Source: an uncultured Candidatus Saccharibacteria bacterium
Lineage (GTDB): Bacteria > Patescibacteriota > Minisyncoccia > Phycocordibacterales > UBA1550
Direction of reading: 5' to 3'
NCBI GenBank assembly: GCA_964642305.1
Contig: CAZXOE010000003.1
Coordinates: 33,685 to 97,684 of the forward strand
Length of the DNA: 64,000 nucleotides
Each line of letters opens with the position of its first letter. The first letter of the stretch is position 1. The notes under the pieces are model-generated. The model made no database searches, was not told where the DNA came from, and saw only the letters and a list, made by a program, of their open reading frames with translations. Positions 1-64,000 of the stretch are shown here, in pieces. Position numbers and translations under genes: made by a program.

Positions 1-134
1 TGTCCAGCTGCTGCTGGAATAGGGATGTTCGCAAGCAATCGGAAGATTACAAGAGCAACTAGTATGAATAACACACGACGACGGAGCGTAGAATCCTCTA
101 CAATCATCTTTAGTTTACGAAGTAGTGTTTCCAT
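1..134 (-). CDS. secY: Preprotein translocase SecY, N-terminal fragment (runs off window)
   Basis: rc of 1-134 translates METLLRKLKMIVEDSTLRRRVLFILVALVIFRLLANIPIPAAAAG, a SecY N-terminus; position downstream of rplO as in spc operons. Confidence 0.6.
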   Translation of the reverse strand, partial: METLLRKLKMIVEDSTLRRRVLFILVALVIFRLLANIPIPAAAG

Positions 135-195
135 GGAATTTTGTATCTTCTTTTGTATTTCCTTTCTGAACCTTACAAACTTTTAACTTTATAAA

Positions 196-642
196 CTACT
201 TCACCGTTCCTCCGAGCTTCTCCACTGCAGTCTTTGCAGACTCTGAAATCAAACATCCGCGAATATCAAGCTTTTTATCAAACTCGCCTGACGCAAGAAT
301 CTTCACCATAGGAACTTTGTTACCCTTCTTCTCTACGAGCGCGTGCTCAAGAAGAACCTTTGGAGTAATACGGTCACCATTCTTAAATTCAAGATTTAGT
401 ATTCCTAGATTAATAACAACGTAGTGAGTAAACTCGGTTTTAAACTGATTTCTTGACACACCTTCACCACGAAGCTTTGGAAGCTTCTTGATGGTGTCAC
501 GCATCTGAGGACGCTTGCGGTGCCCTGCGCGAGCGTCCTGGCCTTTTGTTCCACGACCAGAAGTCTTGCCACGCTTGCCTCCACGGCCAACAACCTTCTT
601 TACGGCGCGGGGCTTTCTTGTTTTTACTTCGTGTGCTTGCAT
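196..642 (-). CDS. rplO: 50S ribosomal protein L15
   Basis: ORF translation: Gly/Arg-rich N-terminus and KILASGE...DIRG C-terminus typical of L15; operon position. Confidence 0.9.
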   Translation of the reverse strand: MQAHEVKTRKPRAVKKVVGRGGKRGKTSGRGTKGQDARAGHRKRPQMRDTIKKLPKLRGEGVSRNQFKTEFTHYVVINLGILNLEFKNGDRITPKVLLEHALVEKKGNKVPMVKILASGEFDKKLDIRGCLISESAKTAVEKLGGTVK

Positions 643-659
643 AGTAGTATTATTAAAAT

Positions 660-1370
660 TTACTTGGTCTCTGCTACTGATTTTACTCCCTTTGCGCGAA
701 GCTGTTTCAGCGCTTTGATAGTAGCGCGCGCATTGTTCAATTTGTTCTTTGAACCAGAAAGAATCTTTGCGCGAACATCTTTGATACCAGCGAGCTCTAG
801 CACGTTTCGCACAGAGCTTCCTGCCACCATACCGCGACCTTTTGCTGGCATAATCATCACTGTTGATGAAGACTCTTTTGCAGATACTTCATGAGGAATC
901 ATCATTCCGCTTGTGAGAAGAACCTTGATCATGTTCTTCTTTGCGTTCTTTGTTGCCTTTTCAATAGCGAGAGCAGTATCTGAAGCCTTGCCAATACCTA
1001 CACCCACAGAACCCTTGCGATTGCCTGCAACGAGCGCTACAGAAAATGCAAAACGTCGTCCTCCGGCAACCACACGGGTTACACGACGAATCTGAATGAG
1101 CTTGTTGTCAAACTCTGGCTTCACACGCTCAAATGTTCCACCGCGACCTCCGCGTGGTGAACCCTTGCCTGAACCACCGCGACTAGCGCCTGCCCCTCCT
1201 CTTGCGGGTCCGCGACCAGTTGATGAGCCTCCGCGAGCGCCACCAAAAGATGGGCGTGAAGATGGAGTGCGAGCGCGTCCAGGACGTGAATCTGCTGATT
1301 CAGGAGCGGTCGTTGCTGGCGCAACGGGTGCCGTTGTCTCTGTATTCTGTTGTGTGTTTGTTTCTGTCAT
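660..1370 (-). CDS. rpsE: 30S ribosomal protein S5 with low-complexity N-terminal extension
   Basis: S5 core motifs (RRVTRVVAGGRRFAFSVALVAGN, AIEKATKNAKKN); only 18 nt from rplO, so no rpmD (L30) between them. Confidence 0.9.
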   Translation of the reverse strand: MTETNTQQNTETTAPVAPATTAPESADSRPGRARTPSSRPSFGGARGGSSTGRGPARGGAGASRGGSGKGSPRGGRGGTFERVKPEFDNKLIQIRRVTRVVAGGRRFAFSVALVAGNRKGSVGVGIGKASDTALAIEKATKNAKKNMIKVLLTSGMMIPHEVSAKESSSTVMIMPAKGRGMVAGSSVRNVLELAGIKDVRAKILSGSKNKLNNARATIKALKQLRAKGVKSVAETK

Positions 1371-1384
1371 AAAATTATTAAAAT

Positions 1385-1747
1385 TTAGAATACTAGTCCT
1401 CCCTCGCGTGCGCCATCCGCGAATGCGCGAACGCGTCCTGTGAAGATAAATCCGCCTCGGTCAAACACTACTGCTGAAAGACCTTTAGCTTTTGCGCTCT
1501 TTGCGAGAGCCTCACCAGCTAGCTTTGCGCTTTCAGTCTTCGTCATCTTTTTCTTGGGGCCCTTGAGACCCATGTCTGAAACAGCTGAAAGTGTCAGGCC
1601 TTTTGTGTCGTCAATAATCTGAGCATAAATATAACTGTTTGACTTGAAAATAGCGAGGCGTGGGCGCTCTGAAGTACCCGAAACTTTCGCTCGGATGCGG
1701 TTGTGGCGACGTGCGCGCTGTCCTTTTTTTGTTAATTTAATAGTCAT
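1385..1747 (-). CDS. rplR: 50S ribosomal protein L18
   Basis: RPRLAIFKSNSYIYAQIIDD motif, spc-operon order. Confidence 0.9.
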   Translation of the reverse strand: MTIKLTKKGQRARRHNRIRAKVSGTSERPRLAIFKSNSYIYAQIIDDTKGLTLSAVSDMGLKGPKKKMTKTESAKLAGEALAKSAKAKGLSAVVFDRGGFIFTGRVRAFADGAREGGLVF

Positions 1748-1758
1748 GATCTTTAAAA

Positions 1759-2292
1759 TTAGGCGGACTTCTTACCCTGCTTGCGACGGATGACTTCCGT
1801 AGAGTAGCGGATACCTTTGCCCTTATAAGGCTCTGGTTTCTTTTTTGCGCGAATCTGCGCCGCAAACTGCCCTACAGACTCCTTGTTGATTGACGATAGT
1901 GTGAGCGTATTCTTTTCCTGAAGAACCTTTACATCTTTTGGAATATCCATAGGAACCTTGTGAGAAAAACCAAGGCTAAAAATGAGTACTGTGGGCTGAG
2001 CCTCAACCTTGTAGCCAACACCTTCAATAATAAGCTTCTTTTCAAATGCCTTGTTCACGCCAGCAACCATGTTCACGAGATGCGATGCGTATGTCCCCCA
2101 AAGAGCGCGAGCTTCCTTTGAATTATTCTTTGGAGCAAACACTATCGTGTTTCCTTCTACTTTGATATCTACTGGGCCAGCAAAGTCACGTGAAAGCTCA
2201 CCCAAAGGGCCCTTCACTGTAATTACAGTGTCGTTTTGAGTTACCGTCGATCCTTCTGGAATCGTTACGCCTTTTTTTCCAATTCGTGACAT
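1759..2292 (-). CDS. rplF: 50S ribosomal protein L6
   Basis: MSRIGKKGVTIPEGSTV... L6 signature, operon order. Confidence 0.9.
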   Translation of the reverse strand: MSRIGKKGVTIPEGSTVTQNDTVITVKGPLGELSRDFAGPVDIKVEGNTIVFAPKNNSKEARALWGTYASHLVNMVAGVNKAFEKKLIIEGVGYKVEAQPTVLIFSLGFSHKVPMDIPKDVKVLQEKNTLTLSSINKESVGQFAAQIRAKKKPEPYKGKGIRYSTEVIRRKQGKKSA

Positions 2293-2309
2293 ATAAGTAT
2301 GAGTAATTA

Positions 2310-2699
2310 TTACCAGATCCTAAAAAGAGCCTCACCTCCAACTCGACCTTTCTTTGCTTCATTGCCTGTCATAATGCCCTTTGGTGTAGATATAACCATC
2401 AAACCAAACCCATTTTTTACTGGCTTGATTTCATCCGCGCCAAGATAAAAACGGCGTGAAGGCTTTGACATACGATCTACTTCAGAAACTCGTGGAGATT
2501 TTCCCTCGTACGCAACACCAACCTCAAGGGTCTTTTGAACCTTCTTGCCCTTCTTTGCATAAGAAGTAATGTACCCCTCAGCAAAGAGAACCTTGGCGAT
2601 AGCTTCTTTTACATTAGAAAAAGGCATCTCGACAATGTCCTTGCCGGCTTTACCTCCGTTCTTAATGCGAATAAGCATGTCTGCGATTGGGTCGTGCAT
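2310..2699 (-). CDS. rpsH: 30S ribosomal protein S8
   Basis: DPIADMLIRIKNG S8 N-terminal signature. Confidence 0.9.
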   Translation of the reverse strand: MHDPIADMLIRIKNGGKAGKDIVEMPFSNVKEAIAKVLFAEGYITSYAKKGKKVQKTLEVGVAYEGKSPRVSEVDRMSKPSRRFYLGADEIKPVKNGFGLMVISTPKGIMTGNEAKKGRVGGEALFRIW

Positions 2700-2711
2700 A
2701 ATAAATTGAAA

Positions 2712-2897
2712 TTACCAAGAAGACTTCTTTACTCCGGGGATCTTGCCGTCGTTTGCAAGCTCACGGAAACAAATACGGCAAAGGTCAAAATCGCGCATAT
2801 AACCGCGACGACGGCTACAATTAAAACAGCGACGCACAATACGTGAGCTGAATTTTGGCACCTTATTGGCGCGCGCGGTTACTGATGTTTTTGCCAT
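2712..2897 (-). CDS. rpsZ: 30S ribosomal protein S14, Zn-ribbon type (61 aa)
   Basis: CFNCSRRRGYMRDFDLCRICFRE C4 zinc-ribbon S14-type Z. Confidence 0.85.
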   Translation of the reverse strand: MAKTSVTARANKVPKFSSRIVRRCFNCSRRRGYMRDFDLCRICFRELANDGKIPGVKKSSW

Positions 2898-3037
2898 ATT
2901 GAAGTAGAATGCTGGGGTTTTGGCAATATCGCGCGCAAATTCTTTTGAAGACTATTGCTTGCGCTCAAGTCTTCAAAAGGAGGTGCGCGGATTGCTCAAA
3001 AAACCCACAGATGCATCCTAGCATATAGGGAAATATA

Positions 3038-3184
3038 GTCAACCCTCACACCTACTTTTTCATTATTGCATGGTGTTTTTAATATATTGCCTACAAAAAC
3101 TTCATATACCACTTAGTAGATAGGAATTTCTAGGCAAACTTGGAGCACCAAAAACACGATGAAAAAGTAGGTGTGGGGGTCAAC
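3038..3184. repeat. Palindromic MITE-like element, GGTGTGGGGGT family copy 1 (TIR gtcaaccctcacacctacttttt / aaaaagtaggtgtgggggtcaac)
   Basis: ~22-bp terminal inverted repeats around ~100 bp; the interior also pairs partly (ttttcat / atgaaaa). Confidence 0.6.
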
Positions 3185-3255
3185 AAAAAAGGCGCCTTTT
3201 TGAGACGCCCGTTTGGAATTGCTTTATGTTTTATTATTTTGTTGATTTTGGTTAC

Positions 3256-3507
3256 TTACGCGTGCAAACAACCTACTCCCCCGCCAAATGCGAGGAATGC
3301 CGGCCCACCGAATCGGCGCCCGTAGCTGTTTTCGTTGTCGCTATGGACACCATACAGGTGGACAGGGCGACCCTCAACAGCAAGCCAGTCGTTTGTTTCG
3401 CCCGGAAGACAGCTTGTGTCCAATGACAATCCGCTGTCCCCAGGTTTTGGAAATGGGAGCATTTGAAAACACTCTTTACCTACTATCTTTCTCGGCATAA
3501 TATACAA
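3256..3507 (-). CDS. Hypothetical protein (83 aa) in a locally GC-rich patch
   Basis: ORF only; AAAGGGG 10 nt upstream of ATG; no recognisable domain. Confidence 0.2.
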   Translation of the reverse strand: MYIMPRKIVGKECFQMLPFPKPGDSGLSLDTSCLPGETNDWLAVEGRPVHLYGVHSDNENSYGRRFGGPAFLAFGGGVGCLHA

Positions 3508-3677
3508 CCCCTTTTTGTTAAATTAAAGAACTCTTAACCATAGCCCCATGCCATAGTTAATTACCTTTCATTATACCATTTTAGATAATAAAACGCAATG
3601 GCGCCCGACAGTTTGACAAGAGTAATTTCTAGGAATAGTCTACATACAGCACAGTACAAATAACCAAGGAGAATGCG

Positions 3678-4211
3678 ATGCGCTACTTTATAGCACACAT
3701 TTTAGAGGATTATGTTGCAATATATCATAGCGCGCTTGCTGGCGAGCTTTCCACAGGGTTTGGTGTAAACGCAAGCGCTTCATTGTTTCCAGCACATATC
3801 ACAATCAAGGCGCCATTTAATATGGATGACGTGACAGAGATAAAAGAGGAGCTAAAGAAATTCGCCTCCACTCATTACGCGCCATCATTCACCATTCAGA
3901 ACTTCGGGCACTTTGGTGATAAAGTGATATTCCTTGATGTAGAGCGCAATTGTATGCTCTCTATTCTCGTATGGGATATACAAAACACCATAAAAAAGGT
4001 AACTGATCTAACCTGGGAGAAACACGAGCCATTGGAGATTCTCCATGTCACTATTGCAAAAAATTTTGACACGAAAAAATTTGATGCGATTTGGCATCGT
4101 CTACTGATGAAAAACTCTCCAACATTCAAATTATCATTTAACAATGTCACCCTTCTTCGTTTGGAAGATAATGCTTGGGTAGTAGACAGCGTCTACTACC
4201 TCAACAAATGA
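3678..4211 (+). CDS. 2H phosphoesterase superfamily protein (LigT / 2'-5' RNA ligase-like)
   Basis: Two H-x-T-x motifs (AHITIK and LHVTIA) spaced as in the 2H fold; followed by rho-independent terminator. Confidence 0.6.
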   Translation: MRYFIAHILEDYVAIYHSALAGELSTGFGVNASASLFPAHITIKAPFNMDDVTEIKEELKKFASTHYAPSFTIQNFGHFGDKVIFLDVERNCMLSILVWDIQNTIKKVTDLTWEKHEPLEILHVTIAKNFDTKKFDAIWHRLLMKNSPTFKLSFNNVTLLRLEDNAWVVDSVYYLNK

Positions 4212-4225
4212 TCTGCACTATACTC

Positions 4226-4256
4226 AAAAGCCGCCTTTCAGGCGGCTTTATTTATA
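4226..4256 (+). terminator. Rho-independent terminator after 2H phosphoesterase gene
   Basis: aaaagccgcc tttca ggcggcttt + T-run. Confidence 0.7.
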
Positions 4257-4369
4257 TTTTTGTAGAAATCGTGTGCTTTGTGACAGTGTGATGTTAAAAC
4301 ATTATATTATATATTTCTCTAAACAATTGGCTAAGGGGTGCATCCAGGAGTTTACATCTAGGATGTTTG

Positions 4370-4398
4370 CGTCCAAGACGTGAACTTGCTAGTTCAAA
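4370..4398 (+). repeat. 30-nt double-hairpin repeat, copy A (cgtccaagacgtgaacttgctagttca)
   Basis: Constant CGTCCAAGACGT + hairpin GAAyT-loop-ArTTC; shared by six loci. Confidence 0.6.
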
Positions 4399-4551
4399 GT
4401 CTGCTGATTCGGCCCAAGGCACAGATCTGCTGATTCGTAGCTGTCCTTACTTCATTCACATAATCTCTAGGGTTCTAAAGATTACAATATGCTGTTTCGA
4501 ATTCGCTTCTCATTCACCAGAATGACCTAAGGGTCGAGTACAAAAGCGTGG

Positions 4552-4580
4552 CTGAATTAGCAAATTCACGTCTTGGACGC
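4552..4580 (-). repeat. 30-nt double-hairpin repeat, copy B (inserted into loop of gcgtgg/ccacgc hairpin of the larger element)
   Basis: 28/28 identical to copy E at 57958; absent from the paralogous element at 19082. Confidence 0.6.
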
Positions 4581-4650
4581 TGAGACCACGCGGTATTGAC
4601 CTTTATTAGCTCCTCGGCTCGGTACTGAAAAAGATTACTTTTTTTATCTT

Positions 4651-4678
4651 CGTCCAAGACGCGAATCTGGTGATTCGT
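4651..4678 (+). repeat. 30-nt double-hairpin repeat, copy C (gaatc-tggt-gattc stem variant)
   Basis: cgtccaagacgcgaatctggtgattcg. Confidence 0.55.
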
Positions 4679-4737
4679 CTACGTCGCTAATAAAAAGGCG
4701 ACCGTACGGTCGCCTTGGAATGTGAGCGCAATGAAAT

Positions 4738-5130
4738 TTATTGCACGCGAATGTGGTCAAAAAACTGCGGGTGCTTACGGAATGGTGTTTTGTTTTTGTT
4801 CACACTCTTGCTGTGGTGTGTGGCTGCGAATGCATCAGACCACAAATGACGAGAATGACGCGGGGCACCACGATGATGCAAATGAAGGAAAAAATGATCA
4901 TTGCCTGTGCTACCAAGACTGATTTCTGCTAAACTGCGGATCGCTGGAGATGCAGACTCTTCGCTCCTGTCCGGCATTTCCAAATTGCTGCCTTGTTCAC
5001 TTATCTCGCGAAAACATCCACGATCCTGCGCTTCCAAAAAGTCACCGCCATCATCATTTGGAACAACATATGGGGTTGAAACAAGGTGTCCGCTAAAGAC
5101 TTGTTGCACATCACTGCACATATCAAACAT
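4738..5130 (-). CDS. Hypothetical protein (130 aa)
   Basis: ORF only; no SD; no recognisable domain. Confidence 0.2.
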   Translation of the reverse strand: MFDMCSDVQQVFSGHLVSTPYVVPNDDGGDFLEAQDRGCFREISEQGSNLEMPDRSEESASPAIRSLAEISLGSTGNDHFFLHLHHRGAPRHSRHLWSDAFAATHHSKSVNKNKTPFRKHPQFFDHIRVQ

Positions 5131-5277
5131 TATTATCTCCCTATAAATAAAAGTACTGCGCCCATTACCGCAAACATCTACGGTAAACTATCTAAGATAG
5201 TACAACAAATGCAGGGTATATGCAAATAAAAACATGGCGACATACAGATCGCCATGTTTTTATTTGCATATATTCCT

Positions 5278-5823
5278 CTACTTCTTAAATGGAACTCCGA
5301 TAATATCAAAAAATGCCGTAGCTTCTTTTTTGTTCTTTGCAGTAGTCACAACAGTAACTGCTAAACCGAAAAGGTCTTTTATGTCCTCGTCAGAAACTTC
5401 TGGGAAAATTGTCTGCTCTTTTACGCCGAGAGTTACATTGCCCATTTCATCAATACTCTTTCGGTCATAGCCACGGAAGTCGCGAGTACGAGGGATTGCA
5501 ACATTGAAAAACTTGTCTAGGAAGCCTATCATACGCGCACCTCGGAGTGTTACCGCAACCCCAATCTTGTCGCCTTCGCGGAGCTTAAATGCAGCGATGG
5601 ACTTCTTTGCAGCGCGGAGCGAAGGCTTCTGTCCGGTAATCTTTGCAATGCGTCCCATTACCATTTCGTTGCGGTTCTTATCCTTTGCGCGTCCAGTTGT
5701 CGCGGACACAACCACCTTCACGAGACGAGGAGCGGCAAGCTTGGCCTTGTAGCCAAAATCTTTCTTCATCGCATCAAATGCGCCTGCTTGTTTTTCCTTT
5801 ACTGATTTAAATGCTGATTTCAT
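5278..5823 (-). CDS. rplE: 50S ribosomal protein L5
   Basis: L5 signature (KAKLAAPRLVKVVVS…TLRGARM…FPEV). Confidence 0.9.
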   Translation of the reverse strand: MKSAFKSVKEKQAGAFDAMKKDFGYKAKLAAPRLVKVVVSATTGRAKDKNRNEMVMGRIAKITGQKPSLRAAKKSIAAFKLREGDKIGVAVTLRGARMIGFLDKFFNVAIPRTRDFRGYDRKSIDEMGNVTLGVKEQTIFPEVSDEDIKDLFGLAVTVVTTAKNKKEATAFFDIIGVPFKK

Positions 5824-5839
5824 ATTATTAAAAATTGTT

Positions 5840-6007
5840 GATTTTTAAGGAGTAAGGCGACTATAAAAATCTCACCCAGCTCCTTCTTATTTTTGATTAC
5901 CTTACACTTTTTTTATCCCATATGCAAGTTCCCTGATGATTACAGGAGACTTATGGAATGAAGGGGCTGGGTTTGAAAATCACAGTCGCTTTCACTCCTT
6001 GATTTTC
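5840..6007. repeat. Structured intergenic inverted-repeat element filling the whole rplX–rplE spacer (two inverted ~45-nt units + CCCAGCCCC/GGGCTGGG stem)
   Basis: gatttttaaggagtaaggcgactataaaaatc…cacccagctcc // ggggctgggt…gaaaatcacagtcgctttcactccttgattttc; overlaps rplX stop codon. Confidence 0.65.
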
Positions 6008-6312
6008 TAAAGCTCTGAGCCACTTTTCTTTGTGACGCGAACATTCTTTCCGTCAATCTTTTTGATACCAACGCGTGTGCGCGCTCCCGTCTTTGGGTCC
6101 ACAACCATAACGTTCGAAGCATTGATAGGCATTGCCTTCTCAACAATCTGACCAGCCTTGCCCTTTGTGCGAGACTTCTCGTGAAGCTTTGAAATATTCG
6201 CGCCCTCTACTACCACGCGATTTACAGATGGAAGAACCTCAAGAATTTTACCCTTCTTTCCTTTATCCTTTCCTGTGGTCACGATTACGTTGTCTCCTTT
6301 TTTGAGTTTCAT
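6007..6312 (-). CDS. rplX: 50S ribosomal protein L24
   Basis: KKGDNVIVTTGKDKGKKG KOW motif. Confidence 0.9.
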   Translation of the reverse strand: MKLKKGDNVIVTTGKDKGKKGKILEVLPSVNRVVVEGANISKLHEKSRTKGKAGQIVEKAMPINASNVMVVDPKTGARTRVGIKKIDGKNVRVTKKSGSEL

Positions 6313-6337
6313 AGTAGTAGAGAGTTAATAATATTAA

Positions 6338-6709
6338 TTAAAGCACTTCTGGCGCAAGTGAGCCGATTTTGTTGTAGCCAATTTCAGTAATCTCGCGAGG
6401 GATTGGTCCAAAAATACGACTTCCTTTTGCCTCCTTCTTTGCCTTGTCAACAACAATAACAGCGTTGTCGTCAAAACGAATATACGAACCATCCTTGCGA
6501 CGATAGGCATTGCGAGTACGAACAACAAGCCCAGTGAGAACATCCTTCTTCTTTACAGACTTGCGAGGCTCTGCAACCTGCACAGAGAAAACAACCAAGT
6601 CGCCAATCATTGCGTAGCGCTTCTTTGAGCTTCCTAGCACTTTGAACACGCGTCCGATTTTCCCGCCGGTGTTGTCTGCTATTTTTACGATTGTTTGTGG
6701 TTGAATCAT
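6338..6709 (-). CDS. rplN: 50S ribosomal protein L14
   Basis: MIQPQTIVKIADNTG L14 N-terminus. Confidence 0.9.
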   Translation of the reverse strand: MIQPQTIVKIADNTGGKIGRVFKVLGSSKKRYAMIGDLVVFSVQVAEPRKSVKKKDVLTGLVVRTRNAYRRKDGSYIRFDDNAVIVVDKAKKEAKGSRIFGPIPREITEIGYNKIGSLAPEVL

Positions 6710-6734
6710 GGTTTTATTGTTACTTACTCAATTT

Positions 6735-7013
6735 TTATGCAGATTGTTTTCCGATGACCTTGAATGATTTGTCTTTTGAAATTGGACGACATTCCTCAAT
6801 AACTACTTTGTCTCCTTCTTTATATGCTCCTGCTTCGTCGTGCGCTTTATATTTCTTTGAGATGTTCATAAACTTTCCATACTTTGGGTGCTTTACGAAA
6901 CGATTTACAAGGACGGTAACAGTCTTCATCATTTTGTCAGACACTATAACTCCCTGAAGTTGTTTTCGTGTTGTATTGCTTGTTTCAGCAGTTTTTTTTG
7001 TAGTTTTTTCCAT
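6735..7013 (-). CDS. rpsQ: 30S ribosomal protein S17
   Basis: [16 protein letters not shown]…HDE S17 pattern. Confidence 0.85.
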
Positions 7014-7023
7014 ATTAGTAATG

Positions 7024-7236
7024 TTATGCGGTTACAGCTTTGCTCTTTCGTACATTCTCCTCCGTAAGAATACGCGCGATTTCCCTGCGCGCAGTCATAT
7101 GAGCTTTCACATTCTTTTTTGCGGAGCCTGCAATGTCAAAACGAAATGCGCGAACAGTCTCCCTTTTTTCTGCAAGGAGTTTTACCAAATCTTCGGCGCT
7201 TGTTTTTTTAATTTCTTTCATAAAAGTATTTTGCAA
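7024..7236 (-). CDS. rpmC: 50S ribosomal protein L29
   Basis: 70 aa, [17 protein letters not shown] pattern, operon order. Confidence 0.85.
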
Positions 7237-7246
7237 TTATATAAAA

Positions 7247-7678
7247 CTAGGCAGTCTCTACACGGCGAACGATGCGTGTCTTCAAAGGAAGCTTTGCTCC
7301 GGCTTTCTTGAGCGCCTTTACCGCCGTAGCTTCATCAACACCATCAACTTCAAAAAGCATACGACCTGGACGCACTTCAAACACGTATCCATGGAGCTCT
7401 CCTTTACCTTTACCCATACCTACTTGCGCTCCCTTCTGTGTCCATGGTCTGTCCGGGAAAATGCGGATCCACATCTTGCCAACTTTTGTGATAGTGCGAA
7501 CGATAGCCTTGCGTGATGCTTCAATTTGGTTTGACTTTACACGAGCCTGTGTTTCAGCCTTGAGTCCATATGAACCGAAAGCAAGCGTGATACCACGAGT
7601 TTCTGGTGCAGCAAGTTTAGCCTCGCTCTTGCGAGCGTTTTGCCACTTTCTGTATTTTACTTTCTTTGGGAATAACAT
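7247..7678 (-). CDS. rplP: 50S ribosomal protein L16
   Basis: MLFPKKVKYRKWQ…RMGKGKG L16 signature. Confidence 0.9.
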   Translation of the reverse strand: MLFPKKVKYRKWQNARKSEAKLAAPETRGITLAFGSYGLKAETQARVKSNQIEASRKAIVRTITKVGKMWIRIFPDRPWTQKGAQVGMGKGKGELHGYVFEVRPGRMLFEVDGVDEATAVKALKKAGAKLPLKTRIVRRVETA

Positions 7679-7687
7679 GATGGTGTA

Positions 7688-8383
7688 TTAAAAATTTGTC
7701 TGTTCTGGAACTACAAGCTTCTTCTTGCTGTCTGCAAAAATCTGACCCTTGTAAACCCAAACCTTCACGCCGATTGCGCCGTATGGAAGACGCGCAGTGT
7801 TTTTTGCGTAGTCAATGTCTGCGCGGAATGTTTGAAGAGGAATGCCTCCGCGACGAATCTGCTCGTAGCGCGCCATTTCAGCGCCACCCAAGCGACCTGA
7901 GATTGCGATACGCGCTCCTTTTACATCGCGGTTCGCCATAACCTTCTCAATAGTCTGTTTCAAAACCATACGGAAAGGAAGACGCTTTTCAAGGCCTTCG
8001 CAAACCATCTCCGCAACAACTGCTGCGTTGCCTTCAGGTGAACGCACTTCTTCAACATCAAGTTTGAAATCCTTTGGAATATCAAGCTTTAGGCGGAACG
8101 CTTCCTTCAAAATATCGTTCTTTAGCTTCACAGAGCCCTCTCCTGCGCGACCGATAACCATACCAGGGCGAGCTGTCTTAATGAGGATACGAAAAGTTTT
8201 TGCGTTGCGTTCAATTTCAATGCCTGCAATGTAGCTACCACGAAGACGCTTGTCCAAGAACTTGCGAATGAGGACATCACCCTTGAGAAACTTTTTAAAA
8301 TCATCTTTTGCGCCAAACCAACGCGACTTCCAGTCACGGATGATTCCCAAACGATGCGCATATGGATGTACGATGTGTGTCAT
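7688..8383 (-). CDS. rpsC: 30S ribosomal protein S3
   Basis: KH domain + S3 C-terminal domain motifs (GIKVWVYKG). Confidence 0.9.
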   Translation of the reverse strand: MTHIVHPYAHRLGIIRDWKSRWFGAKDDFKKFLKGDVLIRKFLDKRLRGSYIAGIEIERNAKTFRILIKTARPGMVIGRAGEGSVKLKNDILKEAFRLKLDIPKDFKLDVEEVRSPEGNAAVVAEMVCEGLEKRLPFRMVLKQTIEKVMANRDVKGARIAISGRLGGAEMARYEQIRRGGIPLQTFRADIDYAKNTARLPYGAIGVKVWVYKGQIFADSKKKLVVPEQTNF

Positions 8384-8384
8384 G

Positions 8385-8855
8385 TTATTTTGTTTTCTTT
8401 ACGGCTGTTTTTGCTTTAGGTTTTGCAGCTGCTTTCACCTTTGCAAGAGCAGTTTTCTTTGAAACTTTCTTTGTCTCACCTTCTACTACAACCTCTTTCT
8501 TCAAGGCCTTCTTAGAAGGTGACACGTCAGCGCTTGCAATAAGCTCAATCATAATATGGCTTGTGTGCTTGTGAATAGGGTGCGCTGAGCCGTGTGACTT
8601 TGGCATTGAACGCTTGAGGATTGTACCCTGGTCAACACGAACTTCTTTTACAAAAAGGTCTTCGAGAGCGATGCCGTCATTCTCCTTTGCATTTGCAATA
8701 GCAGACATCAAAAGCTTCTTCATTGGGCCCGACGCGCGCTTTGGAAGCACGTCAAGCTCCACCAAGGCGCGAGGAACGGTCTTTCCTTTGATAAGATTTG
8801 CTACAAGGCGTACCTTGCGTGGCGCTTGACGATAGCTTCTGAGGATTGCTTTCAT
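8385..8855 (-). CDS. rplV: 50S ribosomal protein L22 with Lys/Ala-rich C-terminal extension
   Basis: L22 core, then KKALKKEVVV…AKTAVKKTK tail. Confidence 0.9.
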   Translation of the reverse strand: MKAILRSYRQAPRKVRLVANLIKGKTVPRALVELDVLPKRASGPMKKLLMSAIANAKENDGIALEDLFVKEVRVDQGTILKRSMPKSHGSAHPIHKHTSHIMIELIASADVSPSKKALKKEVVVEGETKKVSKKTALAKVKAAAKPKAKTAVKKTK

Positions 8856-8864
8856 TGTAGTATA

Positions 8865-9212
8865 TTATTTTTTCTTAGCGGCAGGCGTTTCAGACTTGGC
8901 GGCCTTGGCAGCAGTGATTTCTGCTTCTTTCTTCTTCTGCTCAAGCTCCTTCTGCATCTTGCCTCCGTGTCTTACGAATTTCTTCGTAGGAGAAAACTCT
9001 CCGAGTCTGTGCCCCACCATATCCTCGGTCACTCGGACCTCTAGATGTGTCTTACCGTTATACACGCCAAAAAGGAAGCCTACCATTTCAGGCGAAATCT
9101 GACTTGAACGAGACCAAGTCTTAATTATTTCAGCAGTTTGAGCGCTTTTACCCACCAATTTCTCCAAGAGTCTTTGGTCAATAAATGGTCCTTTTTTGAG
9201 TGATCGTGTCAT
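8865..9212 (-). CDS. rpsS: 30S ribosomal protein S19 with C-terminal extension
   Basis: MTRSLKKGPFID…GHRLGEF S19 signature. Confidence 0.9.
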   Translation of the reverse strand: MTRSLKKGPFIDQRLLEKLVGKSAQTAEIIKTWSRSSQISPEMVGFLFGVYNGKTHLEVRVTEDMVGHRLGEFSPTKKFVRHGGKMQKELEQKKKEAEITAAKAAKSETPAAKKK

Positions 9213-9238
9213 TTGGTAAAATAAAATATGTGAAAAAC

Positions 9239-9347
9239 GACCCAGCCCTTACTTTGCTGCGTAAAACTTAACTTACTACAAGCAACACTGAAACTGCATA
9301 CTATACTAATTCTCTATATTATGCAACAAAGTAGGGGCTGGGTTCGA
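9239..9347. repeat. Long-range inverted repeat (cccagcccttactttg / caaagtaggggctggg) upstream of rpsS
   Basis: Same CCCAGCCC/GGGCTGGG word as ribosomal-protein spacer elements. Confidence 0.5.
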
Positions 9348-9379
9348 TACGCATCTTATCAGATTGAAGAATAATGTCA

Positions 9380-9418
9380 AATCGGGGGTTCTGGGCAATA
9401 CCCAGAACCCCCGATTTT
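9380..9418. terminator. Bidirectional hairpin terminator ending the inserted cassette before rpsS
   Basis: atcgggggttctggg caata cccagaacccccgat, 15-bp perfect stem + T-run. Confidence 0.75.
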
Positions 9419-9432
9419 AAGTGACTTTTCGA

Positions 9433-10485
9433 CTAGAACTGCCAGAATTTCGTCTTTGGCTTGCAGTCTGCTGGAGAGTTTGTAAGATTTTCCCCGGCAG
9501 CAACGTCACAGGTTCCATTATTAACAGAAGGAACACATGCCCCTCCAGAGAGAATTTGGAGTGTTGGGCACGTATTACAACCAGGAACATTTGTTGTTCC
9601 ACCATTGCATATCAGGGAACCAAATTCGTTACCAGGAGTAGTAGTACCACCAGTACCTGAACAACCTGTACCACTACAAGAGTAGCATTGCAAGGATACG
9701 GTATTATAAAAATCACCATTTGCGCATTGATTACATGCGGAGGGATTAATTGCGCCATTACTGCAATTAAATTGAGGCCCCTGTACAGAATAAGAGCTTC
9801 CATCCTGCGCTGTGCCAGAGAAATTAACCCACCCGATAACACTAACGCCAATAGGATCACTATCACCACTTGGCAAAACCTTTGCCCCTCCCCACGCATA
9901 ACCAGAAAACTTGCCGTCAGAAGGGTTAATCTTAACGGGGTTCGTCCATGTGTCAGAAAGTTTAATCCATCCATCCCAGCCACCAGCATTGCTATTCTGT
10001 GCACACTGAGCCGGAACAAGGTTGCCTAGTGCGTCCTGAGTACAAGCAGCGAGCGCGCGCGCCCAACCAGTTACATTACCTGTTACTAAATCAACTTTTG
10101 CGATTGCTCCAGCCGTTAGTCTGTATGGGTCTGCCGGTGGATTACCTGTCCTTGATCTGTCAAAGCTTATCCAACCGATTCCCCCCTGATCTGGGTTTGG
10201 CGCTGTGTCAATGTCCGATGACCAAGCGTTCCCTGAAAAATCCCCTGTATCTGGGTCAAGATTTACACTATACGGACTTCCATCAGTTGCAGTACCAGAA
10301 AAACTGATCCAACCAACCGTGTCAGTCCATGCGTACCCAGTAAGTGCAGTTGGCGCCGCCTCTGCCTTCGGTATTGCTACAGAACCAGGGTTTACCGTAT
10401 ACGCCACATAGCCAAGGCCCAATGCAATAAAGAACGCGAATACGTTACGCGCAGAGTGAATTGTAAATGTTTTTATGTTCATCAC
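9433..10485 (-). CDS. Secreted repeat protein (4x G[YN]AW…GWISF repeats, Cys-rich C-terminus), inserted in ribosomal-protein operon
   Basis: N-terminal TM/signal; ~4 internal repeats; 16 Cys in the last 110 aa. Confidence 0.6.
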   Translation of the reverse strand: MMNIKTFTIHSARNVFAFFIALGLGYVAYTVNPGSVAIPKAEAAPTALTGYAWTDTVGWISFSGTATDGSPYSVNLDPDTGDFSGNAWSSDIDTAPNPDQGGIGWISFDRSRTGNPPADPYRLTAGAIAKVDLVTGNVTGWARALAACTQDALGNLVPAQCAQNSNAGGWDGWIKLSDTWTNPVKINPSDGKFSGYAWGGAKVLPSGDSDPIGVSVIGWVNFSGTAQDGSSYSVQGPQFNCSNGAINPSACNQCANGDFYNTVSLQCYSCSGTGCSGTGGTTTPGNEFGSLICNGGTTNVPGCNTCPTLQILSGGACVPSVNNGTCDVAAGENLTNSPADCKPKTKFWQF

Positions 10486-10592
10486 GTTAGAGGTTTATTT
10501 AGAAATCTTCTAATAAAAATTTATACCGTCATCTGCTTCCTTGTCTTTGTTGAAAAAACAGCGGAATCTCTAACAGGATTCATTTAAGTATT

Positions 10593-10624
10593 ATACCTCC
10601 ACGCCTATTTTTTGCATAGGATAT
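10593..10624 (-). promoter_or_regulatory. Sigma70-like promoter (TATGCA-N17-TATAAT) with conserved GCGTGGAGG spacer, ~108-nt leader
   Basis: rc reads tatgcaaaaaataggcgtggaggtataat; near-identical motif upstream of next gene. Confidence 0.5.
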
Positions 10625-10670
10625 TCAGTTGCTTTTTACAAGAATGCTGTGGATAAGTGCTTAACAAGCA

Positions 10671-10985
10671 TTACTTCCCTTTTACTTTTTGTTCTAGGCG
10701 ATTGAATCGAATTCGCAGATCGTCAAATTCATATCTTGGCACAAAACGATCACCGAGATTCAATACATCCTGCCTTGTGGCACTCAAATTGTCTTCAACA
10801 CTAACCAACCTGTCCTCAACACTAACCAACCTCTCTTCAACACTAACCAACTTGTCCTCAACTTTTACTATTCTGTCCTCAACTCTGTCAAATCCTTTTG
10901 CAACCATAATAGCCAAGTTATCAATAGTAACGGCGATGTCATCAATTGTCACTTTTTTATTAGTTTTATTGGTTGTTTTTTTCAT
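10671..10985 (-). CDS. Small coiled-coil protein with heptad repeats (encoded by ~5 tandem 21-nt repeats at ~10797-10905)
   Basis: VEDRLVSVEDRLVSVEERLVSVEDKLV. Confidence 0.5.
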   Translation of the reverse strand: MKKTTNKTNKKVTIDDIAVTIDNLAIMVAKGFDRVEDRIVKVEDKLVSVEERLVSVEDRLVSVEDNLSATRQDVLNLGDRFVPRYEFDDLRIRFNRLEQKVKGK

Positions 10986-11022
10986 ATCTCAATTATACCC
11001 ACGCGCTTATCTTTTGCAAAGT
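10986..11022 (-). promoter_or_regulatory. Consensus promoter TTTGCA-N17-TATAAT-N6-ATG (leaderless transcript)
   Basis: rc reads tttgcaaaagataagcgcgtgggtataattgagatATG. Confidence 0.6.
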
Positions 11023-11131
11023 GAATTTCTAGGTGTTAGTCTATAAATCGCAACATTATTCACAAACTAGACCACACAAAAACCAAAAGCATGATGTCCT
11101 CACTTACCCCATTTCTATTTTTATTTTTATC

Positions 11132-12064
11132 TTATATCGGGCAACAATAGAGCTTAAATGAGTTTGTGTCTGGGTGATAATGTGGACCGTTTATTCCATT
11201 AACATACGTACCGGCGGGGCAAAAAACCGAACCGCCAGCGTACACACCCGTCTGCGCAGTCCAGAAGCAAGCTCCACCAGCTCCCCCAGCCGTACTCAAA
11301 CACTTTCCTGCTGTCGTACAAACATCTGTTACAGTGACCTTTCCGTTAGCCAACTCTATTCCTCCAGTATTTGTCCCAGAGGAATTAAGAGTACGCAATG
11401 AGATAGTGTTATCTAATAATCTTATATAAGATCCGCCTCTTGTATTTGTTACTCTCCCGTAATAAGGGCTTCCATTAATATTGTTCCCTATCCCGACCCC
11501 TCCCCATGTCCATCCTGGTTCGCTTGCCCACAGGCTCATAACAGCCGTGTTGACGCCATCAATTCCTTGACCATAATGATCAGAAAACAATCGTGCTTGA
11601 GTTGAAGAATGGTCTCCCTTGATTTCCAGTTTTTTCTGTGGCGCCGTTGTTCCGATGCCAACACTACCGCCGTTTGGATTCAAAACTAAATTGTAATTCG
11701 TGTTGTCATTAGTATAGCGTGGTTGTATCCAGCCATATTGAGGAGTGACATCAGCAGTGACTCCCATTGACATCTGAACACCGGTACCAGTGCCACCAAG
11801 CATTATGCTTCCATTTGGTGTCGCAGAATTTGATGGAGCGTTGATGGAACCTGCTGTGTGTAGAGGTGCTTGTGGTGTTGTAACTCCAATCCCCACTCTG
11901 CCAGCCTTCGTCTGCGCGGTTGCGCTCGTATTTATTGGCGCGGAAACATTCCCTGCAGGAGGAGATTGTGTCGGTGCTGTCCACGCATACACGTACGAAA
12001 GTCCAAAGGAAAGAACGACTGCTAGAGTGAGAATTTTAAGTGGTGAAAAGATTTTGTTGGTCAT
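11132..12064 (-). CDS. Secreted protein (signal peptide, VGIG(T/V)TxPQ repeats, Cys-rich C-terminus)
   Basis: Signal peptide MTNKIFSPLKILTLAVVLSFGLSYVYA; internal GRVGIGVTTPQ / GSVGIGTTAPQ repeat. Confidence 0.55.
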   Translation of the reverse strand: MTNKIFSPLKILTLAVVLSFGLSYVYAWTAPTQSPPAGNVSAPINTSATAQTKAGRVGIGVTTPQAPLHTAGSINAPSNSATPNGSIMLGGTGTGVQMSMGVTADVTPQYGWIQPRYTNDNTNYNLVLNPNGGSVGIGTTAPQKKLEIKGDHSSTQARLFSDHYGQGIDGVNTAVMSLWASEPGWTWGGVGIGNNINGSPYYGRVTNTRGGSYIRLLDNTISLRTLNSSGTNTGGIELANGKVTVTDVCTTAGKCLSTAGGAGGACFWTAQTGVYAGGSVFCPAGTYVNGINGPHYHPDTNSFKLYCCPI

Positions 12065-12074
12065 GTTTTATATA

Positions 12075-12677
12075 TTATTGGATTTGTATCTCACTTACTA
12101 GAAACTCTTTGGACATTTTTATATTTTCTACGGCGGTAACATTGAGTACGGCTCCTACTGTGATGCTTGCTATATCAGTCATAGTTTTTGTTGATGGCGG
12201 TGGTGGTGTTGCAGGCAAAGAACCAGCTTTGGCTGATTGCATATTTTTTATAAGTACGTCCATTTCTGCCTTTAACACTTCTGGTGTTTTTTGTGTATGT
12301 TTAAAAATTTTTGTGTCAGCAGTGACTGTAACGATACGGTCAGCAAGCGCTGGGTCGTCAAAAGGGTTTTGAGATTCTGTGTGAATAGTGATTTTATTTC
12401 CACTGATAGCAGTGACTGAACCAGAGAGTGTGCGAATGTCGTCGGGAGTTTTAAATATCATTCCCATTGGGCTTTCTAGAACTCTATTTTTTGCCGCATC
12501 AAAGCCTGCTTGATAGGTGTTATTACCTGCGCTCACAGGTGCTTGTTTAAAGTATACAAATGTTGCGCCTACTCCGACAATGATGCCGACTAAAACTGCT
12601 CCAATGTACTGCGTGGTGTGTGACGGGCACACAAGTGGTTGTTGTTGATCCATAATTACAAGTATAACACCTTTCAA
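12075..12677 (-). CDS. Membrane-anchored hypothetical protein (single N-terminal TM)
   Basis: TM YIGAVLVGIIVGVGATFVYF; 10 nt upstream of the previous gene, likely co-transcribed. Confidence 0.5.
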   Translation of the reverse strand: MKGVILVIMDQQQPLVCPSHTTQYIGAVLVGIIVGVGATFVYFKQAPVSAGNNTYQAGFDAAKNRVLESPMGMIFKTPDDIRTLSGSVTAISGNKITIHTESQNPFDDPALADRIVTVTADTKIFKHTQKTPEVLKAEMDVLIKNMQSAKAGSLPATPPPPSTKTMTDIASITVGAVLNVTAVENIKMSKEFLVSEIQIQ

Positions 12678-12701
12678 AATTTACAAATGAACAATGCTGT
12701 G

Positions 12702-12747
12702 GATAACAAAACCCCGCCTGTCAGCTGACAGGCGGGGTTTTGTTATC
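12702..12747. terminator. Perfect 21-bp hairpin between rplB and the inserted cassette
   Basis: gataacaaaaccccgcctgtcag|ctgacaggcggggttttgttatc. Confidence 0.6.
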
Positions 12748-12750
12748 TTT

Positions 12751-12812
12751 ACCACAGCCCTTCAAGAAGAGGCTGGGTAGAAAAATTATTGTCGCTTCGC
12801 TCTTTAATTTTT
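12751..12812. repeat. Ribosomal-protein spacer-type repeat unit just downstream of rplB (ccacagccc…ggctgggtag + aaaaattattgtcgcttcgctctttaattttt)
   Basis: Aligns with 15579-15670 unit (GGCTGGGTAG-…TTGTCGCTTCGCTCTTTAA). Confidence 0.55.
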
Positions 12813-12813
12813 A

Positions 12814-13653
12814 CTACTTCGAGCGCTTGGTCTTGCGACGGGCGACGATGAGGTTGTTTGAGTACTTCTTTGGTGAACGTGTCTTGCGACCTCCTGTTAC
12901 CTTTCCGTACTTTGTCTTTGGGCGCTTTGTTCCGCGTCCTTGTGCTCCTTCACCTCCACCGTATGGGTGATCAACTGGGTTCTTTGCGCTTCCACGAACT
13001 GTTGGGCGAATGCCGAGCCAACGATTGCGTCCTGCTTTTCCAATATTGCGGTGCTTGTATTCCTCGTTTGAAACAGCGCCTATTGATGCCCACACATTTT
13101 CTGAAACCTTTCGGATTTCTCCAGACGGCATCTTTAAATGGCTCTGACCTCTGTCGTTTGCGACCACTTCAGCGTAGTTTCCAGCTGAGCGAGCGATGCG
13201 CGCGCCGCCGTTTGGCTGAAGCTCAATGTTGTATACAAATGTTCCAACAGGAAGCTTGCGCAAAATTGTGCGGTTACCTGCTTTAAGAGGAGCGTCCTCG
13301 GCTGTAATAACTGTGTCGCCTACCTTAATTCCTTGAGGGAGGAGATTATAACGACGCTCTCCGTCTGCGTAGCAAATAACACCAATGAAACCTGAGCGGT
13401 TTGGATCATACTCAACGGTCTCAACCTTTGCTGGGATATTAATCTTATCAAAACGAAAATCAATTTCGCGGAACGAGCGCTTGTGACCACCACCCTTGTG
13501 CTGTGTAGTGATGCGACCAAATGCATTGCGTCCAGAACCACGGCGGAAGCCTGTTGTGAGTGCCTTCAAAGGCTCGTTGGTTGTGAGAACGCCACGATAC
13601 GACACAATGGCTGTCTGGCGATTCGACGGTGTTGTTGGTTTAAACTTTTTCAT
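12814..13653 (-). CDS. rplB: 50S ribosomal protein L2
   Basis: L2 signatures (GGGHKRSFREIDF, PYGGGEG). Confidence 0.9.
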   Translation of the reverse strand: MKKFKPTTPSNRQTAIVSYRGVLTTNEPLKALTTGFRRGSGRNAFGRITTQHKGGGHKRSFREIDFRFDKINIPAKVETVEYDPNRSGFIGVICYADGERRYNLLPQGIKVGDTVITAEDAPLKAGNRTILRKLPVGTFVYNIELQPNGGARIARSAGNYAEVVANDRGQSHLKMPSGEIRKVSENVWASIGAVSNEEYKHRNIGKAGRNRWLGIRPTVRGSAKNPVDHPYGGGEGAQGRGTKRPKTKYGKVTGGRKTRSPKKYSNNLIVARRKTKRSK

Positions 13654-13659
13654 GTGGTT

Positions 13660-13835
13660 GATTTTTAAGGAGCAGGGCGACTATAAAAATCACCACCCGC
13701 CCCACTTTTGTGCCCCTGTATCTTACTATAATTTATAACTATTGCAAATTTTTTCTTTCTCTACCCTAATCACGAAATTCATAACAAAAGTGAGGAGGGT
13801 CTAGTAAACCATAGTCGTTTCACTCCTTGATTTAC
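13660..13835. repeat. Structured inverted-repeat element filling the rplW–rplB spacer
   Basis: gatttttaaggagcagggcgactataaaaatc … gtaaaccatagtcgtttcactccttgatttac in inverted orientation; overlaps rplW stop. Confidence 0.65.
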
Positions 13836-14188
13836 TAGAGGATTTCAATCTTATCACCTTTTTTAAGCGTGACCAACGCCTTGCGAAGACCCGACTTTAC
13901 ACCCTTGCGATTGCGAACAAACACACGTGTATCAGGAAGATTAATAATGTTCACACGAGCTGGTGTAACGTTGTAAAGCGCTTGGATTGCCTTTGCAATT
14001 TCAATCTTGTTTGTATCCTTTGCAACCTCAAACACGTATGTTCCTTTTTCAGCAAGAATAGCCGCCTTCTCTGTAATGTGCGGGCGAACAATAGCGTTCA
14101 CGCGCTCTCCAAGAGCGTTTCCCTCTTTCTTTACCTTGGTAGCCTTGGGTGCCTTAGTTTCTTTTGTTGTTTTTGTAAAAATGGCCAT
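13835..14188 (-). CDS. rplW: 50S ribosomal protein L23
   Basis: L23 fold pattern (…YVFEVAKDTNKIEIAKAIQALYNV…), operon order. Confidence 0.85.
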   Translation of the reverse strand: MAIFTKTTKETKAPKATKVKKEGNALGERVNAIVRPHITEKAAILAEKGTYVFEVAKDTNKIEIAKAIQALYNVTPARVNIINLPDTRVFVRNRKGVKSGLRKALVTLKKGDKIEIL

Positions 14189-14199
14189 GATTGTACGAG

Positions 14200-14880
14200 T
14201 TACTTAGTAGCGACAGCTGTTGCAAGCTTGCCCTCAATAAAACTAATAGCTTTCTCTGGACTCACAATCACGACGTATTTGTGGTTCAAGAGGTCAATTG
14301 GGTTCATATTTTCCACTGCGTCAAAGTCAATGTTCCCAAAGTTTGAGAAACTCTTTGCAACTGCTTCCGACTTCTCACCTGTCGCAAAGTAAGCAGCGTT
14401 TTTGCGCTTTGTGAGCATCTTTTCAAAGCCCTTAACACCTGCGAGCGCTATAAGGATGCCCTTTGCTTCTGTGGTCTTTGGGGCCTTCATCGAAATTGAA
14501 TCAATGAAAAGGACTTCTCCTTGGCGAAGCTTCTCAGAGAGAACAGTGTAGAGCGCTTTTGCGCGAACTTTCTTGTTGATCTTCTTTGAGTAGTCCTTTT
14601 CATTCATTGGGCCGTGTGTAACTCCACCGTGACGCCAAATAGGTGAACGAGATGAACCGTGACGAGCGCGACCAGTACCTTTCTGAGCCCATGGCTTCTT
14701 GCCACCGCCAGATACTGCACTACGGTCCTTTACCTGTGCTGATGAGGTGCGCGCGTTTGAGCGCATTGACTCCACAACCTGGTGAACCAAGTCTGCATTC
14801 CATGAAAGGCCCCAAACCTTTTCGTTTAGCGCAAGCTTTCCAGCTTCTTTTCCCTTTGTATTGTAAATTGTTGCTTCCAT
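14200..14880 (-). CDS. rplD: 50S ribosomal protein L4
   Basis: KKPWAQKGTGRARHGS L4 signature. Confidence 0.9.
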   Translation of the reverse strand: MEATIYNTKGKEAGKLALNEKVWGLSWNADLVHQVVESMRSNARTSSAQVKDRSAVSGGGKKPWAQKGTGRARHGSSRSPIWRHGGVTHGPMNEKDYSKKINKKVRAKALYTVLSEKLRQGEVLFIDSISMKAPKTTEAKGILIALAGVKGFEKMLTKRKNAAYFATGEKSEAVAKSFSNFGNIDFDAVENMNPIDLLNHKYVVIVSPEKAISFIEGKLATAVATK

Positions 14881-14885
14881 GATAT

Positions 14886-15524
14886 TTATTTAGCAGTTGC
14901 TTTAATCTCGAGAAGCGCGCCCTTCACGCCTGGCACACAGCCAGATACGAGAATCTTCCCATTAGTAGTGTCGACCCCGAGCACACGCAAACCTTTTACG
15001 GTAATACGCTCTCCGCCCATACGTCCGGCCATACGACGACCTTTTGAAATCTTCTGCTGACCTGTTGAACCAATAGAACCTGGCTCACGCTCAGAGTGCT
15101 TTTGTCCGTGAGTACGGCTTCCTCCATGGAAACCATGACGCTTCACCACACCCTGGAAACCCTTTCCCTTTGATGTACCTGAAACAGTAACCTCATCACC
15201 AATTTCAAAAAGTGACGCATCGATAGTGTCGCCTTTCTTCCATGAGCTTGAGTCGTCAACTCGGAACTCGCGGATTGTCATAAAGAGACCGAGGTCCTTT
15301 GTGTGGCCCTGGACTGCCTTTGAGATATTTTTTGCAGCGCGAGTGCCAAAGCCCATTTGAATAGCTTCGTACCCATCACTCTCTTTTGATTTAACCTGTG
15401 TAATAGACACTGGTCCAACAGAAAGAAGGGTTGCAGCCACAGCACGCCCGTCGGAGCCGACGAACGAGAACATACTTTCTTTTTTTCCTAGAATAAATTT
15501 CATAACGGTAACCATTGCAACCAT
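14886..15524 (-). CDS. rplC: 50S ribosomal protein L3 (true start probably MKFILGKK)
   Basis: L3 motifs FEIGDEVTVSGTSKGKGFQGVVKRHGF. Confidence 0.9.
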   Translation of the reverse strand: MVAMVTVMKFILGKKESMFSFVGSDGRAVAATLLSVGPVSITQVKSKESDGYEAIQMGFGTRAAKNISKAVQGHTKDLGLFMTIREFRVDDSSSWKKGDTIDASLFEIGDEVTVSGTSKGKGFQGVVKRHGFHGGSRTHGQKHSEREPGSIGSTGQQKISKGRRMAGRMGGERITVKGLRVLGVDTTNGKILVSGCVPGVKGALLEIKATAK

Positions 15525-15578
15525 TCTCTCGATGGAGGGGTTGTTGGTATTTTTTACTTACTTAATAATCACAATTTA

Positions 15579-15670
15579 CCACAGCCCCTGTTTTGAAGTC
15601 TCGAAATTTCAAAATCTCAAAACAGGGGCTGGGTAGTGATTTTTATAGTCGCTTTCGCTCCTTAAAAATC
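15579..15670. repeat. Ribosomal-protein spacer repeat (long hairpin cagcccctgttttga…tcaaaacaggggctg + unit tgatttttatagtcgctttcgctccttaaaaatc) between rpsJ and rplC
   Basis: Same unit family as 5840-6007 and 13660-13835. Confidence 0.65.
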
Positions 15671-15672
15671 TA

Positions 15673-16047
15673 CTACATCATCTTCACATCGATGTTGACT
15701 CCTGATGGGAGCGAAAGGTTGGTGAGAGCCTCAACAACTTTTGCGTTCGGATTCAAGATATCAATCAATCTCTTGTGAACACGCATTTCAAACTGCTCAC
15801 GCGCATTCTTGTAAATGAATGCTGAGCGAAGTACGGTGTACTTCTTGATCTCAGTTGGAAGTGGCATTGGCCCAATGACTTCGGCATCGTAACGAAGCGC
15901 GGTGTCCACAATCTGCTTTACAGAGTTGTCCAACACTTTGTTTTCATACGCACGTACGCGAATACGGAGCTTGTGTGTTACTTCTTTATCTGTGGCCTTC
16001 TTTGCTACAGACTTTTTTGTAACTGTTTTTTTTGTTGCTGTTGTCAT
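15673..16047 (-). CDS. rpsJ: 30S ribosomal protein S10 with Lys-rich N-terminal extension
   Basis: KLRIRVRAYENKVLD…ILNPN S10 core. Confidence 0.9.
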   Translation of the reverse strand: MTTATKKTVTKKSVAKKATDKEVTHKLRIRVRAYENKVLDNSVKQIVDTALRYDAEVIGPMPLPTEIKKYTVLRSAFIYKNAREQFEMRVHKRLIDILNPNAKVVEALTNLSLPSGVNIDVKMM

Positions 16048-16084
16048 GGGATTTTAATAGAACTACGAACGAGACGTTCGGTGC

Positions 16085-17278
16085 TTACGCAATAATCTTT
16101 GTTACTACGCCGGCGCCTACAGTACGGCCTCCTTCACGAATAGCGAAACGCTGTTCTACTTCAAGAGCAACTGGCGCAATGAGCTTAACCTTGAGCTTCA
16201 CTGTGTCTCCTGGCATAACCATTTCTGTTCCTGCTGGAAGTGTTGCGTCTCCTGTTACGTCCGTTGTGCGGATGTAAAACTGTGGCTTGTAACCGTTGAA
16301 AAATGGAGTATGACGTCCGCCTTCCTCCTTTGTAAGGATGTAAACTTCTGTTTCAAACTCTGTGTGTGGAGTTACTGAGCCTGGCTTACAAATAACCTGA
16401 CCGCGAGTAATGTCTTCCTTTTTGATACCGCGGATAAGGATGCCGGCGTTGTCTCCTGCCATACCCTCTTGGAGTGACTTGTTGAACATTTCAATACCAG
16501 TAACTGTAGTCTTTACAGTGTCCTTGATACCAACAACTTCAATTTCCTCTCCTACCTTCACAACTCCGCGCTCAATACGTCCTGTAACTACAGTACCGCG
16601 ACCTTCAATAGAGAAGACGTCTTCAACTGGCATAAGGAACGCCTTTGCAACATCACGTACTGGCACCGGAACATATGTGTCCACTGCAGCAATAAGGTCA
16701 AGAACCTTCTTTGCCCACTCGTCATCTGGGGTTTTTGCCTCAAGAGCCTTTAGAGCTGATCCACGGATAACTGGAGCGTCCTTTCCATCAAAGTCATACT
16801 TCGTAAGGAGTTCACGAACCTCTTCTTCAACCATGTCAATCATTTCCGCGTCTTCAACCATGTCGCACTTGTTTAGAAATACAACAATCTTTGGTACACC
16901 GATCTGCTTTGCAAGGAGGATGTGCTCTCGTGTCTGGGGCATCACACCGTCCGTTGCTGCAACCACGAGGATAGCGCCGTCCATTTGAGCGGCACCTGTG
17001 ATCATGTTTTTAATGTAGTCAGCGTGACCAGGCGCGTCAATGTGCGCGTAGTGACGTGTGTCTGACGAATACTCGTTGTGAGAAAGCGCGATTGTAATAC
17101 CGCGAGCTTTTTCTTCTGGAGCTGAGTCAATGTCATCCACCGACTTCATCTTTACATCCTTTCCAGCCATGTGGAGAGTGTTCAAGATTGCCGCTGTAAG
17201 GGTTGTCTTGCCGTGGTCAACGTGACCAATGGTACCTACGTTGACGTGTGGCTTGGAACGATCAAATGCTTCTGCCAT
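16085..17278 (-). CDS. tuf: Elongation factor Tu
   Basis: [21 protein letters not shown] GTPase motifs, 397 aa. Confidence 0.95.
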
Positions 17279-17441
17279 ATGTTTGTTGTTCTTGTAATGA
17301 AGGGCCTGTACACGAGGCTACTTATAAAAGTTACCCCAAAAGCCTTTTATTACAAGAGAAAATTAAATAAACTGATAAAAAAGTACCGCAAAATACAAAG
17401 TTGTGCGATACAAAGGCAATACTACCAAATAGGGAATAATA

Positions 17442-17584
17442 GTCAACCCCTTCACCTATCCACACATCGCTTTTGTTCTGCCAACGATAAAACAGTCTAA
17501 TACTAAAAGCATAGTATGGTAAATATTACATATACAAATCTACCCAAAAGCAGAACAATGTGGAGATAGGTGTGGGGGTCAAGG
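17442..17584. repeat. Palindromic MITE-like element, GGTGTGGGGGT family copy 2
   Basis: TIR gtcaaccccttcacctatccacac / tgtggagataggtgtgggggtcaa; interior also palindromic. Confidence 0.6.
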
Positions 17585-17752
17585 GGAGGTTTTGCGCAAA
17601 GCGCAAATCTGCCCCTTGACTACTCCCACCCACAGCCGACCGCTGACATATAATAACTGACAAATTTGCCATTCGCCATTGGCAAATGGCGAATTTTCTA
17701 GTCAAATGTCCGCGCAAACGGTGCCAGTAGTCAGTTGTGCGCGCAGCACCTC

Positions 17753-18559
17753 CTACATCTCCGCGTAAATTCCTTTTGGTTTTTTAAGCTTACCAAATCC
17801 AATAAGAAGAAGGCTGAGCGCTATGTATACAAAAAAATGGGCAAAATAGAGAACATGTGTATGAGAAATACCAAATGTAAGCAAATAACTCGTTGATTCA
17901 AAATACTCAGAAAATGCAGCTAAGATTACGAGAATCGTCGCTGGAATCGCATATCTAGAGTAGTCAGCAAAAACTGGCATAATCTCTCGTATTTTCACCA
18001 TCGCCAAAATGCTAATGACTCCAAATCCAACTATTCCAGAGAGGATGATCAATGGGAACCATTCCGGCAGACTCTTTGCGACTACTGGCGAAAGGCTGGC
18101 GAACACAAGAACAGAGAAACAGCCGATTAGAAGCGTGTATAGTATTACGGTAAACATTGCTGATTTTTGGGAATAAATGCGGAATACAAATTCAAGAGCC
18201 AAGAGAATACCTAGTATCCATAGCAAATAACTTCCCATTACAGAAAGCTCCACCACTTCCGCATTGAACATAAAAACATCGAGCCCAAGATACTCATACA
18301 CATGAACAAGGCCCAAAAAAAGAAAGAATGCCATCTGAATTCTTAAAAAACCGCGTAAAATATAGTCACTGAACGCATAATCTGAAAAAATTCTTACAAT
18401 TATTAGAGCAACAAAGAGTATAGCTATACCATGAGCAAGTCCCGATTCTGCAAAATATTCACCACCTCCAGCAAGTAGGGCAGACAAAATTATGGCAAGA
18501 TTGAGCGCAATAAGCGCGTATGGAGTAAACAATTTTTCAAATACACTAAATATTCTCAT
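17753..18559 (-). CDS. Multi-pass integral membrane protein (~8 TM), function unknown
   Basis: Hydrophobic helices throughout; 3 nt from the upstream response regulator gene. Confidence 0.5.
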   Translation of the reverse strand: MRIFSVFEKLFTPYALIALNLAIILSALLAGGGEYFAESGLAHGIAILFVALIIVRIFSDYAFSDYILRGFLRIQMAFFLFLGLVHVYEYLGLDVFMFNAEVVELSVMGSYLLWILGILLALEFVFRIYSQKSAMFTVILYTLLIGCFSVLVFASLSPVVAKSLPEWFPLIILSGIVGFGVISILAMVKIREIMPVFADYSRYAIPATILVILAAFSEYFESTSYLLTFGISHTHVLYFAHFFVYIALSLLLIGFGKLKKPKGIYAEM

Positions 18560-18561
18560 TT

Positions 18562-18939
18562 TTATTTTAAATAACTTTTTGCCTTATCTACAACCTCCTG
18601 CATTGAATGGCTTACTTTTATCATATATTCGTTTGCGCCAAGTGTAATGGCTCTATCTTGGTCTATCTTTCCGCCAAGATTTGAAAGAACCAATACAGGA
18701 ATATTTGCTGTATCTGGATTTTTCTTGATTTCCTCAAGAATCGCAAAACCGTCTTTCTTGGGCACCATTAGATCAAGAATAATAAGGTCGGGCCTTTCTT
18801 CTATTACCCTTTCTGTCGCCTCCTCGCCACTGGCAATGAGAACGGTGGTGTATCCCTCTTTTAAAAACTTCATCTCATAAACCCTTGAGACATGTTCATC
18901 GTCCTCAATAATAAGAATCTTTTTTTTGTGTTCGCTCAT
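18562..18939 (-). CDS. Single-domain response regulator (CheY-like receiver)
   Basis: KILIIEDDE…DLIILDLMVP…EYMIK receiver motifs, 125 aa. Confidence 0.8.
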   Translation of the reverse strand: MSEHKKKILIIEDDEHVSRVYEMKFLKEGYTTVLIASGEEATERVIEERPDLIILDLMVPKKDGFAILEEIKKNPDTANIPVLVLSNLGGKIDQDRAITLGANEYMIKVSHSMQEVVDKAKSYLK

Positions 18940-19081
18940 GGAAATGTTTGTCAGTAATTAGTGTTCATATTGTACCATTTATAAATATAAACAGGCTATT
19001 TCCTGTGGATAACAGGAACCCAAAAAGTCGGGCCTCCTACAAAATATAGGCCCCTGCGGCAGAGACCGCAGGGTAATACTT

Positions 19082-19246
19082 CGAATTCGCTTCGCTCATA
19101 CAAAAGCGTGGCAGAGACCACGCGGTATTGACCTATATTAGCTCCTCGGCTCGGTACTGAAAAAGATTACTTTTCCAGCACTCTCGCTCTACGTCGCTAA
19201 TAAAGGGCGGTCCTTTTTTAAAAAAGGACTGCCCTTTATTTTTTAG
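19082..19246 (+). repeat. Modular ~150-nt intergenic element, copy 2 (lacks the nested 30-nt repeat) + bidirectional terminator
   Basis: Blockwise identity with 4497-4722; ends in aaagggcggtcctttttt/aaaaaaggactgcccttt hairpin that also terminates fusA. Confidence 0.6.
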
Positions 19247-19250
19247 CTAC

Positions 19251-21395
19251 CTACTTCCTTGCTTCAATAATAGTGAGCGCTACATTTTGAGGCACAATAT
19301 CGTAGTGATCAAACTCCATTGTTGATGAAGCGCGACCTTCTGTCATTGAGCGAAGAGCGGTTGTATAGCCAAACATTTCAGAAAGAGGAACTTGCGCTGT
19401 GAGCACTTTCATCATGCCACGCTCGCTCATTCCTTCGATTTGTGCGCGCTTTGATGAGAGGTTGCCGGCAACGTCACCCATGAACTTCTCTGGCATGACG
19501 ATTTCCACTTTCATGATAGGTTCAAGAATAACTGGACCTGCTTTCTTTACCGCTTCTTGGAATGCCTGAGAACCTGCAATCTTAAACGCGATTTCTGAAG
19601 AGTCCACTTCGTGGAAAGAACCGTCGTAAAGCTCAGCTGAAATATCTACCACCTTGTAGCCTGCCTGCACACCACGGTCCATCGCTTCGATGATACCTTT
19701 TTCTACTGGCGCAATAAATTCCTGTGGAATAACACCTCCTTTAATAGAGTTTGTAAATTCAAAGTGGTCATCGCGACGCTTTGTCTGTTTTGGAAGATCC
19801 TCAACCGCAATAGTCTTGTCGATTGGCTTGATGCGAATCTTCACATGGCCGTACTGACCGCGACCACCTGTCTGCTTGATGTACTTGCACTCTGCTTCTG
19901 CTTCGCGAGTGATAGTTTCCTTGTATGCAACTTGTGGCTTTCCAACGTTTGCTTCCACGTTGAACTCGCGCTTCATGCGGTCTACGAGAATTTCTAGGTG
20001 AAGTTCGCCCATGCCGGAAATAATTGTTTCCATTGTTTCCTCATCGCTTGAAATGCGGAACGTTGGATCTTCGTCTGCGAGCTTCCTAAGCGCCATACCC
20101 ATTCTCTCTTGGTCTGCTTTTGTTTTTGGTTCAATACGCAGAGAGATAACTGGCTCAGGGAATTTAATTTCTTCCAAAATAATTGGGTTTGCTTCATCAC
20201 AAAGTGTGTGTGAAGTACGTGTGTCCTTTAGGCCAACCATCGCCGCAATATCTCCTGCGAAAACTTTTTTAATTTCCTGACGTGAATCCGCCTGAAGTTT
20301 CACCATACGGCCCACGCGCTCCTTGTCGCCAGTTGTTGCATTGTATACATATGAACCTGCTTCTATAGTACCTGAATACACGCGGAAGAAACAAAGCTGT
20401 CCGACGAATGGGTCTGCCTGAAGTTTGAACGCAAGCGCAGTAAAAGGCTCCTTGTCAGATGCATGGCGATCAATTGCATCTCCTGTGCGTGGGTCTATTC
20501 CGTGAATAGCGGGGATATCAAGAGGGGATGGAAGATAATCCACCACTGCGTCGAGCACGAGCTGTACACCCTTATTCTTGAGGGCTGAGCCTGCGTACAC
20601 TGGGAAAATTTCGTTATTGATAACTGCCTTACGAAGATTTGCTTTGAGAACATCCATAGGAATTTCTTTTCCTTCAAGATAGTCGTTCATCAATGTCTCA
20701 TCGTTCTCTACAATACGCTCAATAAGGTCAGCACGGAACTGCTTTGCCTCAGCTAAATATTTCTCAGGGATTTCCGCCTCTTTTACTTCAATACCCATCT
20801 CTCCTTCAAATTTAAACATCTTCATCTTAAGAAGATCGATAACACCTTCAAACTCATCCTCAAGTCCAACAGGAATCTGCATACGAACAGCCTTTGTGTT
20901 TAGTCTATCAAGAATAGATGCGTATGATTTCTCAAATGACGCGCCTGTACGGTCCAATTTGTTAATGAAACAAATACGTGGAACTTTTGCCTCGTCTGCA
21001 TAGCGCCAGTTTGTTTCTGATTGTGGCTCTACTCCTGCAACTCCATCAAAGACCACCACTGCGCCGTCGAGCACACGAAGGGAACGCTTTACTTCTACAG
21101 TAAAGTCGATGTGTCCTGGTGTGTCGATGATATTAAAATGCCAGAGATTTTTCTTATCCTTTGGCTCGTCCGTTTTATTCCACGCGCAACTAATAGCCGC
21201 CGCAGTAATGGTGATACCACGCTCGCGCTCCTGTTCCATCCAGTCGGTTGTGGTTGCACCTTCGTGAACCTCACCAATCTTGTGAGTCATACCTGTGTAA
21301 AACAAAATACGCTCAGACGTTGTCGTCTTGCCTGCGTCGATGTGCGCGATGATACCAAAATTGCGTAGTTTCTCTAACGGATATTCTCTGTCCAT
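19251..21395 (-). CDS. fusA: Elongation factor G
   Basis: AHIDAGKTT, DTPGHIDF GTPase motifs; 714 aa. Confidence 0.95.
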   Translation of the reverse strand: MDREYPLEKLRNFGIIAHIDAGKTTTSERILFYTGMTHKIGEVHEGATTTDWMEQERERGITITAAAISCAWNKTDEPKDKKNLWHFNIIDTPGHIDFTVEVKRSLRVLDGAVVVFDGVAGVEPQSETNWRYADEAKVPRICFINKLDRTGASFEKSYASILDRLNTKAVRMQIPVGLEDEFEGVIDLLKMKMFKFEGEMGIEVKEAEIPEKYLAEAKQFRADLIERIVENDETLMNDYLEGKEIPMDVLKANLRKAVINNEIFPVYAGSALKNKGVQLVLDAVVDYLPSPLDIPAIHGIDPRTGDAIDRHASDKEPFTALAFKLQADPFVGQLCFFRVYSGTIEAGSYVYNATTGDKERVGRMVKLQADSRQEIKKVFAGDIAAMVGLKDTRTSHTLCDEANPIILEEIKFPEPVISLRIEPKTKADQERMGMALRKLADEDPTFRISSDEETMETIISGMGELHLEILVDRMKREFNVEANVGKPQVAYKETITREAEAECKYIKQTGGRGQYGHVKIRIKPIDKTIAVEDLPKQTKRRDDHFEFTNSIKGGVIPQEFIAPVEKGIIEAMDRGVQAGYKVVDISAELYDGSFHEVDSSEIAFKIAGSQAFQEAVKKAGPVILEPIMKVEIVMPEKFMGDVAGNLSSKRAQIEGMSERGMMKVLTAQVPLSEMFGYTTALRSMTEGRASSTMEFDHYDIVPQNVALTIIEARK

Positions 21396-21657
21396 ATGTC
21401 AGTTTATAAAGTTAATAAAGTTTTTAAAGTTAAAAGTAAAATAAAATTCAGAAGTTAGCACATTAATCCTCTCAACCTAGCCCAAACTCAGTCTTTCAAG
21501 ATAAATAACTTTGCTTGAGATATCACTGTGGTAAAAAATGTTTTATTTGGGATGCAGCGCGAGGCGCCGTGTTAAAAAAATAACGAGCTGTACAAAAGTA
21601 CTGTGAGTTATTTTTTTTACACGAGCAACAAAGCGCTGCGCCCAAATTAACCATTTT

Positions 21658-22128
21658 TTACCAGGCGAAGTGAGCGAATGCCTTGTTCGCCTCCGCCATC
21701 TTGTGAACATTCTCGCGCTTCTTCACTGCCTCACCCTCGTTGTTACTTGCGGCTAGGATTTCGTCCGCAAGCTTCTCGTGCATGGGGCGACCCTTCTTTG
21801 CCTTTGCTGCATTAATAATCCATCGCATTGAAAGCGCGAAGCGTCTATCTGGACGCACCTCATGCGGAACCTGATAGTTTGCGCCACCAACACGGCGTGA
21901 ACGAATTTCCATAAGAGGTCCTGTGTTCTTGAGAGCAAGCTCAAAAACTTCAAGAGGTTCAAGATCTTTCTTTTTCTCTTTTACAATATCAAACGCTTCG
22001 TACACGATTGCGCGCGCTGTGTTTTTCTTTCCACGCTCCATTATGTAGTTGATAAGTTTAGAAACCTTCGTTGAATTGTATACGAGGTCCTCTCCTGGAA
22101 TATTACGATTTTTTACTTTTCTACGCAT
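21658..22128 (-). CDS. rpsG: 30S ribosomal protein S7
   Basis: S7 pattern, str operon order. Confidence 0.9.
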   Translation of the reverse strand: MRRKVKNRNIPGEDLVYNSTKVSKLINYIMERGKKNTARAIVYEAFDIVKEKKKDLEPLEVFELALKNTGPLMEIRSRRVGGANYQVPHEVRPDRRFALSMRWIINAAKAKKGRPMHEKLADEILAASNNEGEAVKKRENVHKMAEANKAFAHFAW

Positions 22129-22133
22129 AGTAT

Positions 22134-22565
22134 TTATTTCTTAGCTGGAGCTCCTGCCTTTGGACGCTTTGCTCCGTATTGACTGCGACCCTTCATACGC
22201 TTCTCTACTGGTGTTGCATCCAAACGTCCACGAACAATGTGGTAGCGCACACCTCCAAGGTCCTTTACGCGACCTCCGCGAATCATAACCACCGAGTGCT
22301 CCTGAAGCTTGTGGCCCATACCAGGAATGTATGCAGTAACTTCCATACCATTAGTAAGACGAACACGGGCGATTTTGCGAAGCGCTGAGTTTGGCTTCTT
22401 TGGAGTAGTTGTCGTTACTTTTGTGCAAACACCACGCTTAAAAGGAGAATTGTGAAAAACAGGCTTGTTCAAAATGCTGTTAAAGCTTTTTCCAAGCGCG
22501 ATTGAACTAGACTTCTTTTTAAAAATCTTTCGTGGGCGCTTTACGAGCTGGTTGGTTGTTGGCAT
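22134..22565 (-). CDS. rpsL: 30S ribosomal protein S12 with C-terminal basic extension
   Basis: [10 protein letters not shown]…[14 protein letters not shown] signature. Confidence 0.9.
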
Positions 22566-22625
22566 ATATTAAATTAAAACTAGCCGCATAGCGACCAAGT
22601 CCAGATACTCTACTATAGGGTGCCC

Positions 22626-22680
22626 AAAATTGCAAGTGGTCCGAGGCGGGACGCCCTGCCTCGGACCACTTGCAATTTTT
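22626..22680. terminator. Long perfect hairpin (22-bp stem) between site-2 protease gene and rpsL
   Basis: aaaattgcaagtggtccgaggc…gcctcggaccacttgcaattttt. Confidence 0.7.
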
Positions 22681-22805
22681 CGCTAGTCGAAAATCTTAAA
22701 GTGTTTATGTCCAAGACACGTGCCCAGGACACAGCTCTGGTGACCCGTCAGCTGATTCGAAGTCGAAAGTCAAAAGTGGGCCCGTCAATTGTTAAATGTT
22801 GGAAT

Positions 22806-23438
22806 TTATAGCCCTACCCCGGTAATCATCGAAAAAATGAAGCTGGATATTGGCCATATAATGTACCGTGCGAAAAATATCACAAAAACAATAAAAATTA
22901 ACCAATTTTGCTCCAAATAGTCGTGGATATATTGAAAACGGACGGGAAGAAAGGCAAAAAGGACCTTGGCGCCGTCTAGCGGGGGAAACGGTATCATATT
23001 AAAGACAGCTAGGACAATATTGAGGAACACAATAGTAGCAAGCATTTCAGCGAATGGCCCAGGCGAAATTCCGAGTTCTGTGTTGAATCTAAGCATCAAT
23101 CCAAAGATGACAGCTAGGGTAAGATTTGCCAAGACGCCGGCAAGTCCGACCAATACCGTTCCCCATTTGAAATTGCTTAAATTATAAGGGTTATATGGAA
23201 CAGGTTTTGCCCATCCAAAAGCAAAACTGCCACCAGATCCAAAGAGCATCAGCGCTGGAACAATAATTGAGCCAAGCGGATCAATGTGTGGAACAGGGTT
23301 TAGAGTAAGACGCCCAGCAAGCCGAGCAGTGGGGTCTCCAAACCATTCCGCCATATATCCGTGCGCAATTTCATGGATAATTATGGAGAAGATAAGGATA
23401 ACTAGGAAAAAGAGTGTCTCTACTTGCATAATGTTCAA
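22806..23438 (-). CDS. Site-2 protease family (peptidase M50) membrane metalloprotease
   Basis: HEIAHG zinc motif, NMIPFPPLDG motif, multi-TM. Confidence 0.75.
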   Translation of the reverse strand: MNIMQVETLFFLVILIFSIIIHEIAHGYMAEWFGDPTARLAGRLTLNPVPHIDPLGSIIVPALMLFGSGGSFAFGWAKPVPYNPYNLSNFKWGTVLVGLAGVLANLTLAVIFGLMLRFNTELGISPGPFAEMLATIVFLNIVLAVFNMIPFPPLDGAKVLFAFLPVRFQYIHDYLEQNWLIFIVFVIFFARYIIWPISSFIFSMITGVGL

Positions 23439-23454
23439 TATATGATAGCATCTA

Positions 23455-23564
23455 ATGAATTAGGAGTGAAGCGACATAATTCATAGACCCGCCCAAATTT
23501 TGCGAAACAAAACTTAGGCGGGTAATGATTTTCTAATCTCGCTACGCTCGTTAACAAAATCATT
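23455..23564 (+). promoter_or_regulatory. Conserved ~100-nt leader element upstream of rpmB (paralogous to nusA leader)
   Basis: aggagtgaagcgacata…acccgcccaaattttgcgaaacaaaacttaggcgggt…ctcgctacgctc…aaaatcattATG; ~80% identical to 41140-41241. Confidence 0.6.
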
Positions 23565-23771
23565 ATGGCAAAAACATGTCCAACTTGCGGAAAAGGAACC
23601 ATTATTGTAGGTCACTACTCTAATCGTGTTCGCGCTACCAAATTCAACCCAACTGGAAACAAGCGAAAGTACCCAAATCTCCAATGGGCGCCTCTTGCCG
23701 ATGGCTCACGCATCAAAATCTGCACCAAGTGCATGAAAGTAGGGAAGCACACAAAGATTCAGGTGATCTAG
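23565..23771 (+). CDS. rpmB: 50S ribosomal protein L28 (Zn-ribbon type), probable
   Basis: CPTCGKG…SNRVRATKF…PNLQW…CTKC; L28-like pattern with C4 zinc ribbon. Confidence 0.65.
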   Translation: MAKTCPTCGKGTIIVGHYSNRVRATKFNPTGNKRKYPNLQWAPLADGSRIKICTKCMKVGKHTKIQVI

Positions 23772-23816
23772 ATATCAACTAAAAACTCGCCTTAAAGCGA
23801 GTTTTTAGTTGATATG
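23771..23816. terminator. Bidirectional terminator (19-bp perfect stem)
   Basis: gatatcaactaaaaactcgc cttaaa gcgagtttttagttgatat. Confidence 0.75.
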
Positions 23817-24668
23817 TAAATTTGCACCATCCGTCCTGAAAATTACAGTGCCGTGCTCGGCTGTATTAATAGAAGGAACTTTGAGCAGCGCGAGCAAATC
23901 AGTGACTTCCTTATGTGGATGGCCATAGCTATTATTCTTTCCAGCGGATACAACTGCGTATTTAGGGTCAACTGCCGAGAGGAATACTTTGGAACTGGAA
24001 GTCCTTGAACCGTGGTGTCCAAGTTTAAGGACTGTTGAATTTAGCGCTCTACCGTTTTTACCAACGAGGTACTTCTCTACCGAAAGCGGCGAGTCGCCCG
24101 TAAAAAGGAATGATTGTTCGCCGTACGAAAGTCGCGCAACGACTGACGCTGTGTTTGTCTCCCACTCTGCTGTATTCATATTTGGAAACAGGATTTCAAA
24201 CACAACTCCATCATCCAAAATTATTTTCTCTCCCGCGCGAACTAGAATGAGACGAGGGTTCTTTTCTAAAATCACTTTTTCAAACGCTCTATACACTCCT
24301 GTGTCAGACGTGTTTTCAGATGTAATGACATTGTCAATACGCATTCGCGAAATCACAGATGGTAGACCGCCCACATGATCTTGGTCGGGGTGCGTCGCGA
24401 GCACAATATCAATCGACCTATCCCAATACGGCATCACACGACCAAGCTCACGCAAGACTGCGCCAGATGGTGGTCCTCCATCAATAAGCATTTGGTTCCC
24501 GTTTGGCGCTTCAATATAAATAGCATCGCCTTGACCAACATTTAAAAATGCAACTGTAAGGACACCGGCACTGTCTGCGCGTGCGAGCGCAGACCAAATA
24601 AAAATATTTATAAAAACGAAAACAGCGAGAACTACATACTGTGTGTTACGTTTAGAGAAGTGCTTCAT
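23805..24668 (-). CDS. Metallo-beta-lactamase domain protein corresponding to ComEC C-terminal domain (stand-alone)
   Basis: N-terminal TM, THPDQDHVGG and GHHGS MBL motifs. Confidence 0.7.
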   Translation of the reverse strand: MKHFSKRNTQYVVLAVFVFINIFIWSALARADSAGVLTVAFLNVGQGDAIYIEAPNGNQMLIDGGPPSGAVLRELGRVMPYWDRSIDIVLATHPDQDHVGGLPSVISRMRIDNVITSENTSDTGVYRAFEKVILEKNPRLILVRAGEKIILDDGVVFEILFPNMNTAEWETNTASVVARLSYGEQSFLFTGDSPLSVEKYLVGKNGRALNSTVLKLGHHGSRTSSSKVFLSAVDPKYAVVSAGKNNSYGHPHKEVTDLLALLKVPSINTAEHGTVIFRTDGANLHIN

Positions 24669-24726
24669 TATTTAAGCATGATACCACACCAAACTCATCA
24701 ATTTTTCACCTCACGCGCATTTTTTT

Positions 24727-24772
24727 CTCGCGTATTAATAGAACGCGATAGCGTTCTATTAATACGCGAGAT
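24727..24772. promoter_or_regulatory. 46-bp perfect palindrome (21+4+21) in divergent promoter region between MBL gene and dedA
   Basis: tctcgcgtattaatagaacgc gata gcgttctattaatacgcgaga. Confidence 0.6.
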
Positions 24773-24801
24773 GAAGCCTACTGTCGTGTTACAATGTAAA
24801 C

Positions 24802-25392
24802 ATGACCGATACTACTATAGAGGCGCTAATACAAGGCGGGAGTTATTTTGCAATTTTTGCTTTGATGATTGCAAACGGAGCTGTTTCATTCCCCTCAAGC
24901 CAAATACTTTTCATTATTGCAGGATACTTCGTTGCACAAGGTAATCTCACATTCGCTCTCGTGGCATTTGTTGGCGCTCTCGGCAACGCAATCGGAAATA
25001 TTATTTTGTACGAACTTGCGCGCAAACACGGGAGAACATTTATTGAACGTATGAAAATTTTCCCAGAACGTGAACTTTCAAAAGTTGAATATGCTTTCAA
25101 GAAAAAGGGGGCATGGTTTATTTTTATTGGAAAACTTTTACCAGCAATAAAAGTTTTTGTTCCCATCGTTGCAGGGCTCGGAAAATTCTCACGCATTCTT
25201 TTTGCGCCACTCATGTTCATCGCGTCATTCATTTGGGCACTGGGATTTATTTCTATCGGGTTCTTTTTTGGAAAGTCATCTGACCTTTTTGGTCGCTACG
25301 CTATTATCCTCGTCATCATTGCCGCAGTTGTGCTTCTACTATTTTATCGCTACATCAATAGCCCCGAAGTCGTGAGCGAAATTGAAAAATAA
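24802..25392 (+). CDS. DedA/VTT-family membrane protein
   Basis: DedA pattern (…KLLPAIKVFVPIVAGLGKF…). Confidence 0.8.
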   Translation: MTDTTIEALIQGGSYFAIFALMIANGAVSFPSSQILFIIAGYFVAQGNLTFALVAFVGALGNAIGNIILYELARKHGRTFIERMKIFPERELSKVEYAFKKKGAWFIFIGKLLPAIKVFVPIVAGLGKFSRILFAPLMFIASFIWALGFISIGFFFGKSSDLFGRYAIILVIIAAVVLLLFYRYINSPEVVSEIEK

Positions 25393-26824
25393 ATATTCCA
25401 AGTAGCGTGTACGTAATAGCCAGTGTCAAGAGTGGGAATGAAATGTTGTGAAGCGATGCAAATGGCACTCGCGCAAAAAATTCTACAAGTGTGACGATAT
25501 ACGCAAGAAGCCCATATGCAAAAATCGCGAGTAGGTTTCCAGCAATAGGCAACCACGCAAGTACCGCGGCAAGAGAAACTGCGAGCATCGCAATTGGAAC
25601 AACTGGTAAAATAAAAATATTTGAAATGAAACCTATGAGTGACATGCTTCCCATATGATAAAGAATGAGCGGAAACACAAAAATTTGTGTAGCAAAAGTT
25701 GTAACAATTATTTCTCTAAAAATTTTACTTGAAATGAATACAAAATATTTTTCTAAGACTGGCACAAAAACAACAATCGCTAGTGTCGCAGAAAATGAAA
25801 GTTGAAATGACACGTCATGAAAAAGTATCATTGGGTTAACAAAGACCATAGTGCCTCCCACAAGCATTAGCACGCGAAGAGCATCACCCTCGCGACCGAG
25901 CATACGCGCAAGTATCACCACGAGTGCCATTAATGTCGCGCGCACGACTGTTGCGCCTCCACCAACCATTACCGCAAAAAGAATAATGCCAAGCGCGCTC
26001 GTAAAAAGTCTAATTGAAAATGGCATGAACATAACAGCTCGAGAAATTATACTTGCAACTACTGCTATGTTGTACCCAGACAGAACTACAATATGAGCAA
26101 TTCCTGTTTCACGAAATTTTTGTATTAAATCCTCTCCGAGTGACTGTTTTGCTCCAAGCGTAATACCGCTCGCAAGTGACGACTCTGGCTCAGGAATACT
26201 TTGTGAAATATTTTTCATGAGCCACGATTTAAATATGAAAAGTTTTTCACGAATTAGATTTCCATTACCGTGTGAAACTACTGAGACCTCGGGAAAATAC
26301 ATTTGATAATGTATGCCGTCTTTCGCGAGGTAAGACCGATAGTCAAACGCTCGAGTGTTGTCTTTAGAAGAGAAGTTTTGAGGAATTACTATTTTCCCTA
26401 TTACTGAAACACTGTCTCCATATTTTAATTCTGGGTATGTTTGAAGGCGCACAAGAATTCGTGTATTTTTCTCAAGGACATTATTCGTCTCTAGGACAAC
26501 ATTTGTGTATTTCTCTCGGACATCAGGTTCATCAATAATCACTCCATCAAGTTTTACTAGATTCCCAACAACACTATCTAGTATGCCAGCCGATGTATTC
26601 GCATTAGAAACATCTACACGAAAAATCCCCAAAGCAATACCTAAAAAAATCAGTGAAACAAAAACAACAGTTTTTGACTGAGGCCCTGTATCTCTTATTA
26701 GAAATATAAAGAGTGATAATATCACACACAATACTGCGAATGAGTATCCAAAATCTAATATACTCTCTAGCGCAACACCGACAATGAAACTAATTATGAA
26801 ACCAAAAAAATATTTCGTATTCAT
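25355..26824 (-). CDS. comEC: ComEC/Rec2 DNA internalisation channel (DUF4131 + competence domain), lacking MBL domain
   Basis: Multi-TM with ComEC competence-domain pattern; 3' end overlaps dedA by 38 nt (convergent). Confidence 0.75.
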   Translation of the reverse strand: MNTKYFFGFIISFIVGVALESILDFGYSFAVLCVILSLFIFLIRDTGPQSKTVVFVSLIFLGIALGIFRVDVSNANTSAGILDSVVGNLVKLDGVIIDEPDVREKYTNVVLETNNVLEKNTRILVRLQTYPELKYGDSVSVIGKIVIPQNFSSKDNTRAFDYRSYLAKDGIHYQMYFPEVSVVSHGNGNLIREKLFIFKSWLMKNISQSIPEPESSLASGITLGAKQSLGEDLIQKFRETGIAHIVVLSGYNIAVVASIISRAVMFMPFSIRLFTSALGIILFAVMVGGGATVVRATLMALVVILARMLGREGDALRVLMLVGGTMVFVNPMILFHDVSFQLSFSATLAIVVFVPVLEKYFVFISSKIFREIIVTTFATQIFVFPLILYHMGSMSLIGFISNIFILPVVPIAMLAVSLAAVLAWLPIAGNLLAIFAYGLLAYIVTLVEFFARVPFASLHNISFPLLTLAITYTLLGIFIFQFRSRLRGY

Positions 26825-26901
26825 TTTCTATTATCCTACACTATATTGCAAAAAGACACTTTCTTGCTACCATTATAAAAGACATTGAAAAGGAGGTTGT
26901 C

Positions 26902-27411
26902 ATGAGGATAGAGCGAAGTGAAACATTTATTTTAAGTGAGGTCATATGGAGAGAAAATGTTCTTGCTCCATATGATGAGCACGATGAAGTATCAAACGAT
27001 TTTATTAGATGTTACAAAATGGCTCATTTATTCATATCACCACCAAAACAAACAGAAGATGATATGCTCATCACTATTGCTCTTTGTATTCTTGAAGAAA
27101 AGGAAAGATGGAAGACAGCTGGATCTGAGCTAAAAAAGGACGGCTGGTCAGGATCCTCACTTTTTTTCTGGAATCTATACGTGCAGGACAAAAAGGTTGC
27201 TCTTACTGACGCCGTAATATTACCTGGCACACTGTATCGCGATGACGAAATAATAGAGTGGGTTCCTGTGGCACATCACCGCCCTATTGTCTCCATATTG
27301 GGTGGATTGCGTGGAAGCGAGACAAAGATTTCAATGAAACCCTCAATGTCACTCGGCTTCTCAAAATCACGAACGGTGCTCATTTCAAAAACTGAAGTAA
27401 TTGAAACCTAA
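26902..27411 (+). CDS. Hypothetical protein (169 aa)
   Basis: ORF only. Confidence 0.4.
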   Translation: MRIERSETFILSEVIWRENVLAPYDEHDEVSNDFIRCYKMAHLFISPPKQTEDDMLITIALCILEEKERWKTAGSELKKDGWSGSSLFFWNLYVQDKKVALTDAVILPGTLYRDDEIIEWVPVAHHRPIVSILGGLRGSETKISMKPSMSLGFSKSRTVLISKTEVIET

Positions 27412-27499
27412 ATGGCTACCACTAAAGTGATAGCCATTTTTATTTTTTTCTAAAGACCCACTAAAACATTTGTAAACAAATGTTCGGGCGAACAATCTG

Positions 27500-28246
27500 T
27501 TAACCAGATTGTTCTAGCCACGATTTTATAATTGCCATCTCATCGTCTGCACTCACTGCTTTTTTAAACTTCACAGCACTCACTCCTTTCACGCGCTTCT
27601 CGCACTCATCCCACGTCGCATGTCTCATCAGTTTTCCATTTACCAAACTCAAGTATGAATACGCTTTCACTCCACTCTTTGATTTTGATTTCAGTTTTTT
27701 GCCTGCTAAAAGTTTTGGGTCCCCAGCGTGTGGAACAAGGTCTACAGTGTACTCGCCCCTCATACCATTAAAAAGTTCTGGAACATCATCATCTGCAAAC
27801 ATGGTAGCAATAATATCTGCGCGGTCGTTCCCTTCGATGCCCGCGTGTCCAGGAGTATAGTTCCAAGAAATTTTACATCCACTCATTTGTAAATCTGCAA
27901 CAACTAGAGCAAGTGCTTTCCACAAATCACGATTAAGAACTTCTTCTTTTTTGCTCGTCACCCAATTATTTTTCTCCCAGCCTGCGACCCACTTTGTAAT
28001 GCCGTTGATCACATACTGCGAGTCTACGCGCATGTCTATCGCATACTCCCCACCTAGGTCTCTCACGTACGAAAGCGACTCTATGGCCGCCACTAACTCC
28101 ATCCTATTGTTTGTCGTATGTTTATCACCAGCTCCAAGTTCAGCGACATGTTCGTGTGTCGCAACGATACCCCCCCAACCTCCGGGTCCAGGGTTCCCGC
28201 GTGACGAGCCGTCTGTGTAAATAATTATGTCAGATGATTTTGCCAT
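27500..28246 (-). CDS. rnhA: Ribonuclease HI fused to C-terminal hybrid-binding (Cauli_VI/HBD-like) domain
   Basis: RNase H core (IYTDGSSRGNPGPGGWG, NNRMEL, TPGHAGIEGNDRAD); C-terminal YSYLSLVNGK…WDECEKRVKGVSAVKFKKA resembles HBD. Confidence 0.8.
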   Translation of the reverse strand: MAKSSDIIIYTDGSSRGNPGPGGWGGIVATHEHVAELGAGDKHTTNNRMELVAAIESLSYVRDLGGEYAIDMRVDSQYVINGITKWVAGWEKNNWVTSKKEEVLNRDLWKALALVVADLQMSGCKISWNYTPGHAGIEGNDRADIIATMFADDDVPELFNGMRGEYTVDLVPHAGDPKLLAGKKLKSKSKSGVKAYSYLSLVNGKLMRHATWDECEKRVKGVSAVKFKKAVSADDEMAIIKSWLEQSG

Positions 28247-28255
28247 GTGTTCAGT

Positions 28256-29941
28256 CTACATTTTTTTTACCACCTCTACAATTCTTAGCCGAAGCTCTCT
28301 CTTGTTGCGAAACGTATTAACCTCCATAGTAGCAACTAGGTCAATTATGTCCCCCGTTTTGATCTCTTTGTATTTTTTATCTTCCGCAAAAAATAAAGCT
28401 GCCTTAATTTCTGAATCCTCAAATGAGAGTTCAAGATGCGTTTTTTCTTTTCCAAAAAATCGCGCGTCAGCAATTTTCACTTTTTCAAAAAGAAAAACTG
28501 GTTTTGGATTCGCCATTCCAAACGGCGCAAACTTTTCAATTTGTTTCCAATTTACCCAATTCACTTCCGAGAGCATGAGTGTTGTGTCTACTGAAAGCTG
28601 AGACTCCTCTTTTTCCTTCCGCACCTTTTGATACACCTTCACGAGTTCGTCTTCAAGTGTGTGCACTGCATCATTTAAAACCGTGAAACCTCCAGCTTCT
28701 TCGTGTCCGCCTACGTTAATGAAAACTCCTTCGGGAACAGACGTCATCATATCTACCACATGCACTGTGCCATCCGAACGACACGAACCTTTTATCTCCC
28801 CACTCTCTGTGCGCCCCCATACAAAAATAGTACGCTCGTATTTTTCCACAAGGTTCATCGCAACGAGCCCCACGAGTCCGGGCTTCCACATTGGATTACC
28901 TATAACAATTATTTCTCGGAGTAGTCCACTGAGTTCTCTCGCCTCCAAATGTTTGTTCGCCTCCTTTACCATACTTGCGACGAGTCCCTTGCGCGCGTCG
29001 TTTAGGTGCATCAATTTTTCTGCGCACTCTTTCGCTTCTTCCATCGTCTCTGCTGATAGCAAACGAAATGCATCCATCGGTTCTCCCATTCTGCTCGCCG
29101 CGTTGATTCGTGGGCCGATCATAAAACCAATATCGTCTTCCACGATGTTTGCCTGTGTCATATCCATCTTTGCGAGTAACGCTAGGAGTCCAGGGCGTCG
29201 CGATTTGCGAAGCACCATAAGACCGTATCTTGCGAGCGCGCGATTTTCATTGCGAAGAGGTACCATATCCGCAACAGTGGAAAGTCCCGCCATATCAAGT
29301 AGCCATTTCTCCCAACCTTTTTGCACACCCCACGCTTCCCCACGTCGCGCGAGTAACGCCGAAACAAGCTTCCATGCTACCCCCGCCCCACATAGCATAT
29401 TGTCATGATACGTATCAGATGCCTGTTTTGAATTTATAATTGTATACGCTTTTGGCAAAACATCCTGAGGAAGATGGTGGTCGGTGATAATAAGGTCAAT
29501 CCCGAGCTTTTTTGCGTGGTCCGCCTCTTCCACGTCCACGATTCCGCAATCAATAGTTATGACGACTGTTGCTCCACGCTCTGCAAGGAGATCAAGCGCG
29601 TTATTGTTCAGTCCATAACCCTCAATATTTCGATGTGGAATATACACCTCAAAATTTTCATACTTTATTTTTTTTAGAAAATCATTAAATAACACTGCGC
29701 CGGGAATACCGTCGCAATCGTAGTCCGCATAAATTGCGATACGCTCGTTTGCGTCAATAGCGCGCAAAATACGCTCCACCGCCTTTTCCATATTGAGAAT
29801 CTCAAACGGATCACGCACATCACGATCAAAATCCGGATATAAAAAATGCTCTGCATCGGGGGCGTTAGTAATGCCCCTCTTTTTCAGAAGCGTTTGCACA
29901 AGGTCTGGATAGCCTGAGAGGTCGGATGACATAATTGGCAT
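28256..29941 (-). CDS. recJ: Single-stranded-DNA-specific exonuclease RecJ
   Basis: DHH (ADYDCDGI, DHH) and DHHA1 motifs; 561 aa. Confidence 0.85.
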   Translation of the reverse strand: MPIMSSDLSGYPDLVQTLLKKRGITNAPDAEHFLYPDFDRDVRDPFEILNMEKAVERILRAIDANERIAIYADYDCDGIPGAVLFNDFLKKIKYENFEVYIPHRNIEGYGLNNNALDLLAERGATVVITIDCGIVDVEEADHAKKLGIDLIITDHHLPQDVLPKAYTIINSKQASDTYHDNMLCGAGVAWKLVSALLARRGEAWGVQKGWEKWLLDMAGLSTVADMVPLRNENRALARYGLMVLRKSRRPGLLALLAKMDMTQANIVEDDIGFMIGPRINAASRMGEPMDAFRLLSAETMEEAKECAEKLMHLNDARKGLVASMVKEANKHLEARELSGLLREIIVIGNPMWKPGLVGLVAMNLVEKYERTIFVWGRTESGEIKGSCRSDGTVHVVDMMTSVPEGVFINVGGHEEAGGFTVLNDAVHTLEDELVKVYQKVRKEKEESQLSVDTTLMLSEVNWVNWKQIEKFAPFGMANPKPVFLFEKVKIADARFFGKEKTHLELSFEDSEIKAALFFAEDKKYKEIKTGDIIDLVATMEVNTFRNKRELRLRIVEVVKKM

Positions 29942-30035
29942 TCTACCATATACTAATGTCTATGACTGACCCCAGAAGGAATTTTTACAATCCTCCCTAT
30001 GTGGTTCTATATTAATCATCTTTCTTCCCAACAAA

Positions 30036-30467
30036 ATGACATCAGATAAAAATTCCAACGGGGCAGGCTGTTTATTCTGCAAAATCATTGCTGAGGAAGT
30101 TCCTGGTACCAAAGTCTACGAAGACGACACGGTTCTCGCTTTTCTTGATATCCACCCTGTAAACATCGGGCACACTCTCGTTATACCAAAAGCCCACCAC
30201 GCCAACCTCTACGAAACTCCAGACGAAACACTTGCTCATATGATGACAGTCGTAAAAAGACTTTCTATCGCTGTTAAAGGCGCGCTCAATGCCGATGGAA
30301 TTAATATTGAAATGAACAATGACCCTGTAGCCGGACAGATCATTTTTCACACCCACATCCACATAGTCCCCCGCTTTTCAGGCGATGGCTTCACTCATTG
30401 GCGTGGCGCGCGAGGATACAACGAAGGAGAGATGGCCGAGGTTTCAGAAAAAATCAAGAACTTTTAG
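30036..30467 (+). CDS. HIT family protein
   Basis: Histidine triad FHTHIHIVPR. Confidence 0.8.
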   Translation: MTSDKNSNGAGCLFCKIIAEEVPGTKVYEDDTVLAFLDIHPVNIGHTLVIPKAHHANLYETPDETLAHMMTVVKRLSIAVKGALNADGINIEMNNDPVAGQIIFHTHIHIVPRFSGDGFTHWRGARGYNEGEMAEVSEKIKNF

Positions 30468-30495
30468 TCAAAATTTTTGCATCGGTGGTTTTTAG

Positions 30496-30783
30496 TTGTA
30501 TACTACTCTAGTACCTATGGACGCTTTTGTAAAAATGGATATTTTCTTTTTGGTGACTACTGTCGTGGTTGTTATGCTTGCGATTTTTTTGTCAATCCTT
30601 CTTTTTTATGTACTTCGCACAGCGAAGGATGTAAGTGAGGTGGTGCATATCATACGAAAAGAAAGCGAAAGATTTGCAAAAGGGATTTCATCGGCGCGCC
30701 GGCAAATAAAAAATAGCAACGAAAATATGTTGCAGAAAATTATTGCTTTTATACAATCGTTTACATCTAATAACAAAAAATAG
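30496..30783 (+). CDS. Small membrane protein (single TM + coiled coil)
   Basis: ORF with TM VVVMLAIFLSILLFYVL. Confidence 0.4.
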   Translation: MYTTLVPMDAFVKMDIFFLVTTVVVVMLAIFLSILLFYVLRTAKDVSEVVHIIRKESERFAKGISSARRQIKNSNENMLQKIIAFIQSFTSNNKK

Positions 30784-30786
30784 AAT

Positions 30787-31149
30787 ATGAAGAAAAAAAC
30801 AACAGAAAAAGTGGCTATTGGTGCGGGGGTTGCCACAATCGCAGCTCTCGCCGCGGCAGGATATTTTCTATATGGAAGCAAGGACGGAGCAAAAAATAGA
30901 AAAAAGGTGCGGGGCTGGATGCTCAAGGCAAAAGGTGAAGTACTTGAGGGCGTAGAAAAACTAAAAGACGTTACTGAAGAGCAATACGCGATGGTTGTCG
31001 ATAAGGTTGGAACAAAATACAAAGCTGTAAAAAATATTGACCCAGCGGAAGTAGAAGCAATGGTCAAGGAGCTTCGCGGACACTGGAAGAATATCAAAAA
31101 ATCAATTTCTCCAGCTCCAAAAAAGAAGGCGGTAAAGAAGGCGAAGTAG
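30787..31149 (+). CDS. YtxH-like membrane-anchored coiled-coil protein
   Basis: N-terminal TM + Lys-rich helices. Confidence 0.45.
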   Translation: MKKKTTEKVAIGAGVATIAALAAAGYFLYGSKDGAKNRKKVRGWMLKAKGEVLEGVEKLKDVTEEQYAMVVDKVGTKYKAVKNIDPAEVEAMVKELRGHWKNIKKSISPAPKKKAVKKAK

Positions 31150-31150
31150 A

Positions 31151-31201
31151 GAACAAGAGAAAAGCCCGAACGGCTACGCCGTTCGGGCTTTTCTCTTGTT
31201 C
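31151..31201. terminator. Bidirectional terminator (24-bp perfect stem)
   Basis: gaacaagagaaaagcccgaacggc tacg gccgttcgggcttttctcttgttc. Confidence 0.8.
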
Positions 31202-31203
31202 GT

Positions 31204-32454
31204 TTAATCATGCGTCACATGCTTGTAACCGTACGCAGAAAATGCAATGAACGTTGCGCCAACAAGTAAAGCAGAAATAGGGCTGGCAATTGTTGCAATC
31301 AGTCCACCAAGAAGTGGGGGGAATGCCTGCGCGAGAGCATTTATACTGCTATTGATTCCAAGCACCTCACCCTGAATACCATCCCCCGCGCGACGGCTCA
31401 CAGCGGCAGTAAGATTTGCCATAGACAAACCAACGGACACTGCAAAGAATGGCGCGATAAAGTAGAGCATAAACGGTGTGCTTGCAAAAGCGATGAGCAT
31501 AACACACAAAGAAACTGCTGGGATTGAAACACGAAGAATTTGTTTTTCAGTATAGCGAGCAGTTACTGGCCGAGTAATGAGCGCCTGAGTAAGAACGATA
31601 AAAACTCCCACAAAACTAAAATATGTTCCGATGTCCACCTCACTCATTGCAAAACGATAAACAAGGAGCACACCAAGGAAAGCAGTATAAAATGAAAACC
31701 CAGATTGAAACAAAAAGTTTACTCCAAAAAGCGCGCGAAGCTTTGACGGGCGAAAAGCTTTAGCAATATTCGCAAATGAACGCAGAAGCATAAGCTTCCT
31801 ATGTACTCGCTCAATATTTTTGTTTGTTTCTGGAAGAATATGTACTACCCACAAAACATTCACTCCTGCGAGAAACGAGGAAAACCAAAATGGTGTTGCC
31901 GCGCCAAAGACGCCAAGTCCGTTTGGGTTTGAAAGTATCCCACCAAGCGATGGCCCAAGAATAAACCCTATGCCGAATGCTGCGCCGATAAGTCCAAACC
32001 TTCCTGCGCGAAGGGCTGGCGGAGTGATGTCAGCTATCACTGCCTGCGCTATACCAATATTACCAGCAGACAGACCTCCAGTAATCCGTGCAATAATAAG
32101 TAGTGGCACGCTCTGTATTGCAACACCATAAGCGAAGAGTGCGTATGAGATAGCCCCTCCAGCGAGCGCCCACGGAAGAATAGTTTTACGACCGTATCTA
32201 TCAGATAGTTCTCCAAAAATCGGCGCGGATAGGAACATTCCACCTGCGTACAGCGCTAGCAAAAGCCCAACTAAAAAATATCCGCTCTCTCCATACGCTG
32301 TGCTCGCTAAAATGTAGTGCGGTGACTGTGGGTTTGTAAAAAGCTGAGGTATGACTGGAATAAGAATTCCTATCCCCAGCATGTCAATTAAGACAGTAAT
32401 AAAAACGAGCGGAACAATTTTACGAGCAGGGTCTTTTGGAGTTTGATGGGGCAT
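31204..32454 (-). CDS. MFS transporter
   Basis: 12 TM, GELSDRYGRK MFS motif. Confidence 0.8.
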   Translation of the reverse strand: MPHQTPKDPARKIVPLVFITVLIDMLGIGILIPVIPQLFTNPQSPHYILASTAYGESGYFLVGLLLALYAGGMFLSAPIFGELSDRYGRKTILPWALAGGAISYALFAYGVAIQSVPLLIIARITGGLSAGNIGIAQAVIADITPPALRAGRFGLIGAAFGIGFILGPSLGGILSNPNGLGVFGAATPFWFSSFLAGVNVLWVVHILPETNKNIERVHRKLMLLRSFANIAKAFRPSKLRALFGVNFLFQSGFSFYTAFLGVLLVYRFAMSEVDIGTYFSFVGVFIVLTQALITRPVTARYTEKQILRVSIPAVSLCVMLIAFASTPFMLYFIAPFFAVSVGLSMANLTAAVSRRAGDGIQGEVLGINSSINALAQAFPPLLGGLIATIASPISALLVGATFIAFSAYGYKHVTHD

Positions 32455-32461
32455 AAAATAC

Positions 32462-33658
32462 TTACCTCTTTTTACATCCTAAAATCGCGTCAATACCAAC
32501 AAGCTTGCCGTCGGAAAGAAAGTCTAATGTTGCGCCACCGCCAGTTGATACAAAAGAAAGTTTATTCCCAAGACCGAGCTTCTCCACAATAACCGCCGTG
32601 TCGCCTCCACCTATGATTGAAGTCACTTTTGTATCAGTGATTGCTTTTAAAAGAGCGACTGTAGCCTTGTCAAAACCTCCCTCATAATATCCAAGCGGTC
32701 CATTCCACACTATTAGCTTTGCTTTTTTTAGAATGGGCGCAAGATTTTTAATAGTTTCAGGGCCAACATCAACGATACTGTCGCCAGATGAAATCTCGTT
32801 CAAGTTTTTCACGCTTGTTTTCTTTCCGTCCCCATTTATTACAACGACATCTGTAGGTAAAATTATTTTCCCTTTTTTCAAGAGTGGTGTAAGTTTAAAA
32901 TTGTATTTATCAACAAATGACATCCCCGTTTCAATACCTATGTCATGAAAAAAGTCGTTTGCAAGAACGCCACCAACAAATACATTGTCAGCGATTTTCA
33001 TAAATTTTTTCATCAAGGGCATCTTTGTTTCAAACTTTGCTCCACCCAAAATAAAAAGAAATGGATGCTTTGGTTTGAGCGCAAGTGACAAATTTTTTAT
33101 TTCGTCGGCAATAAGAAATCCTGCATAACTCGGAAGATATTTTGTGATTCCAACCACGGACGCATGCGCACGGTGCGAAACAGCAAACGCATCATTCACA
33201 TACACTTCCCCAAAAGATGCGAGGTACTTTGCAAACTCCTTATCATTCTTTTCTTCTCGTTCGTCAAGTCGAAGATTTTCAAACACCACTACCCCACCCT
33301 CGGGCAAACCCTCTGCAACTGCGCGTGCTGCTTCTGTACAGAAGTCAGGAACGAACCCAACCTTCATTTTCTCCCGCCCACCATCGCCTTTAATTTTTTT
33401 TGAGCGATAGGTGGTGGCGGGCAAGTTATTCAGATATTGCGCGACAGGTTTGAGAGACGATGACGCGTCTTTGCCAATGTGCGAGAGAATAATCACTCGA
33501 GCTTTTTTCTTTACCAAATACTCCACCGTCGGCATTGCGCGGTCAATACGCATTGTTTCAACAATCTTTCCATTCTTAATAGGCACATTAAAGTCTAAGC
33601 GAAGCACCACGCGCTTGCCCTTTAAATTTTTGATGTCTTTTACTGTGGGGAGTTTCAT
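32462..33658 (-). CDS. pgk: Phosphoglycerate kinase
   Basis: RLDFNVP, hinge and ATP-binding motifs; 398 aa. Confidence 0.9.
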   Translation of the reverse strand: MKLPTVKDIKNLKGKRVVLRLDFNVPIKNGKIVETMRIDRAMPTVEYLVKKKARVIILSHIGKDASSSLKPVAQYLNNLPATTYRSKKIKGDGGREKMKVGFVPDFCTEAARAVAEGLPEGGVVVFENLRLDEREEKNDKEFAKYLASFGEVYVNDAFAVSHRAHASVVGITKYLPSYAGFLIADEIKNLSLALKPKHPFLFILGGAKFETKMPLMKKFMKIADNVFVGGVLANDFFHDIGIETGMSFVDKYNFKLTPLLKKGKIILPTDVVVINGDGKKTSVKNLNEISSGDSIVDVGPETIKNLAPILKKAKLIVWNGPLGYYEGGFDKATVALLKAITDTKVTSIIGGGDTAVIVEKLGLGNKLSFVSTGGGATLDFLSDGKLVGIDAILGCKKR

Positions 33659-34426
33659 TTATTTAATATTGTTTGCTGACTTCAAAATTTCGCCAAATAT
33701 TTTAGGGTCCAGACTTGCGCGCCCTACTAGGAGGCCGTTGACTTGGGATTTCAGAAGGAACTCCCATGCATTTTTTGCATCTACCGAACCACCATAAAGT
33801 ATTGGTATTATACTGCCGTCCTTGCCATACATATCCGCAAGAGTTCTTCTTATGAGTATTGAAACTTCAAGAGCATCGTCAGTAGACGCAGGATGGATTG
33901 CATTCTTCCCTATTGCCCATATTGGCTCATATGCAATGACGATTTTTTTGAGTTCCTTTTTTTGGACGCCGTGTAGAGCTTCTTTTATTTGCTCATTTAT
34001 AAATTTTAGATACACTCCGTCTGGGTCGCGATCTCGCTCGCCTGCACAAAGCACAACATTCATTCCTGCTTTTACACCAGCAAGAACTTTTTTGTTTACG
34101 AGCTCATCAGTTTCACCAATCGCTCTGCGTTCTGAATGCCCGACTATAACATACTGCGCTCCGACAGACGCAAGCATTGCGATAGAAACCTCACCTGTAA
34201 AGGCACCTTCAGTTTCAAACCATGCATTTTGTGCGCCTACAGTCACTCGGTGCCCAGTCACCAACTTTTTAAGCTCGCTTACATATACCAATGGCGGACA
34301 AATTACAGTTTGCACATTAGTAAGCTTACTAGCCACCTTCTTGATTGCAGTAAACTTTGCCTTTGCATCCTTCACGCTCGCAGGGTACATTTTCCAGTTA
34401 CCAATGATGAGTTTTTTAGTTTTCAT
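33659..34426 (-). CDS. tpiA: Triosephosphate isomerase
   Basis: GNWKM, AYEPIWAIGTG, GGS motifs. Confidence 0.9.
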   Translation of the reverse strand: MKTKKLIIGNWKMYPASVKDAKAKFTAIKKVASKLTNVQTVICPPLVYVSELKKLVTGHRVTVGAQNAWFETEGAFTGEVSIAMLASVGAQYVIVGHSERRAIGETDELVNKKVLAGVKAGMNVVLCAGERDRDPDGVYLKFINEQIKEALHGVQKKELKKIVIAYEPIWAIGKNAIHPASTDDALEVSILIRRTLADMYGKDGSIIPILYGGSVDAKNAWEFLLKSQVNGLLVGRASLDPKIFGEILKSANNIK

Positions 34427-34452
34427 ATAACCATTATATCACAGGATATAAA

Positions 34453-34512
34453 GTAGCCGAAAATTAAAAAATGAGCCACACTAGTGTGGCCCATTTTTTA
34501 ATTTTCGGCTAT
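34453..34512. terminator. Long hairpin terminator (~27-bp stem) after PilX-like gene
   Basis: tagccgaaaattaaaaaatgagccacac tag tgtggcccattttttaattttcggcta. Confidence 0.75.
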
Positions 34513-35822
34513 TGCCCCTCTTTCCAATCCTGTATATACCATGCCCCACCCGGCCCAGATGTAAAAAGAGCATTCTGCAAACCTTGAGAGTATGTCACAT
34601 TTGCGGTGTTCTCAAGCGTAATTTTGTATGCTGTCACTTCTGCAACTGATGAACTTTGCTTTAGAACAACGTTCCCGTATCGCGCATACAAAAGCACTTC
34701 TACTCCTGCTGCGCTCTGATAAAATGATATAGCTTCGTCATCTCCTGCATCACGCGCTGATGTATTTTCAGAAATAAGCATTATCCAAGAGTTACCACCA
34801 GGCGCGCCATAAAAATTTATAGTTGTACCCTGAATGTCAATTGAACTGCTGTCGTGTCTATCTGTAGGTTTGTCAGCAATCACAACAATGGTCTGACCAA
34901 TAAGCGTGGGGTCCACACGCACAGTTGTTTTACCTTTCAAAACAATATTGCCAGTAACCCATATAGGACCCCGTAATGTTAGTATGGTGATTTCACTAGT
35001 TCCATTGACTTCAAGATCGCAGGGTACTTTTTTGGGACCAAAATTTATACTTGAGTTTATCGTATATTTACCGCCTGAACATGTTACCGTACCGCCTGCA
35101 GTTGCCACATTTTTCCAATTTGTAATATCAGCGTCGCCTATAGGAAAAGCTCCAGCTTCCTGTGGATCAAGCGTATTGCATGTTGACGTAGAAGATCCAG
35201 ATATGCTATTGCAATACGCCTTTCCTGAAATCGTAGAGTTGGTTATTGTGCCAGCATACATGTTGGCCTCTCCGTTATTTCGAATTCCGGAGATTGAACC
35301 ATTAAGCCCTGTTGTACCGCCAGAAATAACTGTCCCAGATATAATATTGTTTGACCCTGTAACAGGCCCCTCTGAATAGAGGTTCCCAGTGATTGTGGAG
35401 CTATTCAGCAAATTTACACCACCTAGGCCAGCCCAAACACCATAAATAAAGGATTCGCCAGTCGTTGTCGTAAGGGTTGATTTCACCCTTCGTGTATTGC
35501 GAAGTATGTCGCCTATTGAACTAATCGTTTTGTTCAAGGAGCTTACCGTTGTGATTGTTGTTGTAGCTGTGTTCCCATTAAGAGTTATGACTTCCTGCGC
35601 GCCGATTGTTTTGTTATTTTTTAGCCTATAAACAGCATCCTCCATTCCAGCCTCGGACAAATAATACGCGCCTTTTGATTTTTCAAAATCCCGCGCTGTC
35701 ACGTACTCGCGTACTACTGGCGACGAAAGTCCGACTGCCATGGTTACGGAAATGACGACAAAGAATATTACAGCTGTTATAATTGCTGCTCCGCGATTAC
35801 GACTAATACGATGTCTCTTCAT
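34509..35822 (-). CDS. PilX-like large minor pilin / pilus-associated protein
   Basis: N-terminus RGAAIITAVIFFVVISVTMAVGL as in PilX; Ser/Thr/Gly/Asn-rich body. Confidence 0.5.
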   Translation of the reverse strand: MKRHRISRNRGAAIITAVIFFVVISVTMAVGLSSPVVREYVTARDFEKSKGAYYLSEAGMEDAVYRLKNNKTIGAQEVITLNGNTATTTITTVSSLNKTISSIGDILRNTRRVKSTLTTTTGESFIYGVWAGLGGVNLLNSSTITGNLYSEGPVTGSNNIISGTVISGGTTGLNGSISGIRNNGEANMYAGTITNSTISGKAYCNSISGSSTSTCNTLDPQEAGAFPIGDADITNWKNVATAGGTVTCSGGKYTINSSINFGPKKVPCDLEVNGTSEITILTLRGPIWVTGNIVLKGKTTVRVDPTLIGQTIVVIADKPTDRHDSSSIDIQGTTINFYGAPGGNSWIMLISENTSARDAGDDEAISFYQSAAGVEVLLYARYGNVVLKQSSSVAEVTAYKITLENTANVTYSQGLQNALFTSGPGGAWYIQDWKEGQ

Positions 35823-35832
35823 AATATATAAA

Positions 35833-36492
35833 TTAGTGCATTGAACCTCTCAATACTATTGTATCATAGTACTTATTTGTTTTTGTAATTCCAGATCTAT
35901 TGTCGGTGAGTGTCATTTCTATTTTTACAGCCTTTGTATTTGTTGTCGTAATCTGCCTAAATATAAGATTGGTAACTGAAACTGTTTTTGTCATAAGTGA
36001 CCCCTGATCTGCGCCGTTAATCTTCATATTTATTTGGTTTCCCGCTGTTACATAAAACTCTACAGTTAAAAGCGTTCCAATCTCATCTTTTGTAAGAACG
36101 GTGAGTCTGCCGGGACTTGTGTCAAACGTGCTATTTGCTGTATTAATATTGTAAGCAGAGCGAATCTCACGGCTCATTCTTTCCATCGCGGTTGTGGCAG
36201 ACTGGCTGATGCTTTGCGTAATCCGTAGCGAGTAAAAAGACCTCATCACCATAATAGTCGCATTGATAGCAACAACTGAAAGTATCGCAAAAAATGCGAT
36301 ATAAATAATCATTTCAACTAGAGTGAACCCCCTACACCAACTTTGATGCTGCTTTTTTGTTTCGCCACTATTTTTCATCGGAAACACAGTATGAACAAAA
36401 GTCATAAACTTCGCTCGGTATATATCCAAAAAGCGAAACTGCATCAAAGTTGGTGTGGGGGTGAACCCAGTTTTTTTTCTAGAGCCTTTCAT
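35833..36492 (-). CDS. Type IV pilin-like protein (pseudopilin); true start probably MKNSGE at ~36378
   Basis: Prepilin motif RG|FTLVEMIIYIAFFAIL; the annotated 5' extension overlaps a palindromic element. Confidence 0.6.
   Translation of the reverse strand: MKGSRKKTGFTPTPTLMQFRFLDIYRAKFMTFVHTVFPMKNSGETKKQHQSWCRGFTLVEMIIYIAFFAILSVVAINATIMVMRSFYSLRITQSISQSATTAMERMSREIRSAYNINTANSTFDTSPGRLTVLTKDEIGTLLTVEFYVTAGNQINMKINGADQGSLMTKTVSVTNLIFRQITTTNTKAVKIEMTLTDNRSGITKTNKYYDTIVLRGSMH
36323..36468. repeat. Palindromic MITE-like element, GGTGTGGGGGT family copy 3 (27-bp TIR); left arm encodes the pseudopilin leader peptide
   Basis: gtgaaccccctacaccaactttgatgc / gcatcaaagttggtgtgggggtgaaccc. Confidence 0.6.
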
Positions 36493-36493
36493 G

Positions 36494-37006
36494 CTAATTG
36501 TTAAATAAATTAATTACATACGTCTGAATTGAACGCGTTGTGGTTCCAACAGATGGTGTCCACCACGCCACGGACACAGTAACAAGTTTTGCGTCTGGAT
36601 CATAAACACCAGTTGGGGAAATATCTTTAGAAATTGAGTCGCGTTTCACATCTTCAAGAGTGAACTTTCGCTCAAATCTTCCGTCTACGATTACCTTTGT
36701 AGTCGTCGTAGCCCAGTTTGTTCCATTCCATGAAAAATAGTAGGTGGTTGATGTAGACATATTTTTAAAATTGCTTGTGTAACTCATATCACGAAAAAGT
36801 TTAGTTACCTCAATTCCTTCTTCAAGAAGATAATCCCCTTGAACAGCAGATTCTGTAATCCCGCTCGTGCGAAGCACTGTATGAAAAAACCCAGAGATAC
36901 CAAATAGCGCAACAGAGAGAACAGCAGAGCCGATGACAACCTCCACAAGCCCAAAACCTTTTTTATTGAGAGAAGTATTCATGTAAAAAGTATACCCCCA
37001 CACCAA
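36494..37006 (-). CDS. Type IV pilin-like protein; true start probably MNTSLNKKGFGLVEV
   Basis: Prepilin-like KKG|FGLVEVVIGSAVLSV. Confidence 0.5.
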   Translation of the reverse strand: MVWGYTFYMNTSLNKKGFGLVEVVIGSAVLSVALFGISGFFHTVLRTSGITESAVQGDYLLEEGIEVTKLFRDMSYTSNFKNMSTSTTYYFSWNGTNWATTTTKVIVDGRFERKFTLEDVKRDSISKDISPTGVYDPDAKLVTVSVAWWTPSVGTTTRSIQTYVINLFNN

Positions 37007-37110
37007 CTTTTTACATAATATTTTGGCTCACTTTTTTTACGCAAATGGTAATGTCTCATTTTAATGTTAAATATGCTAAGTAAAAGTTGGTGTGGGGGTA
37101 TATCATGGAT
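36986..37110. repeat. Palindromic MITE-like element, GGTGTGGGGGT family copy 4; termini carry outward TATACT/TATATC -10-like boxes
   Basis: aaagtataccccccacaccaactttttac / gtaaaagttggtgtgggggtatat; rc of left end gives GGTGTGGGGGTATACT-N6-ATG of pilin gene. Confidence 0.6.
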
Positions 37111-37116
37111 ACAATT

Positions 37117-37581
37117 CTAGTATATCGTCGCTATACCGGTCGGAAGAATTAGCACTGTCGTGCTTGATGTTGTGCCTGTGACCAAAAGCGTAGTGGTGGC
37201 ATTTTGTGTTGTCGCTCCGGTGATTTTCTTAAACAAAACTTCTGCGCCTCCGCCGTTTATTGCAATACTGGAAAGAGTAAGCCCTGTGCTAAATGTATGA
37301 GTTTCGTTTGTTGGTTCGGAATCGGAATATGTGTCCCCTCTGAACAACACAGCTTTGCTAGACTCAAGATGAATTCCATACCTATCGTCATCCTTTGAGG
37401 AAACCGAAAGTAGGCGCGCGCGGTTGATGAGCGTCACAAGATTCATAGTGTCTGTGTTTAGAAGACTGCTCCTGCGAAAATTCATAAAAGAAGGTAAAAT
37501 TGTCGCCAAAAGAATTGCGAGGATTGCGATCACAATCATTACCTCAAGCGCCGTAAATCCCCGTAAGAGTTTATTCTGCAT
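37117..37581 (-). CDS. Type IV pilin (PilA/pseudopilin-like)
   Basis: MQNKLLRG|FTALEVMIVIAILAILLA class III signal. Confidence 0.7.
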   Translation of the reverse strand: MQNKLLRGFTALEVMIVIAILAILLATILPSFMNFRRSSLLNTDTMNLVTLINRARLLSVSSKDDDRYGIHLESSKAVLFRGDTYSDSEPTNETHTFSTGLTLSSIAINGGGAEVLFKKITGATTQNATTTLLVTGTTSSTTVLILPTGIATIY

Positions 37582-37585
37582 TATA

Positions 37586-38800
37586 TTATACGTTACTCAT
37601 CACCGAATACATCGGTGAAATCATAGAAACCGCAAAGAAGCCGACTGATGCGCCTATGAACACCATCAATATCGGCTCAATAATTGTAGACATATTTTTT
37701 GTCGCTTCATCAACTTCATTTTCATAGAACAGCGCGACGTTTAGCAGCATTTCAGAAAGCTTCCCTGTTTCCTCACCCACCTCTATCATATCGCCAACAA
37801 GAAGTGGGTAAATATCTGTTTCCGCAAATACAGACGACAATGGAATACCTTTTTGCACACGCTCCTCGGCTAATTTAAGCCTGTCCTTGTAGTATGAATT
37901 TTGTAAAACATCCTTTGTGATAGATATTGCTTCTAGCATATCAACACCAGAAGAAAGTAGAGACGATAGTGTGCGAGCAGTGCGAGCAGAGTTTGACTGA
38001 CGCACAAGATCCCCAACAATTGGCAACCTAAACGATATATATTCAAGCCCGCGCTTGCCCTGCTTTGTGCGAAGTGCGAAAAAAATCGCAGTTCCTATTG
38101 TTGCAACAGCTATCACGCCAAATATCAAATGATTTGAAAGAAAGTCTGATATCCACATAATTACTTTTGTGCTTGTTGGGAGCTCTGTATTTAGCTCCTT
38201 GAATGTCGCAGCTAGTGTGGGTACCACATAAATAAACATCAGCACACCGATAATAATAAGGGTCGCGATAACGACAGATGGATATATCATCGCGCCTTTT
38301 ATTTTCTTTTTTAAAAGATAACTTTTTTCAAGCTGGTCGCCGAGAGTAAGCAGAGCGTCCGAAAGCCCTCCAGACTCCTCTCCTGCGCGAACCATTGAAA
38401 CGAAAACAGGAGAAAAAACTTTTGGGAACTTTGCCATACCAGCGGAAAGAGTTGAACCTTTACTGATTTCTGCAAGCAAAGTTTTCAGAGTTTTTTTGAG
38501 TGCGGGATTTTTTGTCTGGCGCTCCTGAATAGAAAGTCCGCGGGAGAGAGATAACCCCGCGGTCATCATTGCGCTCAGGTTGTGCGAAAATACAATCAGC
38601 TCCTGCACCTTCACGCGAGAGAGCATCTCGTTGATGGTATCCATATTGATAACAAAACCACCTGCGACTTCCTCCACAGATACCACAGACTTCCCTTGTT
38701 TACGCAACTCTGCAGCGACAGCAAAACGATCTTTCGCCTCCATCTCACCGGAAGTTTCATCACCAGACAGTTCGCGTACTTTGTATTTAAATTTTGGCAT
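37586..38800 (-). CDS. pilC: Type IV pilus / T2SS platform protein PilC (GspF family)
   Basis: Two GspF repeats, 3 TM, 404 aa. Confidence 0.85.
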   Translation of the reverse strand: MPKFKYKVRELSGDETSGEMEAKDRFAVAAELRKQGKSVVSVEEVAGGFVINMDTINEMLSRVKVQELIVFSHNLSAMMTAGLSLSRGLSIQERQTKNPALKKTLKTLLAEISKGSTLSAGMAKFPKVFSPVFVSMVRAGEESGGLSDALLTLGDQLEKSYLLKKKIKGAMIYPSVVIATLIIIGVLMFIYVVPTLAATFKELNTELPTSTKVIMWISDFLSNHLIFGVIAVATIGTAIFFALRTKQGKRGLEYISFRLPIVGDLVRQSNSARTARTLSSLLSSGVDMLEAISITKDVLQNSYYKDRLKLAEERVQKGIPLSSVFAETDIYPLLVGDMIEVGEETGKLSEMLLNVALFYENEVDEATKNMSTIIEPILMVFIGASVGFFAVSMISPMYSVMSNV

Positions 38801-38867
38801 TGCTGTTTACAGTATAACAAAGAAAAAAAGAAATTGTGCGAAACTTTTTTGTAAATAGAGCTCCACT

Positions 38868-40754
38868 CTATTCAGATACCACACGGAAAATTTCTTCTAT
38901 AGTCGTCAGCCCTTGAACCGACTTTACTATTCCGTCTTCAAGCATTGTGTTCATTCCTTCTTTTCTCGCCTGCTCCTCTACTACAGCCGAGGTTGCGCCC
39001 TTTATAATAAGTTCGCGAATAGTAGGAGACATTTTCAAAACTTCGTGGATACCAACACGACCTTTGTATCCGTCTTCCGACTCGTCCGTTTTTTTAGGAC
39101 GATAAAAAGGCACATCTTTCCACTCTGCTTTTGGGTCCACGATATTTTCTGCCTTCAGCACTTTCATTATGCGATCAAGATCAACAGATTTTTTTAAGAC
39201 CTCAAGCTCATCAGGGTTCATAAAATACTTTTCCTTCACTGCTGTAAGACGGCGGACGAGGCGCTGAGAGATGATAACGTTCACTGTGGAAACAATGAGA
39301 AACGGCTCAATGTCCATATCAATAAGACGGGGCATTGTGGATGAGGCGGAGTTGGTGTGGAGTGTAGAGAGCACAAGGTGCCCTGTGAGCGCCGCATTCA
39401 CAGCGAGAGATGCTGTTTCATTATCGCGGATTTCACCAACCATAATAATGTCTGGATCCTGACGCATAAGCGTACGTAGTCCAGATGCAAATGTTAGTCC
39501 AATCTCCGACTTTACTTGCGTTTGATTGACGCGCGACATTTGATATTCAATCGGATCCTCAATAGTTGAGATGTTTACGTCCGGCTCATTTAGCAAATCA
39601 AGGATTGTATAAAGTGTCGTGGATTTACCGGATCCAGTAGGTCCCGTGGTAAGGATCATCCCAACGCGTTGCTTCATCGCGTCGTGAATACGCTCAAGGT
39701 TCACACCGGCAAAGCCGAGCCCCTCAAGAGTGAAGCCAGACACCGATTCGCGAAGAAGACGCATAACAGTTTTTTCTCCATAGTAAACAGGGAGAGTTGA
39801 AACACGGAATGCAACTTTTTCTCCGGCAGATTCTATTTTAAAACGCCCGTCCTGTGGCAAACGTTTTTCATCAAGCTTCAAGTTTGCAAGAACTTTCACG
39901 CGCGCAACAATACCAGAAGCGGCAGTTTTTGGAAGAACCATTGCGTCGTGCAAAATTCCATCAATGCGATAACGAATCACCACCTGTGAATCTAGCGGTT
40001 CAATATGAATGTCTGATGCTCCCTGAATAATCGCGTGGTTCAAAAGCGTGTCAACAATTTTCACAACTGGCAAATCCTCTGCAAGTTTTTTTAAATCTTC
40101 CTCGCTTTGTGTCTCCTCTCCATCTGCAACCATTTTTAGTGAGCCTGCCTCCTTTTCAATAATATCTCCAAACTCCGCCTTAAGACTTTTTTGGTACTGA
40201 AGAAGAACACTTTTGATTGACTCCTTGTCTGTTAGTCGTGGAAGAATTTTTAAACCAACCTTTTTTTTCACGAACTCAATAGCACCGAGGTCGTCAGTAT
40301 CAAGCATGGCAACCTCTAGCGTGGTTGTTGTTTTTTTGAATGCGACAATGTTGTTCTTTCTTGCAATGGGCTCCGGTATTAAAGACAGAACTTCAAAGTC
40401 TATTTTTTGATCCTTTAGATTTACAAATGGAATACCTAGAATATACGCCTCAGTGCGACGAAGGTCGTCCTCTGAAAGTTTCCCGTCAGAAACCAAAATA
40501 TTTCCTAAATATGTTTTATTTTCCTCGGCTTGCTTTTCAGCAATGTCTAGCTCTGTGCGTGGCACGAGCCCTGAGTCAGCAATAAAATCTTTCAGTTGTT
40601 TGTTGTTAATGGTCATGAGGGATTGAATATTGAATATTGGAATCATTATATCAAACTTTGCGCACATATAATATGTATAGCTGTGGAATACACAAATATA
40701 AATCGCCGAGAACCATTCTGGCTCTCGGCGATTAAGACGATTAAACTGAAACAA
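38868..40754 (-). CDS. pilB: Type IV pilus assembly ATPase PilB (GspE family); true start probably MTINNKQL
   Basis: GSPII_E N-domain, Walker A GPTGSGKST, Asp/His boxes. Confidence 0.9.
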   Translation of the reverse strand: MFQFNRLNRREPEWFSAIYICVFHSYTYYMCAKFDIMIPIFNIQSLMTINNKQLKDFIADSGLVPRTELDIAEKQAEENKTYLGNILVSDGKLSEDDLRRTEAYILGIPFVNLKDQKIDFEVLSLIPEPIARKNNIVAFKKTTTTLEVAMLDTDDLGAIEFVKKKVGLKILPRLTDKESIKSVLLQYQKSLKAEFGDIIEKEAGSLKMVADGEETQSEEDLKKLAEDLPVVKIVDTLLNHAIIQGASDIHIEPLDSQVVIRYRIDGILHDAMVLPKTAASGIVARVKVLANLKLDEKRLPQDGRFKIESAGEKVAFRVSTLPVYYGEKTVMRLLRESVSGFTLEGLGFAGVNLERIHDAMKQRVGMILTTGPTGSGKSTTLYTILDLLNEPDVNISTIEDPIEYQMSRVNQTQVKSEIGLTFASGLRTLMRQDPDIIMVGEIRDNETASLAVNAALTGHLVLSTLHTNSASSTMPRLIDMDIEPFLIVSTVNVIISQRLVRRLTAVKEKYFMNPDELEVLKKSVDLDRIMKVLKAENIVDPKAEWKDVPFYRPKKTDESEDGYKGRVGIHEVLKMSPTIRELIIKGATSAVVEEQARKEGMNTMLEDGIVKSVQGLTTIEEIFRVVSE

Positions 40755-40760
40755 ACCAAA

Positions 40761-40964
40761 CTATTTTTCTGGTGGTGGGAGTGGGGGTGGTAAAGCAAAA
40801 AAGAAACCGATCAACGCCAGGACAGCGCCTACCAACTTAATAAACATCACCTCTCCGTGTGTTATAGATTTCAACACATACCCAGTTGGTGAATAATTAA
40901 ACAAAATTGCTCCAACAACGAACGATAGCACACCAAGCGCAATCGTAATCTTTGAATCCTTCAA
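40761..40964 (-). CDS. Small membrane protein with PPPLPPP tail
   Basis: ORF, two TM. Confidence 0.35.
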   Translation of the reverse strand: MKDSKITIALGVLSFVVGAILFNYSPTGYVLKSITHGEVMFIKLVGAVLALIGFFFALPPPLPPPEK

Positions 40965-41061
40965 TTTAATTCTCCTTTCAAAAAAACAATTTATTTAATT
41001 AACTCTTTCAAGTATAGCACAAAACTACAAAAGAGTAAAGCATCTCTGTGTCCGCACCTTA

Positions 41062-41089
41062 TTGACATCCATCTCTCATCTGATATAAT
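41062..41089 (+). promoter_or_regulatory. Consensus sigma70 promoter TTGACA-N16-TATAAT for nusA
   Basis: ttgacatccatctctcatctgatataat. Confidence 0.65.
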
Positions 41090-41139
41090 GGTGGAGTTAA
41101 TGTCCGTCTCGAAAACGGGCAATTTTTATTAGAAAAATA

Positions 41140-41241
41140 GGAGCAAAGCGACATATTTTACTTAACCCGCCAAAATTTTCTGAAAGAAAACTTAGGCGGG
41201 TGAGATTTTCAACCTCGCTTCGCTCAAAGAAAATCATCATC
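41140..41241 (+). promoter_or_regulatory. Conserved ~100-nt leader element upstream of nusA (paralogous to rpmB leader)
   Basis: aggagcaaagcgacata…acccgccaaaattttctgaaagaaaacttaggcgggt…ctcgcttcgctc…aaaatcatcatcATG. Confidence 0.6.
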
Positions 41242-42546
41242 ATGTTAGACTTAAAACAACTAGGTTCTGCGTTGGAACAGCTTGAGCAAGAGCGTGGCAT
41301 CCCCCGCGCAAAAATAGTAGAGGCTATTGAGCAAGCGCTTGCGGCCGCATACAAAAAGGACTTTGGGAAAAAAGGTCAGATTGTTCGCGCTATTTTTGAC
41401 ATAAACTCAGGAAAAACCGAGTTTATTCAGGTTAAAATCGTTGTTGACGAGAGCGCTGTTCGCATGCCAGATGACACAGACGAGGACGCAGAGACAAAGG
41501 AAAAGACCCTAAATGCTGATGCCCCAACAGGTGAAGAAATTTCCCTTCGTCGTTTTAGCCCTGAACACGATATTCTTCTTGAGGACGCGCGCCGAATCAA
41601 ACGTGATGCAGTTTCTGGTGATGAAGTAATCTTCCCTCTTGAGACTCACGACGACTATGGTCGCATCGCAGCCCAAACTGCAAAGCAAGTGATTATTCAG
41701 CGTATTCGCGAAGCTGAGAAGGTCTCCATTGTTGGCGAGTATGGTGGAAAAGTTGGTGATATTATTCAAGGCTCTGTGCAAAGAATGGAGCGTGGCAATA
41801 TCTTTGTTGATCTCGGAAAGACCACTGGTCTCCTTGCCTACGAAGACCAAATTCCTAGCGAACGATATAAGCAGGGCGAGAGGATCAGCGCTTATCTGTA
41901 TAAAGTAGAGGAAACTCCCCGTGGAATTGACGTTCGCCTTTCACGAGCTCACCCAAAGATGATCGAGAAACTTTTTGCTCAGGAGGCGCCAGAAGTTGCA
42001 GCTGGAACTGTACAAATAAAGGCGGTTGCTCGCGAAGCAGGCTCACGCGCAAAGGTTGCGGTATCATCAAGCGATGAGCATATTGACCCTATCGGTTCGT
42101 GTGTTGGCCAGCGTGGTGTGCGTGTTTCTACTGTTATGAGCGAACTTGGCGGTGAGAAAATTGACCTTATTGTATGGTCAGAGGATACCAAGAAGTTTAT
42201 TGAGGATGCTCTTTCGCCAGCGCAGGTGCAGTCTGTTGTACTTGATGAGGAAAATCACCAAGCAACTGTAACCGTTTCTGCCGATCAGCAGTCTCTCGCA
42301 ATCGGTCGCGGAGGTCAGAATGTGCGACTAGCCGCAAAGCTTACCGGATGGAAGCTAGATATTGTAGGCCTTCCCGGGGAAGAAGTAGAAAGTGTAAAGT
42401 CAGAAGTTGAAAGTGATACACAAGTGGTTTCTGAAACTCCTGAATCAGCAGACGGGTCAGCAGAGCCGCTTCTGGAAGCACGTCCGGACGCTGACCTAAA
42501 ATCGGCCGTGGAAGAAGCAGCCGCAGAAACACAAATAACTGAGTAG
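41200..42546 (+). CDS. nusA: Transcription termination/antitermination factor NusA (true start likely M at 41242)
   Basis: NusA N-domain, S1, two KH domains (GSRAKVAV…IDPIGSCVGQRG), acidic tail. Confidence 0.9.
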   Translation: MRFSTSLRSKKIIIMLDLKQLGSALEQLEQERGIPRAKIVEAIEQALAAAYKKDFGKKGQIVRAIFDINSGKTEFIQVKIVVDESAVRMPDDTDEDAETKEKTLNADAPTGEEISLRRFSPEHDILLEDARRIKRDAVSGDEVIFPLETHDDYGRIAAQTAKQVIIQRIREAEKVSIVGEYGGKVGDIIQGSVQRMERGNIFVDLGKTTGLLAYEDQIPSERYKQGERISAYLYKVEETPRGIDVRLSRAHPKMIEKLFAQEAPEVAAGTVQIKAVAREAGSRAKVAVSSSDEHIDPIGSCVGQRGVRVSTVMSELGGEKIDLIVWSEDTKKFIEDALSPAQVQSVVLDEENHQATVTVSADQQSLAIGRGGQNVRLAAKLTGWKLDIVGLPGEEVESVKSEVESDTQVVSETPESADGSAEPLLEARPDADLKSAVEEAAAETQITE

Positions 42547-42617
42547 TTACTTCCAACTTGCCTCGTCTTTGCGAGTACCCGAAGCAAACCAGGGCACGTG
42601 CAATAAATCCTGGATAG

Positions 42618-42650
42618 CGCCCAAGACGTGAATCTGGTGATTCAGCCACG
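42618..42650 (+). repeat. 30-nt double-hairpin repeat, copy D, followed by AGGAG/CTCCT hairpin
   Basis: cgcccaagacgtgaatctggtgattcagccacg. Confidence 0.55.
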
Positions 42651-42711
42651 AAGGAGTACCTCCTCGCAATGACAATATTCACTATTTAATTATTAATTAT
42701 TTACTATCCTT

Positions 42712-43248
42712 ATGAAAATGAACCTTTGGCACGATGTTTCGCTCGGTGATAACGCTCCCAAGGAGATCAATGTAATAGTTGAGATCCCAAAGGGCTCAAA
42801 GAATAAGTACGAAATAGACAAGGAAACTGGTCTTATCGCTCTTGATCGCGCTCTTCACACAGCGCAGGACTACCCTTTTGATTATGGATTTGTGCCACAG
42901 ACACTTTGGGACGATGGTGATGCTCTAGACGTAGTTTTGCTTACCACATACCCACTTTTCCCAGGAATCCTTGTGAATGCTCGCCCGATTGCGATTATGC
43001 ACATGACAGACTCTGGCGAAGGCGATGATAAAGTGATTGCTGTGCCTGTAGGCGACCCACGCTGGGGTGATGTGCATGACTTGAACGACATCAATAAACA
43101 CACGCTTAAGGAAATGGAGCATTTCTTCATAACATACAAGAAAATTCAGAACAAAGTGGTTGAGGTTTCTGGATTTGAAGGAAAAAAGGAGGCTCACGAA
43201 GCAGTTACGAAAAGTATTGAGTTGTATAAAAAGGAGTTTAGTAAATAG
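42712..43248 (+). CDS. ppa: Inorganic pyrophosphatase
   Basis: Family I PPase motifs (DGDALDVVLL, EIPKGSKNKYE). Confidence 0.9.
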   Translation: MKMNLWHDVSLGDNAPKEINVIVEIPKGSKNKYEIDKETGLIALDRALHTAQDYPFDYGFVPQTLWDDGDALDVVLLTTYPLFPGILVNARPIAIMHMTDSGEGDDKVIAVPVGDPRWGDVHDLNDINKHTLKEMEHFFITYKKIQNKVVEVSGFEGKKEAHEAVTKSIELYKKEFSK

Positions 43249-43254
43249 AGCATA

Positions 43255-43296
43255 AGCAAAAGCCCAATCGTTCAGCCGAACGATTGGGCTTTTGCT
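43255..43296 (+). terminator. Rho-independent terminator after ppa
   Basis: agcaaaagcccaatcgttc agcc gaacgattgggcttttgct. Confidence 0.8.
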
Positions 43297-43325
43297 TATA
43301 CCCAGTTTCTATTATGGATAAGATT

Positions 43326-43421
43326 CTCATCTTATATACCTCCACACCTACTTTTATGTACCTCATGTCATGTGGATTATGTGTATAAACCCCATATACA
43401 AAAAGTAGGTGTGGGGGTATA
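43326..43421. repeat. Palindromic MITE-like element, GGTGTGGGGGT family copy 5 (short interior)
   Basis: tatacctccacacctactttt / aaaagtaggtgtgggggtata. Confidence 0.55.
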
Positions 43422-43476
43422 CTATATAGATGTAAGAGAGAGTTAGAATAATTATTAATTTTAATTTAATAGGATT

Positions 43477-44373
43477 ATGAATAAAAACATAGGAATCGTT
43501 CTTGTAGCACTCCTTGCTTTTGCAGGGGTTACCGCAAGCGCGGAGACAGATGAGGCATCAAGCGTGGACGCAACAATTACAACAACCAACACAACGACTG
43601 GCACGACAGAGACAGTTGGTTTGCCACCAAAACCACCACTATACGGACAACCAAAACCGCCATTAACACCAGAGCAGAAGGCTCGCATGGAAGCAGCGGC
43701 TCGCGAGAGGGCTCTACGCTCTGGCACAGTAGTTCCAAAGCAGACACAAGGGTCATCGTTTGGTGAAAGAGCTCGTCTAGGCGCTACAACCACAGCAGCT
43801 ATTAAAGATATGCGTGGTGAGAAAAAGGAAAATCGCGAAGAAATGGAGAAACGAGCAAAAGAAATGCGTGGCGAGGTAGAAAAAAAACGAGGGGAAATCA
43901 AGGACGAACAAATGAAAAAACGACTTGAGCATGCTCGCAAGCAAACAGAACTAGTGAACAAACGATTGGAGCATGCAATAGAGCGCGTACAGAAACTTTC
44001 TGACCGTGTAGCAGAACGTTTAACAAAACTAGAAGCAGAGGGTGTTACTACAACCGTATCTCGCGGACACATTGCGGAAGCAAAAACAAAACTTGATGAA
44101 GCACGCACAAAAGCCGCAGGAATTAAACTTGCAATTGAAACAGTATTCGCAACCGCGCCAGTACTCGCTACGGCAACCACAACACCGGGTACAACTCCAA
44201 AAAATGTAATGAAGGACGTACAGGCTCTCGTAAAGGATGCTGCAAAAACAATCCAGGAAGCGCACAGGCATGTTGCTCTCGCAATCTCTACAGTAAAACC
44301 AGGTCTAAACAAGCCACGCCCTGCTACAACAACTCCAGCGACAGGAACCACGACGACTACTACAACTCAGTAA
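43477..44373 (+). CDS. Secreted coiled-coil protein with Thr-rich termini
   Basis: Signal peptide MNKNIGIVLVALLAFAGVTASA; charged helical core; the antisense ORF 43461..44351 is low-complexity. Confidence 0.5.
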   Translation: MNKNIGIVLVALLAFAGVTASAETDEASSVDATITTTNTTTGTTETVGLPPKPPLYGQPKPPLTPEQKARMEAAARERALRSGTVVPKQTQGSSFGERARLGATTTAAIKDMRGEKKENREEMEKRAKEMRGEVEKKRGEIKDEQMKKRLEHARKQTELVNKRLEHAIERVQKLSDRVAERLTKLEAEGVTTTVSRGHIAEAKTKLDEARTKAAGIKLAIETVFATAPVLATATTTPGTTPKNVMKDVQALVKDAAKTIQEAHRHVALAISTVKPGLNKPRPATTTPATGTTTTTTTQ

Positions 44374-44396
44374 TTTATTCGTTTAATTAAACAAAC

Positions 44397-44696
44397 ATGG
44401 AACAAAACATGAACATGGGCTCACAAATACCACCAATGCAGGAAGAAAAGAAATCAACAGGCCCAATAGTAAGCATTGTAATAATTGTGCTTGTTATGGT
44501 TCTTGGTGGTTATTACTTCTTAAAGCAAGTCCCCGTTGGTGATGATGTACTGACCACTACAGAAACACAAGCAGACGCAAACATCTCCGCGCTCTCAACA
44601 CAAGGAACATCAACAGAGCTTGATGACATCCAGAAGGATTTAGACGCCACAAATCTCTCAGGACTTGACGCGGGTCTAGGAGACATCTCATTCTAA
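44397..44696 (+). CDS. Small membrane protein
   Basis: ORF with one TM (IVSIVIIVLVMVLGGYYF). Confidence 0.4.
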   Translation: MEQNMNMGSQIPPMQEEKKSTGPIVSIVIIVLVMVLGGYYFLKQVPVGDDVLTTTETQADANISALSTQGTSTELDDIQKDLDATNLSGLDAGLGDISF

Positions 44697-44715
44697 CTAA
44701 CTCTCAACTCTCTAA

Positions 44716-44756
44716 AAAGAAGCGGGTAATCGCGTAGCGATTACCCGCTTCTTTTC
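44716..44756 (+). terminator. Rho-independent terminator
   Basis: aaagaagcgggtaatcgc gtag cgattacccgcttcttt. Confidence 0.75.
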
Positions 44757-44868
44757 TTGCAAAACCTGTTTTAAAAGGCTATATTGGGGCTTACTTGTCC
44801 CGTTAGAAGTTTCTCAATTTGCAACAAAAGATAGAGAAACCTAGCGTCGGGGCTGATTATATTTAATA

Positions 44869-45915
44869 GTGAATTTACTAACTAAACTTCGTACTGGGAT
44901 GAACGACATCAAAACAACATTAAAGGAGCTTTCAGAAAGCAGTGTAGAAATTACCTGCGAGGTTTCCGCTCTATCATTCGAAAAGGAACGCCCAATCGCT
45001 CTCAAGAAAGTTGGCGAAGAAATTTCTTTACCAGGGTTCCGCAAAGGGCATGTGCCTGAGTCAATGATTGCTCAAAAATTTGGCGATGCATTCATACTAG
45101 AGGAGATGGCAAACCTTGCTATGGACCGCGCGTACTCGGAGATTCTCACTCGCCACAAGATTCACGCCATCGCGATGCCAGAAGTGAAAGTTATGAAACT
45201 AGCAAAAGGTAATCCTTTTGAGTTCACACTCACCTTCCAGGTAATGCCAGAAATAAAACTTCCAGACTACAAAAAGATTGCTAAAGAGGTAATGGCTGTA
45301 GAAGACAAGAACGATGTGACTGACGAGGAGGTAGAAAATGCTTTGAATGAGCTCCGCAAGCAATTTGCGACAAAGAATGACGCTGGCGAGGAGATTCTCC
45401 CAGAAGTTACCGACGAGCTTGCGCAAAAGTTTGGACCATTTGCAAACGTGGAGGAATTTAAAACAAAAATTCGCGAATCAATAGCTCATGAAAAAACAAA
45501 CCGCGCGCGTGAAAAGAAACGTATGCAAACTATGGAAAAAATTGCAGATGGTATTACAGCAAAACTTCCACAAGCGCTAATTGACGGCGAACTTGAAAGA
45601 ATGGTTGGACAATTCAAGCATGACGTAGAGCAAATGGGTATGAAGTTTGAAGACTACCTCGCAACCACAAAGAAAACTATTGAGGAGATGCGCAAAGAGT
45701 GGACTGCCGACGCAGAAAAGCGCGCAAAGGTGCAAATTGCTCTCAATGAAATCTCACTTCTAGAAAAAATTGAGGTTCTCAAAGATGACCTTGAGCGTGA
45801 ATCAAAATTCTTTATGGAGAAATACAAAGACGCCGATCCAGCCCGCGTCCGTATGCACCTCGAAATGATGCTCGTAAACGAAAAGGTGTTCCAGTTTCTC
45901 GAAGCACAGAAGTAA
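44869..45915 (+). CDS. tig: Trigger factor lacking the FKBP PPIase domain (true start probably MNDIKTT at ~44899)
   Basis: Ribosome-binding signature GFRKGHVP; N-domain runs straight into the C-terminal arm domain; length ~340 aa vs ~430. Confidence 0.7.
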   Translation: MNLLTKLRTGMNDIKTTLKELSESSVEITCEVSALSFEKERPIALKKVGEEISLPGFRKGHVPESMIAQKFGDAFILEEMANLAMDRAYSEILTRHKIHAIAMPEVKVMKLAKGNPFEFTLTFQVMPEIKLPDYKKIAKEVMAVEDKNDVTDEEVENALNELRKQFATKNDAGEEILPEVTDELAQKFGPFANVEEFKTKIRESIAHEKTNRAREKKRMQTMEKIADGITAKLPQALIDGELERMVGQFKHDVEQMGMKFEDYLATTKKTIEEMRKEWTADAEKRAKVQIALNEISLLEKIEVLKDDLERESKFFMEKYKDADPARVRMHLEMMLVNEKVFQFLEAQK

Positions 45916-45974
45916 CTAGAGAAAATCCAACCAATTTTGACCTGTGGACAACTATTGACTTTTAATTACTTTTT

Positions 45975-46035
45975 GCTAATATATGCACATGAGAAGCCGG
46001 GGAGCGAGCGAAAGCAGCGAGCCGGCTTTTCTCCT
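45975..46035. terminator. Bidirectional hairpin between tig and DUF3800-like gene
   Basis: gagaagccgg…ccggcttttctc imperfect stem. Confidence 0.5.
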
Positions 46036-46037
46036 GT

Positions 46038-46886
46038 TTATGGGAGAACTAAAAATGGGTCAACTTCTTTAAACAACTTAGCTTTCGTCGACCCTACCCC
46101 TGACGAAACACTGAAAAGCTTTTTCTCCAGAATACCTGCTATCATTTTTTCATAATCATTTTTGAGCCTCCTTCCACCAACCTCTGACTGGTATTTAATT
46201 TTTGCAGCATATGCAAAGAGGTCAGCAATTTGTTCCTCAATATCATGATTCCTTTTCGTTACAAACGAAACAGAAGTGAGGGTATCCTTGACCTTTTCAT
46301 GATTTATCCCAAGCTTTGGAATCCCTGCGCCAAGGAAAAAATTCAAGGAGTCTAGAAGATGGACGTCTTTTGAGACAGAAGATGCTTCAATAATTATTTC
46401 CCCCTTTGAATCATTTGCGAGAAGGATGAGTAAAAAATTTCTTATCAGGAATGCCGTCGTATCTTTATGCACCTTTGTATCATCCCAGCCAGCAGTACGC
46501 GCATTTGTTTTATCAACTACAATAAAGAATAGTTTAATTTTTGAGTGAAAAAGAAATGTGTTTAAATCTGCAGTAAATTCTTTCAAAATTTTAGGGTCTT
46601 TTAATATAGAAAAATCATTTTCCTTTCTTCCTATTTCGCGAGAATGAAGCACTATGTTAGTTCTGCCCCAATATTTAAACTTTATCTGATCAGCAGAAAT
46701 CTTTAAATCTTTGCAGTCTTTTTTATTTATGGAGCACCCAGACAAGATATACAACTCAGAGGTAGTATCCTTAGGGCTTGCGGTTCCCAACTCGTCTATG
46801 TAAAGACGATAATGTTCTTGAAATTGTGGTTGAAGTTTTTTCGCCATAAAATTAGTGCTTATATTGTAGCACACACCACAACCCAA
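46038..46886 (-). CDS. DUF3800-like hypothetical protein (true start probably MAKKLQP at ~46847)
   Basis: N-terminal LYIDELGTAS resembles the YIDESG start of DUF3800; no housekeeping assignment. Confidence 0.4.
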   Translation of the reverse strand: MGCGVCYNISTNFMAKKLQPQFQEHYRLYIDELGTASPKDTTSELYILSGCSINKKDCKDLKISADQIKFKYWGRTNIVLHSREIGRKENDFSILKDPKILKEFTADLNTFLFHSKIKLFFIVVDKTNARTAGWDDTKVHKDTTAFLIRNFLLILLANDSKGEIIIEASSVSKDVHLLDSLNFFLGAGIPKLGINHEKVKDTLTSVSFVTKRNHDIEEQIADLFAYAAKIKYQSEVGGRRLKNDYEKMIAGILEKKLFSVSSGVGSTKAKLFKEVDPFLVLP

Positions 46887-46950
46887 GAGCCCGCGGAGAA
46901 GGAGGAACGATAGATTGCAGCTTACTCCCCTACGGCGCTAGAAAGGCACA

Positions 46951-46982
46951 CCTCTCTTACAACAAAACCCACGAATGTGTGG
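46951..46982 (-). terminator. Terminator hairpin after dinJ-yafQ-rsmE-hypothetical operon
   Basis: aacaaaacccac gaat gtgggttttgtt. Confidence 0.7.
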
Positions 46983-46988
46983 GTTTTG

Positions 46989-47783
46989 TTATTTATTACG
47001 AAGACGCGAGCTGAGTACCGATATTTCATTTAACTCATTTTGAAATTCCTTAGATATATTTTCTACCAACTGTGCACAATAATCTTCTATGTTATTTATC
47101 GGCGCAGGGATACTATGTTCGAGTAATACTTTAAACAAACCATGGTATCCCTTATCATCTGGAAAACTTAGGTTTGGATCAATAAACTCTAACGCTCGGT
47201 AAACACACCCATCAAACCTTTCGTCAAAAAAGCCAACCCCGCCAGAATGTTTCTTGAATTCATTATCTAAAACTGATTTCCTGTTATTAACTTCATCTTT
47301 AGTTCCACACTCACCATAAAAATATGGAACAGGTATTCCGTTGTCGAGACTATGGAACCTTACATCCCTCTCCTTGCAATAATCGTCCCAATGCTCTAAT
47401 ATTTTATTTCTGTAAAGGATTACTCTTTTGTAGTTCGGAATAATTTGTTCTCTTTGCTTACGAGTATACCCATTTCTCGTAAAACTTTTACCTAATTGAT
47501 TTAATTGATGTATAAGTAAAAAATAGTTTAATTTTGTGCTCACCCGCAAACAATCCTCATTAAGACCTTCGCTCAACAAAACAGTTCTACCTACAACATT
47601 TTTATTACTTAGCAGCTCATTGTCTGTCTGGTTTTGCTTCATTGAAGCGAAGATGCTTTTAAAAACCATCACTTGATTAAAAATTTCCTGTTCGAAATCA
47701 CTCTGTTTTCTATGGAGGTGGAGGTGGTTGAGACTTACAGAAAGAGCCCCTGCAAGATCATCAAATGGTGTCGTATATTTCAT
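46989..47783 (-). CDS. Hypothetical protein (264 aa); carries an Rx5H pattern (YRNKILEH) reminiscent of HEPN/Abi-like proteins
   Basis: ORF only; 5 nt downstream of rsmE. Confidence 0.35.
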   Translation of the reverse strand: MKYTTPFDDLAGALSVSLNHLHLHRKQSDFEQEIFNQVMVFKSIFASMKQNQTDNELLSNKNVVGRTVLLSEGLNEDCLRVSTKLNYFLLIHQLNQLGKSFTRNGYTRKQREQIIPNYKRVILYRNKILEHWDDYCKERDVRFHSLDNGIPVPYFYGECGTKDEVNNRKSVLDNEFKKHSGGVGFFDERFDGCVYRALEFIDPNLSFPDDKGYHGLFKVLLEHSIPAPINNIEDYCAQLVENISKEFQNELNEISVLSSRLRNK

Positions 47784-47787
47784 AAGG

Positions 47788-48477
47788 TTACTTCACCAGC
47801 GCTAGAGTGAGTGCGACGATGGCTGCGGTTTCGGCGCGGAGGATTTGAGGGCCGGTGGAGACGACTGGGATGTTTCGCGCGCGAAAAAAATCCATCTCTG
47901 TATCGGTGAAACCTCCCTCGGGGCCAATGAAGAGTGCGACAGGAGCTGTTGTGTGCCTTGTGAAATACTCCCTCGCAGAAATTTCTCCACGCGGGTCAAA
48001 CACAATAACATCACTTGGAAGTTTCTCTACAGAAATAATCTCGCTTATTGTTGGCACTACCGCACGCCCCGATTGTTCTGATGCTTCACGCAAAATCTTT
48101 TTCGCGCGATCATAGTTTACTCCTTTTTTTTCACTGCGGTCGGCTTGCACTGGCACAATGTGCGACACTCCAAGCTCTGTGGCTTTCTCGAGCACCAGTT
48201 CAAAATTATCTTTCTTGATTAATGCAATATATAAAGTAACTTCACGCTCTAGCACGAGTCCTTTTTTTGTTTCGATAACCTTGAGTAGAGCATTTTTCTT
48301 TGAAAGTGAAACAAATTCACACAGCGACTCACTGCCATCACCGCTAAATAGAACTACATTACTTCCCTCTTCCATACGCAAAACATTTCTCCACTGGTTG
48401 AGTAATGTTTCATTCGTAACAGAAAACTCCCCTTCTTTAGGAATCTTCCCCTCTACAAAAAATCTATGTAACTTCAT
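47788..48477 (-). CDS. rsmE: 16S rRNA (uracil1498-N3)-methyltransferase RsmE
   Basis: PUA-like N-domain + SPOUT motifs (GPEGGF, LRAETA). Confidence 0.8.
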   Translation of the reverse strand: MKLHRFFVEGKIPKEGEFSVTNETLLNQWRNVLRMEEGSNVVLFSGDGSESLCEFVSLSKKNALLKVIETKKGLVLEREVTLYIALIKKDNFELVLEKATELGVSHIVPVQADRSEKKGVNYDRAKKILREASEQSGRAVVPTISEIISVEKLPSDVIVFDPRGEISAREYFTRHTTAPVALFIGPEGGFTDTEMDFFRARNIPVVSTGPQILRAETAAIVALTLALVK

Positions 48478-48479
48478 GA

Positions 48480-48758
48480 TTATTCAAATAAATATGAGTG
48501 AGTTCCAATGTCAACCATGACAAGTACAAGAATTCCTTTCTCCTTTCGATACAAAAGCAAAATATCATTTTGAATGTGGCACTCGCGAATTCCAGAATAC
48601 TTGCCTTTTAATTCATGATCTTTATACCTAATGTCGAGCTCTTCTCCTGCTTCAAGTAAATTTACTAATGCCTCAAGTTTCTCACGTTTAAAATCTTTAT
48701 GACGCAACATGCGATTAAAGGATTTCTGATACTGTGGAGACAAAAGAAGTTTGTACAT
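48480..48758 (-). CDS. yafQ: Type II toxin YafQ (RelE/ParE superfamily)
   Basis: …LKGKYSGIRECHIQNDILLLYR…GTHSYLFE matches YafQ consensus. Confidence 0.8.
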   Translation of the reverse strand: MYKLLLSPQYQKSFNRMLRHKDFKREKLEALVNLLEAGEELDIRYKDHELKGKYSGIRECHIQNDILLLYRKEKGILVLVMVDIGTHSYLFE

Positions 48759-48767
48759 ATTTGAAAT

Positions 48768-49055
48768 TTACTCTCCCAAAATATCACGGTGAGCTTCTTG
48801 TATGCTGTCGTAAGCCTTGATCTTCCCACTTTTATAATCTTTAAGAGTTTTTTCTGCAATACGCACAAGTTCTTGTTTTTTCTCTTCTGGCCAATAGTCT
48901 GCGCTCATCACTGGAAAGGGAATTGATTTTGTGTTCACCACCTGCGCAAGAAAAAGCTTCATCCCAGTCGACATGTCCAGCCCCATAGACTTAAAGATTT
49001 TACTTGCATCACTTTTCATCTTTCTATCCACTCGAATTTGTAATGTTGTATTCAT
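48768..49055 (-). CDS. dinJ: Antitoxin DinJ (RelB family)
   Basis: IRVD…KSMGLDMSTGMKLFLAQVV…IPF DinJ pattern; immediately upstream of yafQ. Confidence 0.75.
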   Translation of the reverse strand: MNTTLQIRVDRKMKSDASKIFKSMGLDMSTGMKLFLAQVVNTKSIPFPVMSADYWPEEKKQELVRIAEKTLKDYKSGKIKAYDSIQEAHRDILGE

Positions 49056-49173
49056 CCCGTTAGAGGTAGGAAATGCTTTCCCAAAGCATTTCCGTAATTA
49101 TTTTATGGCTGATAAAAACTTCGACGCATCACTTTGTAAAACCCGCGAGGCAAAAACATAACTATGTGACCTC
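49050..49173. repeat. Inverted repeat (ccgttagaggt / acctctaacgg) bracketing ~100 nt with inner palindrome ggaaatgcttt-ccc-aaagcatttcc, upstream of dinJ
   Basis: Long-range inverted repeat; candidate operator region. Confidence 0.45.
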
Positions 49174-49239
49174 TAACGGGATTCATCCACAAAGTATACA
49201 CCTATAAAATCCGCTGTCAATACATTGTCATTACAAATA

Positions 49240-49270
49240 AAACGCCCCGCAAGAATCTGCGGGGCGGTGA
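49240..49270 (-). terminator. Terminator hairpin after secreted repeat-protein gene
   Basis: cgccccgcaagaatctgcggggcg. Confidence 0.7.
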
Positions 49271-49292
49271 CAAACACTCGTCAAGAAAAGAG

Positions 49293-49955
49293 CTACGCGT
49301 ACATAAAGTAAGCGGTGGCGAACATACACAAATAAAACATAACGCTTGAAGACCAGTAAACCTTCTTGTTATTGCTTTCGGCGGTGACGAAGGCGAGGGC
49401 GGCGAAGGCGGAGGCGGCGAAGGCGAAGGCGACGGAGGTGGCGGAGATGGAGGCGGAGGCGAAGGCGAAGGCGGAGGCGAAGGCGAAGGAGGCGAAGGCG
49501 GCGATGGCGAAGGCGGCACCTTTATTGTATTCCTTTATGAAAAAGAAACGATTTGACACCGCCAGTGCAATCACCCCAACCAACCAAAAGAAGAAGTATG
49601 GATTGAACGACTCTTCTTCCGTGGCTATTTTATCTTCCACGACATCCACCGTACGAGTTGCTTTGTTGTATACGACCGCCATTTCTGTTGTTGTGGTGGT
49701 CCTCTGTGTAATTAGCCCGACCATACTCCGAGAAACACTAGGATTGCCGACGGCAACAGGTTTCTCGGTTTTGATTGCTTCCTCCCACGCATTCCCGTAA
49801 GCTTTCGCTTCAGGCATTACGGTGATGTCCATCTGTGTTGCATTTACAGCAGGCTCCACAAGACGCAGAGACCCATCGCTCAATTTCTCCACATTTCCCG
49901 CTTGTGCGGAAACTGAAAAAAACATCACTAATACTGCCAGAATGAATTTCTTCAT
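49293..49955 (-). CDS. Secreted/membrane protein whose C-terminal half is encoded by a GC-rich hexanucleotide tandem repeat
   Basis: Signal peptide [19 protein letters not shown]; (AFAFAS)n region from (GGCGAA/GGCGGA)n repeat at ~49375-49520. Confidence 0.5.
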
Positions 49956-49978
49956 TATCTTTCCCCTTTTCTCTATGT

Positions 49979-50686
49979 TTGATTGTCAAAAAACCCAAAA
50001 TGGGTATTACAAAGACTATTACAAGTATAGCAAATTATATGAGTCTTGTCAATAGTTGCGCTGTGTATGCGTTGTGCTATATTTTCCATATGTCCTACTT
50101 AATCCCCACTGTTATTGAGAAGTCGCCTCAGGGCGAGCGAGCGTACGATATTTACTCACGCCTACTTAAGGAGCGCATTGTTTTTCTTACTGGCACAATT
50201 GATGACGACAGCGCAAATATCGCCATTGCCCAGCTTCTCTTTCTAGAGTCTGAAGACCCAAAAAAGGATGTCTGTTTGTATATCAACTCCCCTGGTGGCT
50301 CAGTGTCCGCAGGAATGGCGCTCTACGACACTATGCAACACGTAAAGCCAGATGTTTCCACTATTTGTGTTGGGATGGCCGCATCAATGGGTGCGGTACT
50401 CCTCTCTGCTGGGGCAAAAGGTAAGCGCTTTATTCTTCCAAACGCAGAAGTGATGATTCACCAGCCACTTGGAGGCACGGAGGGGCAAGCGTCAGACATT
50501 GCAATCACCGCAAAGCATATTTTGAAAATAAAAGAGAATTTAAACAAAATACTCTCAAAAAATACAGGGAAGCCTCTCTCGCAAGTGGAAAAAGACACCG
50601 ACCGCGACTTCTTTATGTCTGCCGAGGACGCAAAAAAATACGGACTTGTGGATGAGATATATAAGCCAAAGAATCCTAGAGGTTAG
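49979..50686 (+). CDS. clpP: ATP-dependent Clp protease proteolytic subunit (true start likely M at ~50088, [12 protein letters not shown])
   Basis: Catalytic-triad context [16 protein letters not shown]; [18 protein letters not shown]. Confidence 0.9.
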
Positions 50687-50879
50687 TTGTCGAGTCAAAA
50701 GAAAAAACCTGACCAAATGGTCAGGTTTTTTCTTTTGACTCGACAACACAGGAAAAGCGGAGTAGTATGAAAGTGTTCTTACATTAAATTTAAATTGACA
50801 CTTTTATCAGGAGAGATAGCGCTCAGCGACCCGAAGAAACAGAAAAACTCATATTTTTCGAGGGTTTCTGAGATAACTT

Positions 50880-52412
50880 ATGGACATTAATATTGCACTC
50901 ACGCTGGGAGGCGTGATGGCAATTCTGGTCGGTGCGGCAATTGGATACCTTTTGCGTTGGTTTGTTGCAATGAGCAAAAAAGGGTCTATTGAGCTTGAAG
51001 TAAAACAAGTTCTTCTTTCTGCAAAGGAGGAAGCGCAAAAAATTATTGAGGAGGCTGACCGGAGAGCCGAAATATACGGGCAAGAGCTTCACGAGGAAGA
51101 ACGCGAGCAAAGCGAGCGCTTCAAAAAAATAGAAGAGAGACTCATTAAAAAAGAGGAATTTCTGGACAAAAGACAGACAGACATAGACAGCGAAGTTGCT
51201 CACATCAAAGAAAAAGCTGATGAACTGCGGGTTATTCGCGAAAAAACTAACAAGGAAAACGAATTTGTTCACAAGGAGCTGGAACGTGTCGCTCGTCTAA
51301 ATACCGATGACGCAAAGGAAGAACTCGTCAAAAGAGTTGAAAAGACATACGAAGAAGATCTTTTGTTGCGTATCAAGAAACTTGAGGCAGATGGAGAGGA
51401 ACGACTCGCTCTAAAAGCGAGAAATATTCTAGCTACTTCTATTCAGCGCCTAGCAACTTCTACGGCCGCAGAGATGATGGCGACATCAGTACCTATTGCG
51501 TCTGACGAAATAAAAGGAAAAATCATTGGAAAAGAGGGCAGAAACATTCGAGCTTTTGAGAGAGCCGCGGGGGTGGAGGTTATAGTTGACGACACGCCGG
51601 GCTCTATTCTCATTTCCTCATTTGACCCTATTCGTCGTCAAATCGCCCGCGTTGCACTAGAATCCCTTATAGAAGACGGGCGTATTCAGCCTGCAAAAAT
51701 AGAAGAAGCGGTTGAAAAAGCTCGGGAGGGTGTTAACAAAATTACAAAAGAAAAGGGTGAACGTGCTGCGTATGAGTGCGGAGTTTATAATCTAGATCCG
51801 CGCATAATTGCCATACTTGGACGACTTCATTATCGCACAAGTTACGGGCAAAACGTGCTTCAACATTCAATAGAAATGTCTCACATTGCTGGGATGATTG
51901 CCGAAGAAATAGGCGGGAATGTAGCCGTCTCAAAGGCTGGGGCCCTTCTGCACGACATCGGGAAGGCAGTAGACCACGAGGTGCAAGGCACACATGTGGA
52001 AATCGGTCGTAAAATACTCCAGAAGTTTAATGTTGATCCGCGAATTATTCAGGCAATGCAGTCTCATCACGAGGAATACCCGTATGAGACATTAGAGTCT
52101 ATTATTGTGCAAACTGCGGACTCTATTTCAGGTGGTCGCCCAGGAGCGCGCAGGGATTCTGCCGAAAACTACATAAAACGCCTAGAGGATCTAGAGGGGA
52201 TCGCAAAATCTTTCCCAGTTGTGGATAAAACCTATGCAATACAAGCTGGAAGGGAGCTTCGCGTGTTTGTAAGGCCAGAAGAAATCAGTGATCTTGACGC
52301 GAGAAAGCTCGCTCGCGACATAGCAATTCGCGTAGAAAAGGAACTCAAGTACCCTGGTGAAATAAAAGTGGCGGTGATTCGCGAATCGCGCGCGATTGAA
52401 TACGCAAGATAG
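50880..52412 (+). CDS. rny: Ribonuclease Y
   Basis: N-terminal TM, coiled coil, KH domain, HD domain (LLHDIGK). Confidence 0.9.
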   Translation: MDINIALTLGGVMAILVGAAIGYLLRWFVAMSKKGSIELEVKQVLLSAKEEAQKIIEEADRRAEIYGQELHEEEREQSERFKKIEERLIKKEEFLDKRQTDIDSEVAHIKEKADELRVIREKTNKENEFVHKELERVARLNTDDAKEELVKRVEKTYEEDLLLRIKKLEADGEERLALKARNILATSIQRLATSTAAEMMATSVPIASDEIKGKIIGKEGRNIRAFERAAGVEVIVDDTPGSILISSFDPIRRQIARVALESLIEDGRIQPAKIEEAVEKAREGVNKITKEKGERAAYECGVYNLDPRIIAILGRLHYRTSYGQNVLQHSIEMSHIAGMIAEEIGGNVAVSKAGALLHDIGKAVDHEVQGTHVEIGRKILQKFNVDPRIIQAMQSHHEEYPYETLESIIVQTADSISGGRPGARRDSAENYIKRLEDLEGIAKSFPVVDKTYAIQAGRELRVFVRPEEISDLDARKLARDIAIRVEKELKYPGEIKVAVIRESRAIEYAR

Positions 52413-52703
52413 ACACTTTGCGACTAAAATTAAAGAATGTTTTTTTGATTTTGGCAATCTTCACAGAAGTCCTTGTATCTATTGCTTAAAAAAACATAGG
52501 GGGGTATACTATTTGACAAGGAGGTCTGACCCGCGTCGAAGTGGGGCAACTCCCCTTTCATAAAACTATGAAAGGTAAGTCGCTGGCTAAAACAATTTAT
52601 GCAAAGGAATTGTTCGCCCGAACATTTTCTAGAAGAAAATGTTTTAGGGTAAGAAACTCGTTTTAGTATTAAAAGGTTAATAATCGTTAATATAATTATA
52701 ATT

Positions 52704-52976
52704 ATGAATAAAGCAGCTATCGCAGAAATCATTCACGAAAAAATGGGTGGAACAAAGGTATCAGCAGAGGAGACACTTGATGCAATTCTTTCAGGGATTA
52801 TAAATACTCTTAAGAAAGGTGACGAGGTTTCAATCGCAGGACTTGGTATCTTTTCAACAAAGGCGCGCGCAGCACGCACAGCACGCAACCCAAAGACTGG
52901 TGAGGCTATTCAGGTGAAAGCAACAACAGTTCCAAAGTTCCGCGCAGCAAAGGCGCTCAAGGATGCGGTGAAGTAA
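52704..52976 (+). CDS. hup: DNA-binding protein HU
   Basis: HU/IHF signature (GLGIFSTKARAARTARNPKTGE). Confidence 0.9.
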   Translation: MNKAAIAEIIHEKMGGTKVSAEETLDAILSGIINTLKKGDEVSIAGLGIFSTKARAARTARNPKTGEAIQVKATTVPKFRAAKALKDAVK

Positions 52977-52991
52977 TTTACTAAAGTTCTT

Positions 52992-53032
52992 AAATCAAAA
53001 GGCCGTCACTCAAAGTGACGGCCTTTTGATTT
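52992..53032 (+). terminator. Rho-independent terminator after hup
   Basis: aaatcaaaaggccgtcac tcaaa gtgacggccttttgattt. Confidence 0.8.
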
Positions 53033-53235
53033 GGTGCGGGTACGGCTCTCGGTCACGGATTACTAAATGTTCTCGCGCGAGTACGCACTGCGAGCATTAA
53101 GTATCCGCTACCCCGCCTCACTGTTGCTTCGCAACATGTTCCGGCTTTCGATTCTCCACGCAAGACGCGCAGGCGTCTTGCTGTACCCGCACCATGCAAA
53201 AATCCTCCAACCAAAATGGTGGAGGATTTTTGCAT
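53032..53235 (-). repeat. tRNA-3'-flank element downstream of tRNA-Gly(UCC)
   Basis: Hairpin 53191-53238 includes the CCA; antisense copy (gtacccgcacca 53182-53193) then hairpin (53160-53181) then antisense T-arm-like ccggctttcgattctcc; spacer; direct repeat tggtgcgggtacgg at 53032-53045 and 53236-53249. Confidence 0.6.
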
Positions 53236-53308
53236 GGTGCGGGTACGGAGAATCGAACTCCGATCAAAGGATTGGAAATCCCTTATTCTACCACTAAACT
53301 ATACCCGC
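53236..53308 (-). tRNA. tRNA-Gly (anticodon UCC), CCA encoded
   Basis: rc folds as cloverleaf: acceptor GCGGGTA/TACCCGC, anticodon loop UUUCCAA, T-arm cggagTTCGATTctccg. Confidence 0.75.
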
Positions 53309-53440
53309 TTATTTTTGAAAACCTAGCAAGACAATAGCAAAAAAGGACTAATTTCGCAATGTTAATTGCGAAACCCGCCCGCTCGTTTTCATCTACCCCT
53401 AAACCGCCTTCGGCGGTCGGGCGAACCTGCGAAGCAGGTT

Positions 53441-54316
53441 TTAGCCCACAATCCCCCTTACCTTCGTCACAATCTCATCAAGCGTGAAGTTTGCCTTAAC
53501 CATAAAATCTTTTGCGCCAAGGGCCATCGCTTTATCTAAATCTTCTTTTTGTCCTAGATTGGAGAGAATTACAACTGGCACATCTGCAATCTTTGGGTCA
53601 GCCTTTATTCTTTTTAGAATCTCAAAACCATCAACACCTGGCAAAATAAGATCGCACAAAATTACCCTTGGCTTCCTTTCTTCCAAAATAGTAAAAGCAG
53701 CCTCTGCGTCAATTGCGTTCTGTACATCAAATCCCTCACTTGAAAGCTTTCTTACCAGAAGTTCACGCAAAAACTTATCATCCTCTATAACAAGGACAAA
53801 CGCTTTGCCTAGAGCTGTGGCATTTGCAACACTTGCCGCAGCCTGAGCCACTGTTGGTTTTTCCTCTGGATGTTCTGCGGCTCCTGCACCCGTTACATTT
53901 TGAGTACGCACTCCCCACTCGCCTTGTGGAGCCATTGTGCCGCCAGCGAGCACCTTCTTCACCTTTTCAAGTACTTCATTTGGATCAAAGACCGCCTTTA
54001 TCAAAAACTCACGCGCTCCAAGCTCTTGCGCGCGCTGTATCTCTACAGGCTGACCAGAGTTTGAAATAATAATAACTGGGATATCAGTAAGATTAGGATC
54101 AGCGTGAAGGTCCTCCAGTACTTCTATACCACTCTTGCGTGGCATTAATATGTCCAATAGTATGCAATCTGGCCTTACGGCATGAATCTTTTCCATAGCA
54201 ACTATTCCATCTTGCGCCGTGTCTACATCGTAGCCACTCTTTTGTAGCTTTTCAGCAAGGACGTCACGAAGAACCGCATCATCCTCAACAATAATAATTC
54301 TCTTTTTCTCTTCCAT
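53441..54316 (-). CDS. Response regulator with two tandem receiver domains and no output domain
   Basis: Two REC domains (IIIVEDD…ILLDILMP…; VLVIEDDKFL…ILCDLILPG…) with Ala/Gln-rich linker. Confidence 0.8.
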   Translation of the reverse strand: MEEKKRIIIVEDDAVLRDVLAEKLQKSGYDVDTAQDGIVAMEKIHAVRPDCILLDILMPRKSGIEVLEDLHADPNLTDIPVIIISNSGQPVEIQRAQELGAREFLIKAVFDPNEVLEKVKKVLAGGTMAPQGEWGVRTQNVTGAGAAEHPEEKPTVAQAAASVANATALGKAFVLVIEDDKFLRELLVRKLSSEGFDVQNAIDAEAAFTILEERKPRVILCDLILPGVDGFEILKRIKADPKIADVPVVILSNLGQKEDLDKAMALGAKDFMVKANFTLDEIVTKVRGIVG

Positions 54317-54354
54317 AATAATGATGTTAGTATATTACAAATTCTACAAAACTG

Positions 54355-56280
54355 CTAGGGTAAAACCGGTTCGCCAGTCGAATCGCCTGGTTGAGTTACT
54401 GTGGTAGACATCTGTGTCACCACCTCATCCTTTGGTATTAGCCCTTCTACTACTGGCACAACGACTGTAAATGTTGTACCCTTACCCTCCACAGAATCAA
54501 CCCAGATCTGTCCTCCATGTCGCATTATAATACTCTTTACAATAAAGAGACCTAACCCTGACCCATCTGTCTGCAAATGAATCACATTTGCCGCGCGGAA
54601 GAACTTTGAGAAAAGTTTTGGTATGTCTGCTTTTGGAATGCCGACACCAGTGTCGGAAACTTTTACTTCTATATAGTCCCCTTGTCTCTCTATAACAATA
54701 GTAACCCTCCCGCCAGGAAGCGTGTACTTCATAGCATTGTCAACAATATTTTGAAGCGCGATGAGAAGTTTTTCTGGATCAAACATGAATTCGGGTATTA
54801 CGCCAGCGCGATTTTCAAGACGTACTTCAATATTGCGCTCTTTTGATGGCAACACAGTGTTCTCTATAAGAGTGTTGATTAACTTCATAAAATCATTCTT
54901 TGTGAAATTGTAACCGAACCTTCCGTTCTCTATGCGCGAAACATTAAGAAGGTCATTCACAAGTTGAATCATTTTTTCATTTGTTTCATACCCGCGTTTA
55001 AGCATACCCTTTTGATCATCATTGGTAGCACCTAGGTCACCATCAAGAAGAAGTTTGAGCACCCACTTAACACCAGATAGCGGCGTGCGAAGCTGATGCG
55101 CTGCGACAGAAATGAAATCTGACTTTAATTTATCCAATTCACGCAGGTTTTGTACCATAGAATTAAACACGTCTCCAAACTGCCCAATTTCATCATCAGA
55201 GGTGTGTTCTACTGTTTGACTCAAATCACCGTCGGCAATCTTACGCGCAATTTTAGAATAGTTGGTAATTGGTACCACAACTTCTCTGCGCAAAATAACT
55301 GCGAGTACAATAACCAACACAGCAGTAAGCACAATTCCAACTCCCACCATACGCAGAACAAGCGAATTAACCCTATCTTTATATGATGAAGAAAGTATAT
55401 GAACCTCCAAAAGACCGATGGTCTCCACACCATTATCAGTATTTATTTTAATAGGCACCACGTGCACTGTGTCGCTAGAACCTCGGTGAACACGGTCATA
55501 CCTCACTTCCTCTTTCCCCGACAAAACATCTTCTCGGGCGCGTCTATGATCTTCATAAGCTCCACTCATAAATTCATCTTTTTGACTGCCTGTGCTTGCT
55601 ATTACGTTAAGCAGATTATCAAATACAATAAGGTCGTGGAAATAATTAAACTTTGTGACGTCATCGGTGATTTTCTGGATAGCCTTAATGTCACCGTTTT
55701 TAGTCGCCACAATAGAGCGCGCGCTTTGTTCTATGCTTACTGAGATTGCGTTAAGAAGCTTTTGCGCGCTAAGAATATCAGCCGCGCCCTTTGTCTTTGT
55801 AATAACCTCAACTTCGATGACATCGATAATATCCGCGGACTCGTCATCACTTGCGCGTACAGGTATACGGCTCTCAAATTCAAAATAGGAACCCTCGTCA
55901 TTTTTCACATTCAAAGCCCTCCCATCAGCTTTTATTTGAGCAATATAACGCGCATCAATATCTGAGACCTTTTGTCCTATTAAATTGTGATTAGTAGTCG
56001 CAATATAGTAGCCATCAACACTCGCGACATCAATATATTTTACACCCTCAATCTTTGAGAGTTTGTCTACAATTATCTGAAGCTTGCTCTCCTCAGCGTG
56101 TATCTGCTCAAACATGCGAGCGATATTATCATAAAGAATTTCTTCAATTGTTTTTGAATCAGCGCTCACTTGCTTTTGTATGTTTGAGCTTTCAATCTTT
56201 ATAATAAACAAAAAAGCTACTGTAAAAACAATTACTGACACTGTAACCAGAAGAAGATTTATTTTTGTCCCAAGTCTCAT
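54355..56280 (-). CDS. Sensor histidine kinase (N-terminal TM + extracellular sensor, HAMP, HisKA, HATPase_c)
   Basis: H-box FISVAAHQLRTPL, N/G1/G2 boxes (DNAMKYT, DTGVGI, GSGLGL). Confidence 0.85.
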   Translation of the reverse strand: MRLGTKINLLLVTVSVIVFTVAFLFIIKIESSNIQKQVSADSKTIEEILYDNIARMFEQIHAEESKLQIIVDKLSKIEGVKYIDVASVDGYYIATTNHNLIGQKVSDIDARYIAQIKADGRALNVKNDEGSYFEFESRIPVRASDDESADIIDVIEVEVITKTKGAADILSAQKLLNAISVSIEQSARSIVATKNGDIKAIQKITDDVTKFNYFHDLIVFDNLLNVIASTGSQKDEFMSGAYEDHRRAREDVLSGKEEVRYDRVHRGSSDTVHVVPIKINTDNGVETIGLLEVHILSSSYKDRVNSLVLRMVGVGIVLTAVLVIVLAVILRREVVVPITNYSKIARKIADGDLSQTVEHTSDDEIGQFGDVFNSMVQNLRELDKLKSDFISVAAHQLRTPLSGVKWVLKLLLDGDLGATNDDQKGMLKRGYETNEKMIQLVNDLLNVSRIENGRFGYNFTKNDFMKLINTLIENTVLPSKERNIEVRLENRAGVIPEFMFDPEKLLIALQNIVDNAMKYTLPGGRVTIVIERQGDYIEVKVSDTGVGIPKADIPKLFSKFFRAANVIHLQTDGSGLGLFIVKSIIMRHGGQIWVDSVEGKGTTFTVVVPVVEGLIPKDEVVTQMSTTVTQPGDSTGEPVLP

Positions 56281-56378
56281 ATTTATGTTATCTAAAGTAT
56301 ATCATAACTTCTTTACAATATTGTGAATTTTTTATAACAAAAAACTAACCTATGTCTCTCGACCAAACAACCTAGTCA

Positions 56379-57518
56379 CTATTGCGTAGGCACGGAGCGC
56401 ATATCATTGTCATCATTTGCGAGACATCTAGACCTCAAATAAAGTCCTGCAAGAAAATACAGCACAAACACAAATATTACCCCAAATGAGAACAAATAAA
56501 TATTTCTTTCTATTTTGAGCGCGCTTACGCGATCTTGCAATAGATTGCCGAGGGAAGCAGTAGCAGTGTCGTTAAACATAAATACATTATCAAGCAATCT
56601 TGTTATAGTTGTGTAGTATTCAAGTCTTTCTATTGTATTCGTTTCAGCGTTAACGAATCTCTTATCTACAATTTCTGAAAATAAGCCCACTTTGCTGGAT
56701 ACATCTTCAAGAGGCGCCTCGAGTTGCTCTCGCAATCGCATATTTCCTTTAAATGCAGTCTGCATTCCACGCTGGATTTCATTCATATTTGCGTTGGCAA
56801 TAATAGAAGTTGAAAGAAAAACTTGCCTATCACTTTGTGAAATAATTTTATTCCTCTGCATTGTCAGGCCAGCAACACGCGCTTGCCCCATATTTTCGCT
56901 AATCACGGGTATGCGATTAACGATCGTGTCAACGAGATGCAGACTATCAGTATGAGCATCAATGGTAAGTCTTGACGTGTCCTTTATCTGAGCAAGGAGA
57001 AGAAGTATGTCTTGAATAAGATGTGTATGTTTTTCAAAACTTAGCTCCACTGTAAGAGAGCGGTCGTCTACCATGCGCTCAAGTTCTAACCATTCATTCT
57101 TGACATCATTAACATACGCAAGCTCGAATCCTGTTTTAAACCTAATTTCAAATTCGGCCGCAACACGTTCCAAATTAGAAAAATCTCCATTTATCTCACT
57201 ACGCTTATACGCAAGTTCTTTTTCTAAATTCTTGTATCCGCTCAAGTATGCTCCTGTAAGACCTCTGTGTTGTTGCAGGTCTTCAAGAAGGCGTTGAGTA
57301 GTGCTTATATACCGAAGCCCGGCCTGTTCAGAATACGTTGTGGCAATATTTCTGTTAATATCCGAAACGATCAAAAACAACCACACAGAAAAAGAAAGTG
57401 TAAAAAGAAAACCCACAACTAGAAAACCTTGTAGTAAGCTAAGCTTGCTTATCAAAAAAACAGCTGGATCAAATATTTTTCTAAAATTTGAAAGGTTCAT
57501 GTATACCAGTATACACAA
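56379..57518 (-). CDS. NIT-domain (nitrate/nitrite-sensing-like) membrane protein without kinase domain
   Basis: Two TM flanking a domain with LQQHRGLTGAYLSG, resembling the NIT sensor signature. Confidence 0.45.
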   Translation of the reverse strand: MCILVYMNLSNFRKIFDPAVFLISKLSLLQGFLVVGFLFTLSFSVWLFLIVSDINRNIATTYSEQAGLRYISTTQRLLEDLQQHRGLTGAYLSGYKNLEKELAYKRSEINGDFSNLERVAAEFEIRFKTGFELAYVNDVKNEWLELERMVDDRSLTVELSFEKHTHLIQDILLLLAQIKDTSRLTIDAHTDSLHLVDTIVNRIPVISENMGQARVAGLTMQRNKIISQSDRQVFLSTSIIANANMNEIQRGMQTAFKGNMRLREQLEAPLEDVSSKVGLFSEIVDKRFVNAETNTIERLEYYTTITRLLDNVFMFNDTATASLGNLLQDRVSALKIERNIYLFSFGVIFVFVLYFLAGLYLRSRCLANDDNDMRSVPTQ

Positions 57519-57606
57519 AAGAAACGAGGTGTAACAACACTGCTAATTAATCTCTTTTATGGAGATTTCCGCAGAAGTGTTTAGGCACTTCTGGTTAAGG
57601 CTTTAG

Positions 57607-57677
57607 TCGGGGTGCCGAGAATCGAACTCGGCCTATCTGCTCCCAAAGCAGACGTACTACCGATATACTACACCCCG
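57607..57677 (-). tRNA. tRNA-Pro (anticodon UGG), no encoded CCA; leader and trailer extend the acceptor stem
   Basis: rc: acceptor CGGGGTG/CACCCCG, D-stem GTAT/GTAC, anticodon loop UUUGGGA, T-arm ccgagTTCGATTctcgg; flanks gctttagt/actaaagc pair. Confidence 0.7.
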
Positions 57678-57734
57678 ACTAAAGCTTCAACTATATGGAC
57701 GAAATCATAGCACAGATACCAATATTTGCGAATA

Positions 57735-58163
57735 CTAAAGAACGATATTCTCCAAAAATTTGACTCGTGCCTTACGAGTTTTTATGTCAATTTCAACGGT
57801 AACTGCGTCAAAAACCCATTCTGGCTCCCCGTTTGCGTGTTTTTCAAACAAATATAACTGAATTACACGCGCTAGTCTCTTGAGTTTGTACGGGTGAAGA
57901 TTGTCTTCTGGACGATAACTGCTTGTTTCACGCGAAACATTCCTACTGTTTTCACTGCGTCCAAGACGTGAATTTGCTAATTCAGTAACACTTTTTACCT
58001 CAATAAAATGGGTAATTCCGTCCTTTTTAGCAATAATATCAATTTCCCCGCACTTTTTGAGGTAATTTCGCTCAATTATTGAAAAATCCTTATTTTCTAA
58101 GTATTTTACGGCAATATCCTCTCCCAAGCGTCCAATTTTCTGCTTTTCCGTAGGTTTTCCCAT
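57735..58163 (-). CDS. yraN: YraN-family (UPF0102) endonuclease-like protein carrying an in-frame copy of the 30-nt repeat
   Basis: GEIDIIAKKDGITHFIEVKS … YKLKRLARVIQLYL; extra segment TELANSRLGR encoded by repeat copy E. Confidence 0.65.
   Translation of the reverse strand: MGKPTEKQKIGRLGEDIAVKYLENKDFSIIERNYLKKCGEIDIIAKKDGITHFIEVKSVTELANSRLGRSENSRNVSRETSSYRPEDNLHPYKLKRLARVIQLYLFEKHANGEPEWVFDAVTVEIDIKTRKARVKFLENIVL
57958..57986 (+). repeat. 30-nt double-hairpin repeat, copy E (inside yraN CDS, in frame)
   Basis: cgtccaagacgtgaatttgctaattcag, identical to copy B. Confidence 0.6.
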
Positions 58164-58502
58164 TGATCTCTATTGTAACATTTAATATGTTTCGCGTGAA
58201 ACACCCAAATTTAGCCTATTTTTAGGCTAAAAAAGGTTAAATCGCGTGAAACCTATATATATTAAGGGTTTTCTGAGGTTATGACTACTGTCTTTTAGAG
58301 TCTGTGACTTTTTTACTAGCCAATTTTGTGTCCTTTATCAACACTGTCCACAGAGTTATCCACAGTTTTTGGTGTTTTCACCTTATTTTTCTGTTTCCAG
58401 CCGTTGACATAATGTGTCAAAGTAGTGTTTTCTGCGCGGAATGTCCTTTATAAGACGCATACTGCTCGTTTTGGTTAAGTACTTATCAAAAACCGAACAC
58501 CC

Positions 58503-59207
58503 GTGCTATACTTTAGAGATATGCGTAAGGACAAAGAGCAAGCAGTTAATCTGCGCAAGCTTGGCAAAAGCTACAAGGAAATTTCAAATGAATTGCGTAT
58601 TCCAAAAAGTACGCTGTCAGAATGGTTTGGCGGTTCAGTGTGGTCGCAAAAAATTAAAGAAAATCTTAACTGCGTTGCTCAGGCAAATAGCACTGTGCGA
58701 ATTATAGAACTCAACAATATTCGTGGAGAGCATCTTGAAAAACTTTATACACAGGCAAGGCTTGAAGCGTTGGAAGATTTTATGGCGCTCAAACACCACC
58801 CGACATTTGTTGCCGGAGTGATGCTGTATTGGGGTGAAGGGGATAAAGCGTCTCTACATCGAGTATCGCTGACAAACACAGACCCAGCAATGATTAAAAT
58901 CTTTATGATTTTTCTTAAAGAAGTCTGCGGGATTAGTGATGAGAAAATTAAAGTATGGCTTCTTTTATACCCAGATCTTCAGGAATCAGATTGCAAGGAA
59001 TATTGGGCAAGGGAAGCTGGTTTACAAAATATAACTTTTAATAAAAGTATTGTGATAGATGGTAGACACAAGACCAAGCGACTAGGGCATGGCGTCTGTA
59101 CTGTTGGTGTTTCTAGTAGATATTTTAAGGAAAAGATGTTATTGTGGATTTCACTATTCCCTGATATGCTTGCTGACGGGGGATTATACAAACAAACGCG
59201 GATATAA
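58503..59207 (+). CDS. HTH-domain protein with possible degenerate LAGLIDADG-like homing-endonuclease fold; 3' end overlaps tRNA-Gly(GCC) by ~10 nt
   Basis: N-terminal HTH LRKLGKSYKEISNELRIPKSTLSEWF; FVAGVMLYWGEGDKASL…LKEVCGI spacing resembles the I-CreI topology. Confidence 0.4.
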   Translation: MLYFRDMRKDKEQAVNLRKLGKSYKEISNELRIPKSTLSEWFGGSVWSQKIKENLNCVAQANSTVRIIELNNIRGEHLEKLYTQARLEALEDFMALKHHPTFVAGVMLYWGEGDKASLHRVSLTNTDPAMIKIFMIFLKEVCGISDEKIKVWLLLYPDLQESDCKEYWAREAGLQNITFNKSIVIDGRHKTKRLGHGVCTVGVSSRYFKEKMLLWISLFPDMLADGGLYKQTRI

Positions 59208-59268
59208 TTTAGTGGTAGAATTCCTCGTTGCCAACGAGAGAGTGGGAGTTCGATTCTCCCTATCCGCA
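59198..59268 (+). tRNA. tRNA-Gly (anticodon GCC), no encoded CCA
   Basis: Acceptor GCGGATA/TATCCGC, anticodon loop TTGCCAA, T-arm gggagTTCGATTctccc. Confidence 0.75.
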
Positions 59269-59270
59269 CA

Positions 59271-59490
59271 TTAACTACAGACCTATGCAACTACGTTGCA
59301 TAGGTCTGTAGTTAACTATTCTATGGTTAGGGAGAATCGAACAGGAGGGGGTCGGGGAACCTACGGTTCCCCGTGGAGGAAGGAATGGGAAAACCGTGGG
59401 TTTCCCAGGAGTGAGATAGCGGAGCGTCTCCCTATCCGCACATCACACAGAAAAACCTCAAGGATATCCTTGAGGTTTTTCTGTGTGATG
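59271..59490 (+). repeat. tRNA-3'-flank element downstream of tRNA-Gly(GCC)
   Basis: 21-bp perfect hairpin 59271-59315; antisense tagggagaatcgaac 59328-59342; direct repeat tctccctatccgcaca at 59427-59442 (cf. tRNA 59255-59270); terminal hairpin 59441-59490. Confidence 0.6.
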
Positions 59491-59655
59491 TGCCCCCGCC
59501 AGGATTCGGTCCCGAGTTTCTAGTTCGTTTCACTCACAAGAACTCGCGACCCCGGCTCGCTGTCGCGATGCGACATACTCCGCCTTTCGAATCCTGACAC
59601 AAGCCAAGCAGTTGGCTTGTTGCGGGGCACAAAAAATGCGCCCAACGATTTTTTG
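59489..59655 (-). repeat. tRNA-3'-flank element downstream of tRNA-Arg(UCG), same architecture
   Basis: +strand gcggggcaca (antisense of 3' end) at 59622-59631, hairpin acaagccaagcagttggcttgt, antisense T-arm-like cctttcgaatcctgac; direct copy of 21-nt 3' end at 59489-59510. Confidence 0.55.
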
Positions 59656-59726
59656 TGCCCCCGCCAGGATTCGAACCTGGAACACCGGTTTCGAAGACCG
59701 AGATGATATCCATTTCACCACAAGGG
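59656..59726 (-). tRNA. tRNA-Arg (anticodon UCG), probable; acceptor stem has two G-U pairs
   Basis: rc: GCCCTTG…CGGGGGC acceptor, D-stem GTGA/TCAT, anticodon loop CTTCGAA, T-arm ccaggTTCGAATcctgg. Confidence 0.55.
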
Positions 59727-59797
59727 CATTGTATGATGACTGTACAGCAAATATGGTCAAAAGGCAAAAAAAACTGTATGATTTCAGTACTTAGATA

Positions 59798-61270
59798 ATG
59801 ACAAAGATTGATTACAACGTTCCAGAGGAAGTTTCACGTGTAACCGAAACCTTGCGAGACGCAGGGTTTGAGGCGTATCTTGTTGGCGGATGCGTGCGTG
59901 ATATCTTGCAGGGAATTAAGCCAAAGGATTGGGACGCCACTACAAATGCAACTCCTGAGCAGATCCAGGCGCTATTTGAGAATTCTTTTTACGAAAATGA
60001 CTACGGAACGGTTGGTATTGTTAATGAAACAGAAGATGAAACATTAAAGGTTGTGGAGGTCACGCCATACCGCAGTGAAGGCGCATATACTGACAAACGC
60101 CGCCCAGACAGTGTTTCGTTTCACGGGAAACTAGATGAAGACCTAAAACGCCGTGATTTTACTATAAATGCTATTGCTTATGATGAATCTAAAGGACATC
60201 TAACGGACATTCATGGTGGTCTAAAGGACATAAAGGACAAAGTAATCCGTACAGTAGGTAATCCGGTAGAACGTTTCAATGAAGACGCTCTCCGTGTTCT
60301 TCGGGCTGTTCGCCTAGCAACTGATCTCGGTTTCACTATTGAAGCGGAGACACAGAATGCGGTAGTTGAGAAAGCAGGGGACCTGAAACACATCTCTATG
60401 GAACGCATCCGTGACGAATTCACAAAAATGATAATGACAAAAAATCCTATGGTAGGAATTGTGATGTGTCAGAAACTTGGTCTTCTAAAATATATTGCCC
60501 CGGACATTGAGAGGGGAATTGATGTTGAACAAAACGGCGATCACATTTACACAGTGTGGGAACACAACTTGCGCGCGCTTCAACACTCTGCAGATCGCGA
60601 GTGGCCTTTACACGTGCGACTCGCATCGCTCCTTCACGATGTTTCAAAACCAGAGACACGCAGATGGTCTGAAGAAAAAAATGATTGGACTTTTTATGGT
60701 CACGATGTAGTTGGCGGACGCGTTGCAAAAAAAGTTCTTGAACATCTGAAATATCCTAAAAAAATTGTTGAGGTTGTTTCTGCACTCGTACGTTACCACT
60801 TATTTTTTTCTGACATAGAGAAAATAACACTCTCTGCTGTGCGTCGCATTGTTAGAAACGTTGGGCCTGACAATGTGTGGGATTTGATGAAAGTTCGCGC
60901 CTGCGATCGCATTGGAATGGGCCGCCCAAAGGAAGCGCCATACCGTTTGCGCAAATATGAATCAATGATAGAAGAAGCCATGCGCGCGCCAGTGTCTGTG
61001 GGAATGCTCAAGATTGATGGGCAAAAAATAATGGAGGTTACACGTGAAACACCGGGACCAAAGTTAGGATTTATTCTCCACGCGCTTCTTGAAGAGGTGC
61101 TTGATGATCCAGAGAATAACACAGAAGAGTTTCTCGTGAAACGCACGCTTGAGCTTACGAAACTTCCGATTGATGAATTAAAGAAGCTCGGCGAGGAAGG
61201 GAAAGAGGCAAAGGAAGAGGAGGAAGAAAAAGAACTCGCAGAAATCCGCAAAAGACACGGGGTGAAGTAG
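59798..61270 (+). CDS. cca: CCA-adding enzyme / tRNA nucleotidyltransferase with HD domain
   Basis: Pol-beta head motif LVGGCVRD; HD domain HD…H; Glu/Lys-rich tail. Confidence 0.85.
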   Translation: MTKIDYNVPEEVSRVTETLRDAGFEAYLVGGCVRDILQGIKPKDWDATTNATPEQIQALFENSFYENDYGTVGIVNETEDETLKVVEVTPYRSEGAYTDKRRPDSVSFHGKLDEDLKRRDFTINAIAYDESKGHLTDIHGGLKDIKDKVIRTVGNPVERFNEDALRVLRAVRLATDLGFTIEAETQNAVVEKAGDLKHISMERIRDEFTKMIMTKNPMVGIVMCQKLGLLKYIAPDIERGIDVEQNGDHIYTVWEHNLRALQHSADREWPLHVRLASLLHDVSKPETRRWSEEKNDWTFYGHDVVGGRVAKKVLEHLKYPKKIVEVVSALVRYHLFFSDIEKITLSAVRRIVRNVGPDNVWDLMKVRACDRIGMGRPKEAPYRLRKYESMIEEAMRAPVSVGMLKIDGQKIMEVTRETPGPKLGFILHALLEEVLDDPENNTEEFLVKRTLELTKLPIDELKKLGEEGKEAKEEEEEKELAEIRKRHGVK

Positions 61271-61303
61271 GAAATTATTTGATTATTCTGTAAAATAGGA
61301 GTT

Positions 61304-61744
61304 ATGAATACAATCCAAATAGTCATAGTATCAATAGGCTCAATCGCGTTGTATGAGTTTTTTATAAAACCCTATCTCTGGAAAAGACGGATTACAAAAA
61401 TTGATAATTGGACAATTTCACAAGCAGATATGATTTCGGCCGCGGAGTGGGTTACCGCTGACAACGAGAAAAAGAGTGTTGAGTCCCTTTTGAGGGTGTA
61501 TCAGAACACTAACTTTGACAGACAACACACTGCTTTAAAATTTGAGGTTGCAAAGATGATGTATCTTTATGTGAATACAGTTTTTCGTATTTTGACACAA
61601 CACGGTATTCAAATGACTGCCATTGATAAGGATGATGCGAGCGGAACAGTAGAAAAATTAACTAGCCTTGAGAAACAGCGAGAACAACTAGAAGCTATAC
61701 TTAAAAATACCTTTGAATACGTAAAGGACTCGAATAACGAGTAG
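61304..61744 (+). CDS. Hypothetical membrane-anchored protein
   Basis: ORF, N-terminal TM. Confidence 0.4.
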   Translation: MNTIQIVIVSIGSIALYEFFIKPYLWKRRITKIDNWTISQADMISAAEWVTADNEKKSVESLLRVYQNTNFDRQHTALKFEVAKMMYLYVNTVFRILTQHGIQMTAIDKDDASGTVEKLTSLEKQREQLEAILKNTFEYVKDSNNE

Positions 61745-61854
61745 AAATAAAACGCAGTGTGAAATAAAGGATTAGCAAAAACTAGAAATCACCACAGGGT
61801 AGTGTTGTATCATACCAAAAGGTGGTATTTATCGTATCACCATGATATGATAAA

Positions 61855-62904
61855 ATGACTATTATGATACGATTATCCCAAATAACAGCCCAGTCTCAAA
61901 TACTTTACGCCATTTCGAGACACGGCCCAATAGGTACCACTGAGATAGAAAAAATCACCAAGGTGAGTGTTTCTCGTCCGACTCTTTCCCGTTATCTCCG
62001 AGAACTCTGCGATAACGGTCTTATCACCGCTTCCGGGCTTGGGCGTGCGGTTAAATACTCCATCACGCAAGGCGCGATTCGCTCGTACGATTTTGATCTT
62101 GCAGTTTATGAGACAAACGACACCGCAACAAGTAAAACTCTTTTCAATCACAACCTTTTTAATTCGTGCGAGCAGATTTTCACTGACGACGAAATAACAA
62201 AAATAAATGAATCCACTGAGAAGTATCGCCAATGGAAGGAAAAAACACCAGTAGAGTACCAAACGCTTGCATATGAAAGATGTGCAATAGAATTCTCGTG
62301 GAAATCATCAAAGATTGAAGGGAACACATACTCGCTTTTGGAAACTGAGGCTCTCATAAAAAACAAAACAGAAGCGACAGGCAAGCCCCATGAAGATGCC
62401 GTGATGATACTCAATCAGAAAAAAGTTTTTGATTTGATTATGAGTGGCGCTTTCGCTGACTTATTTTCTGTGCAAACACTTACCGACATCCACAAAATGC
62501 TCGTTGTTGACCTTGGTATCCCGCACGACCTACGCATTGCTCAAGTAGGCATCACCGGCACAAACTACATACCGCTTCAATTTCAATCACAGATACGAGA
62601 AGCACTTGAACGTCTCCTCGCACTCACACAAAAAACCAACGACCCGTTCGAGTCGGCACTAGTATTTCTTGCTGGTATTGCCTATATACAGCCATTTGCC
62701 GATGGCAACAAGCGCACCTCGCGGCACATGGCAAATGCAATACTGCACAAAAACAATATGCCCCCCGTCGCATGGAGGACCGTCAATGAAGTTGAGTACA
62801 AAAAATGCGTCATCGCATTCTACGAGCTTGGCAACATTCGACCACTCGCGCTCCTTTGGCTTAAAAATTATATTGAAACGACGGAGGCGTTTTTTGGCGC
62901 ATAG
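61855..62904 (+). CDS. Fic-family protein with N-terminal winged HTH and degenerate Fic motif (QPFADGNKRTSR)
   Basis: Fic core with catalytic His replaced by Gln and GNGR changed to GNKR. Confidence 0.65.
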   Translation: MTIMIRLSQITAQSQILYAISRHGPIGTTEIEKITKVSVSRPTLSRYLRELCDNGLITASGLGRAVKYSITQGAIRSYDFDLAVYETNDTATSKTLFNHNLFNSCEQIFTDDEITKINESTEKYRQWKEKTPVEYQTLAYERCAIEFSWKSSKIEGNTYSLLETEALIKNKTEATGKPHEDAVMILNQKKVFDLIMSGAFADLFSVQTLTDIHKMLVVDLGIPHDLRIAQVGITGTNYIPLQFQSQIREALERLLALTQKTNDPFESALVFLAGIAYIQPFADGNKRTSRHMANAILHKNNMPPVAWRTVNEVEYKKCVIAFYELGNIRPLALLWLKNYIETTEAFFGA

Positions 62905-62910
62905 CATTTT

Positions 62911-63447
62911 ATGAAACCACCGACAAAGAGAAAAATTCATATCGCAGATTACTCATCAGACTGGCCTGCACTTTTTGATGAGGAGAAGAAGCGAATACAA
63001 GAAGCCATCGGGGATGTGGAGATTGAGCACACAGGAAGCACCTCTATCCCTGGTCTTGGCGCGAAGCCGGTGATTGATATGATGGGAATCGTGCACAACA
63101 TAGACGATGCGCGCCAATTTGTAGAAAAAATGGAAACACTGGGATATAAATACACACCAAAACTTGAGACATTGATTCCTGATATAAAATTTTTCCAAAC
63201 AAGACCAGAGGCAAAAACTCAGTACCACATTTCCTTCACCGAAAAAGACAGCGACTTTTACGCACGCCAAATTCTTTTTCGCGATTATATGCGAAAACAC
63301 CCAGAGGCTATCCGTGAATACGCGAAAATCAAAAGAGAACTAGCAAAAGAGCATGTTGATAACTTTGAAACATACAATGCAGGCAAAACTGCCTTCATTC
63401 TTTCAATTATTGAGGCAGCGCGAAAGGAAAACGCTGGATTAAATTAG
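62911..63447 (+). CDS. GrpB-family (UPF0157) nucleotidyltransferase-fold protein
   Basis: GSTSIPGLGAKPVIDM signature. Confidence 0.7.
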   Translation: MKPPTKRKIHIADYSSDWPALFDEEKKRIQEAIGDVEIEHTGSTSIPGLGAKPVIDMMGIVHNIDDARQFVEKMETLGYKYTPKLETLIPDIKFFQTRPEAKTQYHISFTEKDSDFYARQILFRDYMRKHPEAIREYAKIKRELAKEHVDNFETYNAGKTAFILSIIEAARKENAGLN

Positions 63448-63460
63448 AAATAAAAAAAGG

Positions 63461-63484
63461 GAGGCGTGGTGCCTCCCTTTGGTT
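63461..63484. terminator. Bidirectional terminator
   Basis: aaagggaggc gtggt gcctcccttt. Confidence 0.7.
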
Positions 63485-63501
63485 GATGGTTAGAACATGA
63501 A

Positions 63502-63708
63502 CTAGTCTTTTGACGGCTCCTCTGTGCAGAGGAGGTGGATGATGGCGACATGCATCTTCTTATCGCCCTCCCAGCGGATGTCCACCAAAATCACCTCGTG
63601 TTCGGTCTCGTAGAGCAGGTCATTCAGATCTTCTTCGAGCCCGCCGACAAGAAGTGTGTTGCGGATGATTTTAATCTGGCGAAATTTACGACTGTAACCT
63701 GTAGACAT
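63502..63708 (-). CDS. Hypothetical small protein (68 aa) with good RBS (GAGGAG-N6-ATG)
   Basis: ORF + SD. Confidence 0.35.
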   Translation of the reverse strand: MSTGYSRKFRQIKIIRNTLLVGGLEEDLNDLLYETEHEVILVDIRWEGDKKMHVAIIHLLCTEEPSKD

Positions 63709-64000
63709 AATATCTCCTCAAGAATTTAAAAAGAACTCACAGAATCACAACGATTCCTTTTGAAACCCGCTTCGCTTGAAACGACCTTCAAAAGGAAGGC
63801 GAGTTTGGCATGTATTACACGCAGACACTCACCTCATACTGTTTTGACATTTGTCTCGGTGTCTGACCGGAGGGTTCTGCTACCCTTTGACTCTCCATTT
63901 TACGAATGGGGACAAACGAGAGGGTTCTGTTGCTACGTAACACACCTCCAACGCCTACTGCATACCCCTCTAACGTGGGGGCTTGATAGCTACGTACCCG

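Follow-up and report, generated by a model that had tools for sequence, protein, structure and literature searches.

In this window, the 64,000-nucleotide stretch of DNA analysed here, which belongs to the genome of an ultra-small bacterium, a Candidatus Yonathbacteria (Paceibacteria, CPR), why should three of four tRNA genes each be followed by a non-coding insertion of 150-200 bases that copies the 3' end of its own tRNA twice, once inverted and once in direct orientation? The answer we favour, with a probability of about 60%, is that the three loci (E1, E2 and E3; Table 1) are copies of a family of small (~150-200 bp), non-coding, non-autonomous and site-specific insertion elements. In Paceibacteria (CPR) the family sits only at the 3' ends of tRNA and tmRNA genes, and it is widespread and apparently undescribed.

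The tRNA genes of the window score 58-70 bits with the Rfam tRNA model, and the fourth, tRNA-Pro(UGG) (57606-57677), is without an element. Behind the other three, the original prediction of a common architecture was borne out: a hairpin (hp1), an antisense copy, a folded core and a direct repeat could all be located. The direct copies of the tRNA 3' end are exact over 14, 17 and 20 nt in E1, E2 and E3 (53032-53045 = 53235-53248, 59255-59271 = 59427-59443 and 59489-59508 = 59654-59673), their distal members lying 203, 172 and 165 nt downstream, and they run from the T-loop to the 3' end in the manner of the att-site duplications to which they had been likened. In E1 the proximal copy (X_a, 53235-53248) is the final 14 nt of the tRNA gene. 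The inverted copy had been described as split by a small hairpin; this hairpin, hp2, is present in E1, at a position corresponding to the tRNA 65/66 junction, and in E3, while E2 has a contiguous 18-nt antisense block without hp2 (59325-59342, 94%, covering T-loop, T-stem and acceptor start). Two of the palindromes extend into the tRNA genes themselves: that of E1 holds the last 12 nt of the tRNA together with hp1 and the antisense acceptor copy X', and the hp1 palindrome of E3 (59624-59661, perfect 14-nt arms 59624-59637 / 59648-59661) takes in the last 7 nt.

Table 1. Features of the three tRNA-associated loci, in window coordinates.
Feature	Position	Strand	Basis or remark
tRNA-Gly(UCC), CCA encoded	53235-53308	-	ARAGORN; Rfam tRNA, 70.1 bits
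E1 long palindrome, perfect 27-nt arms, 10-nt loop	53183-53209 / 53220-53246		inverted-repeat search
E1 hp1, A-tract/T-tract hairpin	53195-53234		within long palindrome
E1 X', antisense acceptor copy	53183-53194		sequence
E1 hp2, 9-bp hairpin GCAAGACGC-CUGC-GCGUCUUGC	53160-53181	-	separates X' from T'
E1 T', antisense T-loop + T-stem 3' strand, GGAGAATCGAA	53142-53158	-	16 nt (53142-53157), 88%; 11/12 match
E1 class A core, AGCCGGA-(hairpin P3)-GAGGCGGGGUAGCGGA-(long hairpin P4)-GUGAC	53046-53141	-	
E1 distal direct repeat X_b, CCGTACCCGCACCA, tRNA positions ~62-76	53032-53045	-	100%
Terminator-like bidirectional palindrome (term2), shared with convergent HU gene	52992-53032		inverted-repeat search
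tRNA-Gly(GCC)	59198-59269	+	ARAGORN; Rfam tRNA model
E2 hp1, perfect 21-nt arms, 3-nt loop	59271-59315	+	inverted-repeat search
E2 inverted copy	59316-59342	+	degenerate acceptor part, then contiguous 18-nt antisense block
E2 class C core, ..GGGGAACC..GGUUCCCCGUGGAGGAAGG..GGGAAAACCGUGGGUUUCCC..GAGUGAGAUAGCGGAGCG	59343-59426	+	
E2 distal direct repeat, 17 nt, tRNA positions 60-76	59427-59443	+	100%
Perfect palindrome, 28-nt arms, common to convergent E2 and E3	59438-59493		inverted-repeat search
tRNA-Arg(UCG), 3' end = proximal repeat copy	59655-59727	-	ARAGORN; Rfam tRNA model
E3 antisense acceptor copy and hp1 palindrome	59620-59661		antisense acceptor = 59620-59630
E3 hp2, CAAGCCAAC-UG-CUUGGCUUG	59600-59619	-	
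E3 T', antisense T-loop/T-stem	59586-59599	-	inverted-repeat search (antisense T-arm 59586-59596); 11/12 match
E3 class A core	59509-59585	-	
E3 distal direct repeat, 20 nt, tRNA positions 56-75	59489-59508	-	100%

E1 faces the convergent HU gene, and E2 and E3 are oriented toward each other. The palindrome lying between E2 and E3, whose outer ends are the ends of the two distal repeats, is a native terminator-like flank. The palindrome term2 is also native flank, outside the insertion, since a homologous hairpin occurs in a related locus (L008). The same reasoning holds for L005 and L288, which share a hairpin beyond the distal repeat and differ in both hp1 and core; hp1 therefore arrives with the element.

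These arrangements are far above chance, the expectation for a 14-mer recurring within 350 nt being ~1e-6. Among 116 tRNAs from 80 related genomes, an antisense T-block with at least 10/12 matches lies within 150 nt downstream of 39 and within 150 nt upstream of 1, in line with the expectation that such copies would exceed chance around other tRNAs, and the downstream match scores are bimodal. Upstream, exact matches to the tRNA 3' end reach only 5-8 nt, tandem tRNA genes excepted. The covariance model R1, which matches E1 at 53034-53157 (86.5 bits; fold z = -5.9) and E3 at 59490-59596 (89.5 bits; fold z = -7.1), gave 24 strong matches in 1.22 Mb, every one directly downstream of a tRNA on the same strand; in a second locus set, all 39 of its matches were behind tRNA/tmRNA genes or within tandem arrays. 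Metagenome copies follow Gly-UCC/GCC/CCC, Arg-UCU/GCG, Lys, Ser, Asn and Gln tRNAs as well as tmRNA. The elements are small, non-coding and multi-copy both within and between genomes, and the order of site, loop, inverted site, body and site recurs in ~60 copies.

The cores fall into at least three classes, with strong base-pair covariation in two. Counted on model-fitted alignments of related sequences, compensatory changes occur in 20 of the 21 class A pairs and in 14 of the 20 class B pairs; 94.3% of cells in the class A alignment are paired, which none of 500 shuffles reached, and slid controls gave at most 46%. Class C, the core of E2, is also found in L016, L065 and L288-292. Cores are homologous across different tRNAs and across genomes ranging in GC content from 0.31 to 0.57. 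Their folding as a single strand is conserved, and in 20 of 22 the tRNA-sense strand outfolds its complement (p = 1.5e-4). The direct repeats of 22 copies span tRNA positions 54/60 to 74; the right edge is sharp at position 74 in 11 of them, while the left edge varies with core class (54, 56, 57 or 60), which fits a block of attachment-site identity and would not result from a fixed staggered cut. The hairpin hp2 is optional, being missing from E2 and from several relatives, and in many relatives the gap between X' and T' is 25 nt. In metagenomes, hp2 of identical sequence stands at many different tRNAs, flanked by arms that match each. As a side observation, the hp2 pattern also matched an unrelated GC-rich sequence, not considered further, in ~65 contigs, of which many bear a human-gut label.

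Comparison of orthologous tRNA loci, which the original prediction had proposed, shows that both presence and class of the element differ among relatives. The spacer between tRNA-Gly(UCC) and HU is empty in L006, carries a class A element with hp2 in the window, a class A element lacking hp2 in L005 (RNase Y 95% identical to that of the window), a class C element in L288-292, where the tRNA is identical to that of L006, and a degenerate copy in L008. Sister species have different core classes, or no element, at the same tRNA. Of 25 loci with at least three tRNAs, 11 are without any element, and in the others up to 4 of 5 tRNAs are occupied. Tandem or nested arrays are present in L051, L055, L028, L029, L087, L230, L241 and L275. 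At strain level, comparison through the HU protein P0129 gave no empty allele: five copies of the same element were found, one SNP apart, and one further contig (L293) ends at the element. Among the fetched contigs, L002 and L004 as well as L293 end within or beside elements. Patchy occupancy, replacement of one class by another at the same site, tandem arrays, restriction to tRNA/tmRNA 3' ends and the lack of coding capacity all fit the suggestion, made at the outset, of a tRNA-targeting miniature mobile element.

How might such an element move? We propose that insertion would be a site-specific strand exchange, bounded by homology in the T-loop-to-3'-end segment. The inserted material consists of the palindrome hp1, often terminator-like; an inverted T-loop-to-3'-end copy (X', T'), sometimes interrupted at 65/66 by the conserved hp2; and a folded core of one of several classes. 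Since direct copies of tRNA positions ~54/60 to 74 flank the inserted stretch, the tRNA stays intact. The mobilising enzyme would be encoded elsewhere, the class of site being that of tRNA-targeting integrases. The inverted copy could let the tRNA-sense strand of the element fold into a duplex replica of the attachment site, and integration of a site folded in this way would leave exactly site, loop, inverted site, body and site. Neither a free, circular or single-stranded form nor filled alongside empty alleles of one population turned up, and no enzyme emerged as a candidate.

Integrative elements that use tyrosine integrases at tRNA/tmRNA genes (T-loop sublocation), and their integrase-less derivatives of the cis-mobilisable CIME type, share the 3' gene target, the T-loop-to-end direct repeat, the intact tRNA and tandem accretion at one site. 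The present family differs in being gene-less and only 150-200 bp long, in its internal inverted attachment copy and covarying folded core, and in that a single scaffold is found at many tRNAs, its arms matching each; a partner integrase was not found. Integration of CTXphi attP(+) at dif leaves site, loop, inverted site, body and site. CTXphi-type IMEX and integron attC sites offer the same imperfect inverted repeat, foldable into a target duplex, and the same integrated order; there as here, structure is kept more than sequence, and hp2 on one arm recalls their extrahelical bases or forked stem. Here, in contrast, the target is the tRNA/tmRNA 3' end rather than dif or attI, the single-stranded form is hypothetical, the element is far below phage size and carries no gene cassette, and a link to Xer or IntI would be by analogy only. 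MITEs, Correia, RUP, ERIC, REP/BIME and Rickettsia palindromic elements are likewise small, non-coding, multi-copy, hairpin-forming, non-autonomous and patchy, but our family has a strict tRNA/tmRNA 3'-end target, its inverted arm copies that target rather than a transposase-binding end, and in place of a short, fixed-length target-site duplication it shows one of 14-22 nt whose left edge varies with core class. The insert's two outer ends (hp1 start, core end) are not inverted repeats of each other, and MITE-type terminal inverted repeats with an autonomous partner were not found.

No transposase or other mobilising enzyme was linked to the elements among the Pfam families listed. Recombinase and reverse-transcriptase families were absent from the best 25 of 69 matched families for 64 window ORFs and from the best 25 of 88 for 74 ORFs beside metagenomic copies; the families listed in both sets are housekeeping only, which agrees with the earlier remark that no integrase is present. 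An HTH-LAGLIDADG-like family was noted upstream of tRNAs. The inserts themselves, at 150-200 bp, hold no conserved ORF. A coding reading was rejected, as the ORFs 53053-53235(-) and 53067-53297(+) overlap the hairpins and relatives differ by indels. A casposon or Cas1-type insertion was also set aside, there being no genes (hence no Cas1-family integrase), no terminal inverted repeats and a duplication of variable length instead of a fixed 14-15 bp. In the IMG/VR database, scanned with two 15-16-base core motifs, almost all matches were chance, and the covariance model confirmed one real tandem array only (L087); BLAST of E3 against 50,697 phage records gave no match. Rfam at the gathering threshold recognises only the four tRNAs in the whole window, and at E<=10 the two element regions add only palindrome-driven microRNA noise. 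Our literature search found nothing describing such elements, so that the original impression of an undescribed family stands; a paper on tRNA introns in Patescibacteria deals with group I introns at position 35/36, which are unrelated. Hammerhead and other ribozymes were rejected by eye and with Rfam.

The behaviour of the arms bears on how targets are chosen. The arms fit the gene next to them, and copies that are nearly the same elsewhere carry different arms. In the L012 pair, hp1 and the core junctions are ~90% shared, and the 17-nt inverted arm and the distal repeat of each copy perfectly match different tRNAs; in the L043 pair an identical 57-nt core is flanked by differing arms. Where genes lack CCA, none of 19 antisense copies has TGG and 10 of 19 mirror the gene's own 3' flank, and TGG appears in the antisense copy only where the gene encodes CCA, as in E1, whose antisense begins TGG. 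To judge by these sequences, the target-matching arms mirror the gene and not the mature tRNA. Many inverted acceptor parts are imperfect beside an exact direct repeat, so base-pair matching of the acceptor part is not strictly needed. A change of target requires two element-borne segments to be altered together, something that simple integrase recombination leaves unexplained. A templating step would have to be assumed, such as gene conversion acting both across the palindrome and from one direct repeat to the other.

These features admit a bolder reading, in which the loci are programmable elements: a folded scaffold with two arms, one complementary and one identical to the final ~20 nt of a tRNA/tmRNA gene, re-templated from each new target, and mobilised as a folded single strand by a host-encoded enzyme. 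Target choice would then be written in nucleic acid, the strand being DNA, possibly RNA-derived. IS110/IS1111 bridge RNA, the EBS/IBS pairing of group II introns and IS605 omega RNA likewise combine a folded scaffold of ~100-180 nt with copy-specific, target-matching segments. Unlike those guide-carrying systems, the present element contains no recombinase, reverse transcriptase or nuclease gene, it matches the target through one uninterrupted helix (up to ~24 nt) and a direct copy rather than through loop-borne guides, and the neighbouring gene appears to serve as template for its arms. We regard this reading as tentative and, on balance, doubtful.

A structured non-coding RNA made from the tRNA strand, by read-through or by processing, is a rather unlikely alternative, and one that may coexist with mobility. 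Its closing helix, formed by the inverted arm and the distal repeat, would imitate an acceptor/T-arm minihelix, tRNA-processing enzymes could excise it, and its function could be cellular or at the level of the element. The strong covariation of the core and the more stable fold of the tRNA-sense strand speak for such an RNA. In addition, a pairing of the 5' arm with the distal repeat (helix P1) is predicted for E3 and for many copies of classes A and B, the position of hp2 is exactly that at which D and anticodon arms would emerge from a tRNA, and the distal repeat with the native terminator reproduces the end of a tRNA gene. Folding of tRNA plus element bears out the earlier proposal that, in a precursor transcribed past the tRNA, the tRNA 3' half would be engaged in a long duplex. 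There is a similarity to the tRNA-like domain of tmRNA, viral TLS and mascRNA, all of which have an acceptor/T-stem-like helix (which the inverted arm and distal repeat can form here) and a side hairpin; the present structures, however, have no T-loop, the helix is incomplete in some subtypes (T' does not pair with the distal repeat in the E1 subtype or in class C), and neither ARAGORN nor the tRNA and tmRNA models recognise them as tRNA-like. Expression is a further difficulty. The element sits between two terminator-like hairpins, hp1 mostly resembling an intrinsic terminator between tRNA and element, and our promoter/terminator scan gave no promoter-like site inside the elements. Many close relatives lack the element and classes replace one another at one site; with no downstream gene to serve, a processing or regulatory structure with a host function, as once suggested, is unsupported. 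A cis-regulatory leader or T-box-like element was rejected for want of a same-strand gene downstream, E1 facing HU and E2 and E3 being mutually convergent.

Could replication errors have produced the same pattern with no mobile element at all? Template switching at a palindromic terminator behind the tRNA, running forward, reverse and forward again, would give a fold-back product with just this order of direct, inverted and direct copies and hairpin-forming spacers. The arms are often perfect, and what the inverted copy reflects is the gene flank, never a CCA added to the mature tRNA, as in the 19 copies above. Against this, the spacer is a conserved core, homologous across tRNAs and across the full GC range, and identical hp2 sequences recur at many tRNAs; independent replication errors would not repeatedly make the same 100-nt structured sequence. 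Core homology contradicts template switching as the sole explanation, which we consider quite improbable, although it may be the step by which arms are re-templated.

Very improbable, in our view, is that the loci are scars, that is, attL-proximal remnants of larger integrase-bearing islands or prophages at tRNA genes that were later deleted. T-loop-to-3'-end direct repeats are the classical signature of tRNA-targeting integrases, and tmRNA is a classical target as well. The uniform size, the completeness of both repeat copies and the conserved, covarying internal structure do not fit the integration and excision scars entertained in the original prediction, and the families listed nearby include no integrase. 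A search for larger, cargo-bearing versions through distant copies of tRNA 3' ends in the 10-kb flanks found none, the only matches being cross-matches between the two tRNA-Gly genes, and the metagenome loci showed no distant repeats. A retroelement-like origin, with the antisense copy as a primer-binding site for the mature tRNA 3' end, on the model of LTR retroelements, or a reverse transcriptase starting on tRNA-like 3' ends, is hardly credible: although the antisense is complementary to the 12-24 nt at the tRNA 3' end and starts TGG in E1, the CCA test largely contradicts it, no reverse-transcriptase family is among the best 25 listed near copies, and Patescibacteria are reported to lack group II introns (PMC13011429).

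The genomes of CPR/Patescibacteria are tiny and thought to be poor in mobile DNA. In one clade, roughly one sampled tRNA gene in three is followed by a parasite, or a domesticated element, that has no genes and measures 150-200 bp; standard annotation overlooks it, and its predicted RNA or DNA folds are well backed by covariation. Should these elements move by way of their own folded attachment site, the principle of CTXphi and attC would be extended to tRNA genes, at minimal size. If the arms are truly re-templated, they would represent a simple natural form of programmable targeting of a chosen site of ~20 nt, and the programmable reading, if true, would give the CTXphi/attC and bridge-RNA principles a counterpart without genes, at the most conserved sites of a reduced genome. 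Finally, the elements are useful strain-level markers of genome dynamics in uncultivated bacteria.

Three of the four tRNA genes on which ARAGORN and Rfam agree in the window are followed by the tripartite architecture of the original prediction, as confirmed with a repeat finder: tRNA-Gly(UCC), tRNA-Gly(GCC) and tRNA-Arg(UCG), with elements E1, E2 and E3 at loci 1, 2 and 3. On the tRNA strand the order is tRNA (ending in X_a) - hp1 - X' - (hp2) - T' - core (~80-100 nt) - X_b - native terminator-like palindrome, where X_a and X_b are the proximal and distal direct copies of the tRNA 3' end, X' and T' the inverted copies of the acceptor and of the T-loop/T-stem, hp1 a palindrome at the tRNA 3' end and hp2 an optional small hairpin. 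The long perfect hairpin expected at each locus was found, with arms of 27, 21 and 14 nt (loci 1, 2 and 3); all three palindromes begin at or within the tRNA 3' end and are followed by the inverted copy of the T-loop/T-stem/acceptor segment. The claim that a small hairpin splits this antisense copy holds for loci 1 and 3, where the 9-bp hp2 lies at the counterpart of the tRNA 65/66 junction, and fails for locus 2, where the copy is a contiguous 18-nt block with a degenerate acceptor part. No comparable element lies downstream of tRNA-Pro(UGG) in the window; a hairpin 3' of this gene (TTAACCAGAAGT...ACTTCTG) is kept in the related locus L065. CCA is not gene-encoded in most tRNA genes of the clade and is encoded in the window tRNA-Gly(UCC).

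Coordinates of tRNA genes, direct copies and neighboring features in the window
Feature	Position	Strand	Details
tRNA-Gly(UCC)	53235-53308	-	ARAGORN, Rfam
tRNA-Pro(UGG)	57606-57677	-	ARAGORN, Rfam
tRNA-Gly(GCC)	59198-59269	+	ARAGORN, Rfam
tRNA-Arg(UCG)	59655-59727	-	ARAGORN, Rfam
E1 exact direct copy, tRNA-Gly(UCC) 3' end	53032/53235		14 nt; spacing 203 nt
E2 exact direct copy, tRNA-Gly(GCC) 3' end	59255/59427		17 nt; spacing 172 nt
E3 exact direct copy, tRNA-Arg(UCG) 3' end	59489/59654		20 nt; spacing 165 nt
tRNA-Pro with lengthened acceptor stem	57598-57685	-	7 bp added by flank (GCTTTAG / CTAAAGC)
Very long perfect palindrome	52992-53032		19-nt arms, A-tracts and T-tracts; common bidirectional terminator-like site between convergent genes
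Very long perfect palindrome	59438-59493		28-nt arms, loop of zero length, A-tracts and T-tracts; common bidirectional terminator-like site between convergent genes
ORF	58503-59207		just upstream of tRNA-Gly(GCC)
CCA-adding enzyme gene	59798-61270	+	directly adjoins tRNA-Arg(UCG)

The RNase Y encoded beside the elements is 95% identical to a Candidatus Yonathbacteria UBA12043 protein, and the comparison set comprised 80 related Paceibacteria (CPR) loci. Among the 129 tRNAs detected in the window and these loci, 31 (strain duplicates left out) are followed 85-280 nt downstream by a perfect repeat of 12 nt or more from their own 3' end; tRNA-Pro duplications of another nature, tandem or partial, make up six of the 31. 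Upstream controls gave 5-8 nt at most, tandem tRNA genes apart. The antisense copy sits nearer the tRNA than the direct copy. Its best T-block match (12 nt, within 150 nt downstream) is bimodally distributed, reaching at least 10/12 in 39 of 116 tRNAs versus 1 of 116 upstream, and the arrangement is thus more frequent than chance at other tRNAs. Relative to the upstream controls, this marks the pattern as a recurrent trait of the clade rather than something peculiar to the window. R1, a covariance model of the class A core described below, gave 24 strong matches across 1.22 Mb (the window plus the 80 loci), every one directly downstream of a tRNA on the same strand; within the window it found E1 and E3 only. 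A metagenome scan with the hp2 sequence added about 28 genuine elements behind tRNA-Gly (UCC, GCC, CCC), Arg (UCU, GCG), Lys, Ser, Asn and Gln, and also behind tmRNA genes ending ...CAUCUCCACA; an additional R1 match (L241) lies behind tRNA-Arg(GCG).

Other loci were met in these searches. In L194, L242 and L283 the element follows an RNA gene end (...TTCGAAC...CCCCGAGC), uncalled by ARAGORN, ~150 nt upstream of the hp2 match, and the inverted arms (GCGAGCGGAGAGGGA, CGGGATGAGAAA) fit the adjoining gene poorly. This gene may be a tRNA-Asn/Asp with an internal group I intron, as reported for Patescibacteria, where such introns lie at position 35/36 and group II introns are absent from the phylum (PMC13011429). 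About 65 further loci from the hp2 scan (e.g. L192, L193, L195) carry the 9-bp-stem palindrome GCAAGACGC-CCCG-GCGTCTTGC, as in hp2, inside a GC-rich (~0.62) sequence. Its context is the same in many contigs, and many of the contigs are labelled human-gut; we rejected this sequence as unrelated to the CPR elements. Duplications of 3' ends lacking an inverted copy occur at tRNA-Pro genes: a repeat of at least 18 nt running into the flank 176 nt downstream (L065, gene at 14862-14933), a second, partial copy of the tRNA, 32 nt long and 73 nt downstream (L037, gene at 19205-19276), and isoacceptor genes in tandem (L024, L034). Rfam has no family matching the elements, BLAST of E3 against 50,697 phage records gave no match, and we found no published description, although incomplete literature coverage makes an earlier one possible.

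The outer design is common to all inserts, which carry at least three classes of core. From T' to X_b, class A (e.g. E1, E3) reads GAAUCGAA-AGCCGGAG-(P3)-CGAG-GCGGGGUCGCGAG-(P4)-GUGAC-CGAUUC, P3 and P4 being core hairpins, and class B (e.g. L038, L043) reads GAAUCGAA-GCCCGAUUGAG-(hairpin)-CAAUCGGGGUACUGA-(5-bp stem with UGUAA-type loop)-UUCGAUUC; class C (e.g. E2, L016, L065, L288-292) is given no consensus. E1 and E3 share one folded architecture (fold z = -5.9 and -7.1). Aligned by fitting to the model, the 39 class A copies have 94.3% of cells paired (0/500 shuffles as high; slid controls at most 46%); compensatory changes occur at 20 of 21 pairs and, counted likewise, at 14 of 20 pairs in class B. 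In 20 of 22 copies the core is more stable when folded as the tRNA-sense strand than as the complementary one (mean -4.9 kcal/mol, p = 1.5e-4), and G-U pairs outnumber A-C pairs (15 versus 8), which together indicate that the tRNA strand is the one that folds; base composition may contribute to the asymmetry. When tRNA and element were folded as one RNA, the inverted arm was predicted to sequester the tRNA 3' half, consistent with the proposed precursor duplex, and the 5' acceptor strand paired with the distal repeat. On this basis the locus could just as well be seen as a tRNA whose T-loop holds a large insertion, which supplies a replacement 3' end and a terminator. Terminator-like palindromes flank the element on both sides, and a promoter/terminator scan found no promoter-like site within the elements.

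A possible rival reading, which may coexist with mobility, is a functional ncRNA linked to the tRNA, its closing stem resembling a minihelix. Against a host function stand the turnover of the element, its absence in close relatives and a closing helix that is incomplete in some subtypes. Orthologous loci, whose comparison had been proposed, illustrate this at the spacer that separates tRNA-Gly(UCC) from the convergent gene HU. It is empty in L006 (tRNA, one hairpin, HU) and holds a class A element with hp2 in the window, a class A element without hp2 and with an unrelated hp1 in L005 (RNase Y 95% identity), a class C element in L288-292 (tRNA identical to that of L006) and a degenerate class A element in L008. 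The hairpin 3' of the distal repeat is homologous in L005/L288 and in window/L008, while hp1 and core differ in both pairs; the inserted unit is thus hp1 - X' - (hp2) - T' - core plus one X copy. Occupancy is patchy (among 25 loci that have three or more tRNAs, 11 lack an element; up to four of five tRNAs are occupied elsewhere), and tandem or nested arrays are frequent. Some metagenome contigs of the same or related species stop in or beside elements (L002, ending 206 nt past HU; L004, beginning 372 nt ahead of the CCA-enzyme gene; L293), and tRNA-end repeats and palindromes appear to break short-read assemblies.

Pure template-switching during replication could act as a step that re-templates the arms, but cannot repeatedly make the same structured core. 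Elements at different tRNAs of one genome can be almost the same everywhere but in the arms. In L012 two elements are about 90% alike over hp1 and the core junctions, yet the 17-nt inverted arm and distal repeat of each are perfect for its own, different tRNA; two elements in L043 have an identical 57-nt core, and hp2 is identical at many tRNAs and tmRNA in a set chosen by the hp2 pattern. It follows that the scaffold stays conserved and that the segments in it that match the target each change as a whole. This could happen at insertion, or later by conversion from the adjoining gene across the palindrome and between the direct repeats. In L005 the inverted copy retains an A at a site that has changed in the tRNA of that genome and in both copies of the repeat, so the inverted copy is element-borne. 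At CCA-less genes it contains TGG in 0 of 19 cases and mirrors the gene's own 3' flank in 10 of 19, and thus mirrors the gene, not the mature tRNA. This CCA test argues against mature tRNA as primer or template for the arms and contradicts a primer-binding-site or retro model. Scars of larger islands leave the conserved core unaccounted for, and neither the 10-kb flanks of the loci nor the metagenome loci yielded a distant second repeat.

The most economical reading is that of a non-autonomous, site-specific insertion element whose attachment site would be the T-loop-to-3'-end segment of tRNA/tmRNA genes. The absence of an integrase had been remarked upon; no integrase, transposase or reverse transcriptase is among the best 25 of 69 Pfam families for 64 window ORFs, or the best 25 of 88 for 74 ORFs beside metagenomic copies. 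The ORF at 58503-59207 is one of a large family of Paceibacteria that is uncharacterised; of 16 family members fetched, 14 sit immediately upstream of a tRNA gene. Its presence does not track the 3' elements; its product is a candidate tRNA-gene-directed DNA-binding protein or nuclease. On the right, the repeat ends sharply at tRNA position 74 in 11 of 22 copies, gene-encoded CCA, where present, lying within the repeat, and the left edge varies with core class: 56 (A), 54 or 57 (B), 60 (C and A') and about 62 (E1 subtype). The direct repeat is mostly exact, and the inverted acceptor part often imperfect. These edges are what a stretch of sequence identity shared by the gene and an element-borne copy would give, and match a fixed staggered cut poorly.

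As a circle or single strand, such an insertion element would pair its own X copy with X'/T', forming a long hairpin with hp1 at the tip that would be a duplex replica of the target, marked by a bulged hp2 and closed at the opposite end by the core. Strand exchange within X would then give the observed order X_a - hp1 - X' - hp2 - T' - core - X_b. This layout would correspond to the one that CTXphi leaves on recombination of its folded attP(+) with dif, and the logic would resemble that of integron attC sites. The elements would represent a small, non-autonomous and site-specific kind that may work most like the integrators with folded attachment sites.

Follow-up and report, generated by a model that had tools for sequence, protein, structure and literature searches.

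Short mobile elements with copied gene tails behind tRNA genes of Patescibacteria, and the conserved HTH gene beside them

Introduction

Two convergent tRNA genes, tRNA-Gly(GCC) and tRNA-Arg(UCG), lie near each other in the window (the whole stretch of DNA that we analysed, 64,000 nucleotides long), and each is followed by a second copy of its own 3' end. Integration by an integrase classically leaves a repeat of the tRNA 3' end that starts at the T loop. This locus raises the question of what copied these gene ends, and whether the gene that runs into tRNA-Gly(GCC) from upstream had any part in it. The bacteria concerned, the Patescibacteria (CPR), make up much of bacterial diversity but are difficult to study by genetics, and their tiny genomes are thought to be poor in mobile elements. 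An earlier note on this DNA had read the upstream gene as an HTH protein with a possible degenerate LAGLIDADG fold, a homing-endonuclease-like gene whose place beside the duplicated tRNA ends suggested a mobile or selfish element aimed at tRNA loci. Our best explanation, which we hold with about even confidence, is that the region consists of two merely adjacent things: a fixed gene pair (the HTH gene and tRNA-Gly(GCC)) and two protein-free mobile elements.

Results

The convergent tRNA pair was called by both ARAGORN, which lists the tRNA-Arg anticodon as TCG, and Rfam. Membership was defined by the RF00005 covariance-model threshold of 29 bits together with the anticodon call, and both genes lie above that threshold (Table 1). 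The duplication of the tRNA 3' ends is likewise borne out, as a repeat search returned perfect direct repeats of 17 nt for tRNA-Gly (TCTCCCTATCCGCACAT, at 59255-59271 and 59427-59443) and of 20 nt for tRNA-Arg (TGTGCCCCCGCCAGGATTCG, at 59489-59508 and 59654-59673). Each element also contains an inverted copy of the tRNA tail, a feature absent from the earlier note. The two elements do meet at a shared hairpin, as had been proposed, but its arms are 28 nt long (59438-59493) and not 22 bp (59441-59490). The centre of this palindrome is GC-rich (CCTCAAGG/CCTTGAGG) and lies between AAAAA and TTTTT tracts; from its sequence the palindrome looks like a bidirectional terminator that closes both tRNA-plus-element units. 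A terminator consensus scan made no call on it; pairing of the A and T tracts within the 28-bp stem is the probable reason. Compared with shuffled sequences, the two tRNA-plus-element transcripts fold with z-scores of -14 and -11, and the element cores in the window score 85-91 bits against covariance models, both of which exceed chance.

Table 1. Positions of the genes, element parts and repeats described in the text (window coordinates).
Feature	Position	Strand	Remarks
Third unit, tRNA-Gly(UCC) plus type A element	53033-53308	-	about 6 kb away
Trio of DnaA-box-like words	58329-58366	+	conserved; context only, outside the elements
Conserved Paceibacteria gene	58521-59207	+	N-terminal HTH, long helix, alpha/beta domain without family assignment; outside the mobile elements
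tRNA-Gly(GCC)	59198-59269	+	ARAGORN; Rfam RF00005, 64.6 bits; host gene of the type B element
Linker hairpin	59271-59315	+	directly 3' of the tRNA; perfect stem of 21 bp, loop of 3 nt; terminator-like by scan, T tail weak
Inverted copy of tRNA-Gly tail	59325-59342	+	18 nt, 94% complementary to 59248-59265
Type B core	59340-59413	+	GGGGUCGGG, hairpin, CCCGUGGAGGAAG, then GGGAAAACCGUGGGUUUCCC-AGGAG; CM R2, 90.6 bits, E 1.5e-22
Junction	59411-59426	+	GTGAGAT, then mini-hairpin AGCGGAGCG; read from the sequence
Direct copy of tRNA-Gly 3' end	59427-59443	+	17 nt, 100% identical
Shared perfect palindrome	59438-59493		28-nt arms, no spacer; inverted-repeat search
Direct copy of tRNA-Arg 3' end	59489-59508	-	20 nt, 100% identical
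Type A core, three-way junction	59500-59596	-	CM R1, 85.3 bits; overlaps the inverted T-arm copy at 59586-59596
Accessory hairpin, CUGC loop	~59598-59621	-	followed by the inverted acceptor 3'-strand copy, 59622-59629
Hairpin of tRNA-Arg 3' end/trailer with inverted copy	59624-59661	-	14-bp arms, 10-nt loop
tRNA-Arg(UCG)	59655-59727	-	ARAGORN; Rfam RF00005, 58.2 bits; host gene of the type A element

The elements share one order of parts: a linker hairpin, an inverted copy of about the final 20 nt of the tRNA (from its 3' end back into the T loop), a conserved structured core and a direct copy of those ~20 nt. Two families are present in the window, with type B following tRNA-Gly(GCC) and type A following both tRNA-Arg(UCG) and tRNA-Gly(UCC). 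The two that lie back to back measure about 150-175 nt, and family members range from 120 to 200 nt. The arms match the tail of the host gene and thus vary with each host gene, and the direct repeats are variable in length (11-25 nt) with start points that differ within the T loop or stem.

The type B insert, about 157 nt between the repeat copies, contains no plausible gene; its ORFs are short, overlapping and of the chance type. Its inverted copy spans the T loop, the 3' strand of the T stem and the start of the acceptor 3' strand, and also pairs with the direct copy at 59427-59437; the part before 59325, facing the acceptor end, is degenerate. Within the core, hairpin Pa, which is one of two core helices, covaries. 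GTGAGAT at the junction is an altered T-loop copy that places tandem G.A mismatches against the inverted copy, and the same junction recurs in L219, L227, L259 and L275. The type B core pattern has at least 120 matches in metagenomes; most cores lie downstream of a same-strand tRNA, and other copies follow the ends of tmRNA-like or protein genes. A crude and uninformative scan placed a downstream terminator in 7 of 29 type B units.

Behind tRNA-Arg(UCG) the type A insert is about 145 nt long between the repeat copies and is equally devoid of any plausible gene, with short overlapping chance-type ORFs only. The inverted copy of the tRNA-Arg tail comprises 59586-59596 and 59622-59629, and the accessory hairpin that lies between these parts is also found, with covarying middle pairs, in L002, L005, L026, L053, L072 and L085. 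In the third unit, tRNA-Gly(UCC) at 53235-53308 is accompanied by a core at 53038-53157 and a direct copy at 53033-53046 that includes the CCA.

Counts for the type A family rest on 33 covariance-model matches at E<0.001, none longer than about 250 nt. Thirty of these sit 21-117 nt downstream of a same-strand tRNA. Of the remaining three, one is a second copy in tandem, one (L062) is an orphan next to the remnant of a tRNA, and one lies at a contig end. The three-way junction is well supported by covariation: 96% of cells are paired, 16 of 17 pairs have compensatory changes, and the covariation value is 0.84 as compared with 0.22 in shuffled and about 0.1 in slid controls. There are 18 G-U pairs versus 4 A-C pairs, and the tRNA-sense strand folds better in 31 of the 33 copies, by a mean of 7 kcal/mol (p ~1e-6). 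G.T wobbles are tolerated in folded single-stranded DNA as well, so this strand asymmetry is no proof of RNA.

Neither family corresponds to anything that we could find described. Rfam 15 searched at E<=1 over positions 52000-61000 returned the tRNAs and spurious sub-threshold hairpins of the microRNA type only, and Rfam around the orphan type A copy in L062 gave no match. Searches of the literature on tRNA-flank elements, CPR structured RNAs, folded single-strand tRNA integration and MITEs that have acceptor-stem repeats brought up no relevant work. Permuted or split tRNA, tmRNA, group I or II introns, the hammerhead and other small ribozymes were considered and set aside, as none of their signature motifs was seen by eye and Rfam is silent. 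The type A word pattern does occur in viral contigs (at least 120 loci), but none of 80 such loci tested matches the covariance model and we treat these as chance hits. We also entertained, as an idea only, that the inverted copy could be a primer-binding site of the retroviral type; no reverse transcriptase context was seen.

The same layout is found at about 40 further tRNAs among 80 Paceibacteria loci and at 47 tRNAs, with about 30 anticodons, in metagenome contigs. Occupancy differs from relative to relative at one and the same gene. For example, tRNA-Gly(GCC) carries type B in the window, type A in L002 and L004 and no element in L005, L007, L009 and L209, while tRNA-Arg(UCG) carries type A in the window and nothing in L004. 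Counting the linker hairpin, the L002 and L004 elements share 96.9% identity over 196 nt, compared with 70-80% for the flanking genes and 62-66% for the intergenic DNA next to them. Nearest-neighbour type A cores, at 75-86% identity, are often on different tRNAs, and the type B core of the window differs from one behind tRNA-Cys at about 3 of 64 positions by hand count. Where protein genes are the targets (L237, L241), the two copies, read by hand, differ mostly by synonymous changes, which suggests that the gene ends were imported. Additionally, each of four independently assembled sequences identical to the window is broken at the type B word that is most conserved, and these breaks suggest a repeat family in the source community. 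The earlier note was right in that a mobile element, selfish in appearance, is directed at tRNA loci and leaves duplicated tRNA 3' ends. Judged by sequence comparison, the flank elements are mobile between tRNA genes and between genomes of Patescibacteria.

The gene upstream of tRNA-Gly(GCC) has a different history. The ORF 58503-59207 does end inside the tRNA gene, its TAA stop occupying 59205-59207 and the tRNA starting at 59198, an overlap of 10 nt; its true start is probably the ATG at 58521, because homologues begin MRKDKE. It is probably transcribed as a leaderless mRNA whose last codons overlap tRNA-Gly(GCC). We found 590 homologues, and protein identity is 45-87% across the matches examined. 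With or without an element there, 79 of the 80 Paceibacteria loci have the gene within -21 to +68 nt of tRNA-Gly(GCC); it is therefore one half of a fixed gene pair rather than a mobile element. The gene order conserved in relatives is UPF0102, the ORF, the tRNAs and the CCA enzyme. As to the check named in the earlier note, whether relatives have the tRNA pair without the ORF or the flank elements, some relatives have tRNA-Gly(GCC) without an element, and the ORF adjoins this tRNA in all but one of the 80 loci. Of the two findings that would together speak against the earlier reading, conserved adjacency to the tRNA is present, over loci spanning 45-81% protein identity; the ORF, however, belongs to no known housekeeping family.

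Profile searches of the ORF against HTH and LAGLIDADG families gave HTH matches only. HTH_SB matches 22 of 22 homologues (best E 2e-7, under the Pfam gathering score), and a PHROG annotated 'DNA binding protein' matches at E 9e-5. Pfam searched with the ORF and about 22 homologues returned HTH families alone, with no LAGLIDADG family at E<=10; NCBIfam, PHROGs and PADLOC gave HTH-type matches or none, and a sequence-profile search of the PDB gave only weak HTH matches at E>0.1. Alignment by hhalign with an I-CreI sequence entered by hand had a probability of 0.2%. The AF2 model (pLDDT 87) has helices at 3-13, 18-25 and 29-36 and a predicted topology of a-b-a-b-a-b-b-a, as against a-b-b-a-b-b-a in the LAGLIDADG fold. 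Foldseek comparison of the model with the PDB and BFVD yielded no match at E<=0.001, and BFVD contained three sub-threshold homing-endonuclease rows at E 0.16-0.66. Of the domain reading first given to this ORF, the HTH part is therefore kept, at a score under the gathering threshold, and the LAGLIDADG part, which left no signal in any test, is dropped. The neighbouring gene encodes a conserved protein predicted to bind DNA and not a homing endonuclease.

The intergenic region upstream of this gene contains the DnaA-box-like words reported previously, TTATCAACA at 58335 and TTATCCACA at 58356, as well as the direct repeat TCGCGTGAAAC, present twice (58192 and 58242). These features were weighed as signs of a possible chromosomal origin (oriC). 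Three box-like words and their spacing are kept in 6 relatives, and across 72 loci the enrichment of such words ahead of the ORF is 5-fold. The cumulative GC-skew minimum lies near 58 kb and coincides with a switch in gene orientation; no dnaA turned up in a scan of 10 of the window's 17 ORFs of at least 330 aa.

Discussion

The best explanation, to our minds as apt to hold as to fail, sets a read-through RNA and recombination by homology arms beside the fixed gene pair. The whole unit would be read through from the tRNA promoter, and the inverted and direct copies would then pair and close the core into a stable RNA bounded by hairpins. As DNA, the cassette would enter a naive gene by recombination within the conserved gene itself, the left and right homology arms being the tRNA body and the direct copy, respectively. 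The inverted copy would fold the donor's own tail and linker away, such that the insert becomes a compact loop-out at the T loop. Machinery for the uptake of foreign DNA would be at hand, since competence genes, namely ComEC and pilus genes, are present in the window.

Several observations count against this explanation. The linker is a canonical terminator in some lineages, which would limit read-through. Recombination leaves unexplained both the re-tailoring of the arms on moving to a different tRNA and the purpose of the core, and predicts nothing on accessory hairpins, and no enzyme is linked to the elements. The near-invariant core sequence suggests that the core binds a conserved partner or is catalytic. 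We also propose, tentatively and as a lesser possibility, that the elements form a class of their own in Patescibacteria, not described before, protein-free and retargetable, in which a core with two complementary gene-end copies could move between genes and species and the arms alone would set the target. In a stronger form of this proposal the core RNA may be active, as a ribozyme, a guide scaffold or an uptake or recombination signal, or the adjacent HTH protein may be the trans-acting enzyme. Conserved scaffolds between segments that match the local target are known from the omega RNA of IS200/IS605 and the bridge RNA of IS110. The elements differ from these in that no TnpB, IscB or IS110 recombinase is nearby, the Rfam families do not match, and the two target-matching segments correspond to one and the same stretch of 20 nt and complement each other.

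An unlikely alternative is integration of a folded single strand. The element would be single-stranded DNA in which the hairpin of direct copy, linker and inverted copy mimics the duplex of a tRNA 3' end; a host tyrosine recombinase would exchange one strand and replication would fix the insert. Integration of this kind is carried out by CTXphi with XerCD and by integron attC sites. The order expected of it (attL, hairpin loop, inverted arm, cargo, attR, as in CTXphi/IMEX) is the order observed, the direct copy, linker and inverted copy do form a perfect or near-perfect hairpin, the structure is strand-specific as in attC sites, and the linker hairpin travels with the element. The GCGAAGC mini-hairpin, which is exceptionally stable in DNA, is seen repeatedly by eye in loops and linkers, and relatives have an Xer-like gene of the phage-integrase family in synteny a few kb downstream. 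However, no recombinase-binding, dif-like or R/L-box motif was recognised, and targets with about 30 anticodons as well as tmRNA-like and protein-gene ends are unlike those of any sequence-specific integrase. The stem here is target-specific and about 20 bp long, and the cargo is a folded non-coding core in place of genes, a core whose conservation this alternative leaves unexplained. We also know of no way in which a 150-nt circle could be made or replicated.

It is more doubtful still that the elements serve the host as trailer RNAs, having long belonged to tRNA transcription units and been passed down by vertical descent, and act either as processing platforms for RNase P, III or Z or as regulators that pair transiently with tRNA 3' halves, with patchiness reflecting loss. 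Type A is co-oriented with and close to a tRNA in nearly all copies, the arms mimic an acceptor/T-arm helix with the accessory hairpin at the place of the D and anticodon arms, conservation of the core structure is strong, and in the predicted minimum-energy folds the inverted copy is paired to the tRNA's real tail. Structured RNAs that lie beside or mimic the acceptor/T helix are known in the MALAT1 mascRNA, plant mitochondrial t-elements and tRNA 3' external spacer sRNAs, and by analogy tRNA-processing enzymes would probably cut the elements, as they do these, out of a shared transcript. Vertical descent is nevertheless hard to reconcile with an element 97% identical between genomes whose genes are 70-80% identical, with cores that do not cluster by tRNA, and with close relatives that carry different families on the same tRNA. 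Type B also occurs at protein-gene ends, where tRNA mimicry is impossible, and the closing helix pairs the CCA end as well, unlike a tRNA substrate. In contrast to the known modules, the helix copies the tail of the neighbouring tRNA itself and the whole is mobile.

We give very little credence to the view that the direct repeats are attL and attR scars of a phage or island that has been almost wholly deleted. The repeats do duplicate the tRNA 3' end and, as with phages, ICEs and islands that target tRNAs, the gene is left intact, the repeat reaches from the T loop as far as the 3' end, the element seems to bring the proximal copy with it, and the targets are highly conserved (tRNAs, tmRNA-like ends and the ends of conserved protein genes). 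However, scars would keep neither an inverted copy nor a conserved fold, whereas compactness and a common, conserved and covarying core mark the whole set of 33 type A copies and the type B copies as well. Neither an integrase nor any other gene lies within a copy, and the viral-contig loci tested gave no covariance-model hit. At 120-200 nt, with an extra inverted target copy, a structured core and dozens of targets per core family, the elements are unlike these integrative systems. They resemble bacterial MITEs (Correia, RPE, ERIC and BIME-type) in being small, non-coding, hairpin-forming, intergenic and often co-transcribed, and their flanking direct repeats would likewise permit precise loss by slippage. 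Unlike in MITEs, the 'terminal inverted repeat' is a copy of the target and not a constant end shared by the family, the direct repeat is variable at 11-25 nt and not a fixed short target-site duplication, position and orientation relative to tRNAs are strict, and no related IS was seen.

Just as improbable is a functionless by-product of replication, in which template switching at two hairpins, the T arm and the terminator, would triplicate the tail in direct, inverted and direct orientation. The arms end at the palindromic T loop and at a hairpin, and the established template-switch correction of quasi-palindromes could keep them perfect. Such a process could not create the same conserved, covarying core of 70-110 nt at scores of genes in different organisms, which refutes it as the full explanation; template switching may still be a source of arm re-tailoring.

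The least credible reading is the degenerate LAGLIDADG homing endonuclease acting as one tRNA-targeting unit with the flank elements: the ORF has a transposase-like HTH and, like LAGLIDADG enzymes, is small with a helix ending in G-E-G-D and an added DNA-binding domain, but it matches no such family or fold, differs in strand order, occupies a fixed and not sporadic chromosomal position that refutes its mobility, and cannot be the engine of elements that abound at many tRNAs without such an ORF nearby, so that its link with them is a positional coincidence.

Conclusions

The cores are strong candidates as new structured RNAs, with a near-invariant sequence of about 65 nt in one family, a three-way junction with excellent covariation in the other and no counterpart in Rfam. 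Their practical effect is that short-read assemblies are broken at tRNA loci and spurious ORFs are called over the elements. If the arms set the target, programmable insertion tools for Patescibacteria could be modelled on them. Widespread elements of about 150 nt behind tRNA genes, tmRNA-like genes and some protein genes, with arms that copy their target, would, if this is true, constitute a new route of gene flow in these bacteria.

Layout of the tRNA-flanking elements

The 385 nt between tRNA-Gly(GCC) and the convergent tRNA-Arg(UCG) are no ordinary spacer and contain two small protein-free elements, one behind each tRNA gene, that meet at a palindrome. The earlier note had described flank elements abutting at a 22-bp hairpin; the junction was placed correctly, but the structure there is the longer palindrome listed in the table. 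The duplicated tRNA 3' ends that it reported are likewise present as perfect copies, but the inverted tail copy within each unit had been overlooked. A third unit of the same design lies behind tRNA-Gly(UCC), a gene that encodes its CCA, with the CCA also present in the inverted and direct copies of its element (TGGTGCGGGTAC / GTACCCGCACCA). No element of this design was found at the tRNA-Pro at 57606-57677. The fold stability of the three tRNA-plus-element transcripts lies 11-17 standard deviations beyond that of shuffles. Both tRNA-Gly genes of the window have A at the discriminator position (59268-59269, 53238), where U73 is usual in bacterial tRNA-Gly, and glycyl-tRNA synthetase recognition in the source organism may thus be of the archaeal or eukaryotic type.

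Features of the window and comparison loci (L-numbers are fetched loci from relatives or metagenome contigs)
Feature	Location	Strand	Detail
tRNA-Gly(GCC)	59198-59269	+	ARAGORN and Rfam, concordant
tRNA-Arg(UCG)	59655-59727	-	ARAGORN and Rfam, concordant
Hairpin immediately 3' of tRNA-Gly	59271-59315		21 bp; repeat finder
Inverted copy of tRNA-Gly tail	59325-59342		18 nt, 94% complementary
Direct copy of tRNA-Gly 3' end	59427-59443		17 nt, perfect; repeat finder
Palindrome where both units meet	59438-59493		28 bp, perfect; repeat finder
Direct copy of tRNA-Arg 3' end	59489-59508		20 nt, perfect; repeat finder
Inverted copy of tRNA-Arg tail	59586-59596 plus 59622-59629		interrupted by small hairpin
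Hairpin, tRNA-Arg tail and adjoining sequence	59624-59661		14 bp; repeat finder
Third unit, behind tRNA-Gly(UCC)	53033-53308	-	same design, type A
Promoter-like sequence	58483-58521		TTATCA-18-TATACT with upstream TG
DnaA-box-like trio	58329-58366		also upstream of the ORF in L002, L004, L005, L007, L009
Type A	window Arg and Gly(UCC) elements
Type A'			variant of type A
Type B	window Gly(GCC) element
Type C	L031, L038, L047, L059; L020, L022, L027		first four at Arg UCG
Co-changing type B positions	alignment A5, columns 44 and 63-65
~60-nt module	L231, L260, L267, L273, L275; L036 about 1330-1400		second type B hairpin; type A' hairpin (L036)
GCGAAGC mini-hairpin examples	L010, L020, L036, L047, L053, L227, L275; window 53110-53125

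A common plan and four core types

The window and 86 fetched loci (338 tRNAs in total, with certain contigs represented more than once) were surveyed for direct repeats of the tRNA tail downstream of the tRNA. Removal of duplicate loci left 54 cases, about six of which are merely adjoining tRNAs and several more short tRNA-Pro tail duplications. The remaining cases follow one plan. Behind the tRNA comes a linker, either a terminator-like hairpin or a purine-rich loop of ~18 nt. The acceptor 3' strand then recurs in inverted form, in some cases followed by a hairpin (often CUGC-looped), and the T-stem 3' strand and T loop recur inverted next. The core comes after these arms, with or without a mini-hairpin, and the unit closes with a direct copy that starts in the T loop, reaches the tRNA 3' end and extends 1-9 nt past it. 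Core sequence divides the elements into four types, A, A', B and C; type C has the arm design of the other types and a different core (GAAGACCUUGCGAG, a hairpin and CGCAAGGUGUACUGAAACUGUAAGUUUCGA).

An optional module of ~60 nt (CCAATTTC..GGTATTCCG..GAAATG.AAGTACTC) recurs in more than one element family, nested in a different hairpin in each. The mini-hairpin GCGAAGC, with a GAA triloop, and close variants recur in element loops and linkers as judged by eye without a background count; this heptamer is exceptionally stable as DNA. Separately, tRNA-Pro(UGG) has a conserved trailer of ~64 nt with two hairpins (window 57520-57605, minus strand; L005 about 6870-6962, L017, L048). In some relatives the tRNA-Pro 3' end is duplicated behind this trailer over 17-25 nt, the whole T arm being part of the duplicate, and an inverted copy is lacking. 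This duplication appears to be different in kind from the element arms.

Structure of the type A and type B cores

A covariance model built from 14 type A copies and run on the window plus 80 loci gave 33 matches (E<0.001), 30 of them 21-117 nt downstream of a same-strand tRNA (Gly GCC/UCC, Arg UCG/CCG or Pro UGG). Of the other three, one is the second copy of a tandem, one sits at the end of a contig and one is an orphan flanked on either side by tRNA-Gly tail remnants. In the 33-sequence alignment pairing holds in 96% of cells, compensatory changes occur in 16/17 pairs, and the covariation score reaches 0.84, compared with 0.22 after shuffling and about 0.1 in slid controls. G-U pairs outnumber A-C pairs 18 to 4, and in 31/33 copies the strand of tRNA sense gives a more stable fold than the complementary strand (mean 7 kcal/mol, p about 1e-6). 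On these two biases the functional form is a single strand of tRNA polarity, with RNA as the simplest case.

For type B, a 21-base pattern derived from the window copy and L082 was run on metagenome contigs and matched at least 120 stretches, with ~5 expected by chance on a rough estimate. Among the matches listed, from 80 loci, 47 have a same-strand tRNA 13-136 nt upstream; these tRNAs represent about 30 different anticodons, and the tail is repeated directly (at least 10 nt) at 29 and inverted (at least 8 nt) at 38 of the 47. The core is near-invariant even beyond the searched words (GGGAAAACCGUGGGUUUCCC-AGGAG), and of its hairpins the first covaries and the second is too conserved for variation. 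The window copy, at 90.6 bits, is the sole type B element there. As read from the sequences, most direct copies have a changed T-loop portion (GUUCGAU to GUGAGAU, or AA to UU), which gives tandem G.A or U.U mismatches in the arm helix. In GUGG-N-GGAAG, the base N shifts with the second-hairpin loop (A with GUG/GAG, U with CAA, C with AGG/AAG), a co-change that could reflect a tertiary contact or mere subtype history.

Type B is not confined to tRNA genes. By eye it is also seen behind apparent tmRNA 3' ends (L227, L286, L293). Ends of protein genes are occupied too, for example in L237 and L241, where the element sits at the 3' end of a gene for a small basic protein, and in L226, L272 and L278, where it sits at the 5' end of a glycosyltransferase-like gene. 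At each non-tRNA site the local gene end is copied once inverted and once directly. In our translation of L237 and L241 both copies code for nearly the same C-terminal peptide with differing synonymous codons, a pattern that would be expected if one copy had been imported from another lineage.

Mobility and turnover

The identical tRNA-Gly(GCC) gene is followed by type B in the window, by type A in L002 and L004, and by no element in L005, L007, L009 and L209, the last with 86% ORF identity. Likewise tRNA-Arg(UCG) has type A in the window, type A' in L002 and none in L004. Relatives that lack the flank elements, which the earlier note had proposed to look for, therefore exist for both tRNAs. 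Similarity among type A cores does not follow the tRNA, and nearest neighbours on different tRNAs are 75-86% identical. The L002 and L004 elements share 96.9% identity over 196 nt from linker hairpin through direct copy, as against 70-80% for flanking genes and 62% for the DNA just past the direct copy; thus the linker hairpin is part of what moves, and the direct copy contains the right border. Tandem or nested copies occur in L022, L044, L005 and L264. Four independent Logan assemblies (L210-L213; ERR3094292-ERR3094302) match the window exactly from the ORF to inside the type B core. All stop at GGGAAAAC|CGTGG, the word best conserved across the family, and we read these breaks as a repeat-family effect on the de Bruijn graph.

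The gene beside tRNA-Gly(GCC)

The ORF upstream of tRNA-Gly(GCC) ends inside the tRNA, as the earlier note had stated, with its stop codon at 59205-59207 and a 10-nt overlap. Its start is likely the ATG at 58521, and the annotated GTG at 58503 is probably wrong. A TG-extended -10 box (TATACT) ends 8 nt before this ATG with the same spacing in relatives, which suggests that the mRNA is probably leaderless. All 590 full-length relatives of the protein come from Parcubacteria/Paceibacteria MAGs and are annotated as hypothetical. HTH families match weakly, yet in 22/22 homologues.

The same gene had been read as LAGLIDADG-like and as part of a mobile element targeting tRNA loci. The LAGLIDADG reading found no support in any test: no such family matched any of the 22 homologues even at E<=10, support was absent from a PDB profile search, from hhalign against a manually entered I-CreI sequence and from Foldseek of the AF2 model (pLDDT 87) against PDB and BFVD, and the strand order of the modelled C-terminal domain is unlike that fold. 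Mobility holds for the flank elements, which vary at identical tRNAs, but not for the ORF. Of 80 loci taken from species representatives in GTDB (45-81% identity), 79 have tRNA-Gly(GCC) starting -21 to +68 nt from the ORF stop, with an overlap in 24 of these, and the order UPF0102, ORF, tRNA-Gly, tRNA-Arg, CCA-adding enzyme is kept in relatives. The ORF is thus a fixed, conserved partner of tRNA-Gly(GCC) and no homing gene.

Given the overlap (59198-59207), an RNase P cut at the tRNA-Gly 5' end would strip the stop codon from the ORF mRNA, so that translation to the stop and tRNA-Gly maturation appear mutually exclusive per transcript. In L004 (8690-8755) and L209 (896-961) a 66-nt stretch separates the ORF stop from tRNA-Gly; bounded by duplicated GCGGATATA, the tRNA 5' end, and containing a hairpin and a promoter-like TATACT, it appears to be an insertion at the tRNA-Gly 5' end.

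DnaA-box-like words upstream of the ORF, already reported, are borne out as a trio (TTATCAACA, CTGTCCACA, TTATCCACA) with conserved spacing in six relatives, accompanied by repeats of TGTCCTTTA; over 72 loci, the 400 nt in front of the ORF show a 5-fold enrichment of such DnaA-box-like words. The minimum of the window's cumulative GC skew lies near 58 kb, where gene orientation also flips, and dnaA was not among the 10 large ORFs scanned (of 17 with at least 330 aa in the window). The region is a candidate oriC or DnaA-regulated promoter. The direct repeats noted there are also real: within 58185-58256, GTTTCGCGTGAAAC is a near-palindrome, GTGAAAC recurs 50 nt downstream, and the arrangement, partly conserved in L002, L004, L005 and L007, probably marks where a regulator binds between UPF0102 and the divergently oriented ORF.

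Proposed mechanism and comparison with known mobile DNA

Architecture, structure, strand, position, turnover and lateral transfer of the elements are established by these observations, and beyond these six points we infer the mechanism. In the reading we prefer, read-through from the tRNA promoter would transcribe the cassette, and the arms would shut the core into a hairpin-bounded RNA. Spread would occur via recombination within the conserved host gene, with the gene body as left arm and the direct copy as right arm, while the inverted copy would pair with the donor's own tail and pack the heterologous part as a compact loop-out at the T loop. The source organism is predicted to have DNA-uptake machinery, the window encoding a ComEC-type competence protein, a type IV pilus/T2SS ATPase and a platform protein (25355-26824, 37586-40754). 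The chief alternative, that a folded single strand integrates in the style of CTXphi or attC, predicts exactly the observed order of attL, loop, inverted arm, cargo and attR but does not explain how the two arms would be remade when a core moves to another tRNA. Recombination likewise leaves this renewal unexplained; template switching at the T-arm and linker hairpins, with the universal T-loop sequence as microhomology, is one possibility.

Integrase-driven islands share the duplicated tRNA tail with these elements, which differ in having no integrase. IMEX and attC sites share their hairpin logic, and MITEs their size, although the elements have neither constant terminal repeats nor a fixed target duplication. 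No Rfam 15 family matches them and full-text literature searches found no description, although to be missing from these two sources does not prove that none exists. That they form a new class of mobile DNA seems rather unlikely, and we file them as a new variant of tRNA-targeting mobile DNA.
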